DNA from: Macrostomum lignano
Taxonomy: Eukaryota
DNA length: 64,000 bases
Assembly: GCA_002269645.1 (NCBI GenBank)
Contig: NIVC01000684.1
Span: 310,001 to 374,000 of the forward strand
Reading direction: 5' to 3'
Under the pieces are notes generated by a model. The model was not told the DNA's origin. It was given only the letters and a program-made list of their open reading frames with translations, and did not search any database. The position numbers and the translations under genes are program-made. Below are positions 1 through 64,000 of the stretch, one piece after another (the stretch's first letter is position 1; each line of letters begins with the position of its first letter).

Positions 1-262
1 TTTTGAATGTGTTGAATGAGGGTTGTGTGACTGTCATTTTGAATGTGTGAATAAGGGTTATCTGACTGTCATTTTGAATGTGTGAATGAGGGTTGTGTGA
101 CTGTCATTTTGAATGTGTGAATAAGGGTTATGTGACTGTCATTTTGAATGTGTGAATAAGGGTTATGTGACTGTCATTTTGAATGTGTGAATAAGGGTTA
201 TGTGACTGTCATTTTGAATGTGTGAATAAGGGTTATCTGACTGTTATTTTGAATGTGTGATT
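1..262. repeat. 35-bp tandem repeat, truncated by window start
   Basis: TGACTGTCATTTTGAATGTGTGAATAAGGGTTATG-like unit recurs at 28, 63, 98, 133, 168, 203, 238. Confidence 0.95.
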
Positions 263-827
263 GAAGGCATTCAATTGTGACTTTTTTTGAATGTGTGAGT
301 GTGAATAAAGTGTGATTCGCAATACGAATGTGTGAATTTAGGCTCGTGAATCGCCTAAACAGATTTGGGACTGCTTGTGAATGAGTCTAAATAATAACCT
401 GTAGTCATTTTAAATGTGTGTTTAAAATATTTATGTAGAATTTAGGCGCATTGTTTATTATTGCATATTTTCTGATTAGTAAGAATTGAAGAACCAAGTA
501 CTTTTCATGTACTTTTCGTTAACTTACCTAAGCTTTCTCGTGTACTTCGAACTAGTAAATGTTATTTTTTCCAATCTGATCATCAATCCTGCTAAGACAA
601 CAGATTTTCAAAATAAATAATAACTAGCTTTTAAAAAGTCATATTTTACCGACTCGCGTAGCCTAGCTACGGACTTTTCTATCCCTTGTTTTAAATTCGG
701 TTCTTGAGTCTTTTATTTAATTTTTAAAAACTTACTTTTTAATTTACGTTCTGTAGCCTGATGTCTCGGATTAAGAAATTGTTAATATTTGAGTAAACTA
801 ATTTTTTTCTGCCAATTAGTTTTCACG

Positions 828-1028
828 ATGAAAGGCAGTTTTAAACCGGGCGATCTGGTATTTAGCATTGAGCCCTACGCTGTTGTGGTGAACTCTGGTC
901 ACCGATTGACTCGCTGCGATCACTGCCTGAGTGAGGGCGAGCGGAAGTGCTCTGCTTGCAAAGCGGTGAGTCATCCTGTCTGTCTGTCTGTCTTAGTGTC
1001 TGTCTGTCTGTCTGTCTGTCTGTCTTAG

Positions 1029-1084
<56 letters not shown>

Positions 1085-1140
1085 CGAGTGTCTGTCTGTC
1101 TGTCTGTCTGTCTTAGTGTCTGTCTGTCTGTCTGTCTTAG

Positions 1141-1184
<44 letters not shown>

Positions 1185-1216
1185 CGAGTGTCTGTCTGTC
1201 TGTCTGTCTGTCTTAG

Positions 1217-1272
<56 letters not shown>

Positions 1273-1304
1273 CGAGTGTCTGTCTGTCTGTCTGTCTGTC
1301 TTAG

Positions 1305-1337
<33 letters not shown>

Positions 1338-1400
1338 TAGTGTCTGTCTGTCTGTCTGTCTGTCTGTCCGAGTGTCTGTCTGTCTGTCTGTCTGTCTTAG

Positions 1401-1433
<33 letters not shown>

Positions 1434-1436
1434 TAG

Positions 1437-1472
<36 letters not shown>

Positions 1473-1577
1473 CGAGTGTCTTTCTGTCAGTCTGTCTGAG
1501 TGTCTTTCTGTCTGTCTGTATGTCTGTCTGTTTGTCTGTCTGTCTGTGTCTGTCTGTCTGTCTGTGTCTGTCTGTCC

Positions 1578-1624
<47 letters not shown>

Positions 1625-2308
1625 AGTCTGTCTGTCTGTCCGAGTGTCTTTCTATCTGTCTGTCTGTCTGATTGTCTTTGTGTCTCTGTCTATATGTCGT
1701 ATTTTTATAGTTTTATAGATTTTACACTGACTTTACTCTCTCATATAACCGCTGTGCATTTTATTACCCGCACAGATCGTCTACTGCAGTCGAGACTGTC
1801 AGAAAGTTGCCTGGCGACTCCACCACAAGCTGGAGTGCCGCTGCCTGTCCAACCACCGACCGAACGTGCCCTCAGAATCAGGCAGGATGTTTCTGAAGCT
1901 CCTGTTTCGTAGTGTCGGCTCTATCGGAATTGGCGACGATCACGAAGGCGCCGTCTGGCGCGATTCTGCCGGCTTAAGACTTTTTAAAGATCTGATGAGT
2001 CACGTTGATGAATTGCGAGCTGATGAAGCTCGGATGCTGGCATTTGGTCAATTGTGCCAGTCTATTCGAGTGTTCACTGCGTGCGTTATCAATGCCGACA
2101 GTTTTCCTAGCAGCGATTCCTTGCTTGAACTGTTTGGGCGCATGGTTATTAACGCTTTCTCTGTGCCGGTGAGTTGAGCTAGCCAGGGTTAAGCTGATTC
2201 GGCTGCGGTTAGTACACACGTACAAGTGGCCTGCTTGCTTGAGAAGCTGCAAAAGATGTGAACTATTTTTATCTTGGGAGATAAGAGAGTTCAGTCTCTC
2301 TCTCTCTC

Positions 2309-2340
<32 letters not shown>

Positions 2341-5300
2341 CCCTCTCTCCCTCCCTCCCTCTCTCTCTCTCTCTCTTTTTTCTCACTGACTCTCTGATCT
2401 CTCCCTGACTCTCTGGTCTCTCTCTGACTCTCTTGTCTCCCTGACTTTCTGATCTCTCTCTGACTTTTGTCTCCCTGACTCTCTGATCTCTCTCTCTGAC
2501 TCTCTTGTCTCCCTGACTCTCTGATCTCTCTCTGACTCTCTTGTCTCCCTGACTCTCTGATCTCTCTCTGACTCTCTTGTCTCCCCGACTCTCTGATATC
2601 TCTCTGACTCTCTTGTCTCCCTGACTCTCTGATCTCTCTCTCTGACTCTCTTGTCTCCCTGACTCTCTGATCTCTCTCTGACTCTCTTGTCTCCCCGACT
2701 CTCTGATCTCTCTCTGACTCTTTTGTCTCCCCGACTCTCTGATATCTCTCTGACTCTCTTGTCTCCCTGACTCTCTGATCTCTCTCTCTGACTCTCTTGT
2801 CTCCCTGACTCTCTGATCTCTCTCTGACTCTCTTGTCTCCCCGACTCTCTGATCTCTCTCTGACTCTCTTGTCTCCCTGACACTCTGATCTCTCTCTGGC
2901 TCTCTTGTCTCCCTGACTCTCTGATCTCTCTCTGACTCTCTTGTCTCCCCGACTCTCTGATCTCTCTCTGACTCTCTTGTCTCCCTGACTCTCTGATCTC
3001 TCTCTGACTCTCTTGTCTCCCCGACTCTCTGATCTCTCTCTGACTCTCTTGTCTCCCTGACACTCTGATCTCTCTCTGGCTCTCTTGTCTCCCCGACTCT
3101 CTGATATCTCTCTGACTCTCTTGTCTCCCCGACTCTCTGATCTCTCTCTGACTCTCTTGTCTCCCTGACTCTGATCTCTCTCTGACTCTCTTGTCTCCCC
3201 GACTCTCTGATCTCTCTCTGACTCTCTTGTCTCCGTGACACTCTGATCTCTCTCTGGCTCTCTTGTCTCCCCGACTCTCTGATATCTCTCTGACTCTCTT
3301 GTCTCCCTGACTCTCTGATCTCTCTCTCTGACTCTCTTGTCTCCCTGACACTCTGATCTCTCTCTGGCTCTCTTGTCTCCCCGACTCTCTGATATCTCTC
3401 TGACTCTCTTGTCTCCCTGACTCTCTGATCTCTCTCTCTGACTCTCTTGTCTCCCTGACTCTCTGATCTCTCTCTGACTCTCTTGTCTCCCCGACTCTCT
3501 GATCTCTCTCTGACTCTCTTGTCTCCCTGACACTCTGATCTCTCTCTGGCTCTCTTGTCTCCCTGACTCTCTGATCTCTCTCTGACTCTCTTGTCTCCCT
3601 GAAACTCTGATCTCGCTCTGACCCTCTTGTCTCTTGACTCTAATCTTCTTGATTCTCCTATCTCAAGTATCCGAAGTTTGAGTTATTTATCGATTCTCCA
3701 CCACTGCAGGACTCATTTGGCGTTCAAATCGGTACTGCAGTTTGCCTGTCAGCCTCCGTGCTAGATCACAGGTGCCAGCCCAACGTTCACGCCTATTTCC
3801 AATCCGGCAAACTGTTAGTTAAATGCCTGACTAATGTTAACAGATTTGATCAATTAAGAATCAACTATTGCAGTTTAATGTACACCTGGAAACAGCGCAG
3901 GGAGACTCTACTTAGTCAGTACTATTTTGAGTGCAATTGTTCGCTTTGTAGCGATTATCTGATGCAAAATTCTTCGGAGCCAGACGAACTGAAGTGCAGT
4001 AAAACTGCCTGCCAAGGCGTTTGTACTGCTGTTGTTGATGGTGAGTGGGGCTGTTGCTTCGGATATTTTGCTTTTTCCGAACAACAATTTCAGTCTAACC
4101 GCCCAAACCTCCACACCCTCCCTTTCTACACCCTCCCAAATGCCCTCCCACACAAAATTCTACACACTCACTGAACTTTCCACACACCTACACACTCGTA
4201 CACACCCTCCCACACACCCTCTTACGCACCCTTCCACACACCCACACACCCTCCTACACTCCCTCCCACACACCCTCCTACACACCCTCCTACACACCCT
4301 CCCACACATCCTCCTACGCACCTTCCTAAACATCCTACGCACCCTTCCACACTCCCTCCCACACACCCTCCCACACACCCTCCCACACACTCTCCCACAC
4401 CCTCCTACACACCCTCCCACACACCCTCCTACACACCCTCCCACACACCCTCCTACACACCCTCCTACACACCCTCCTACACACCCTCCTACGCACCCTC
4501 CTACACATCCTACGCACCCTTCCACACACCCTCCCACACACCCTCCCACACACCCTCCCACACACTCTCCCACACACCCTCATTCACACCCTCATTCACA
4601 CCCTCCCACACACCATCCCACACACCCTCCCACACACCCTCCCACACACCCTCCCACACACTCTCCCACACACCCTCATTCACACCCTCATTCACACCCT
4701 CCCACACACCATCCCACACACCCTCCCACACACCCTCCTACACACCCTCCCACACACCCTCCTACACACCCTCCCACACAGCCTCCTACACACCCTCCTA
4801 CACACCCTCCCACACATCCTACGCACCCTTCTACACACCCTCCCACACACCCTCCTACACACCCTCCTACACACTCTCCATCACACCCTCCTACGCACCC
4901 TTCCACACACCCTCCATCACACCCTCCCACACACCCTCCATCACACCCTCCCACACACCCTCCCATGCACCCTCCTACACACCCTCCCATGCACCCTCCT
5001 ACACAACCTTCCACACACCCTCCCACACCCATCACACACCTTGATCCCACACCCTTCCCATCTGCCCTTCCGCATAGCTTTCCATACACCCTACCACACA
5101 AGCAAACCCTCGCCAGATTGTGAAAACAAAAGCGCAGACTAATTTCAACTGCACCCTCGCACACGAGTCTCCACAATTTCCTGTCGCCTTGTCAGACTCA
5201 TCCCAAGCGGTCACCGGGCATTCAGTTTGCGATCTGTGCACCTCTCAGCCAGCCAGTCTGGACCCCAGCCTAATCCGATCTTGGCGCAATCGGCTTCAAC

Positions 5301-5746
5301 TGGAATTGGCTAATAAGTCCGATACGAGCAATAATAGCGATTCGAACGTCGTTAATCGTCGTAAAGCGTTGCTTAGCAACCAGGAAAATCCTCTACATCC
5401 TCAGCACAAGCTGTGCGCTCAACTGTACGACTCTCTGTACTCAAACTGCCTGAGCAAATCCGATTGGACTGAAGCTCAAAAGATTGGCGAAGAAATTTTA
5501 TTACCAGCTAGAAAGCGTCATCTGGGTTCGTTGCTATGGCAACAGCACGACTCTGGTTTGTTGCTATACGAGCTAGGCCGGTTAGCTAACAATCGAATGC
5601 AGCTGCGTCAAGCACTGGGTCGTTTCGAGCAGGCTGAATCGATTTTTAATTTAACAGTCGAGTCTGACGCACCAGCCCTACTAAGTCTCCGGTATCAAAT
5701 TATCAAGACTAGGTCCGAAATTCTGGCTGTCGAGCAGAGTGGCTGA
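828..5746 (+). CDS. SMYD-family SET and MYND domain protein, about 470 aa, 4 exons (possibly 5'-incomplete)
   Basis: Exons 828-965, 1776-2168, 3710-4040, 5196-5746 with GT-AG sites and consistent phases (0,0,1); 1413 nt. MYND finger CDHC..CSACKA|[21 protein letters not shown]; [11 protein letters not shown]; post-[14 protein letters not shown]; helical C-terminus. The usual N-terminal GxG S-sequence is not seen and an AG acceptor lies at 818-819, so an upstream exon or trans-splice is possible. Confidence 0.9.
976..1685. repeat. (TGTC)n microsatellite in SMYD intron 1
   Basis: TGTC runs punctuated by TTAG/CGAG; source of the SVCL-repeat ORFs. Confidence 0.97.
2293..3640. repeat. (CT)n followed by a 36-38 bp pyrimidine-rich minisatellite in SMYD intron 2
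   Basis: Unit CTCTGACTCTCTTGTCTCCC(C/T)GACTCTCTGATCTCT; explains the minus-strand RESERDQ ORFs. Confidence 0.95.
4100..5045. repeat. 12-bp C/A-rich minisatellite in SMYD intron 3
   Basis: Unit CACACCCTCC(C/T)A; explains the THPP/GGCV ORFs. Confidence 0.95.
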
Positions 5747-5877
5747 TTTTTTGCTATTAATACTACTGCTGTTGCTATCAATTTTAATATTAAGCTTTGA
5801 TATAACATTCAAATACATTTGCCTGCATTTTATGACTTTATTACTTAATATGAGTGCGTTATAACTTTTAATTAAGT

Positions 5878-6290
5878 TATGAGCAGACAGTGCAGACTAT
5901 GATGAGACACTATAGATTATGATCAGGCGCTATAAATTATGATCAGACGCTATAAATTATGATCAGACGCTATAGATTATGCGAAGACAATATAGATTAT
6001 GCGAAGACAATATAGATTATGAAAAGATAATATAAATGATGAGCGGACACTATAGATTATGAGCAAACACTAGCTTATGAACAGACTACTAAAATTATGA
6101 GCAGACACTAGAGACTATGAGCGGACACTAGATTATAAGGAATCACTAGATTATCAACAGACACTATATAGATTATGAGCGGACACTATAGATTATGAGC
6201 AGACGCTATAGATTATGAGCAATCACTAGATTATGAGCGGACACTATAGATTATGAGCAGACACTATAGATTATGAGCAGACACTATTGA
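5878..6290. repeat. About 20-bp degenerate tandem repeat between SMYD and Lon
   Basis: Unit AGATTATGAGCAGACACTAT and variants. Confidence 0.9.
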
Positions 6291-6382
6291 TAAACCAGCC
6301 TGCATATCAAAGACATATTTATCAGTGAAAAGGCAATATTTTTTATCTCATACTTCTGCTAACAACTCCGTGTCAGAAGAGA

Positions 6383-9300
6383 ATGTCTTCACAACTATTA
6401 TTTAGAATGGGTGTCGGCTCATCCAGAAGTGGTCTCGGTGTCGGAATTTCGACGCTACTAAGTCGCAGCTACGGTTCTATTGCGTCGTCAACTTCTAGAC
6501 GAATATTACTGAAAATGTCGAATAATAATTTACGTCGAGAAAGTTTATTAACTACCCCAGCAGCTGTTAATTGTGCTTTAAATAATCATTACAATAAATC
6601 GAGATTCTATTGTTCGAACTCTTCATCTTCGAATTCCGACGGCGGAGGCGGTGACGATTCTTCTGGCGACGCTTCCTCATCGTCTGCGGGGAGCTCCGCC
6701 GGCGACAACTCGGACGATCCGGGAGATTCTTCTGGTGAGTCTTTAGTGGAGAGGCAGAGAGTTGCAGCCTAGTGGTTAGGAGCGTGGGACTCACGACTTG
6801 AAGGTCGGTGGTTCGATTCTCGGCCCACTCGGAATAATTTGTGTCCTTGAGCCAAGAGACTTTTTTAACTCTGCTTTGCTTCAGTCCACCCAGCTGGATT
6901 TGGCGACCCCCCAACAGTCCTTGGACTGAACAGCCGTACGCAGCCTGCAGATGCGCCCCGCGATAGCTGCGGCTGAGCTGTCGGTTGCACATCTGGCCCA
7001 TTATGCAGGTGTAATCAATTTTTTGTATATATAGCTAGTAAGTTTAGACAAAACGACTCAATAGATCCATTCTCTTCTAAACTAATTCCTTAAGAGCCTG
7101 GCGATGCCTGATACTAGACGCAACATGTCGCTTATCGAAAGATATCACAGTGACAAAAATCGCTAAAAAGTCGTTGCAAACAAATCTTAAATGACTCTCG
7201 TCTAGCAACTCTGGGGCGACTCTTGGGACTTTTTAGCGACTCAAACGCGTCTGATGCGACAGAGAGGCGGCTGTTGCGTCATAATCGCGTCACGTGAACT
7301 TTTGCTAGAGATTTATACGAGCTTATGTGACTGGAATTCGTCAAGCGACGCAAATGCGCTTCAAACACAACCCAGTGAAATCCCAACTCAGTGAAATACC
7401 AACTCAGTGAAATCCCAACTCAGTGAAATCCCAACCTAGTGAAATCCCAACTTAGTGAAATCCCAACTTAGTGAAATCCAAACTTAGTGAAATCCCAACT
7501 CAGTGAAATACCAACTCAGTGAAATCCCAACTCAGTGAAATCCCAACTCAGTGAAATCCCAACTCAGTGAAATCCCAACTCAGTGAAATACCAACTCAGT
7601 GAAATCCCAACTTAGTGAAATCCCAACTCAGTGAAATCCCAACTCAGTGAAATACCAACTCAGTGAAATCCCAACTTAGTGAAATCCCAACTTAGTGAAA
7701 TCCCAACTCAATGAAATCCCAACTCAGTGAAATACCAACTCAGTGAAATCCCAACTCAGTGAAATCCCAACTCAGTGAAATCCCAACTCAGTGAAATCCC
7801 AACTTAGTGAAATCCCAACTCAGTGAAATCCCAACTTAGTGAAATACCAACTCAGTGTACATGAGAGTGTACATGCCTGACGATTAGATAGTCAAAGGGC
7901 TGCTGTACACCCTGTATGAGTGCGTGCCTGAGTACAGTATTGGCCCGCTTGCATGTGCTCAGGAGTCAGCGGGATGGGCAGAATTGCCGTCAGCTCTGGT
8001 TGTGGGACATTTTCTACCACTTAAGGAATTAAGAACCGATATCTTCGCTACCGCAATAATTTTCATTTTCAAACGCTACAGGTCGACCACCTCCGCCGCC
8101 CCTGTTCGCCCCTGGCCCGGGCCAGATGGCGCTGACAGTCAACGCTGTGCCAGAGAATTTCCCAATTGTACCAACTATTGTGATTGGCAAGAATCCGGTG
8201 TTTCCCAAATTTGTCCGATTGATTGAACTCGAAGATCCTCAGTTGATTCGTCTCATAATGCGTCGGGTTCATCTCGGTCTGCCTTACGCTGGCGTGTTCC
8301 TGAAGCGCAGCTCAGACGATCCCAATTATCCTCAGGCAGCTGATTCTCTTGACGATATCTATCAGGTTGGCACATTTGTGCAGATCACCGAGCTGCAGGA
8401 TCTGGGAGATAAACTGCGACTATTGCTGTTGGGGCATCGACGGATTCAGATTGTTAAACAGGTAGGAAAATCTATAAATAACTAATTAAGACCCTTTATT
8501 TTGATTTAATTACCTTTTTAAGTGCTTGCCAGAATTTTTTTGAGTTTTCATCTCAACATCTCAAAGCCGCCTTGGGAATCAGCCCTCATCCACTATGAGA
8601 ATCAGGTCTCATCCACTATGAGAATCAGCTCTCACCCACTATGAGAATCAGCTCTCACCCACTATGAGAATCAGCTCTCACCCACTATGAGAATCTGATC
8701 TTATTGTTATGCCGTGTCTTTCGCCCGAGATAGAACAAGGATTTCCCTGGGTGGTCGGGTAGGTCTTGTTATCCCACCGCTGCCACCAGTGTAATGACTG
8801 TGCCTACTGCTTCCTCTGTCTGTCCTCGCTATCTAGCACGGCCGGTAGCTGGCCTGAGTGGTCTAGCACTATGGTCCGAATTAACCCCTCTTAGTCTCCA
8901 CTGAGTACAGTTAGATAATAACCGAGTATTGGTAGTTGGGTTGCTGCCACCTTGTAGGTCTACAGGTGATATCCTCGACAGGTTACCCCTAGGTAGGCCT
9001 ACTGATAAGTAGAAAATAAATAAGACAAACAAGTCAGTTAAACGTTTATTAATGTGAGTAACGGTCACAGGCCGATCCTAAAATATCGTTTAGTAGCTCA
9101 ACTGGTGTCGCAGTAAACGCCCTAAGCTGTACTGTGCGTCAGTTGGTGTTGCCCAACAGTGTAGGTTGTAGGCCACGAGACCAGGTCCAGACGGTGTCGA
9201 AGGTCTGGCGAGCTGATGACACAAAGACCTGCGGCAGTCTTAATGAGCAAATGGCAGCTGCAACAAGGATTTGTTAGCAGGTTATCCCTAGGAAAAGCGT

Positions 9301-12300
9301 CTAGCGATCTGCCTAAGCTAGTTCGTCTAGGAAAAGCGTCTAGGAATACTAGCCTTTGCTCGAAGCCAAGCAGGCGGTCTCCGAGAGGATGGTCTCTTTG
9401 GGCCTTCACCTATTCTGTATTTATACTAAATTTCGGGGGTCTCAGGGCCAATGGGAAGCTCAGAGGCAGTTCCGTGGCAGATCCCATGGCAGTTCCGTGG
9501 ACTACCCGGAGCCAGGAGCGATCTTGGAGATGTCCATAAGACATCTGCCTCATCATGCAGCCTCCGCATGGCCTGCTGGTACACTGCTTGCATGTTGCCG
9601 CATGCAAGGAGTGCAACCAAGACCCCACGAAATCCTACCCCGGGCGGAGAGCTATGCTCTCACTCCCGCTGACTAAATAAGCCTGTACTAAAGGAGAAAT
9701 ATCCCACTGACTAATGTTTCTATTTTTAGCCCATTGCAGACTGCGCCAGGGGGAGAGGGGGAGAGAGTTTCTCTCCCTGTCCCGCGACAGCTGCACACCT
9801 GAGCCTGCACAAGGGAAGAGGAGGAAGGGACAGCACTATGCCCAGCTCCCACTGCTGCAGCCCAAGCACTAACTGACTAAGGGGGGATCCCAGGAGCAGC
9901 CTATGCTAGCTACGCTGGATCACCACATTATCCACTATGAGAATCAGCTCTCACCCACTATAAGAATCTGATCTTATCCACTATGAGAATCAGCTCTCAT
10001 CCACTATGAGAATCAGCTCTCACCCACTATGAGAATCTGATCTTATCCACTATGAGGATCAGCTCTCATCCACTATGAGAATCTGATCTTATCCACTATG
10101 AGGATCAGCTCTCATCCACTATGAGAATCAGCTCTCATCCACTATGAGAATCAGCTCTCACCCACTATGAGAATCTGATCTTATCCACAATGAGAATCAG
10201 CTCTCATCCACTATGAGAATCTGATCTTATCCACTATGAGAATCAGCTCTTATCCACTATGAGAATCTGATCTTATCCACTATGAGAATCAGCTCTCACC
10301 CACTATGAGAATCTGATCTTATCCACTATGAGAATCAGCTCTCATCCACTATGAGAATCAGCTCTCATCCACTATGAGAATCTGATCTCATCCACTATGA
10401 GAATCTGATCTCATCCACTATGAGAATCTGATCTCATCCACTATGAGAATCAGCTCTCATCCACTATGAGAATCAGCTCTCATCCACTATGAGAATCAGC
10501 TCTCATCCACTATGAGAATCAGCTCTCATCCACTATGAGAATCAGCTCTCATCCACTATGAGAATCAGCTCTCATCCACTATGAGAATCAGCCCTCATCC
10601 ACTATGAGAATCAGCTCTCATCCACTATGAGAATCTGATCTCATCCACTATGAGAATCTGATCTCATCCACTATGAGAATCAGCTCTCATCCACTATGAG
10701 AATCAGCTCTCATCCACTATGAGAATCAGCTCTCATCCACAATGAGAATCAGCTCTCATCCACAATGAGAATCAGCTCTCATTCCCCTTCATCCAGGTCG
10801 AGGAGGACAACAATGGCAAGCCTCAGCAGCAGGCCAGTGACTCATCTACAAACGGCCATGCGCAGTCACCTGCCAATGGTCGCAAGAAAGGCAGTGAGTG
10901 TTTTGCATTTGCTAGCAGCAGGCACTGAAGCATCAGGACAGGGGCAGCAGCAGGCACTGAAGCCTCAGGACAGGGGCAGCAGCAGGCACTGAAGCATCAG
11001 GGGAGGGGCAGCAGCTGGCACTGAAGCATCAGGGGAGGGGCAGCAGCAGGCACTGAAGCATCAGGGGAGGGGCAGCAGCAGGCACTGAAACATCAGGGGA
11101 GAGGCAGCAGCAGGCACTGAAGCATCAGGACAGGGGCAGCAGCAGGCACTGAAGCATCAGGACAGGGGCAGCAGCAGGCACTGAAGCATCAGGGGAGGGG
11201 CAGCAGCAGGCACTGAAGCATCAGGGGAGCGGCAGCAGCAGGCACTGAAGCATCAGGACAGGGGCAGCAGCAGGCACTGAAGCATCAGGGGAGGGGCAGC
11301 AGCTGGCACTGAAGCATCAGGGGAGGGGCAGCAGCAGGCACTGAAGCATCAGGACAGGGGCAGCAGCAGGCACTGAAACATCAGGGGAGAGGCAGCAGCA
11401 GGCACTGAAGCATCAGGGGAGGGGCAGCAGCAGGCACTGAAGCATCAGGACAGGGGCAGCAGCAGGCACTGAAGCATCAGGGGAGGGGCAGCAGCAGGCA
11501 CTGAAGCATCAGGGGAGCGGCAGCAGCAGGCACTGAAGCATCAGGACAGGGGCAGCAGCAGGCACTGAAGCATCAGGACAGGGGCAGCAGCAGGCACTGA
11601 AGCATCAGGACAGGGGCAGCAGCAGGCACTGAAGCATCAGGGGAGGGGCAGCAGCAGGCACTGAAGCATCAGGGGAGGGGCAGCAGCAGGCACTGAAGCA
11701 TCAGGACTGAGGCAGCAGCAGGCACTGAAGCATCAGGGGAGGGGCAGCAGCAGGCACTGAAGCATCAGGACAGGGGCAGCAGCAGGCACTGAAGCATCAG
11801 GACAGGGGCAGCAGCAGGCACTGAAGCATCAGGGGAGGGGCAGCAGCAGGCACTGAAACATCAGGACAGGGGCATCAGCAGGTTAAGAAGCATCCTGAAA
11901 GAGCCGACCCTCTGCATTTCAGTCGGCAAGTCGGGCTTCCGTCTGGGCGGTCTGTCCGGTTTCAACAATCGAGGCTCAGCTTCTCAGTTGAAGTCGGCTG
12001 AATCATCCAGCAGCTCAGATTTTGATGAAGCCTCTAAACAGCAGGACAGCAGTGGCCCGAGTGGCCGAGTGTTATTAGTAGAAACCGTGAACTGTTATCA
12101 CAACGAGTTCACTCAAAATGCCGAGATTAAAGCTTTGACAGCCGAGATAGTGAAGACTATCAGGGATTTGATCTCTTTAAATCCCATGTACCGAGAGACT
12201 GTGCTGGCGATGCTGGCCACCGGGCAGAAGGTTGTCGACGATCCAATCTATCTGTGCGACCTTGGAGCCGCCCTGTGCTCAGCAAGCGAGCCGGCCGAAT

Positions 12301-15300
12301 ATCAGGCCATCCTAGAGGAGCCAGACATTCGCCAGCGGCTAATGCTATCCTTAGCCATGTTAAAGAAAGAATTGGAAATGTCCAGATTGCAGCATAAAAT
12401 TGGCAAAGAAGTCGAAGAGAAGGTGAAGGAGCAGCACAGGAAGTACATGCTCCAGGAGCAGTTGAAGGCTATTAAAAAAGAGCTCGGATTAGAGAAGGAA
12501 GATAAAGACGCTATTGGTGAGAAATTTCGAGCCAGATTAGCTAATCTCACTGTGCCAGCTCACGTGACCGAGGTCATTAATGAGGAATTAAACAAGCTGA
12601 GCTTCTTGGATAATCATTCTTCCGAGTTTAACGTTACTAGAAACTACTTGGACTGGCTGACCAGCCTGCCTTGGGGAGTGTTTAGCGAGGAGAATCTCGA
12701 TCTAGCTAGGGCTAGGTGAGTATTGCGCGCTTATAAATTGCTTTTTACATGTGTTTTTCCATCCACAAACTGCCTTCAAGTTCGTCCCTCCTCATAATCG
12801 GCTTTTTAATCCACCCTGCAACCAGCCTTCAAATCCGCCCCTTTACAATCAGCCTTCAAATCCGCCCACAATCAGCCTTCAAATCCATCCCCATTACAAT
12901 CAGCCTTGGAATCCGCCCCCTTACAATCAACCTTCAAATCCGCCCCCTATACAATCAGCCTTCAAATCCGCCCCATTACAATCAGCCTTCAAATCCGCTC
13001 CTTTACAATCAGCCTTCAAATCCGCCCCGTTAAAATCAGCCTTCAAATCCGCCCCCTTACAGTCAGCCTTTAAATCCGCCCCTTTACAATCAGCCTTCAA
13101 ATCCGCCCCTTTTACAATCAGCCTTCAAATCCCCCCACAATCAGCCTTCAAATCCATCCCCATTACAATCAGCGTTGGAATTCGCCCCCTTACAATCAGC
13201 GTTGGAATCCGCCCCCTTACAATCAGCCTTCAAATCCGCCCCCTATACAATCAGCCTTCAAATCCGCCCCATTACAATCAGCCTTCAAATCCGCTCCTTT
13301 ACAATCAGCCTTCAAATCCGCCCCATTACAATCAGCCTTCAAATCCGCCCCTTTACAATCAGCCTTCAAATCCGCCCCGTTACAGTCAGCCTTTAAATCC
13401 GCACCCCCTATAATCAGCCTTCAAATCCGCCCCCATTACAATCAGCCTTCAAATCCATCCCCATTACAATCAGCCTTCAAATCCATCCCCATTACAATCA
13501 GCCTTCAAATCCGCCCCCTTACAATTAGCCTTTAAATCCGCACCCCCTATAATCAGCCTTCAAATCCGCCCCATTACAATCAGCCTTCAAATCCGCCCCT
13601 TTACAATCAGCCTTCAAATCCGCCCCGTTACAGTCAGCCTTTAAATCCGCACCCCCTATAATCAGCCTTCAAATCCGCCCCCATTACAATCAGCCTTCAA
13701 ATCCATCCCCATTACAATCAGCCTTCAAATCCGCCCCCCTTACAGTCAGCCTTTAAATCCGCACCCCCTATAATCAGCCTTCAAATCCGCCCTTATACAA
13801 TCAGCCTTCAAATCCGCCCCATTACAATCAGCCTTCAAATCCGCACCCCATCTACGCACTAAAACACTCCAGAGAGATCCTCGAGCAAGATCACTACGGC
13901 ATGCAGGATGTGAAAAGCCGCATCTTGGAGTTTATCGCTGTCAGCCAGCTGAAAGGCAGCACGCAGGGCAAGATACTCTGCTTTCACGGTCCGCCGGGAG
14001 TTGGCAAAACTTCTATCGCCCGTTCGATTGCTAAAGCTTTGAATAGGAAATACTTCCGGTTCTCAGTTGGCGGCATGTCTGACGTTAGCGAGATCAAAGG
14101 TCACCGACGCACCTACGTTGGCGCCATGCCTGGCAAACTGATTCAGTGCTTGAAGAAAACCAAAACGGAGAATCCTCTGATTCTTATTGACGAGATTGAC
14201 AAGCTGGGTCGGGGCTGGCAAGGCGACCCGTCATCCGCGCTGCTTGAACTTCTGGATCCGGAGCAGAATGTCAACTTTCTAGATCATTACCTGGACGTCA
14301 CTGTTGACCTGTCTAAGGTGCTGTTTATCTGTACGGCTAATACTTTGGATACCATACCTGAGCCGCTGCGAGATCGCATGGAGATGATTGAAGTCAGCGG
14401 GTGAGTCACCTAGCGTAGAGAAGCATCTTGGTCTGCTGCTGCCCCTCCCCTGATGCTTCAGTGCCTGCTGCTGCCCCTCCCCTGATGCTTCAGTGCCTGC
14501 TGCTGCCCCTCCCCTGATGCTTCAGTGCCTGCTGCTGCCCCTCCCCTGATGCTTCAGTGCCTGCTGCTGCCCCTCCCCTGATGCTTCAGTGCCTGCTGCT
14601 GCCCCTCCCCTGATGCTTCAGTGCCTGCTGCTGCCCCTCCCCTGATGCTTCAGTGCCTGCTGCTGCCCCTCCCCTGATGCTTCAGTGCCAGCTGCTGCCC
14701 CTCCCCTGATGCTTCAGTGCCTTCTGCTGCCCCTCCCCTGATGCTTCAGTGCCTGCTGCTGCCCCTCCCCTGAGGCTTCAGTGCCTGCTGTTGCCCCTCC
14801 CCTGATGCTTCAGTGCCTGCTGCTTCCCCTCCCCTGATGCTTCAGTGCCTGCTGCTGCCCCTCCCCTGATGCTTCAGTGCCTGCTGCTGCCCCTCCCCTG
14901 ATGCTTCAGTGCCTGCTGCTGCCCCTCCCCTGATGCTTCAGTGCCTGCTGCTGCCCTGTCCTGATGCTTCAGTGCCTGCTGCTTCCCCTCCCCTGATGCT
15001 TCAGTGCCTGCTGCTTCCCCTCCCCTGATGCTTCAGTGCCTGCTGCTGCCCCTCCCCTGATGCTTCAGTGCCTGCTGCTGCCCCTCCCCTGATGCTTCAG
15101 TGCCTGCTGCTGCCCCTGTCCTGATGCTTCAGTGCCTGCTGCTGCCCCTCCCCTGATGCTTCAGTGCCTGCTGCTGCCCCTCCCCTGATGCTTCGTTGCC
15201 TGCTGCTGCCCCTCCCCTGATGCTTCAGTGCCTGCTGCTGCCCCTCCCCTGAGGCTTCAGTGCCTTCTGCTGCCCCTGTCCTGATGCTTCAGTGCCTGCT

Positions 15301-16492
15301 GCTGCCCCTCCCCTGATGCTTCAGTGCCTGCTGCTGCCCTGTCCTGATGCTTCAGTGCCTGCTGCTGCCCCTCCCTGATGCTTCAGTGCCTGCTGCTGCC
15401 CCTCCCCTGATGCTTCAGTGCCTGCTGCTGCCCCTCCCCTGATGCTTTAGTGCCTGCTGCTGCCCCTGTCCTGATGCTTCAGTGCCTGCTGCTGCCCCTC
15501 CCCTGACCCTTCATTCACTCCAATCTTATTTCCAATTCTCCAGCTACGTAGCGGAAGAGAAGGTGAGCATCGCGCAGAAGTACCTCATCCCGGAGGTGCT
15601 GGAAGCCAGCGGCCTCCGTCCCGAACAAGTCAGCGTCACGGATGCCGCCCTGACCGCCCTGATCAGTCGCTACTGTCGCGAGTCTGGCGTGAGAAATTTA
15701 AAAAAGCACATTGAAAAATTGCTCAGAAAAGTTGCTTACAAACTGGTTGATAGCAAAACAGCCGATTCCAGTACAGCTGCCGACTGTACCAGCATTGACG
15801 AAACCAGTCTGGCAGACTTTGTCGGCAAGCCAGTGTTTAGCAGAGACAGACTGTACGACAGCACACCATCGGGTGTGGTGATGGGCCTTGCCTGGACCGC
15901 GATGGGCGGAGCCGCTCTGTTCGTTGAAACCTCATTGAAGACGCCGCCGTCTTTGACAACTACTGCCAAGAAATCTGAGAATAATAATACAGTCTCGCCG
16001 ACTCCTGCTTCTAGCAGTCTTGAACTCACCGGTCACCTTGGCGACGTGATGAAGGAGTCTGTGCGCATAGCTCACACCTATTCTCAATCGTTCCTAGCCC
16101 GCCTAGATCCCGACAATGCCGCACTACGCAGCGGCGGTATTCACATCCACGTGCCTGAGGGCGCCACACCAAAGGACGGGCCTAGCGCTGGCATCACCAT
16201 GGCAACGGGTTTATTGAGTCTAGCCTTAGACACGCCAGTCTGCCAAGAGACGGCCATGACTGGCGAGTTAAGCTTGACTGGCAAAATCATGCCAGTAGGC
16301 GGTATTAAAGAGAAAGTGATTGCTGCTAAACGGGCCGGAGTGTCCACCGTGGTGCTGCCTGAGGACAACAGGAAGGACTATGCCGATCTGCCAGAGTTCT
16401 TGCGCGACGGAGTTAAAGCTCATTTCGTGTCTCACTATAGCGAAGCGTTTCCGCTGCTCTTTCCCGACTGGGCTGGCAAGATGCCGAAATAA
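6383..16492 (+). CDS. LONP1: Mitochondrial Lon protease, about 1032 aa, 6 exons
   Basis: Exons 6383-6734, 8082-8461, 10797-10893, 11923-12715, 13873-14400, 15544-16492; phases 1,0,1,2,2; 3099 nt. Arg/Ser/Leu-rich acid-poor N-terminus (presequence-like); LAN domain; Walker A GPPGVGKT; Walker B ILIDEID; catalytic PKDGPSAG and GGIKEK; no PTS1 (ends KMPK), so LONP1 rather than LONP2. Confidence 0.97.
6757..7020 (+). mobile_element. tRNA-derived SINE with a CORE/MIR-like domain, family 1 copy A (Lon intron 1)
   Basis: A-box-like TAGTGGTTAGG, B box GGTTCGATTCT, central TGTGTCCTTGAG..TTAACTCTGC..CTTCAGTCCACCCAGCTG resembling the CORE domain; homologous copies at 30783 and 20725. Confidence 0.85.
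7373..7857. repeat. 16-bp tandem repeat in Lon intron 1
   Basis: Unit CAGTGAAATCCCAACT, about 30 copies. Confidence 0.97.
7860..8030 (+). mobile_element. 3' half of SINE family 2
   Basis: GTGTACATGCCTGACGAT..CTGTACAC..GCTCAGGAGTCAGCGGGATGGGCAG..GGTTGTGGGACA matches the reverse complement of 21765-21930. Confidence 0.65.
8575..10782. repeat. 23-bp tandem array in Lon intron 2, interrupted by a solo LTR
   Basis: Unit ATCCACTATGAGAATCAGCTCTC (variant ..CTGATCTT) at 8575-8704 and 9928-10782. Confidence 0.95.
8705..9927 (-). mobile_element. Solo LTR, 1223 bp, with 4-bp target-site duplication
   Basis: Starts TGTTATG at 8705 and ends CACCACA at 9927; TTAT duplicated at 8701-8704 and 9928-9931; removal restores a repeat unit. 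Strand is tentative, from a minus-strand AATAAA near 9050. Confidence 0.8.
10915..11885 (+). repeat. 32-bp minisatellite in Lon intron 3
   Basis: Unit GCAGCAGCAGGCACTGAAGCATCAGGGGAGGG, about 30 copies. Confidence 0.97.
12780..13850. repeat. About 27-bp minisatellite in Lon intron 4
   Basis: Unit CAATCAGCCTTCAAATCCGCCCCATTA and variants. Confidence 0.95.
14435..15505 (-). repeat. Reverse-complement copy of the intron-3 32-bp minisatellite, in Lon intron 5
   Basis: Unit CCCTCCCCTGATGCTTCAGTGCCTGCTGCTGC is the reverse complement of the 10915-11885 unit; about 33 copies. Confidence 0.97.
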
Positions 16493-16597
16493 TGCTGAAT
16501 ATGGAATTTACTAAACTAATTTATCCTGGATGACTTTTGCTATTGGTTAAATTGTCTGAACTGTTTGCTAAATGATTTGGCTCATGTAAACTTATTT

Positions 16598-16940
<343 letters not shown>

Positions 16941-17504
16941 TAAGACCAAATTTAAATAAAAAATTACGTGAGCCAATTTTATAAATACAACATGTTTCTT
17001 TTTTTTCAACAAGTAACATCAAAGGACGAAGCGATTCTATTTACTTTTTGTCACTAAAAGCACTAGCGCAATATACCTATTTCTAATTGTTTATCCAGCT
17101 TTAAATGTTATCTTGAAGTTTTACGGGTATTTGATTCTTAAGAGTATAAATTAATTCATCGGTTATCCCCTCCAAGTTGTCCATCATTTAGTGAAATTTT
17201 AGCGCCAGTTGAATTGTGCTGTCACCTCTTTGAATTATGACCTCGTATATGTTTCTTAGAATTTATGTGTAGCTGGCCATGTTCTGTTTAAATTTACGCG
17301 AAAAAACTTTGAACTCGTTCGTGTTTGGCAAGCATTTTTCAGTAGTTGCCAGACTATCCGTAGTGGCAATTTTAAGTACATTGAAACTTCATATTGATTG
17401 GCGATTTATATATTGCATGTAGTTTGAGTTTTCGTGCCTTTTTCACTTTCTCATACCTACTCTATTGAAGTTTAGGTATGAGAATTCTATGTGTATACAT
17501 GTAG

Positions 17505-18422
17505 ATCTGGGTATTCTATGGGTATAGATCTGGGTATTCTATGGGTATAGATCGTGGGTATTCAATAGGTACAGATCATGGGTACTCTATGGGTAATAAT
17601 CATGGGTATTTAATAGGTAATGATCCTGGGTATTCAATGGTTACAGATCATGGGTACTCTATGGGTAATGATCCTGGGTATTCAATAGGTAATGATCATG
17701 GGTACTCTATGGGTAATGATCCTGGGTATTCAATGGGTACAGATCATGGGTACTCTATGGGTAATAATCATGGGTATTTAATAGGTAATGATCCTGGGTA
17801 TTCAATGGTTACAGATCATGGGTACTCTATGGGTAATAATCATGGGTATTTAATAGGTAATGATCCTGGGTATTCAATGGGTACAGATCATGGGTACTCT
17901 ATGGGTAATGATCATGGGTATTTAATAGGTAATGATCCTGGGTATTCAATGGTTACAGATCATGGGTACTCTATGGGTAATAATCATGGGTATTTAATAG
18001 GTAATGATCCTGGGTATTCAATGGGTACAGATCATGGGTACTCTATGGGTAATGATCATGGGTATTCAATGGATACAGATCATGGGTACTCTATGGGTAA
18101 TAATCATGGGTATTCAATAGGTAATGATCCTGGGTATTCAATGGGTACAGATCATGGGTACTCTATGGGTAATGATCATGGGTATTCAATGGATACAGAT
18201 CATGGGTACTCTATGGGTAATAATCATGGGTATTCAATAGGTAATGATCCTGGGTATTCAATGGGTACAGATCATGGGTACTCTATGGGTAATAATCATG
18301 GGTATTCAATAGGTAATGATCCTGGGTATTCAATGGGTACAGATCATGGGTACTCTATGGGTAATAATCATGGGTATTCAATAGGTAATGATCCTGGGTA
18401 TTCAATGGGTACAGATCATGGG
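17505..18422. repeat. 24-bp minisatellite between Lon and catalase
   Basis: Unit ATGGGTA(C/A)(A/T)GATCATGGGTA(C/T)TC(T/A); one frame is open (ORF 17541-18425). Confidence 0.95.
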
Positions 18423-19031
18423 TAATCCATGCCTACAGACCTGTGTGCCTTCCATAAGCTCAGACCTGGGCCTATATTTTCTCTCTAATTTCATACCCAG
18501 TAAAACCTTGATTTGTGCTTTCACAGGTCGCGTATTTCTCAAAAACTCTTTAATTATTTATCTGCTTGTTGGTGGACTAGTCTTTTAACTTGAAAGAAAT
18601 ATCTTCTTTCAAGATTTTGTAGGATTCTCTTTCGTGTCTTCTTCTGATAAGATAATTCTAGCTTGCGTCAAGCGCAGGTCAATGTAAACGAGAGAAAATG
18701 AAGGTCTTCGCGTCTTATAAATTATAATTAAAATTTATCCTCTTTGAGTTTGTTTTCCAGGGTTTGAGTACAGGGGGTGTGTGCCACCGACCCCAGCAGA
18801 TTACCAGCCTTAGAAACTTACGTACAGACAAACACAGGCGACCCAAGCCACTGCTTCTGTGTATTTAAGAGCCAACACAGTTTGCACAAGCCTTTTACTT
18901 TGCTTCACATTTTTTTTCACTTGATCTGTTTCAGCGCCTAGGTGTACGAGAAGTCGATCTTATATTTCAATACATTTATTTTGAAGACATCGCCAATATC
19001 AGTATAGATACAGAGAAGATAAATATTAACG

Positions 19032-28124
<9,093 letters not shown>

Positions 28125-28685
28125 AGCTAATTGAAGAAAACTTTAGGAATCGTTGAAAATCAATACACGTTTTTCGATCGCTCATAAAAACGAAGTTAAC
28201 AATAATATCTTCTTTATTAACATTTACTTCATCTTCTTTTTCAAGTTCTAAATATCAAATCCTAAGTTATAAGTTGAATATTTATTTTCAAAGCTAAACT
28301 TATTACAAGTAAATAATTGATTGCTCATATATTCTCATTCTTTAGTTTCGATATTAACGCTATTGAATATGTTTTGAGTTTTTTTCCCCGGCTGATTTTG
28401 GTTATCAGTAAATCCAATTAAAATCAATTTATCATCAATATTGTGCGAATGATGTGCACACAGAGAGAAAACTTAAATATAAAGTTGTCATTTTTTTCAT
28501 TTTTCTCTTAATTATCAGTCTACCTGTGTTGCTGTAATTATTTACTATTTAATAAGGTCAACTGAAATGAGTCTCTAGTGCAATTGAGAAGCACTTTACT
28601 TAGAATATTTTTATAAGCTACTTAGTAAGTAGTAGGTAAGGCTAGAAGCATGCATCTTACTCTGTTTGCGTTGCCTAAATTAATT

Positions 28686-29752
28686 GGGAGCACGAAATTT
28701 TCCTGCAGCAAGTTTTCCCTCCAAGGTTTTCTCGCAAGATTTTTCAAGTCGAATCCAGTCTATAGACAGTGCTGGACTAGATTAGACCTAGCCTAGACTA
28801 GACTAGACATAAACTAGACTAGATTTCATTTAGACTAGATTACAACTAGACTAGATTTCAAATCCGATTTGATCTGACTTGAAATTCCGACAGAAAAAAC
28901 CCTGCGGGAAAACCTCGGCGGGGAAAACTTGGCGGGGAAAACTCGGCGGGGAAAACTCGGCGGGGAAAACTCGGCGGGAAAACCTCGGCGAGGAAATCTC
29001 GCTGCGGGAAAACCTCGGCGGGGAAAACTCGGTGGGGAAAACTCGGCAGGGAAAACTCGGTGGGGAAAACTCGGTGGGGAAAACCTCGGTGGGGAAAACT
29101 CGGCGGGGAAATCTCGCGGCGGGAAAACCTTGGCGGGGAAAACTCGGCGGGAAAACCTCGGCGAGGAAATCTCGCTGCGGGAAAACCTCGGCGGGGAAAA
29201 CCTCGGTGGGGAAAACCTCGGTGGTGAAAACTCGGCGGGGAAAACTCGGCGGGAAAAACTCTCGCGGGAAAAACTCGGCGGGGAAAACTCGCTGCGGAAA
29301 ACCTCGGTGGGAAAACCTCGGCGGGGAAAACTCGGTGGGAAAACCTCGGCGGGGAAAACTCGGTGGGAAAACCTCGGCGGGGAAAACTCGGTGGAAAAAC
29401 CTCGGCGGGGAAAACTCGGCGGGAAAACCTCGCTGCGGAAAACCTCGGCGGGGAAAACTCGGCGGGAAAACCTCGGCGGGGAAAACTCGGCGGGAAAACC
29501 TCGCTGCGGAAAACCTCGGCGGGGAAAACTCGGTGGGAAAACCTCGGTGGGGAAAACTCGGTGGGAAAACCTCGGCGGGGAAAACTCGGTGGGAAAACCT
29601 CGGTGGGGAAAACTCGGTGGGAAAACCTCGGCGGGGAAAACTCGGTGGGAAAACCTCGGTGGGGAAAACTCGGTGGGAAAACCTCGGCGGGGAAATCTCG
29701 GCGGGAAAAACTTGCTACGGGAAAACTTCCTGTGGAAAATTCGCATAGACCC
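28686..29752. mobile_element. MITE-like element, 1067 bp, with an amplified GGCGGG(G)AAAAC(C)TC subterminal array
   Basis: Imperfect inverted ends (GGGAGCACGAAATTTTCC..CAGCAAGTTTTCCC versus the reverse complement of GGGAAAACTTGCTACGGGAAAACTTCCTGTGGAAAATTCGCATAGACCC); AATTAATT on both flanks (28678-28685, 29753-29760); 14-15 bp array at 28900-29720. Confidence 0.7.
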
Positions 29753-30040
29753 AATTAATTTACAGGACATTAAAGTGGATTTACAGCTCACCAATATAGG
29801 CTTCTTGTATGTTTCTTTTTGTCTCGCACCCTGTGTGAGCGTGTCAATGTGGTCAGGAGTCAGCGAAATTTAATACGATTGTGGGATGCGGAATGTCGCC
29901 GCTAAAGGCGCACAGTGAAAGGATTGCATTTATTAATATTAATTATTTAATAATTCTATCAAACAAAACCAAAACAACAATAAGCAAACGTGCCCAATTA
30001 ACTCATGATCAGCCACACAGACACACAACGACACAAGACA

Positions 30041-33000
30041 ATGTCCCAAGAAGAAGCCGCAGCCCCGCCGTCTGAGACTCAGCCTCAGAGGTCGCCGCTG
30101 CCATCAGCTCCGGCTCCTGCATCAGATCCGCCAACTCCAGACTACGAGGAACTAATGAGAGATATTGAAAGCTACAATCCTGAAACGTTAAATCGGATAT
30201 TAGAGAAGCTGGCTAATCGCCAACAGACTGAGTCAGTATCGACAGTTTCGAAAGAGGAGGAGATGCAGAAGCAGCAAGAGGAGGTACAGCCAAGCTTAGC
30301 AGACAGGCTGTTGGCAATATTTCCCGATGCCTGTCCAGAATTTGTTAAAACTGAATCAGCAAACTACGAAATGGAACTTGGAGGACCCTATGCGGTTGCA
30401 AACATTGGCGACGTAGACTTGGAACCGCTGGTTAATCGTTGGCTGACTCGGGGCTATCAGAAACGAATCAAGAAATGGCAACAGCAAAAGCAACAGGAAG
30501 AACGTCAGAAAGCTGAAGCTAATAATAATCCGTTGGAAGCTGAGGTTGTCGTTGATCCGGACGAAGGCACCCTGTTTGATTGGCGCAGACAGAGACGCGA
30601 CTTTCAGCTGCGTCAGCCAGTTTACGACGCTTTAGCGCAAGAGTTTCCATTGATTACTAAACGGTTAGTATTGGGCAAGTTGCCGATATGTATCGATAAA
30701 AGCAATTAGTAGTTTTCCTACTATGTAAATAAAACTACTTATAGTAGTATCTTAGTTTCGCTATTTATAGACTGCATTTCTAGGGGTTGTAGCCTACTGG
30801 TTAGAACGACGGACTCACGACTTACAGGTCGGGCGTTCGATTCCCGATCCCACTGAAACAATTTTGTGTCCTTGAGTAAGAAACTTAACTCTGCATTGCT
30901 TCAGTTTACCCAGCTGTAAAATGGGTGCCAGCATTAGCTGGGGTAATTGAGGGTGGGTGGCGACCCCCCAGTCCTTGAACTGAACAGCCTTCAGATGCGC
31001 CGCGCAATAGCTGCGGCTGAGCTGTCGGTTGCACATCTGGCTATTAGGGCAGGCGTAATCAATTGTTATCTATTTATTGTGTTAGTACTATTTATGTAGA
31101 CTGCATGTAAACTACTCTTGTAGTAGATTTGTTATAATAAAATTTATGCTACATTTTATCTACAGAGAAGGTAATAATTTCTATTAGGCTACCTAAAAGT
31201 TGCTTAGTTTTGATATATATTGCCGATATGTATCGAAAGAGGGCATAAATTTCATTTAACTACTTTAAATAGATTAGCAGTTTCTTAATGAAGTTAAATA
31301 AATAACTACCGGAAAGTAGCATACTGTATGACGTAATAACTATACAATTGTATAATATACAACCCGCAGATCGTTATCCCAGGTTGTAAAAGCATTCAAA
31401 TATTGTCTACCGGCCGCTTACCGCTTCCTGTACAAAGTGTTAGCCTATACTGGTCAGCTATTCACTTCCGGTTCGGTAGAAACCGAAACTAACTGTGCAG
31501 TTGATTCGTGTGGTTCTACGATTGTTCAAATCTCTGATGCCTCCACCGCAGCAACTGCAGCAGAGGACTTCAGTATAGACTGGCAGAGACTGCCCTTCGA
31601 TTGTCCTCTTCAATTAGAATTGTTGCCCTCATCAACTAATGGCAACGCCAGTTTAATGCGAAGATTGTCAAATCCTAGTGCTGCTGGAGTACAGTCGGAG
31701 ACTAATGAGGAGTTGCTAAATGAATTGCGATTCGTACGGGGCCTTATGGCAGATCAGATGGCTGATTTACTGGCTACTGAAGCTGAACAGGGCAACACAG
31801 CTGCTGCTACTGGTGTAAGCTTGTCGGATTCCTTTTTTTGGGATTTAGATTGTGGGATCATATGGAAACTGGAGGAGTTTGAGAAAAGAGATAAAGGAGA
31901 AAATGGTTTCATTTATAACAGACAATGGGATTGAGGGGTTGAGAGGAGAGACAAGACAAACAGGTTGAGAGGAGAGACACAACACAAGACAAGCAGGTTG
32001 AGAGGAGAGATACAACACAAGACAAACAGGTTAAGAGGAGACACAACACAATACAAACAGGTTAAGAGGAGACACAACACAATACAAACAGGTTGAGAGG
32101 AGACACAACACAAGACAAACAGGTTGAGAGGAGAGATACAACACAAGACAAACAGGTTAAGAGGAGACACAACACAATACAAACAGGTTGAGAGGAGACA
32201 CAACACAAGACAAACAGGTTGAGAGGAGACACAACACAAGACAAACAGGTTGAGAGGAGACACAACACAATACAAACAGGTTGAGAGGAGACACAACACA
32301 AGACAAACAGGTTGAGAGGAGACACAACACAAGACAAACAGGTTGAGAGGAGAGACACAACACAAGACAAACAGGTTGAGAGGAGAGACACAACACAAGA
32401 CAAACAGGTTGAGAGGAGAGACACAACACAAGACAAACAGGTTGAGAGGAGAGACACAACACAAGACAAACAGGTTGAGAGGAGAGACACAACACAAGAC
32501 AAACAGGTTGAGAGGAGAGACAACACAAGACAAACAGGTTGAGAGGAGAGACACAACGCAAGACAAACAGGTTGAGAGGAGGAACACAACGCAAGACAAA
32601 CAGGTTGAGAGGAGAGACACAACGCAAGACAAACAGGTTGAGAGGAGAGACACAACGCAAGACAAACAGGTTGAGAGGAGAGACACAACGCAAGACAAAC
32701 AGGTTGAGAGGAGAGACACAACGCAAGACAAACAGGTTGAGAGGAGAGACACAACGCAAGACAAACAGGTTGAGTGGAGAGACACAACGCAAGACAAACA
32801 GGTTGAGAGGAGAGACACAACGCAGCTTTCATCGATCAATCCCTCAGCTGGACAATTTAGCAACAGCAAACGACAGCTCGCAACAGGAACAATCCACTTT
32901 CGAATGCGAGTGCTGTTTCGGCGATTTTCAATTCGACGAGATGTGCCAATGTCCCGAGGGTCACCTGTTCTGTCGGCCCTGCCTGGCAGCTTACGTTAAA

Positions 33001-33342
33001 GAGAAAGTCTACGGCACTGGCAGATTGACTCTGCAGTGCATGGCACCGAATTGTGACCGAATATTCCTGCGTAGTCAGCTGTGCCTGGCTGTGGACACGG
33101 CTACGCTGGCTAAACTGGACGAGAGAGCCGCCGAGGACAGCGTGAGAACCATTACTAAACTGTTTCGCTGCCCGGCCTGCAACTGGGGTGCCGAGATTGC
33201 TGAGGACGATGGCCAGGATGAGGCTACGGAGACCTCGGCTGCTGATGCTGGGGCCGGCGTTAATAATAAGGTGAGCCTTCTCGCTAATTCAGGGCGTCTA
33301 AACATTAATTTGTGTATTCTTGGGATGAGGTGACGGGCAAGG

Positions 33343-33374
<32 letters not shown>

Positions 33375-33420
33375 GCAGGCAGGCAGGCAGACAGACAGAC
33401 AGACAGACAGACAGAGACTA

Positions 33421-33453
<33 letters not shown>

Positions 33454-33518
33454 CAGACAGACAGACAGACAGACAGACACAGACAGACAGACACAGACAG
33501 ACAGACACAGACAAACAC

Positions 33519-33593
<75 letters not shown>

Positions 33594-33600
33594 CAGATAA

Positions 33601-33639
<39 letters not shown>

Positions 33640-33664
33640 CAGACAGACAGACACAGACAAACAC

Positions 33665-33727
<63 letters not shown>

Positions 33728-33770
33728 GGCAGGCAGGCAGGCCGGCAGGCAGGCAGGCCGGCAGGCAGGC

Positions 33771-33819
<49 letters not shown>

Positions 33820-33842
33820 GGCAGGCAGGCCGGCAGGCAGGC

Positions 33843-33883
<41 letters not shown>

Positions 33884-33894
33884 GGCAGACAGAC

Positions 33895-33925
<31 letters not shown>

Positions 33926-33950
33926 CAGACAGACAGACACAGACAAACAC

Positions 33951-33997
<47 letters not shown>

Positions 33998-34004
33998 CAG
34001 ATAA

Positions 34005-34047
<43 letters not shown>

Positions 34048-34083
34048 CAGATAAACAGACAGACAGACAGACAGAGAGACAGA

Positions 34084-34124
<41 letters not shown>

Positions 34125-34151
34125 GGCAGGCAGGCAGGCCGGCAGGCAGGC

Positions 34152-34204
<53 letters not shown>

Positions 34205-34227
34205 GGCAGGCAGGCCGGCAGGCAGGC

Positions 34228-34297
<70 letters not shown>

Positions 34298-35089
34298 ACA
34301 AACTGTGACAGAAGCTGCAACTCGCTCTCCCAAAGGTGTTCACCTGTCTCAACTGCGAGAAGGAGGTCTGCCGCCTCTGTGGCGCTGACTGGGAGGAGCA
34401 TTTCGGCAAGCGCTGCTCAGAGATCGAAAGGGACGCCGAGACTCGACTGCGTCGCGAGTTCGAGGAGCGAATGACACAGGCGCGGGTTCGAACCTGCTAC
34501 CAGTGCAAGACTGCCGTGATGAAGAACGGTGGCTGTAACCACATCACATGCAGGTGAGGTGAAAAACGAGTTTTAGCTTAAGGCAATCCTAGACATGTAC
34601 ATCAATTAGACACCCAAGTATCGAACAGATACATTCACTGAGACACCCATAGACAGGCAAATTCATTGAAACACCCATAGACAGACACAGTTACTGAGAC
34701 CCTCATAGACAGACACATACACTGAGACACCTATAGACAGACACATACACTGAGACACCCATAGACAGACACATAGAGTAGGCACGCAGTTAAACACAAA
34801 TTTTGTCATTTTTCGCCCTTTCAGATGCGGTGCCCACTTCTGCTACGTGTGTCGCAGCTCATTGCCAGCCAGCGATCCCTATAGCCATTTCTGTAACCAC
34901 CCAAATCCCAACGCCTGCGAATGCCACGGGTCGCGCTGTCCAGTGCAATCCAGCACCGAGGAGGACGAGAGTCGGGCCATCAGCGAGCTTCGAGCGCAAG
35001 GCTTAAAGCGTCAACGAGACGAAGGGTTCCAGGAGAGACCGATCGGTCCCGATCAACCTGGCCCGTCGAAACGTTCAAGACATTCTTGA
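30041..35089 (+). CDS. RNF216: RNF216/TRIAD3-like RING-between-RING E3 ubiquitin ligase, about 657 aa, 5 exons
   Basis: Exons 30041-30663, 31370-31814, 32848-33270, 34336-34553, 34825-35089; phases 2,0,0,2; 1974 nt (alternative in-frame ATG at 30005). RING1 ECECCF..CPEGHLFCRPC; IBR CPACNW..CLNCEKEVCRLC..HFGKRC; RING2 CYQC..GGCNHITCRCGAHFCYVC; N-terminal CUE-like LLAIFPDAC. The symbol is by motif resemblance. Confidence 0.88.
30783..31064 (+). mobile_element. SINE family 1 copy B (RNF216 intron 1)
   Basis: GGGGTTGTAGCCTACTGGTTAG, GTTCGATTCCC and CORE-like TGTGTCCTTGAGTAAGAAACTTAACTCTGCATTGCTTCAGTTTACCCAGCTGTAAAATGGG; tail shared with copy A. Confidence 0.88.
31945..32822. repeat. 31-33 bp minisatellite in RNF216 intron 2
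   Basis: Unit GAGAGGAGAGACACAACACAAGACAAACAGGTT. Confidence 0.95.
33340..34305. repeat. (GACA)n microsatellite in RNF216 intron 3
   Basis: GACA/GGCA runs. Confidence 0.97.
34620..34780. repeat. About 28-bp short tandem repeat in RNF216 intron 4
   Basis: Unit ACTGAGACACCCATAGACAGACACATAC. Confidence 0.85.
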
Positions 35090-36872
35090 CCTTATTGAAC
35101 GAACGGGACCTACATGTAACAAAAAAATGACACTAGAAATTTATTAAATGTTATTTTTAGAAATTGAACTCAAAGGGATCTCTTGTTTATTTAATCGCAC
35201 ACTTGAATTTTTATTTTGCATGTCACTACGTTGCATTCCGTCCGTCCGACCTTGTAATATTAGTTTTTTTCAGTTAGCATTCAACTACGCAAAAAAACTA
35301 TAAAAATTAACGCTAAAATAATCTATTCAAGATTTCGAAAGTTTTCTTTTTAGTCATTTTTTATTACGAGTACATGCAAAGTAAGCTCGTGAATATCTCA
35401 GTTAAATTAGTTAAAGTATATCGAAGTTACATAATTCGGTATGTACATTATGGGTGCAAGTATAATAAATTATGTATTTCCTTTAAGTTACCCATGGACA
35501 TCAGATTTAAAGACCTCTTCTAATACGATAATAGATGGAACAATTTTCGCTTTGGAAACTATCTCGATCATAAATCTGAAGCTGTGCAATACACTGTAAT
35601 GTGTATTCGTGAGACGGTTCGTTCCCTCTAATCGTATATTTGTGTTAATAAAAAGGAGCGGAAATAATTCGTTATCGTAGGAGCCCTTGTCTCGCTCCGC
35701 TCGTTAGTTAGTTAATTCCATTTTCCCTAGAGCGCCCAGCTCTTTAGTAACTGTCTGGGTCTTCGAGAATTATGACCATAGATAGTTCAATCGCATGCGT
35801 AAAAGTTCACAGTTAAAATCCATATCACACTGCTTCTGCACTTCTGCACTGACACAATGCAAAAAGCCCTAATCGTTGAAATTGTTTCTTAACATTATAA
35901 CAACAGCCTTGTTTTAAAATGTCAATACAACAGTAAGTCCTTAAAATGATAAAAATGTTCGATCATTAAAAATATATATTACAGAATATCAAGAAGATAG
36001 TAATTGACTTTTGATTTTTCGTGATATTTTTTAACACCCGTGTCGCAATTATACGGCACCTGGCTTGAAAAGCATTTTTCTGCACGAAAAAAACGGCATA
36101 GTAAGCTAACTTCTGCATGCAGATATGCATTTTCTGCATGTATTTTCTAGCTTGGCTGGAAGGTGTGGCGGCAATTTAAATTCTTTTTATAGCATGCATC
36201 AGCCTGTCCGTGTCCCACTCGTGAGGCCATTCTATCCTCGGAAAACACGGCCTTGCAGCCCAGTAATGAATGCAGCGGTGTAGCGCTGCATGTATTTCTG
36301 GCTTTATTTTACGTTGTATTTAATACATTTGCGCACGTATGCACCAGCCGGTTCTATAAGCCACGGGTGATATTGGTAAACAAGTGTACAATTCAAATTG
36401 CATTTTAGCTAGCTATTAAAATAAGCCTGCCTATACATAAAATTTTACCACTTGCCAATTAGTTAGGCTTACACTTTACAGATTTATTTATTGCTCTTTA
36501 GACTTTGGAATCATTTAAAATTTACATAACTATCCAATTTTTTGTTTAGCCTAGGCAAAATGCATATTTAATAAGCTTTCTAGGCTTCTAAAATCTAATA
36601 TAGCAATAGATAAAAACTACCTACCTAGTTGTTTTTACCTAATAGTAATACAAAGCCTTCTATTTCAAATCATTGATTATTTTCTACTATCAACTAGTAG
36701 GTCTAAGTCTAAAATATTTTCTTTTCTTTTGTGTTATAAAGCCTTTATGCTATATTAGAATATGTTTTTTTAATGATAATCAGAATCTTTTTTTCTTTAG
36801 ATCTAAAATTCATTTGGTTCTTCTTTAATTTAAGTAGCTTAGGCCTATCTTTTTATAAGACCTAAGCCTAGC

Positions 36873-37558
36873 CCATGGTCAGGAAGGTGCACTATGTGCG
36901 CCGCAACACATTGCCAGTAATTTTTTTTATTGTGCGCTGTGCGCCAAGTAAAAACAGCATGTGCGCCAAGAAAAAAGAAACGCGCCTTGATTGAAATCGA
37001 AATCGAAATTTGTTACTTTCCGAAATTGAAATTGAATTCAAAATTTTCCAAAATCAAAATTCAGAAAAACAAAGTTTAGTACAACCAACATACATTAACT
37101 TTTCTACTTTTGATTTACTGCTCATGCAAAACAAAATACATGTATGTCTAGCAGAAGTTAGTTTTTTTCAGCCACTGAATAAGTAGAATCCCTCATAATA
37201 TCACCAATAAAAGACAGTAACGAAGTTAAAAAAACTAAAATCGGATAAGAATTTTGGAAGTAGGCATTTCCAAAATTTAGACTTCCGAAATTTTTTTGAA
37301 ATCAAAATTAGTTTTTAAAAAATCTGAATTTCTCGGAAAATCGAAATCGAAATCAAAATTTCGGAACATCTCTAGTGCCAAGAGTCATGTGTGTATATAT
37401 GCCAGATAGCACACATATTTTCTGCTCTTACTGTACGCCGTGTGCGCCAGACAGCACACAAAAAAATTTTTTTGCTCTCACTGTGCGCCATGTGCGCCAG
37501 AAAATTCGTTTGTGTGCGCCGCAATTTTGCGTGGAATTTACCACCTTCCTGACTGTGG
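36873..37558. mobile_element. MITE, 686 bp, with 17-bp TIRs and 8-bp TSD (hAT- or P-type)
   Basis: CCATGGTCAGGAAGGTG..CACCTTCCTGACTGTGG; AGCCTAGC at 36865-36872 and 37559-37566; GTGCGCC motifs repeated near both ends. Confidence 0.85.
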
Positions 37559-37899
37559 AGCCTAGCCTATGTTTATAATGTTTTATATTAAAATGTTTTA
37601 ATAATATTGTTTTATGGGAATCAAAAGTAGGAATATAACTATATAAGATAAAGCATGCCTAGAATAAAAATCTTTTTAAAATAATTAGCCATAGTCTAAT
37701 CAACTATAGACTAACTAATAACTATTCATTGCCACTATAAAAAGTCATGATATCCTTCTAGTTGTGACCTTTTCTTTCCCTCTAATGCTAGGCCTTACCT
37801 TTTTCTTTCTAGCCCATATTCTCTTCTCTAAAGCCTCACCTTCTTTTCCCTTCAGTATTACCCTCCTCTCCAGTCCCACAATGTTTTCCCATTAAATTC

Positions 37900-39250
37900 T
37901 TATCCTTTTTTCATAATTTCACCCTCCTACCCTCTAGCCCCACCTTCCTAGCCTTTAGTTCCACTATCCTACCTTCCAGCCCCACCCTCCTTCCCTCTAG
38001 CCCCACCCTCCCCTCCAGCTTCCACCCTCTTCTCTCCTCTAGACCCATCCCTTCTCTCCAGCCCCACCCCTTCTTTCCAGCCTCACCTCTTCCCTCCAGC
38101 CCCACCCCTTCCCTCCAGCCCCACCCCTTTCCTCTAGCCCCACCCTCCTACCCTCTAGCCCTACCCTCCTTCCCTCCAGCCCCACCCTCCTACCCTCTAG
38201 CCCCACCCCCTTCCCTCCAGCCCCACCCTCCTACCCTCTAGCCCCACCCTCCTTCCCTCCAGCCCCACTCTCCTTCCCTCCAGCCCCACCCTCCTTCCCT
38301 CCAGCCCCACCCTCTTCTCTTCTGTAGCCCCACCCCCTTCCCTACAGCCTCACCCTCCTTCCCTCTAGCCCCGCCCTCCCTCCCAGCTTCCACCCTCTTC
38401 TCCCCTCCAGCCCCACCCTACTACCCTCTAGCCCCACCCTCCCAGTTTCCAACCTCTTCTCCCCTCCAGCCTCACCCTCCTCCCCTCCAGCCTCACCCTC
38501 CTTCCCTCTAGCCCCGCCCTCCCTTCCAGCTTCCACCCTCTTCTCCCCTCCAGTTCCACCCTCCTACCCTCTAGCCCCACCCTCCTACCCTCCAGCCCCA
38601 CTCTCCTTCCCTCCAGCCCCACCCTCCTTCCCTCCAGCCCCACCCTCTTCTCTTCTGTAGCCCCACCCCCTTCCCTACAGCCCCACCCTCCTACCCTCTA
38701 GCCCCACCCTCCCCTCCAGTTTCCAACCTCTTCTCCCCTCCAGCCCCACCCTCCTACCCTACTGCCTCACCCTCTCCTCCAGCTTTCACCCTCTTCTCTT
38801 CTGTAGCCCCACCCCCTGCCTCACCCTCTTCTCTCCGTTAGCCTCATCCTCCTCTCTAGCCCTCACACTTTCTCCTCTCTAACATCACCTTTTCTCCTCC
38901 AACCTCGTCCTCCTACCCTCTAGCCTCTACTCTCTTCTTTCCTTCAATACCCCCTCGTCCCCTCTAGTCTAGCCCTACTATGTCCTCTACAGTTGAATCC
39001 TCACCCTTTTCTCCCCACAAACCTACCCTCTCCTTTCTTCCAGCCCCTATCCTTCTCTCCAGGACCTACCCTTGTTCTCTTTCAGCCTCGCTCTCATGTC
39101 CCCTCCAGCCCCACCCCCTTCTTCCCCCAGCCCCACTCTCTCCTCTTCAGCCCCATCCTCTCCTCCCCTCCAGCCTCACCCTCTCCTACCCCAGCCTCAA
39201 CCTCTTCGCCCCTCCAGCCCCACCCTATTTTCCTATTCAGCCTCACCCTT
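37900..39250. repeat. About 21-bp C-rich degenerate minisatellite
   Basis: Unit CCAGCCCCACCCTCCTTCCCT. Confidence 0.9.
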
Positions 39251-39309
39251 TCTCGTAGCTCTGCTAATAAAATTTAATTATCCTTTTCAGAAGTGAAAAA
39301 GAATATTTC

Positions 39310-40495
39310 TCTTTTCTCTCTTCAGAATGTCCTCGCACCGGTCTTGAGGTCATACCACGTGCCGGAGCGACTGGTCGCAGCAACCATAACTCTCTTCTAG
39401 GAGACCCTGGCCGCCGTGGTGACACCTGACTATCCGACCTGTTCAACACGACCTCAGGGATGCTGCAAGGCGACACGCTTGCGTCCAACCTTTTCGTGTT
39501 GGTGCTCGATGGGGTGCTACGTAGGGCCCTGCCAACAGATGAGGACGGCTTCCTACTGTGCCGGCAAACAAGCAGCCGCCAATCGGAGAAGCGGCTGTCA
39601 CTCATAGGCATACATGCGCAACAGTCGGCCGATCCGGCCGACCGATTTGGCGGCCAATCAAGGAAGTCGCAAAAATGCCCACCCAAAAATAACCCAAGTA
39701 GTAGTACTAAGTAGCTGACGAGGCATTTTAGCCTAATAAAACGTTTTTTTAATAATAATAAAGCCGTTTACCCAAAGTTGCGTTAATTTTGCTTTCGGGT
39801 TTTTTTATATGTAAGTCGCATTTTTGGCCAAAAACTACGTCGCATTTTTGTTAAAACTAAGTCGCACGGCTGACCGAATTTTGGAGGTTGCACATGTATG
39901 CTACTAGGGTCATGGGTTACGCCGACGACCCTGGCGCTGCCCGCCTCTACGGCTGAGGGAGCTCAGCGCATGCTAGACAGCCTGGTTGGTGGCAGCTGCG
40001 GCATCGGTCGGGCTAGCGGTGAACATCGAGAAGACGGAGGTGATGACTGTACCTGCGGAGCTGCCTATCAAAATCACCTGCTGGGACACCCGACGGTCAT
40101 GCAGCAGCTCTACCTCGCTGCGCGTGCTTCACGTACCCCGGCGATCTTGTGCCCAGTGTCCAGGAGGACTTGGCGCGACGCAGGGGCCTGGCCTGGGCGG
40201 CCTTCCGCTCCATCCGAGTCGTCCTACAGAACGCCGCGCTGCCAGACTGCTGCGATCACCTAGCGAGACCCTCCGCAGGCGAAGACATCAGCTGGCGGGC
40301 CACACCATCCACGCGGAGGCCTACTGTTCTCAACCAGTGCAAGACGTCCTGCTGCTCAAGATGCAGGGCCCCTGGCGCCGGGGCTACGGCCGGGCGAGTC
40401 GCGTCGCGGATTGCCTGTTGGATGGCGCTGGGGTGATTGGCCAGGCGCACGCTGTTGCCGCCTTTAGAGAGCTCGCACTGAGAGAACTGATCTGA
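39310..40495 (+). pseudogene. Frameshifted non-LTR retrotransposon (RTE-like) reverse-transcriptase fragment
   Basis: MLQGDTLASNLFVLVLDGVL (QGD motif), GYADD at about 39914-39928, AEGAQRMLDSL..VGLAVNIEKTEVM, DLARRRGLAWAAF, LRRRRHQLAGH; spread over several frames and split by a MITE. Confidence 0.85.
39609..39900. mobile_element. About 295-bp MITE family, copy 1, inserted in the LINE RT
   Basis: TIR CATACATGCGCAAC..GTTGCACATGTATG; flanks CTCATAGG/CTACTAGG (degenerate 8-bp TSD). Confidence 0.85.
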
Positions 40496-41014
40496 CACCG
40501 CCTCCCATTGTGAACTGTTACTTTTAACTCAACTGTGATGGTGCATATCGCGTACTCGCGATTCAATAGCTTATACTTATTACTGTTTTACTTATTGCCT
40601 TCCGGTGTCAATGCTATTTGTTGCGTGTAATATTATCGCAAAATTCAAGTTCGGGTGTCATTATTTAGCTACTGCCGCTGTTCTGCATTACAATTATTAT
40701 AGTACTTCGTATCTACTGACGTAACATTGTACCAAAAATTTTACATTGCATGGCGCCAAAACCAATCTTGTTGAATGCTACTAGCGTAATAGCCGTTTGA
40801 ATCGCTTGAAATACATTGTAATGCCTTGCTGTATTGCTTTTGACGATCTAAACGACACTGGCTAGACTTCACTGATCCATATGCTCCTCAAGCAAGGCAT
40901 ATGGAAAGCAGATTGAACAGCAAACTTAGTGTTTGATTGATAGAGATATTGTATAGTTGGATCTTTGGATCACGGATAGAACCAAGGAATCTAGATATGG
41001 AGGCATGCGGGGGG

Positions 41015-41312
41015 AGGGGCGGAAAGCAGCGGAGCTGTTGGGGGGAGTGGCGGAAAGCAGCGGAGCTGTTGGGGGGAGCGCCGGAAAGCAACGGAGCTGT
41101 TGGGGGGAGCGGCGGAAAGCAGCGGAGCTGTTGGGGGGAGCGGCGGAATACAGCGGAGCTGTTGGGGGGGAGCGGCGGAATACAGCGGAGCTGTTTGGGG
41201 GAGCGGCGGAAAGCAGCGGAGCTGTTTGGGGGAGCGGCGGAAAGCAGCGGAGCTGTTGGGGGGAGCGGCGGAAAGCAGCGGAGCTGTTGGGGGGAGCGGC
41301 GGAAAGCAGCGG
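41015..41312. repeat. 31-bp G-rich minisatellite
   Basis: Unit GCGGAGCTGTTGGGGGGAGCGGCGGAAAGCA. Confidence 0.95.
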
Positions 41313-41334
41313 AGCGGGCATGTTAGCAATCTCC

Positions 41335-42575
41335 CCCGTGAGCCTTGAGCCTGAGCATTTAAGTAACTTCCTCATAAGCTTTGAAATCTAAATTTCACCG
41401 AAAGCCTTAAACTGTCAGCAATTCCCGAAGAGCCAAGGCATATAACTAATTCGACCCTTTAATCTTAGAAATTCCTTAATGAATCATTTATGATTGACAC
41501 GACGATGGCTCTATAATTGAACTCAAACCCTAACCCTTAACCTGCAGCCGTCACAGCATTTCAGCAACTCCTTCTCAGCTCAAGAATTTCAGAAATTCCC
41601 CAATGAGCTTTTGAAATCTTAGCAATTTTTCCCATGAGCATGAAAATTTAGCGACTAACCTTTTGATATCTTGGCACTTTCACACGAGTCTTATGATTGA
41701 ACCCTAACCCTGCCAAGTCACAGCATTTCAGCAATTCCCACTATGAACCACAGCATTTCAACAATTACCCAATGAACCTTGACATTTCCTGAATTTCAGC
41801 TATTCCCTTTAGCAGCCTTTGAAATCTCAGCCATTCCCCTGTGAACCTTAGTATCTCAGCAATACCCAAGAGTCACAGCCTACAGCATTACAGGGATCCC
41901 CCGTGAGCTTTGAAATCTCAACTATTCCCCAATGAGCCTTGATATCTCAGCAACTCCTATTTGAGGCAATATCCCCATGTTTTGCAATCACAGCAATTCC
42001 CCCTGAGCCTTGAGCCACAGTATATTTCAGATACCCCCCATGAGCCTTGACATTCCCTAATGAGTATTTTATGTTAGACAGGCCTATTCATTTATATGGT
42101 TTACGTCTTACTCTTACCCTAAAAATGTCGGCAATTCCCCCAAGAGCCACAGCATTCCAGAAATTATCTCCATGAGCCTTGACAGCAAATAATTTTAATG
42201 AGCCTTGATACCTCAGCAATTTCTCAAATGAACTTTGAAATCAAAGCAATTCTGCCCAGAATCACATCAGTATAGGAATTTCCCTCTGAGCCTTGACAAG
42301 ACATCTCCGAATTTCTCCCATGGGCCTTGATCTGGCCCATGGCCCAGTAAGCCTTGAAGTCTCAATAATTCCTCAGTAAGCCTTGACATCTCAGAAATTC
42401 CCTCATTAAGATCGACATCGTAGCAATTGAACTCAAGCTTTGAAATCAAAGCAATTCTCCCTAGAATCACATCATTATAGCAATTACCGCTGAGCCTTGA
42501 GATCTTAGAAATTCTCCCATGAGTCTTGATATCACAGAAATTTTCCATACCAGCCTTGACATCTTAGCAATTCAC
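41335..42575. repeat. Highly degenerate GAGCCTTGACATCTCAGCAATTCCC-type repeat region
   Basis: Recurrent GAGCCTTGA..ATCTCAGCAATT motifs with variable spacing. Confidence 0.75.
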
Positions 42576-42744
42576 ATTGAGTATTTTATTCTCGACAGAC
42601 CGCTTCTTTTATGGTTGACATGGTGATTCTTTTGTCGCTTTTTCTTGTGTTGAGTTTTCTTCTGTTTAAAGTAGCATTTATTAAAATCTTACTGGTACTT
42701 TTCAATTAATTACTCAGAAAAACAAAGAAAAAACAGGTAAACAC

Positions 42745-43030
42745 TTTAGCAATGGTTTACCATCACTTTAGCAATGGTTCACCAGCAGTTTAGCAATGGT
42801 TTAGCATCACTTTAGCAATGGTTCACCAGCAGTTTAGCAATGGTTCACCAGTAGTTTAGCAATGGTTCACCATCACTTTAGCAATGGTTCACCAGCAGTT
42901 TAGCAATGGTTCACCAGTAGTTTAGCAATGGTTCACCATCACTTTAGCAATGGTTCACCAGCAGTTTAGCAATAGTTCACCAGCAGTTTAGCAATGGTTC
43001 ACCAGCAGTTTAGCAATGGGTTCACCGGCA
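42745..43030. repeat. 22-bp tandem repeat
   Basis: Unit TTAGCAATGGTTCACCAGCAGT. Confidence 0.95.
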
Positions 43031-43739
43031 CTATTCCGCAAAATCTGCATAGGATACAATCATTATTGTCACAGGTCACAAAGATAAATTCGCTGCTTCA
43101 ATGCAGGCTCGAACTGCTGACATCAAAGCATTCTGCTTAGCTTCTGCCGAATACTGCCTGCCTACTGCGGCTGTTTTGGCCTATTGACATGTGGTCGAAA
43201 TAATCTAGTTTAGCAACTTCAGCCGTTTGAAGTTAACCCCCAGAAATAGGCATTTATCCCTACAACAACCTGAAATTATCCCTGCATCTAATCCCGCAAA
43301 AAGACTGCAGTTATTTCTTAGCAGCCGGCATTTATCATCCACTTTGCATTCTACAACTTTTACTAAAATTAAGCATGTATACCCTCAGCTCATAGAATTG
43401 TCCTCTTAGCAAAAAATATTTCACTTAGCAGCCCGCAGTAATCACCTCAACAACTTGTACTTAATATTCCACAGTTAATATCCACTCAAAGCTCAATAGT
43501 TAGTTATTACCCTCAGAAGTCTGCCATTATCCCCCTATTAGTCGGCAGTTTTCCCTCTCAGCAGTCTGCAGCTATACGCTCATACGTCTGGAGGAACTAC
43601 CTCAGCAGTTTGCAGTTGTTTCCCCTCTGCAATCTGCAATGATCCCTTCGACAGTCTGCAGTTCCCCTCAGCAGTCTGCAGTCATTTCATTTGCAGTCTA
43701 CAAGTGTTCAATTAACAATTTTCATTCATCCTCTCAGCA

Positions 43740-44950
43740 GCCTGCAGTTCTTCTTTCAGCCGGCACCTCAGCTCCTCAGGAAACTGCAATTTGCTCAGAA
43801 TTTTACGGCTCACTAATAAATTTTCGATACATATCGGCAGTCTTGCAAAACTCAGCATTTTGCAATACCGTCAGCAGTTTTATTCAGAATGGTCTGCAGT
43901 TTAGCAATTTCATACTTTCATGGAACTATGCCATATACCCATTGATGGGATCAGTACGCTCGTAATACATGTACTCGAAGCAGTTTTTACAAATCAAATT
44001 TGCTTAGCCACTTGTGCTAAATAGCAAAAATACATGTAGTTCATTTAGTGTGCCTTGTTAATTAAGCATAAAACTTCCAATTAGTCGAAGCACAAGCTAA
44101 AATGAAATAATAATTAGTTCAATTTCAATTGTCCGCTGCGAGCCAGACTCTAACCTGGGACCTTACGCCTATCCTAAACCTGGTCCTGTGCCTACAGTGC
44201 GGCTACTCCGCCTATTGATCGGAGGGCGACAAAATCAGCCATATATGCTTTGGCACTGCAGTGAAATACACAGCAGTGATAGGCTGCTCAGTGCACGGGT
44301 TGCATGCAGGCAGAGTCAATGCGCAGTTAAGTGAAATCTATAAATTAGATTTAAGTCTGGAGGAACTAATTCACAGTCTGCAGTTCTTCTCTGGCCGGCA
44401 CCTCAGTCCCCTCAAAAAACTGCAATTTGCTCAGAATTGTACGGCTCACTAATCAATTTTCGATACATATCGGCAGTCTTGAAAAGCTCAGCATTTAGCA
44501 GCATTGTCTGCAGTTTAGTAATTTCGTACTTTTATGGAGCTAGACAATACCTATTGATGGGATCAGTTATACTCGAAGCAGTTTTAACAAATCAAATTTG
44601 ATTAGTGGCTTGTGCCGAGTAGCAAAAAATGATTTGCGAATTAATGAAAATGTTTCAATTGAAATTAATCAAAAATGTTCCAATTAGTCGAGGCACAAGC
44701 TATAAATTATTGAATTATTTTAATTTTAATTATCCGCCGGGGAGGCAGACTCGAACCTTGGACCTTACGCCTAGCCTAAACATAGTCCTAGTGCCTACAG
44801 TGCGGCTACTCCGCCTATTGATGGGAGGATAACAAAATCAGCCATATATGCTTCAGAACTGCATGCAGTTAAATACATAGCAGTGATAGGCTGCTCAGTG
44901 TGTAGGCGTGCAGGCGGAGCCAATGCACAGTTGAGTGAAATCTATAAATA
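43740..44950. repeat. Diverged tandem duplication of an approximately 640-bp unit carrying a degenerate tRNA-like head on the minus strand
   Basis: 43740-44345 aligns with 44378-44950 (e.g. AAACTGCAATTTGCTCAGAATT, CAGTGATAGGCTGCTCAGTG, GTGCGGCTACTCCGCCTATTGAT). Confidence 0.88.
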
Positions 44951-45147
44951 GCAATTTTCTATGGAGTCCGCCAGTCAGAGCCAGGGTCAGAGTGTACACA
45001 CGCAGCCACTGAGCATTTTTTCTCCTTGCACACTGCAACCAGTATTGAAGCTTACACAGTGGAGAGAGAAAAGTTATGGCGCAAGCATAATTGGAATTGG
45101 AATTCAGCCAGTCCAGTCAAGAATTCAAGCTAGTTTGCCCTTCCATT

Positions 45148-45730
45148 AAAAGCATTGGGAAAACTCGTTTTTCGAATATTTGATACCTTTAGCATTAAAG
45201 CCAATTAAAGAAATTTTAACTGTCTTCTTTCCAGACAATTTTGAATCTTTTGGCAAAAACGCGATCAAAATCAGTGAAGAATTGCTCTCTCTAGAGCGTT
45301 ATGGACATTCATTCAAACATACAAACCTTAGAGATTTAGTATATTTACAAGCATACAAACAAACCTTAGAGATTTAGTATATTTAGACTAGCTAATTAGA
45401 GCTGGCTGCCAGCAGCCAGAATAAATTTTTATTGCCCCCCTTTAAGTGAGGCCCAGTGAGTTTTCTTATCAGTTGGCTCTGGCGCAATCAATTAAAATTG
45501 ACTGTGAAGTTTCTCGCTGATAAAATTTGCATTGAAAAAGCCCATTTAAAACAGTTTTTCGAATATTTAATCCCTTTAGCATTGAAGCAGATACAAGAAA
45601 TTTTAACTGTCTTCTTTCCAGACAATTTTGAATCTTTTGGCGAAAACACGATCAAAATCGGTGAAGAATTGCTCTCTCTAGAGCGTTATGGACAAACATA
45701 CAAACCTTAGAGATTTAGTATATTTAGATA
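45148..45730. repeat. Direct duplication of an approximately 200-bp segment
   Basis: AAGAAATTTTAACTGTCTTCTTTCCAGACAATTTTGAATCTTTTGGC..CTCTAGAGCGTTATGGACA near 45210 and again near 45600. Confidence 0.88.
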
Positions 45731-45919
45731 GAAGATAGAAGAAGATTAGAAGATAGAAGTTTAGGAATTTTAAGATAGCTTAGACATTCTGCCATAGACC
45801 ATAGGCCCTAGTGAGTTTTAGATGGGTGCAAAATTTGTTATAATTTAGTTGAATAGTTTAGGAGTCATACATAGGATGCCCACTAGGTTTATTTTTTGTG
45901 CATAGAGTGTGCGTATGCA

Positions 45920-46217
45920 CATACATGCGCAACAGTCGGCCGAGTCGGCCGATCTGGCCGACCGATTTGGCGACCAACCAAGGAAGTCGCAAAAATTCCC
46001 ACCCGAAAAAATACCAAAGTAGTAGTACTAAGTAGCTGACGAGGCATTTTGACTTAATAAGACAGTCATAGTTACTCCTGCCGTTTATCCAAAGTTGCGT
46101 TAATTTTGAGTCAGGGTTTTTTTATATGTAAGTCGCATTTTTGGCCAAAAACTACGTCGCATTTTTGTTAAAATGAAGTCGCATGGCCGACCGAATTTTG
46201 GAGGTTGCGCATGTATG
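45920..46217. mobile_element. About 295-bp MITE family, copy 2
   Basis: Perfect 14-bp TIR CATACATGCGCAAC/GTTGCGCATGTATG; perfect 8-bp TSD CGTATGCA (45912-45919, 46218-46225); body nearly identical to 39609-39900. Confidence 0.92.
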
Positions 46218-46430
46218 CGTATGCACCTTAAATTTTAAAATTGCACCCTGAAATTGAAATGTAGGTGCAGTTTAGGTGCGGTCTCATAACCTATTTTTCT
46301 ATTTAAGCCTCATTCGCACTGCCTTAAGATAAGAAAAGAGAGAAATTGCACTTTGAGCCTTAAAATCGCACCATGAAAGTGAGCATAGGGTGTGATTTTG
46401 CACCTCGTCTTTGGCGAAAAAGAAAACCCT

Positions 46431-47087
46431 GGATGCCCATCAAAACGGCCACATGCGGAATGGCCACGCGACAAAACGGCCACACCATCAAAATGGCCAC
46501 ACACCAAATGGCCACATAAAACAAAAAGGGTTGCAGATCGACTATTTGTTATGTTAAACAGTTAAGGAAGCTTCGTTATGTTAATTATTTTTATCAAATC
46601 AATTTATCAAAATGCAAAAGAAGTGAATGCATTGAGATAGACGAAATTGTATTTTATGGAGCAACCAGCAGTTATGCAAATTTTTAAAAGATGCTAATAT
46701 AGTTATATAAGAAAGTTAAAAAATGCTAAAATGGTTCACAAAGTATCACAAAGTAAAATTTACCACAAAAGTTAAAAAGTTAGGAGCTTGAATGTCACTC
46801 GAAGCTGCACTAAAAAATTCCCATTGCAATCATCTCCAGCAGCTGCTCAGCAGTGATCTCCTGCGCCTTGCTCCTCTCTCTGCAACCATCCACCTTTATT
46901 CTTAATTGACCAGTGCCTCAGCCCCCATGTACGCCACCCCCCCCCCCCCCGATTGTTCATCATTTATCTTTCTACTTAAATGTACATTCAACTCCACTTC
47001 TCTTATCTCTTATTATTATAAATTATTACATCGTGTGGCCGTTTTGTTGTGTGGCCATTCCGCGTATGGCCGTTTTGACGGCACCCC
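46431..47087. mobile_element. MITE-like element with about 55-bp imperfect TIRs
   Basis: GGATGCCCATCAAAACGGCCACATGCGGAATGGCCAC versus the reverse complement of GTGGCCATTCCGCGTATGGCCGTTTTGACGGCACCCC; no TSD recognised. Confidence 0.7.
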
Positions 47088-47398
47088 CATATATACATAA
47101 CAGTTGGCTGAGTTGGCCAATCTTGCTAGGCCCTAACCAATTTGGCAGCCAATGAAGGTAAGTTGCAAAAATTTCCACCCAAATAAATACCAAAGCAGTA
47201 CTATTACTAAGTAGATGATGAGGCATTTTGCCTTAATAAGATAGTCAGTTACTCCTGCCATTTACCTAAAGTTGCGTTAATTTTGCTTTAGGGTTTCTTT
47301 TACATGTAAGTCACATTTTTGGCCAAAAACTGTCACCTTTTTGTTAAAACTAAGTTGCATGGCCAACTAAATTTTGGAGGTTGGCAGTTGTGCATATG
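47088..47398. mobile_element. About 295-bp MITE family, diverged copy 3 (a partial minus-strand copy 4 lies near 50755-50900)
   Basis: Shares AAGTTGCGTTAATTTTGC, TGTAAGTCACATTTTTGGCCAAAAAC and AATTTTGGAGGTTG with copies 1 and 2. Confidence 0.75.
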
Positions 47399-47479
47399 TT
47401 AGGAGTCCGTAGCAATCAAAATTATGCATAGGGCCTATATATATATACAGATAGAGTTTTCATTTTCATAGATAAAGAG

Positions 47480-50400
47480 GGTGCCAGTCAATTCGTCTGC
47501 TGCAAGTTTGTCTGCTGCGCAGACAAATTGGCAAAAAAATTTGTTTGCTAGCCAATAAGATTAGAAAAATAGCAGTAGGGAAAAAGTGATAGAAACTTGT
47601 TTTAATGTTCTTGTAACAAATGATTTTATCATTTGTATATAGTATGCAAGCTGTTAAAGCTATGGAATTCTAATCCCTGGAATTATTTTTGCATGTATTC
47701 AAAATCAGAGGTCAATCAATACACCCATTCCAATCCATTGTAAACAATCAATTGTTTCAATTATAAATCTCACTTACCAGTTTTAGCATGTTTATAACAC
47801 TGAGTCTAACTCATACAAAACCTTATTGTTCTTCACGTTAGTTTTTTTTGCTTAACTGTTTCAAATTTAGCTTTTATAGAAGTGAACAATATGAGATCAC
47901 AAACTTATTATGCAACATACATATAATTTAAGAGCATGCTGCAATTGTAGTATATTTAGCCAAAATTGTCATGTGAAAGACAAAGCTTTCCACTGCAATA
48001 TAAATAAATGAAATGCCTTAACCTATAGGCTAGGTGATAAATCAAACACAATGCAGATACATGTACATGTACACACACTTGTTTTCATTACTTTTTTATT
48101 TTGTTCAAGATAAAAAAATGGGAATCCCAAAAAAGTTAGAATGGGATTAAAGCTGATAAAAGCAAAAGTGAATGAGTGAATGAATGAAATAAGTAAATGA
48201 ATGCATGAGCTAGGGAGTGGTTAGAGAATACCGAGGTGTTTGCAAAGTGTTTAGCAAATTCAAGAAAATCACGCAGTAAACAATTTGGTGAACTTGGCTG
48301 TAAGCTGGGTGCAAATAGTCAGAAGGCGCAGGACATCAGCTTTTTCGCAAGTGCTGCTCTTGAACTCATGCCAGGCAGATTGAAGCTTCTCCTCTTGTTG
48401 CCTGTAAACTGGCATCACTTGCCATGTGACACCAACTGAAGCTTGCAGCTGTTGAGCTTGCAGGATTGCCAATGTTGATTGCTGCGCCAGAAGGTCTACC
48501 AAAGCATACAAATTCAGGTTGCCTTTCCTGGCTCATCAATTAAGGGCCAGGTGCTAGCCCTCAACTGAATTGTTTGTGTACTCCCTCTGTCTATAGGCAT
48601 AGTTTGTCCAGACTCTAGATACTGCTTGACAGCTGTCTGCTCTACATAGTGACATAGCCGCACTAATGCCTTGGAGTTTGCTGAATCCACCAGAGTTCCA
48701 AATGCAGTATAGATATATGGCGCTGGCAGGTAGATAAGAGCCATCAGCTTCTTGCAAAAAAGTTGTGTCTCCTTATCGGTTGTGTAAGTCGCAGAAAGGC
48801 CAAGGTCTTGGATTTTTCTAAAAATGCTCTGTGTGAAGTGTAATGAACATCCTTACAGCTAAGCGTTAAGGCAGGTTTGATGCAAAGCCTCCCACATAGC
48901 TGCTTCAAAGTCGAGCACAGCTGCCGTAGGTCAAGCTTCTGTCAGCTCAATCAGCCACTTAAGTATGTGAACATAGTTGTGCTTTGATTTTCCAGACATA
49001 AGGATAAAGCACAGAGGTACTTGCTTTTCCTTTCTGTCTTGATGAATAAGGCCGTCAACTAAAAATATATAGGATTGGATTATTATTTTAGCTTCTGAGC
49101 AGAAATTTAAAAAAATTAAAGCAAATTTAATAGCAGTTCACTGAATAGAGCTGCATAACACTAACACAGCAGTTCACTTGCATAGTAGTCAGAATTGCCA
49201 GTTGCTCATCAGTGGCAAACAACAAATGGTGCTTATGGGTTCTAGCCATGGTGATGTCCACTTTGAGAAAGTTGGATGGAAGGGCTAGCTCTTGAAGTTC
49301 GAATTGAAGATCATATGGATGAGGAGGCTGACTTCCTGCACGATATCAGTTAGCATTTCTTGCCAGCTGCTCCACTGCTTGAAGATTAGTGCCCTGCTTA
49401 TCTCGCAGTGCCTGTGCTATTAGGGCACTTTCAGTAATCTCTGCTGCTGATTTGAATTGGCATCACTTTGCTTTGTGCTTCACTTCCTATTGAATTTCTC
49501 TTTTAAGGTTGCCAGCCATGTTTTGCTTGCAGATATGCTGCTGGCTTACATGAAAAGCACCATCAATCGTCTCTAACGGAGCTGTTACAAGTCAAAGCAC
49601 CATTTTGAATGACGCATTTCCAGTATTTATACCCAGCTTTACCTCCATTTTTTCCCATAATATAACCATGAGAAGATATAAGCAAATTGCCGCCATGTTT
49701 GCTTATGCCCTTCTTTAGCTGAAACTGCTCTGGCTCCACTTGCAAGGGCATTACTTGAGCAGGAAGAGCTGCTAGTGGCTTGGCAAAAGCTGCTGGTAGA
49801 TCGGCAGGAGTTGCTGGTGGCTTGGTGAAAGCTGCTGGTGGGTTGGCAAAAGCTGCTGGCAGCTCGGTGAAAGCTGCTGGTTGAGCAGCAAAAGCTGGCA
49901 AATCAGCAAAAGCTGCTGGCAGATTGGCAAAAGCTGCTAGCAGATTGGCGATCATTGCTGGCGGATCGGTGGAAGCAAGATCAGAAAATTGGCTTATGCC
50001 AACCTTGCCAGCACCATTGAGCATCTGCGTCTATGTGTGTGAAAAATATTTGTTTTGGCTTTGTGCAACAAGATTGCCATCAAGCTTAATAAACTTTGCA
50101 GCATGCCAAAAATGTCAGGAATTACATGTACTGTAGCATAGCATGTAAACTGTAATTAAATATAATGGAATCCTTTATACTCCATGCAGTAAATGTTATC
50201 AGTTTCTTACCTCATTTTTTCCAGTGCACTTTGAGCATTGCCAATTAAAGGAATATGAAAAGCATGGTATTCCTTTTGGCTCAAACTAGTACCACAAAGA
50301 CGGTGCTGCCATAGCTCACAAGAATCGCACTGTAAGGCATGTTGTCAATAACTCACTTCTTTCTGGCATTCAATGCACATGTCAGTCATATTTCAGTAGT

Positions 50401-50679
50401 GCACACACTAATGCATGTGCTTTTGTTATAATTATTAAAATGAATGCTTTTAACTCATAGAATATTTAACTTGCTCCAAGATCATCTTATTGAAACAATG
50501 GCTTTATTATTATTAAAATTTACACAAAGCTTTTAGCTGCGGTGGATGCCATGTAATGAAGAAGTGGTAGGAGCAGGCCTAATTTCATTGGTTGTCACAG
50601 CAGATGAGTAGTCAAAAGGTTACAAACCAATTTGTCTGCTGAGCAGATGAATTGGCGGCAGACAAATCAACTGGAAACC
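47480..50679 (-). mobile_element. Decayed Mutator-like (MULE) transposon, about 3.2 kb, with FLYWCH-like and DDE transposase remnants
   Basis: About 53-bp imperfect TIRs ending GCAGACAAATTGG; minus-strand peptides KHGGNLLISSHGYIMGK..YKYWKC (FLYWCH-like), HLLFATDEQL, VPLCFILMSGKSKHNY, VLDFEAAMW, GCSLHFTQSIFRKIQDLGL (CxxH), YTNNSVEG; in-frame stops and frameshifts. Confidence 0.85.
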
Positions 50680-51112
50680 AATAGAGATTATAAGCTTAAT
50701 TTTTCTTTGAATCTAATGCAATTTGTGGATAAATCAATGGCATGAATAACAACTATGACTGTCTTATTAAGGCTAAATATTTTGCCATGATGCTATCTAA
50801 TTAGTACTGCATCTTTATTTTTGGTAGGCATTTCTGCAACTTACCTTGGCTAGGCATCTGCTAGCTGGCTAGGTTGGCTGGGTATATGCATATATATGTG
50901 CACCAATTGCTTATATATTATAAATGAGATATTTAATGATAAGTTAGTAAGTCTAAGATGTTAACTAGTATAAAAAAGCAAAAAAAAATTATAATGATAT
51001 ATTTAGAAATCAAGGTATTAAACAGCTTTTGCTTTATAGCTCGTATATAAGAATTTAAAGTGACAACAAATTTCTAACAAGTTATTTAGCTAACAGACCA
51101 AATTAGTAATAA

Positions 51113-51920
51113 CTAGCGCATTATGCCCCCCATAGGGGCATTAAACTTCATAATTCAGACATTGAAATTATGAAAAATTGTTTTTTTAATATTTGACACA
51201 CTTCCAAATCAATTTTTTATTGTTAAAAATTTTATACATACTCAGCAACATTGAAAAGTCACCATTCTATGCTCTATGTGAGTAACTTCTCTTGGACTAT
51301 TCTGAAATAAAAGATACAAGAAAACTGATTGCGTAGCTTTAATCCATCCTAAGAATTGACCTACTAAGAATTGGTAGAAATTTTATATACCAATTTTCCA
51401 AATGAATTTGAATCAGTTATGCCTATTAGCTATTGCCCCCCCATCTGAAACTGCACCACCCAGTGTTGTATTCATAAAAGAAGACAAATAAGATCAGAGC
51501 AGTTTAGGGGGTTGATAAATTTTAGGCCAGCTTTTTAATCCCCCCATGCATCACTCTTTCATCAATAATAATAAAATTCAACCAACCCTACAAATTACGA
51601 GCCCACTATGCAAAGGGTCATAAAACTCCTCTAGCTTAATTGTGGTGAATGTACATCCAGCACTGTACATTGGCCAAGGAGATGCCTAAATGGTTGAACT
51701 GAGCAATTAAGTTTAGAAACAGAGTGACCCATTGAAAGCATTAAAGAATAATTTTTCAAATATTTGACCCACTTCCCATTCAATTTTTTCATCAAAAAAG
51801 TTATGCATAATCCCCAAAAAATTAGAGTTTTTTAAAGCAAATTTGAAAAAAATCAGCTAGATGGTTCTTGAAAAAATCAATGACAAACAGACAGACAAAC
51901 AGTGCAAAATTAGTATATAG
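51113..51920 (-). mobile_element. Probable non-autonomous Helitron/Helentron-associated element
   Basis: Minus-strand 3' end has a GC-rich hairpin (TGCCCCTATGGGGGGCA) followed a few nt later by CTAG-TT; the other end carries a short CTGTTTGTCTGTCTGT motif. The 5' boundary is approximate. Confidence 0.5.
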
Positions 51921-52649
51921 AATTTAGTACATTTAGTATATTTTAGTATATATATATACATGTTTTGCAATATATTCAGTATGGTAAGTCAATATGGTAT
52001 AACAGTAATCAATTGCAATGCAGCAAAAACATTTTATCATTCTTTAACTATAATGCAGTGTTACTTTTTTTAAAGGCCTGCTTGCATGACAGCTATTCGT
52101 GTAAGCTCAGAATTGCATGCATAGCATATAGTGTTCTACTGTGGCACCTCTATACTAAACCCCAGGCAAACTTTTGGTTTTGGTGAAATCAAGTTCTTGA
52201 CCAAACTTTGGGGGTTCAAGCTAAGTATTTGAGTCAAGTTTTGTCAAGTAGTCAAGTAGAATAAAAATTTAGTAGTTAGTGAATTTCAAACCTCAACTTT
52301 GTTCCATTGTTTTATATTTCTGTACTAAACTTCTTAACTTTATATAGTTTCTTTTGTATTTCATATTTTTGCATTGAAACGATATTTTGTCATTTAACTT
52401 GATAGTACATGTCAAACAATGCTATATGCTACCAAAGAATTTTTAAAAGAACAAATACTTCTTTTGACACATCAATTACTTAAGGTACAGTTTTATTTCC
52501 TTTCAAACAGGTTTATTTTTAGCATTTTATTGGATTTATAGAAAATAATTTTTTATAATTTTTTAAGTCTAAATTTAATTTTCATAATATAAACTTTTTG
52601 ATCCAGCTACTACTGAAGACAGCATCTAACTAGTAGTCAGGTAAGCACG

Positions 52650-55600
52650 ATGGCAAAGTCTCTATCTGGCGCCAGTTCTGGCAGCCTGTTCTCATCGTGC
52701 ACTCTTTACCTGGCTAATCTGCCAGCTCAGGCCACTGCAACAGACATTGCCAGGGTGTTTGAACCCATAACTGGTCGCCTAGTTGATTGCCAGCTTGGTC
52801 AAAGCGGCACTGGTTTGCTGGTCTGTCAGAGGCCTGATCTTGCTGAACGAGCTTACGATACCGAGTTGGCCGTGTTTGGTCGGCCTATTATTATTAGATT
52901 GCAGCCAGCTCAGATTAGAACTAATCAATCTGCTTATAATACTGTAAGTAGTAGCAATAGACATCGAAATAATCAGCATCAGAATCAGTCGCGGCGTCAG
53001 CAGCAGCAGCAAAGAAGTCGCCAGAGATGGTCGCAGAATCAACGATGTAGGAATGGTGAGACAAAAACAAACTTGAAATGTTTCATGCAGTAAAAGCATT
53101 TCCCCTGATATCAAGTATTCCTTTCTCGAGCCTTGACCTCTCAGCATCTCCCTTTCTTGAGCCTTGACATCTCAGCATCTCCTTTCTCGAGCCTTGACGT
53201 CTCAGCATCTCCCTTCTTGAGCCTTGACATCTCAGCATCTCCCTTCTTGAGCCTTGGTATCTCAGCATCTCCCTTCTTGAGCCTTGGTATCTCAGCATCT
53301 CCCTTCTTGAGCCTTGACATCTCAGCATCTCCCTTCTTGAGCCTTGACGTCTCAGCATCTCCCTTCTTGAGCCTTGACATCTCAGCATCTCCCTTCTTGA
53401 GCCTTGACGTCTCAGCATCTCCCTTCTTGAGCCTTGACATCTCAGCATCTCCCTTCTTGAGCCTTGGTATCTCAGCATCTCCCTTCTTGAGCCTTGGTAT
53501 CTCAGCATCTCCCTTCTTGAGCCTTGGTATCTCAGCATCTCCCTTCTTGAGCCTTGACATCTCAGCATCTCCCTTCTTGAGCCTTGACGTCTCAGCATCT
53601 CCCTTCTTGAGCCTTGGTATCTCAGCATCTCCCTTCTTGAGCCTTGGTATCTCAGCATCTCCCTTCTTGAGCCTTGGTATCTCAGCATCTCCCTTCTTGA
53701 GCCTTGACATCTCAGCATCTCCCTTCTTGAGCCTTGATATCTCAGCATCTCCTTTCTCAAGCCTTGACATCTCAGCATGTCTCTTTCAGCCTTAGCATAA
53801 TGAAGATTAATAAACCTTGAATATGGTGTAGAATCCCATAATTTTTCCAATGTTTCATTCAAATTGTCAGGTACAAGCGCAAAGTCTGATTCAAATACTA
53901 CTACAACAGACGAGAGTCGCCTCTGTAGCCAAGCAAACAGAGCATTAAATCTTAATCAGAAATCAACTAGCAACAGCTCCGATACAGTAGAATCTAGCCT
54001 GCGCTGTTCTAGGCAAGCCTTGGAACTGGCTATACGCGAGAGAAACACCGCTAAGCTAGAAGCCGTAGCTGCAAAATGGCCAGGCGGTACTGCTGCATTT
54101 GCCGAATTCTGTTCAGTGAATTCTGGTGCCGGATACAGATCGGCACCGGGTTCTTGCCTCTGGTGCATGATTTAGTGTCCGAGGCTAGAAAGCCAAAGGA
54201 ATTGCTGCTACAGCTGATTGAGTGCTGCAGAGTCGGACTGGACGAGAAGCAGGTGAGTTACCATGTATGCTAAATTGGTTCTTCACTGATGTACCTTACT
54301 GGGGTTAGTGTGATTCACCGATGTAAATGTACGGGATTTGTGATTCACTGATGTACCTACTTGGGATTAGTGTGATTCACTGATGTACCTACATTTGATT
54401 GGTGTGATTCACTAATGTACCTACATGGGGTTAGTGTGATTCACTAATGTACCTACATGGGATTAGTGTGATTCACTGATGTACCTACATGGGGTTAGTG
54501 TGATTCACTAATGTACCTACATGGGATTAGTGTGATTCACTAATGTACCTACTTGGGATTAGTGTGATTCACTGATGTACATGCGTGGGATTAGTGTGAT
54601 TCACTAATGTACCTACATGGGATTAGTGTGATTCACTGATGTACCTACATGGGGTTAGTGTGATTCACTAATGTACCTTACTGGGGTTAGTGTGATTCAC
54701 TAATGTACCTACGTGGGATTAGTGTGATTCATTGATGTACCTACATGGGGTTAGTGCGATTCACTAATGTACCTACATGGGATTAGTGTGATTCACTGAT
54801 GTACCTACATGGGGTTAGTGTGATTCACTAATGTACCTACATGGGATTAGTGTGATTCACTAATGTACCTACATGGGATTAGTGTGATTCACTGATGTAC
54901 CTACATGGGATTAGTGTGATTCACTGATTTACATGCGTGGGATTAGTGTGATTCACTGATGTACCTACAAGGAATTAGTTTGATTCACTAGTTCATTAGT
55001 TATTAATAAACTAACCAGGCCGCAGACACAGTGAATCGCTTAGTGAACAGTCGTGATCAGTACGGCTTCACGCCGCTTCACCGAGCCGTTCGCAGCGGTT
55101 CAGACGAGGCCGCCGAAATTCTATTAGCTAACGGAGCCGATGCCACCGCTGTGACTGACAGAGATCGTAGGACAGCATTGCACATTCACCTGTGGCTGGG
55201 TTGCGGCCCATTGGCTTATAGACTATTACACTCTGGCGCTGATCCTGACGCGTGCGATGCTGACAACTGGACACCGCTGCATTGGTGCGCTAAGAATGCT
55301 CACCTGGATTTTGCAAAGCATCTGATTTGCAAGCGGGGTGTACGACTGTTTCGGTGAGTTGTGAGTCTTTTCATTTAGAATGTTACAGGCATGAAATTTA
55401 GGGTTTAGAAGTCTAAGTCTGAAGGTTTAGGTTTAAGGGGTCATTGAAGCTGAAAATTTAGGTTTATGGGGTCATTGAAGCTGAAAATTTAGGTTTATGG
55501 GGTCATTAATGCTGAAAATTTAGGTTTATGGGGTCATTAATGCTGAAAATTTAGGTTTATGGGGTCATTAAAGCTGAAAATTTAGGTTTATGGTGTCATT

Positions 55601-56395
55601 AAAGCTGAAAATTTAGGTGTATGGGGTCATTAAAGCTGAAAATTTAGGTTTATGGGGTCATGCAAGCTGAAAATTTAGGTTTATAAGGTCATTTAAGGTA
55701 TATAAATGTTTTCACATTTATTAGAAGAAAATTTGAAGACAATTGTTTAAAATCCTATGAAATTTAAGTTTTCAACCAGGTAATTCTTAGAAAAAAACAT
55801 TTATAACATTTCAAGTTCCCAGGGCTGCACACTGAGCCCGCTGAAGCTCTGTCTGCAACAGATCAACCAGTGTGTGAACGGTCCGATAGCTCGAACTCAA
55901 CAGCAGCAACAACCGCAGCAGCAGCAAGAAGATGTTCTCCAGTCTCTGTTCGCCATCGCCCGCCTGCTGCTTCGACACGGTGCCGTTCTGCCAGCGCAGT
56001 CGTTCCTAGCTGACTGGCTTGTGGCCACCAGCAGCGACAATGTCCGTTGGTCGCCTCAAAATTCGACTGCTCAGCGCTATACTCAACTGGTTCACCTGCT
56101 AGCTGCTGAAGGTGCCGACTATGTTATTCTTGAGGACGTTGACTCTGATGCCGTTGTCGAACCTGCCGACGATGTCGGCGTCAGAACGCCAAGATCGCTT
56201 GTCCAACTGTGCCGACTCAGCATTCGATCCCGGCTTCGACTTCTAAGCGGCGGTCGTAGCATTCTGAGTCGATTGAATCGGCTCCCGTTGCCACCCAGAT
56301 TGTTGCGGCTTGTAGATTTGCCAGATCTGGCTGTTGGGGATGGCGGAGAAAATGGAGATTTCACCTGTGCTGTAAATGTGCAGTATCGGGAGTGA
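52650..56395 (+). CDS. RRM + ankyrin-repeat + SOCS-box locus (ASB-like), with a frame discontinuity near 54065-54175
   Basis: Exon 52650-53055 (RRM: TLYLANLP..IARVFE..GTGLLVC..RPIIIRLQP, then Q/N/R-rich); phase-1 splice to 53871; frame change near 54116-54138; exon end 54252; ankyrin exon 55019-55353 (GFTPLHRA, RRTALHIH, NWTPLHWC); last exon about 55816-56395 with SOCS box PRSLVQLCRLSIRSRL..LPLPPRLLRLV. The last acceptor is uncertain (55816 or 55823). Confidence 0.75.
53130..53790. repeat. 30-bp minisatellite in the intron after the RRM exon
   Basis: Unit GAGCCTTG(AC/GT)ATCTCAGCATCTCCCTTCTT, about 22 copies. Confidence 0.97.
54280..54990. repeat. 32-bp intronic minisatellite
   Basis: Unit GATTCACTGATGTACCTACATGGGGTTAGTGT. 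Confidence 0.95.
55430..55690. repeat. 30-bp intronic minisatellite
   Basis: Unit AAGCTGAAAATTTAGGTTTATGGGGTCATT. Confidence 0.95.
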
Positions 56396-56429
56396 CTTTC
56401 TCAACTTGAAAATGTTGCTTTAGGAGTGA

Positions 56430-56940
56430 AAATCTAGAGTGACTTTCAGGAGTGATATCTAGAGTGACTTTCAGGTGTGACATCTAGAGTGAATTTCATG
56501 AGTGACTTCTAGAGTGACTTTCTGTAGTGACATCTAGAGTGACTTTCTGGAGTGACTTTCATGAGTGACATCTAGAGTGACTTTCAGGTGTGACATCTAG
56601 AGTGACTTTCATGAGTGACATCTAGAGTGACTTTCAGGTGTGACATCTAGAGTGACTTTCATGAGTGACATCTAGAGTGACTTTCAGGTGTGACATCTAG
56701 AGTGACTTTCATGAGTGACATCTAGAGTGACTTTTAGGAGTGACATCTAGACATCTAGAGTAACTTACATGAGTGACATCTAGAGTGACTTTCTGTAGTG
56801 AAATCTAGAGTGACTTTCTGTAGTGAAATCTAGAGTGACTTTCATGAGTAACTTCTAGAGTGACTTTCTGTAGTGAAATCTAGAGTGACTTTCAGGAGTG
56901 ACTCATGAGTGACTCGAGTGATTTACTAGTGTGACTTAGC
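56430..56940. repeat. 25-bp tandem repeat just after the SOCS-box stop codon
   Basis: Unit TCTAGAGTGACTTTCAGGAGTGACA. Confidence 0.93.
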
Positions 56941-57394
56941 AGTGCTTTTCTGCACTGAAGTGGGACTTAAGAGTAACTTATACATGTCCTATACTCAATT
57001 TTATTGTTAAGTTATTAGTACATAATGTTTAATTGTGCCTAAAAACACAAGTTCATTTGTTATAAAAGAATATTTATGCATTTTTGCTTGGTTTTTTGCT
57101 TCTGTAAATATGTTAGCGCTTGGTCAAGTTCAATAATCGCTATTAAAAGATGTGTGTAGATTTTTTGGTTTTGCTTTTAAATGTTTCACATTAATTTACA
57201 ATAAAACATAATTTGAATTGAAAATTTGTTTAAGCAAAAGTGCTTTTATTTACGCAATTTATTTAAAGGGATGTGTTATTTTTAATATTTTGCTTTTAAA
57301 GCGAATATTCTAGCTGAACTACTTACAGTAAACCCCGAAAAATTTCAGTCGTATTGATTGCTCTACTTCTAACGAAAAACGAAAACAACATAAA

Positions 57395-58371
57395 ATGTCG
57401 TCATCAACAACTATTAGTAAAGACAGTGCTGCAGCTGCTTGCAATAATAATTCTTCTTCTTTAACGTCTGGAATTTCCGCTTCTATTGCCCCGGTGGTTT
57501 TTTCTGTTCCCGATTCTTGCGACGAAACGTCGTCGTCGTCGTCAAAAGTGACATCAGCACCGACAACAAATGAGCCGCCAACTGCCGTCCGACGTCAGAC
57601 AAGTCTTGGCGATTATTTTCCAGCTGAGTTGGCTGTTCGGTCTTCTATTAGTTCACAGCAGCAGCAGCAACATGGCAAACGTAGACAGCAGCAGCAGCAG
57701 CCGCCTCGTCACCGAGTTACTCGTCCAGCGTCGTCTGCTGCCGTCGCCGTAGCCAACGACGATAGCGGCTATGGCGATGTTGGCGATATTGAAGAGAGAA
57801 AGTTGCGGGATTGTTTAGCCTTAGCGTTCACTTCTTCGCCGCGCCAGCAGCAGCAGCAGCAGCAACAACAACAGCCGCATAGCGTAGCGTCAGCCTCAAC
57901 ATCCGTAGCGCCTCAACTGTTTAACGATCCTTTCGGCTTGGCTAAATTAGCAGATCAAGTTGATAAAGATGTCGGCGTTGTTAATGCTAACGGCGGTCCG
58001 CTGAACCAGTCGTCATCGACAAATTCTTCGAGGTCGTCTTCGTCACCATCGACATCGGTGTCGATTGGCAGAACGTCGTTAAGCGACGAAGACGAACAAC
58101 CGGTCGATGATGGCAATTCTCAGCGTCTTGGTGCCGATCTTGCAGCCGGAGCCGCTGTCTACAGTGTCGGCGGCGTCGGTTTGTCGACGTTCGGTGTCGG
58201 TGAATCAACTGAAGATGACGATCGTCTGTTTCTTGCAGCCGGTGCCAATTCGCTGTTTGGGTCTTCAATGTTTGTGAGTTGAGCAGTGAGAATAGCGGGT
58301 CTCTGGCTTCTTTAGCGACTCTCGGTGTCTGTCTGTTTATCTGTCTGTCTGTCTGTATGTCTGTTTATCTG

Positions 58372-58412
<41 letters not shown>

Positions 58413-60436
58413 GACTGACTGTCTGTATGTCTGTCTGTCTGACTGTCTGTCTGTATGTCTGTCTGTCTGTCTGTATGTCTGTCTGTCTGTCTGTCTGTAT
58501 GTCTGTCTGTATGTCTGTCTGTTTGTCTGTCTGTCTGTATGTCTGTCTGTATGTCTGTCTGTCTGTCTGTCTGTCTGTATGTCTGTCTGTCTGTTTGTCT
58601 GTCTGTATGTCTGTCTGTCTGACTGTCTGTCTGTATGTCTGTCTGACTGTCTGTCTGTATGTCTGTCTGTCTGTCTGTCTGTATGTCTGCCTGTCTGTCT
58701 GTCCCTCCCTGTCCGAGCAAAACCATTCAACAATCCCCATGCCGCATCATCCCAATTCGCCACTCTGCAGTCCGCCGCTGGCAGCCCGTCTGACCGACCG
58801 CTGCATCAACATCGCTTTGCCGACGGTGCCTGGCGTCGCAGAACCGGCGGCAGCAGCCACCAAGGCGGCAACGACGATCGCGAACTGTTTGTCGGCAATT
58901 TAGCCGCCGAAGTGACTAACGAAGATTTAGTTCGAATATTTTCTGAATTCGGTCCGCTGAAATCTGTCGGCATCGCCAAAGATTCCACTAGCGGAGCCTG
59001 CAAAGGCTTCGGGTTTCTCTGCTTTCAGCAGCCTGAATTGGCCGAAACTGTGCTAGAAAGTCCTCGACTGTTCACCCTCTACGGCCGGGTGCTCAGGGTT
59101 GACTGGCGGCTTAAGAATCCCGGTCACCATGGCAACCATACTAATAGGCGATTATCTTCATCTTCGGGTTGCATTGGCTCGCCTAGGCAGTATAATTATC
59201 AGCAGGTGCAGCTCGGCGCCAACTTGGCTAATACTGATGATGCTTCTGTACTGCCATCTGTTGATGATGATGAAGCCGCTAACGGAGGCTGCGGCCTAAA
59301 CGGCGACTGTCAGCTGTTTGTCGGCAATTTAGCTTCGGATGTTACCCAAGGCGATCTGCGTCAATATTTTCGACGCTGGGGCGAATTGCTTTATTGCTAC
59401 GTGATTCGCGATGAAGATGGCCAGTCCAAGAGATACGGATTCATTACGTTTAAGGTTTGGCTTTTCAGATTGAGGATTGGCTGTTTTTTAGGGTAGTTTT
59501 TTAAGGGATTGAATCTCATAGGATGAGATCTTCAACCTAATCTCAGGGGTAAGATTGTCCGCATGTCATCTCAGGGGTGAGATTGTGAGATGTCATCTCA
59601 GGGATGAGATTGTCAGAATTTCATCTCAGGGGTGAGATTGTCAGCATGTCATCTCAGGGGTGAGATTGTGAGATGTCATCTCAGGGATGAAATTGTCAGA
59701 ATGTCATCTCAGGGGTGAGATTGTGAGATGTCATCTCAGGGGTGAGATTGTCAGCATGTCATCTCAGGGGTGAGATTGTCAGCATGTCATCTCATGGGTG
59801 AGATTGTCAGCATGTCATCTCAGGGGTTAGATTATCAGAATGTCATCTGAGTGGTGAGATTGTCAGCATGCAGAGTTAGTCAGTGAATTTATTGACAAAG
59901 ATATCGTTCCCAATAAAATGCAGGACCCGAAAGTGGCCGAGCAGCTGATGCAGTCCCGATCGAGTCACGTGCTCAAAGGCAAGCGTTTGCGCTTCGAAAT
60001 GCCGAAACGCAGTCGCGAGGAAGCGTTCAGCCTCCGGCAGCAGGATGCTTCATCCTCGTCGGCGACTTCAACGCCGAAGACATCGCCGGGTGCTCCGACA
60101 ACTCCGGCTTCTACGAAGCTGTCTCAGCAGCAGGTTGTCTCGCCTGAGCAGAACCAGTCGGTCCCAGCCGGTCTAGAGCAGAGCTCATCTGATCAGCTGC
60201 CATTGTGGCTGCATCTGCGTTTAATGTCTGACAAGGAGCAGCTGATCCTGTGCCTGCGCAAAGAGCTCGGCTTGTGCGGCCTGTTGGCCGAGAGGCGAAT
60301 GCGTGAGATTAGCCAGGCCCGGGACCGGGAGGCCCAGCTGATGCGGGTCTACGTGCAGCAGTTGGAGGCTCAGGTCAAGGCTCAGACTGCCGAACTGGAG
60401 ACCCTGCGGCACCAGCTGGAGTGTCGGGGCGAACAG
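57395..60436 (+). CDS. RNA-binding protein with a low-complexity N-terminus, two RRMs and a predicted coiled coil; 3'-incomplete (692 aa in window)
   Basis: Exons 57395-58273, 58771-59454, 59924-60436, all phase 0. RRM1 LFVGNL..KGFGFLCF; RRM2 LFVGNL..KRYGFITF|KDPKVAEQL..LKGKRLRF; C-terminal ERRMREISQARDREAQLMRVYVQQLEAQVKAQTAELETLRHQLE; donor GTACTG at 60437. Confidence 0.88.
58325..58710. repeat. (TGTC)n microsatellite in intron 1 of the two-RRM gene
   Basis: TGTC/TGTA runs. Confidence 0.97.
59535..59870. repeat. About 28-bp minisatellite in intron 2 of the two-RRM gene
   Basis: Unit GTCATCTCAGGGGTGAGATTGTCAGCAT. Confidence 0.93.
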
Positions 60437-63400
60437 GTACTGTGTCTGTTTCTCACTGTGTCTGCTTCTCGCTGTGTCTGCTTCTCACTGTCTGCTTCTC
60501 ACTGTGTCTGCTTCTCACTGTCTGCTTCTCACTGTATCTGCTTCTCACTGTGTCTGCTTCTCGCTGTGTCTGCTTCTCACTGTGTCTGCTTCTCGCTGTG
60601 TCTGCTTCTCATTGTCTGCTTCTCACTGTCTACTTCTCGCTGTATCTGCTTCTCACTGTCTACTTCTCGCTGTATCTGCTTCTCACTGTCTACTTCTCGC
60701 TGTGTCTGCTTCTCACTGTGTCTGCTTCTCGCTGTGTCTGCTTCTCACTGTCTGCTTCTCACTGTATCTGCTTCTCACTGTGTCTGCTTCTCGCTGTGTC
60801 TGCTTCTCACTGTGTCTGCTTCTCACTGTATCTGCTTCTCACTGTGTCTGCTTCTCACTGTGTCTGCTTCTCACTGTCTACTTCTCGCTGTATCTGCTTC
60901 TCACTGTCTACTTCTCGCTGTATCTGCTTCTCACTGTCTACTTCTCGCTGTGTCTGCTTCTCACTGTCTACTTCTCGTTGTGTCTGCTTCTCACTGTCTA
61001 CTTCTCGCTGTGTCTACTTCTCACTCTGTCTGCTTCTCACTGTGTCTGATTCTCACTGTGTTTACTTCTCACTGTCTACTTCTCGCTGTGTCTGCTTCTC
61101 ACTGTCTACTTCTCGCTGTATCTGCTTCTCACTGTCTACTTCTCGCTGTGTCTGCTTCTCACTGTCAACTTCTCGTTGTGTCTGCTTCTCGCTGTGTCTG
61201 CTTCTCGCTGTGTCTGCTTCTCACTGTCTACTTCTCACTGTGTCTACTTCTCACTGTGTCTGCTTCTCACTGTGTCTGCTTCTCATTGTCTACTTCTCAC
61301 TGTGTCTGCTTCTCACTGTGTCTGCTTCTCACTGTGTCTGCGTCTCATTGTCTACTTCTCACTGTGTCTACTTCTCACTGTGTCTGCTTCTCACTGTGTC
61401 TGCTTCTCACTGTCTACTTCTCATTGTATCTACTTTTCACTGTGTCTGCTTCTCGCTGTGTCTGCTTCTCACTGTGTCTGCTTCTCGCTGTGTCTGCTTC
61501 TCGCTGTGTCTGCTTCTCACTGTGTCTGCTTCTCGCTGTGTCTGCTTCTCACTGTCTGCTTCTCACTGTATCTGCTTCTCACTGTGTCTGCTTCTCGCTG
61601 TGTCTGCTTCTCACTGTCTGCTTCTCACTGTATCTGCTTCTCACTGTGTCTGCTTCTCGCTGTGTCTGCTTCTCACTGTGTCTGCTTCTCGCTGTGTCTG
61701 CTTCTCACTGTCTACTTCTCGCTGTATCTGCTTCTCACTGTGTCTGCTTCTCACTGTGTCTGCTTCTCACTGTCTACTTCTCGCTGTATCTGCTTCTCAC
61801 TGTGTCTGCTTCTCGCTGTGTCTGCTTCTCACTGTCTACTTCTCGCTGTGTCTGCTTCTCGCTGTGTCTACTTCTCACTCTGTCTGCTTCTCACTGTCTA
61901 CTTCTCGCTGTATCTGCTTCTCACTGTGTCTGCTTCTCACTGTGTCTGCTTCTCGCTGTGTCTGCTCGCTGTGTCTACTTCTCACTCTGTCTGCTTCTCA
62001 CTGTGTCTGATTCTCACTGTGTTTACTTCTCACTGTCTAATTCTCGCTGTGTCTGCTTCTCACTGTCTACTTCTCGCTGTGTCTGCTTCTCACTGTCTAC
62101 TTCTCGCTGTATCTGCTTCTCACTGTCTACTTCTCGCTGTGTCTGCTTCTCACTGTCTACTTCTCGCTGTGTCTGCTTCTCACTGTCTACTTCTCGCTGT
62201 GTCTGCTTCTCGCTGTGTCTGCTTCTCGCTGTGTCTGCTTTTCACTGTGTCTACTTCTCACTGTGTCTACTTCTCACTGTGTCTGCTTCTCACTGTCTAC
62301 TTCTCGTTGTGTCTGCTTCTCACTGTCTACTTCTCGCTGTGTCTACTTCTCACTCTGTCTGCTTCTCACTGTGTCTGATTCTCACTGTGTTTACTTCTCA
62401 CTGTCTACTTCTCGCTGTGTCTGCTTCTCACTGTCTACTTCTCGCTGTATCTGCTTCTCACTGTCTACTTCTCGCTGTGTCTGCTTCTCACTGTCAACTT
62501 CTCGTTGTGTCTGCTTCTCGCTGTGTCTGCTTCTCGCTGTGTCTGCTTCTCACTGTCTACTTCTCACTGTGTCTACTTCTCACTGTGTCTGCTTCTCACT
62601 GTGTCTGCTTCTCATTGTCTACTTCTCACTGTGTCTGCTTCTCACTGTGTCTGCTTCTCACTGTGTCTGCGTCTCATTGTCTACTTCTCACTGTGTCTAC
62701 TTCTCACTGTGTCTGCTTCTCACTGTGTCTGCTTCTCACTGTCTACTTCTCATTGTATCTACTTTTCACTGTGTCTGCTTCTCGCTGTGTCTGCTTCTCA
62801 CTGTGTCTGCTTCTCGCTGTGTCTGCTTCTCGCTGTGTCTGCTTCTCACTGTGTCTGCTTCTCGCTGTGTCTGCTTCTCACTGTCTGCTTCTCACTGTAT
62901 CTGCTTCTCACTGTGTCTGCTTCTCGCTGTGTCTGCTTCTCACTGTCTGCTTCTCACTGTATCTGCTTCTCACTGTGTCTGCTTCTCGCTGTGTCTGCTT
63001 CTCACTGTGTCTGCTTCTCGCTGTGTCTGCTTCTCACTGTCTACTTCTCGCTGTATCTGCTTCTCACTGTGTCTGCTTCTCACTGTGTCTGCTTCTCACT
63101 GTCTACTTCTCGCTGTATCTGCTTCTCACTGTGTCTGCTTCTCGCTGTGTCTGCTTCTCACTGTCTACTTCTCGCTGTGTCTGCTTCTCGCTGTGTCTAC
63201 TTCTCACTCTGTCTGCTTCTCACTGTCTACTTCTCGCTGTATCTGCTTCTCACTGTGTCTGCTTCTCACTGTGTCTGCTTCTCGCTGTGTCTGCTCGCTG
63301 TGTCTACTTCTCACTCTGTCTGCTTCTCACTGTGTCTGATTCTCACTGTGTTTACTTCTCACTGTCTAATTCTCGCTGTGTCTGCTTCTCACTGTCTACT

Positions 63401-64000
63401 TCTCGCTGTGTCTGCTTCTCACTGTCTACTTCTCGCTGTATCTGCTTCTCACTGTCTACTTCTCGCTGTGTCTGCTTCTCACTGTCTACTTCTCGCTGTG
63501 TCTGCTTCTCACTGTCTACTTCTCGCTGTGTCTGCTTCTCGCTGTGTCTGCTTCTCGCTGTGTCTGCTTTTCACTGTGTCTACTTCTCACTGTGTCTACT
63601 TCTCACTGTGTCTGCTTCTCACTGTGTCTGCTTCTCATTGTCTACTTCTCACTGTGTCTGCTTCTCACTGTGTCTGCGTCTCATTGTCTACTTCTCACTG
63701 TGTCTTCTTCTCGCTGTGTCTACTTCTCACTGTGTCTGCTTCTCACTGTGTCTGCTTCTCACTGTCTACTTCTCATTGTATCTACTTTTCACTGTGTCTG
63801 CTTCTCGCTGTGTCTGCTTCTCACTGTCTACTTCTCGCTGTATCTGCTTCTCACTGTCTACTTCTCGCTGTGTCTGCTTCTCACTGTCTACTTCTCGCTG
63901 TGTCTGCTTCTCACTGTGTCTGCTTCTCGCTGTGTCTGCTTCTCACTGTCTGCTTCTCACTGTGTCTGCTTCTCACTGTCTGCTTCTCACTGTATCTGCT
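60437..64000. repeat. 14/16-bp intronic satellite with a 1329-bp higher-order duplication; runs off the window
   Basis: Units CTGCTTCTC(A/G)CTGTGT and CTACTTCTC(A/G)CTGT; rare variants recur at a fixed 1329-bp offset. Confidence 0.95.

Follow-up and report, generated by a model that had tools for sequence, protein, structure and literature searches.

An RRM-derived domain joined to ankyrin repeats and a SOCS box in Macrostomum lignano: an intact paralog and a frameshifted copy

Introduction

Does the flatworm Macrostomum lignano possess a gene that joins an RRM to the ankyrin repeats and SOCS box of a ubiquitin ligase substrate receptor, and can the copy examined here encode such a protein? 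The question is raised by a stretch of 64,000 nucleotides from contig NIVC01000684.1 (hereafter the window), in which the original prediction read an RRM exon, ankyrin exons and a SOCS box as a single gene with one frame change left to explain. Our analysis indicates that the fusion gene is real, yet broken in the window copy: the proposal of one gene holds for an intact paralog on another contig and fails for the window copy, whose reading frame is interrupted by a 2-nt insertion.

Results

Gene structure and the two copies of the gene

Translation of the window reproduced exactly the exons and splice phases that had been predicted, as well as the 559-aa model obtained when a 23-nt gap is removed. 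The gene comprises four exons:

52650-53055, forward strand: exon 1, from the ATG at 52650 to the donor G/GTGAGA, phase 1 (135 aa plus 1 base)
52947-53054, forward strand: low-complexity linker, Q/N/R-rich, read directly as SSSNRHRNNQHQNQSRRQQQQQRSRQRWSQNQRCRN
53056-53870, forward strand: intron 1, GT...AG, with the acceptor TGTCAG before exon 2
53871-54252, forward strand: exon 2, S/T-rich linker and helical lead-in to the ankyrin domain; contains the frameshift
54253-55018, forward strand: intron 2, GTGAGT...CCAG, phase 0
55019-55353, forward strand: exon 3, three canonical ankyrin repeats (55064-55339)
55354-55815, forward strand: intron 3, G/GTGAGT...TTCAAG/T, phase 2
55816-56395, forward strand: exon 4, degenerate ankyrin repeats with a poly-Q insert, SOCS box, 27-aa tail and TGA stop (56393-56395)

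An in-frame TGA (52614-52616) lies 5' of the start codon of exon 1. Tandem repeats are found in all three introns, intron 1 consisting mostly of a 30-nt unit in 22 copies (53119-53785), while intron 2 carries 22 copies of a 32-nt unit (54282-54989) and intron 3 nine copies of a 31-nt unit (55419-55697).

The gene is present in two M. lignano copies, one in the window and the other on NIVC01000090.1. The latter is deposited in GenBank as PAA91307.1 (575 aa) and encodes the whole fusion without a frameshift, as a single uninterrupted ORF of 567 aa when counted from its ATG. Applying the window exon boundaries to the paralogous locus yields PAA91307.1 residue for residue over its 575 aa. The GenBank annotation was built from RNA-seq transcripts (StringTie, TACO) with ORFs called by TransDecoder (PMC5730564), and the predicted junction between exons 1 and 2 (RCRN/GTSAK), common to both copies, is the one used by this transcript-derived annotation in PAA91307.1. 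The window copy is represented in GenBank by PAA78518.1 (BOX15_Mlig013927g2), a 363-aa protein covering the ankyrin-SOCS part that our model reproduces exactly, and the junction at intron 3 (LFR/SQG) matches both PAA78518.1 and PAA91307.1. A further window-copy entry, UniProt A0A1I8GPJ2, uses a 23-nt "intron" as a frame rescue. The fusion protein is already deposited, under the names "hypothetical protein" or "ANK_REP_REGION domain-containing protein", and is not new to databases; our analysis corrects the annotation of the locus, given that a single gene stands behind two database entries, each of which shows a half or an artefactual splice form of it.

A recent whole-genome duplication has been described in M. 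lignano (PMC10468722, PMC5730564), and both copies are probably leftovers of it. The unique flanks of intron 1 are identical and exon 2 shows no substitution over 380 aligned nt, an inserted TC in the window copy being the sole difference. Exon 3 displays seven synonymous and one non-synonymous differences (pN/pS 0.05), a ratio that shows strong purifying selection on the ankyrin exon between copies, as judged from substitution counts. Exon 1 displays four non-synonymous and no synonymous differences, so that purifying selection on the RRM-like part is not apparent from these counts, which are small.

Ankyrin repeats and a canonical SOCS box

Both the ankyrin repeats and the C-terminal SOCS box proposed for this gene exceed the Pfam thresholds. 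Exon 3 and its neighbours match Ank, Ank_2, Ank_3, Ank_4 and Ank_5 above gathering scores, Ank_2 reaching 64.8-74 bits against a gathering score of 27.3 (E 1e-17 to 1e-20). The SOCS_box profile scores 29-34 bits (best 33.7) against a gathering score of 23.5, with E-values of 4e-8 to 1e-6. The ankyrin repeats lie N-terminal to the SOCS box, as in the ASB family.

56186-56314, forward strand: SOCS box (Pfam SOCS_box)
56195-56224, forward strand: BC box SLVQLCRLSI, read directly
56273-56314, forward strand: Cul5 box LNRLPLPPRLLRLV, containing LPLP, by motif reading

The BC box, the predicted contact for Elongin C, follows the consensus [STP]-L-x-x-x-[CSA]-x-x-x-hydrophobic. In the Cul5 box, the LP-Phi-P motif is needed for Cul5 binding (PMC4812663), and a leucine occupies the usual aromatic position near the end of the box. 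Among named database entries the protein matches ASB14 best (E 1e-8, with 17% of the query covered), a generic ankyrin similarity.

A divergent RRM-derived domain in exon 1

The assignment of exon 1 to the RRM family fared less evenly: it shows significant similarity to a bona fide RRM_1 domain and falls short of the Pfam RRM_1 threshold. When the domain was searched, RRM_1 (PF00076) matched with profile positions 1-56 in register at 12.3-12.6 bits (E 0.13-0.16), below the gathering score of 20.7, and a Pfam search with the whole of exon 1 gave no RRM_1 match at E<=1. The similarity is to a gene lying directly downstream in the window:

52701-52904, forward strand: divergent RRM-derived domain, TLYLANL...GRPIIIRLQ, by sequence similarity to RRMs
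58885-59106, forward strand: RRM1 of the downstream two-RRM gene (Pfam RRM_1, 100.9 bits)

BLASTP aligned the exon 1 domain with this RRM1 at 30.4 bits (E 1e-6; 28% identity over 86 aa), the two having a Q-x-P-[DE]-L-A-E stretch in common. The Smith-Waterman score of 69 was reached by none of 3000 shuffles (mean 22.4, sd 4.3, max 46; z 10.9). In tblastn searches with the exon 1 domain, the neighbouring RRM1 was the only significant match in the whole window (E 4.7e-4), and a search of the paralogous locus gave E 9e-5. Among weak phmmer matches in the PDB, nine of the 15 best were RRMs, including ASD-1 (E 0.018). Judged by these alignments, the N-terminal domain is a true relative of RRMs, and chance is excluded as the source of the likeness. 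The neighbour's RRM1 is its closest detectable relative, which would be consistent with local domain capture. No homolog of the N-terminal 225 aa was detectable outside M. lignano by homology search and, as far as can be seen from such searches, the gene appears restricted to one species.

The RNP motifs are unequally preserved. RNP2, with the hexamer consensus [ILV]-[FY]-[ILV]-x-N-L, is kept as LYLANL (52704-52721). The RNP1 octamer was defined by [RK]-G-[FY]-[GA]-[FY]-[ILV]-x-[FY], which includes RNA-stacking aromatics; its equivalent, identified by alignment to ASD-1, is SGTGLLVC (52803-52826), where both glycines are kept and all three aromatic positions are lost. The stretch GTGLLVCQ has neither of the RNP1 aromatics and, with two of three RNA-stacking aromatics gone, the domain may bind protein, or RNA in a non-canonical manner. 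A single-sequence AlphaFold2 model of the domain (pLDDT 54.9) shows beta1-alpha1-beta2-beta3 followed by a poorly formed alpha2; confidence is low for both AlphaFold models (pLDDT 55 and 39). The top Foldseek matches were RRMs (hnRNP M, Hrb1, RBM9), as were most of the best matches, all at E >= 0.2, and TDP-43 RRM2 gave a target-normalised TM of 0.62, likewise at E >= 0.2.

A 2-nt insertion breaks the frame of the window copy

The frame change predicted in exon 2 is real, and DNA alignment with the paralog traces it to two inserted nucleotides. A 1-nt assembly indel had been among the explanations offered; an indel is indeed the kind of change found, its size being 2 nt and not 1.

54076-54078, forward strand: internal ATG, the first of exon 2, starting the 363-aa ankyrin-SOCS ORF (PAA78518.1)
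54116-54138, forward strand: alleged 23-nt intron, coding sequence VNSGAGY(R) in the paralog; prediction artefact
54140-54141, forward strand: TC inserted relative to the intact paralog, ACAGA[TC]GGCACC; frame shifted +2
54173-54175, forward strand: premature TAG ending a 236-aa RRM-linker ORF in the spliced transcript

The sequence bearing the TC at the insertion site is ACAGATCGGCACC. A0A1I8GPJ2 is an exact prefix of the window-based model that keeps the codon ATC (I), and therefore requires the same insertion. Exon 2 has only two ATGs (54076 and 54167), and the product of the 363-aa ORF begins with MARRYCCICRILFSEFWCRIQ. An uninterrupted ORF is absent from the window copy, where the 236-aa and 363-aa ORFs overlap in different frames; since the insertion splits the frame, this copy cannot make the fusion protein. 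It is most simply read as a recently disabled duplicate.

Discussion

Apart from the TC, the two copies are 100% identical across exon 2 and the unique intron sequence beside it, so that the insertion must have arisen very recently, if it is real at all. An assembly error at 54140-54141, which would leave the window copy intact with a 566-aa RRM-ankyrin-SOCS protein like that of the paralog, seems quite unlikely to us. It would suit an assembly based on PacBio reads (PMC5730564), a lone indel standing out among zero substitutions in exon 2 and the nearby unique intron pieces, and the pN/pS of the ankyrin exon, which suggests constraint on both copies until recently. However, consensus errors of long-read assemblies do not usually take the form of 2-nt insertions away from homopolymers, and the same insertion is implied by A0A1I8GPJ2, which belongs to a different gene set that we take to come from an earlier assembly; raw reads were perhaps common to both assemblies, so that the two are not fully independent. 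Removal of the frameshift by splicing, through an intron of 23 nt (54116-54138, giving a 559-aa fusion) or of 74 nt (54065-54138, giving 542 aa), is extremely improbable, even though GT and AG are in place, the frame arithmetic fits and a gene predictor picked the shorter solution. We reject 54116-54138 as a spliceosomal intron: the same bases encode VNSGAGYR in the transcript-derived CDS of the paralog, where their removal breaks the frame, and the transcript-based GenBank CDS of the window copy, which begins at the internal ATG, leaves them unspliced. The 74-nt alternative is unsupported. The gene's remaining three introns measure 462-815 nt, and we know of no animal spliceosomal intron as small as 23 nt. 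The short "intron" of the UniProt model is a frame-rescue artefact and serves as a warning.

A functional split, with the window copy expressing both a 236-aa RRM-linker protein and a plain 363-aa ASB translated from the ATG at 54076 on transcripts devoid of exon 1, is highly unlikely. Such transcripts could arise by trans-splicing at the exon 2 acceptor, and trans-splicing of a spliced leader is frequent in M. lignano, where 38.8% of genes undergo it (PMC5730564); the position of that ATG as the first in exon 2 and the strong purifying selection on the ankyrin exon between copies also fit. Yet on a full transcript a 236-codon ORF and many ATGs precede the second ORF, and the near-identity of exon 2 suggests that selection has had too little time to act on the insertion. 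The stop at 54173, moreover, lies upstream of two exon junctions, an arrangement that usually triggers nonsense-mediated decay. At the other end of the protein, exon 1 might encode a fast-evolving, possibly non-functional N-terminal extension and functionally no RRM, its likeness to the family being a relic or chance. The subthreshold RRM_1 score, the missing RNP1 aromatics, the excess of non-synonymous changes between copies (four to none), the lack of a homolog outside M. lignano and the low-confidence AlphaFold model all point that way. Nevertheless, we regard this as unlikely, given that the similarity to a bona fide RRM_1 covers the whole domain and exceeds all 3000 shuffles, that tblastn of the window returns the neighbouring RRM and nothing else significant, and that RRMs account for nine of the top 15 sequence matches in the PDB and for most of the best Foldseek matches. 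These results tell against chance, and not against a relic.

The reading we favour, and consider likely, is that of a lineage-restricted gene combining RRM-derived, ankyrin and SOCS parts in two copies, of which the one on NIVC01000090.1 is intact and the window copy is disabled by the TC insertion. From the N-terminus, a divergent RRM-derived domain would be followed by a linker rich in Q/N/R and S/T, then by about six ankyrin repeats, three of them canonical and the remainder degenerate, and finally by a canonical SOCS box. This domain content would make the product an ASB-type substrate receptor, with the SOCS box predicted to dock Elongin B/C and Cullin 5, and its targets would presumably be chosen by the ankyrin repeats together with the extra N-terminal domain. 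It is a doubtful, more speculative proposal that the intact paralog (and the window copy too, if the TC is an artefact) acts as a Cullin-5 receptor whose RRM recognises RNA or RNP, aiming ubiquitination at proteins on particular RNAs; this would be an RNA-guided CRL5 receptor of recent origin in the Macrostomum lineage, its RRM captured from the adjacent RNA-binding-protein gene. Should the intact protein act in keeping with its domains, an RRM-type module would be seen for the first time in an ASB/Cullin-5 receptor, and the locus may offer a compact case of recent domain accretion beside the likely donor gene. In agreement with the original prediction, an ASB with an RRM appears previously undescribed, no paper having been found in a literature search.

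Comparison with known systems

The closest likeness is to the ASB family (vertebrate ASB1-18, e.g., ASB9 and ASB11), whose members act as substrate receptors of Elongin B/C-Cul5-Rbx2 ligases (PMC4812663, PMC3779351). They have in common with the flatworm protein ankyrin repeats followed by a C-terminal SOCS box, a BC box of the form SLxxxCxxxI and LPLP in the Cul5 box. The flatworm protein differs in the N-terminal RRM-derived domain and long low-complexity linker (about 225 aa), which are without counterpart in described ASBs, in the poly-Q insert within an ankyrin repeat and in the 27-aa tail after the SOCS box, and it lacks clear orthology to any one vertebrate ASB.

An RNA-binding-type domain and a ubiquitin-ligase function also meet in one polypeptide in the RNA-binding ubiquitin ligases, among them CNOT4 (RING and RRM), MEX3 (KH and RING) and MKRN (CCCH and RING) (PMC5707401). 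These bear a catalytic RING, HECT or RBR domain themselves, whereas the flatworm domain would form part of a substrate receptor for Cullin-5 and is degenerate in its RNA-binding residues. Ankyrin repeats are likewise combined with a nucleic-acid-binding module in ANKHD1/ANKRD17 (KH domain) and RNase L, which are without a SOCS box, bind RNA through a different fold and show no sequence relationship to the flatworm protein. The downstream two-RRM protein (792 aa in the GenBank annotation) holds the nearest relative of the exon 1 domain in its RRM1, but has canonical RNP1 motifs (KGFGFLCF and KRYGFITF), an RRM_1 score far above that of exon 1, and neither ankyrin repeats nor a SOCS box; the gene order, with the fusion gene followed by the two-RRM gene, is the same at the paralogous locus.

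Gene model and intact paralog

On direct reading of the window sequence, the four coding pieces of the ASB (ankyrin repeat and SOCS box) gene were found at the positions claimed for them, and the original prediction, which removed a 23-nt gap from exon 2, translated to exactly 559 aa. The window was placed at about 310001-374000 of NIVC01000684.1 (assembly GCA_002269645.1 = Mlig_3_7) from CDS coordinates; its top protein matches belong to M. lignano.

Coding exons of the window copy
52650-53055, + strand: exon 1, ATG to donor G/GTGAGA, phase 1
53871-54252, + strand: exon 2, acceptor TGTCAG/ to donor CAG/GTGAGT, phase 0
55019-55353, + strand: exon 3, ends at donor G/GTGAGT, phase 2
55816-56395, + strand: exon 4, acceptor TTCAAG/ to stop TGA

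An apparent second frameshift at the exon 3-exon 4 junction, obtained with the acceptor CAG/G at 55822, was removed by the upstream acceptor TTCAAG/T (55815/55816), and exon 4 read from 55816 agrees with both GenBank proteins, PAA78518.1 and PAA91307.1. The latter (BOX15_Mlig032031g1; 575 aa, 5'-partial) was identified by cluster look-up as the product of the paralog, an intact second genomic copy, and was reproduced residue for residue when the predicted exon boundaries were put on its locus, L001 (NIVC01000090.1). It contains all of exon 1, the junction RCRN/GTSAK and an unbroken reading ...EFCSVNSGAGYRGTGFLPLVHDL... as far as the SOCS box. The GenBank annotation combines a StringTie and TACO RNA-seq assembly and a mapped de novo transcriptome with TransDecoder ORFs (PMC5730564), so that, at least in the paralog, a CDS model derived from RNA-seq transcripts underlies both the fused ORF and the joining of exon 1 to exon 2; short reads cannot separate the copies at this junction because both are identical around it. 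With an intact paralog whose CDS stems from assembled transcripts, the proposed RRM-ankyrin-SOCS fusion is real in the species. A full-text search found no papers naming the identifiers Mlig032031 or Mlig013927, and the sequences of both copies are already deposited, unnamed.

The C-terminal half is as predicted, Pfam recognizing both the ankyrin repeats and the SOCS box (the latter at 29-34 bits; gathering score, 23.5). By direct reading, the SOCS box carries a BC box, SLVQLCRLSI, and has LPLP within its Cul5 box, and LP-Phi-P has been reported as necessary for Cul5 binding (PMC4812663). The SOCS-box tail matched none of the SOCS-box structures among PDB sequences in phmmer, being too short and visible to the Pfam profile alone.

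A probable two-base insertion in the window copy

DNA alignment of the two loci revealed an extra TC at window 54140-54141 (ACAGA[TC]GGCACC) as the sole exon 2 difference between the copies, the sequence across the site being ACAGATCGGCACC in the form with the frameshift and ACAGAGGCACC in the alternative form. The fusion ORF proposed for the window copy is frameshifted by the insertion. In its spliced transcript, the ORF from the ATG at 52650 stops after 236 aa at TAG 54173-54175, and a second ORF, in a different frame, runs from the first ATG in exon 2 (54076) to the normal stop, giving 363 aa that are exactly GenBank PAA78518.1 (BOX15_Mlig013927g2). The insertion lies within a short inverted repeat, GGTGCCG-gatacagat-CGGCACC (54132-54154), with arms of 7 bp versus 6 in the paralog, and may stem from hairpin-templated mutation.

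Three alternative accounts of the interruption were considered. A micro-intron at 54116-54138 would restore the frame of the window copy, and UniProt A0A1I8GPJ2 does use the same 23-nt gap, while ending exon 1 at a weaker donor (52878/GTCGGC). In the paralog, the same bases code for VNSGAGY and part of R, and excising them would break its frame, which speaks against the intron originally proposed. A0A1I8GPJ2 is an exact prefix of a model built on the window, which shows the 23-nt gap to be an artefact, a frame rescue by the predictor. The same entry bears on the possibility that an assembly error accounts for the TC: it reads the codon ATC and so carries the insertion, and its sister entry, UniProt A0A1I8GKR9, matches the intact copy. 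We take the gene set of A0A1I8GPJ2 to come from an earlier assembly. The occurrence of the insertion in this second gene set leads us to think that it is real; a look-up of the window's unspliced ORFs, sought as independent evidence for it, returned no exact match in public assemblies. Finally, and with low probability, the window copy could be functionally split into two separate proteins. The 363-aa ORF would be the choice expected of a longest-ORF caller, and its ankyrin-SOCS product would be translatable only via an exon-1-less transcript or reinitiation.

We favor a real insertion, with which the window copy, as judged from its sequence, cannot make the fusion protein. Translation from this copy would end in a truncated RRM-linker peptide, and nonsense-mediated decay would probably act on the mRNA.

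Divergence between the copies and tandem repeats

A recent whole-genome duplication and a highly redundant assembly have been described for M. lignano (PMC10468722; PMC5730564). Comparison of the window with L001 showed that divergence is uneven along the gene.

Differences between the window copy and the paralog
About 52990 to 54985: 0 substitutions in the unique sequence of exons (the end of exon 1 and the whole of exon 2) and introns (their edges)
Exon 1: 0 synonymous, 4 non-synonymous
Exon 3: 7 synonymous, 1 non-synonymous, pN/pS 0.05
Exon 4 upstream of the SOCS box: pN/pS 0.49
SOCS box: amino acids unchanged

These counts, for instance the pN/pS of exon 3, show that the ankyrin core has been under purifying selection; those for the RRM part are too few to call selection either way. 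The tract at 52990-54985 (L001 6365-8190) has 0 substitutions versus 2-8% in its flanks, possibly a trace of gene conversion. Within the tract the copies differ by nothing except the TC insertion which, given this identity, would be very young if real. That exons 1-2 show 0 synonymous changes might reflect selection on synonymous sites, but this was rejected because the unique stretches of the neighboring introns are identical as well.

A single tandem array makes up most of each of the three introns, and a further minisatellite lies just past the stop codon. These arrays have 9-22 copies, and the paralog has minisatellites at the same places with different copy numbers.

Minisatellites of the window copy
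53119-53785: intron 1, 30-nt unit
54282-54989: intron 2, 32-nt unit
55419-55697: intron 3, 31-nt unit
56424-56937: just past the stop codon, 25/50 nt units

Elsewhere, the window holds >20 other long tandem arrays, with units of 4-48 nt and as many as 246 copies, and its extreme GC and AT skews arise because such arrays fill much of it. The 32-mer repeated at 10914-11882 is the reverse complement of the one at 14433-15513.

Examples of further arrays
2381-3641
9930-15513
23247-24429
31951-34300

The exon 1 domain and the neighboring two-RRM gene

Pfam gave no RRM match in the whole of exon 1 at E<=1, and the trimmed domain scored 12.3-12.6 bits on RRM_1 (E 0.13-0.16; threshold 20.7 bits). RRM domains made up 9/15 of its best PDB sequence matches in phmmer, headed by the Fox-family ASD-1 (E 0.018, whole domain aligned) and NONO-1 (E 0.021). 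AlphaFold2 without an alignment gave a weak model for the N-terminal 102 aa (pLDDT 54.9), for which Foldseek returned chiefly RRMs, none better than E 0.2; the model of the full 575-aa paralog protein (pLDDT 38.8) was too low for use.

Among detectable relatives, RRM1 from the next gene downstream comes closest to the domain; that gene encodes two canonical RRM_1 domains in 792 aa (771 aa in the paralog locus) and scores 100.9 bits on RRM_1.

Location of the two-RRM gene
57350-64000, + strand: two-RRM gene in the window, next downstream of the ASB gene, with RRM1 at 58885-59106
L001 10783-15139: the same gene in the paralog locus

BLASTP aligned the two over the whole domain (30.4 bits, E 1e-6, 28% identity over 86 residues), and their Smith-Waterman score of 69 was equaled in 0/3000 shuffles (mean 22.4, sd 4.3, maximum 46). 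With tblastn, the neighbor's RRM1 was the only significant match of the exon 1 domain in the window's six frames (E 4.7e-4), and the neighbor RRM was again found in the paralogous locus (E 9e-5). RNP2 is intact (LYLANL), and the RNP1 equivalent, SGTGLLVC, retains its glycines and has lost all aromatic positions. We conclude from these comparisons that the domain is a genuine, divergent RRM relative. The predicted RRM therefore stands as homology to a bona fide RRM, but it remains sub-threshold in Pfam and its RNP1 is degenerate. The closest match to an adjacent gene's RRM1, a single comparison, is consistent with local domain capture.

The neighbor's annotated CDS begins directly after a TTTCAG acceptor (about 57349) that resembles a spliced-leader acceptor, and the two genes may therefore share a transcription unit. 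A predicted protein of this region, P0007 (UniProt A0A1I8FJA9), is a chimera of the last ASB exon out of frame, the SOCS box and the RRMs of the downstream gene, so its label 'RRM domain-containing protein' has no bearing on the RRM-ankyrin-SOCS fusion. A (TGTC)n microsatellite of 95 copies (58326-58703), within a long ORF (58279-59496) that also contains the neighbor's RRMs, presumably falls in an intron of the true gene model.

Outside this locus, the N-terminal 225 aa were found in M. lignano proteins only, whether 5.8 billion sequences were searched by word index or 1.84 billion cluster representatives exhaustively with HMMER, sets in which other Macrostomum proteomes may be missing. The ankyrin-SOCS half found generic ankyrin matches only, the best named ASB being ASB14 (E 1e-8, 17% of the query). 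The word-indexed search with the exon 4 protein (55816-56392) had no match at E<=10 and missed even its own GenBank proteins, which makes it uninformative; poly-Q words perhaps dominated its candidates.

Discussion

By analogy with SOCS-box proteins (PMC4812663; PMC3779351), the BC box of the intact protein would dock on Elongin B/C and LPLP on Cul5-Rbx2, presenting targets held by the ankyrin repeats. The N-terminal domain derived from an RRM may, together with the basic Q/N/R-rich linker, provide a further contact, with RNA/RNP or with protein. Canonical RNA binding by the domain seems doubtful, given the loss of the RNP1 aromatics and the absence of homologs beyond M. lignano in the sets searched.

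A literature search found no paper describing an RRM and ASB combination. The product of the intact gene agrees with the ASB family in every sequence-level feature that could be tested, whereas described ASBs are without the RRM-derived N-terminal domain and long linker of the M. lignano protein. Ligases joining RNA binding and ubiquitination are known (PMC5707401); these are of the RING, HECT or RBR type, in contrast to the ASB-type domain content found here.
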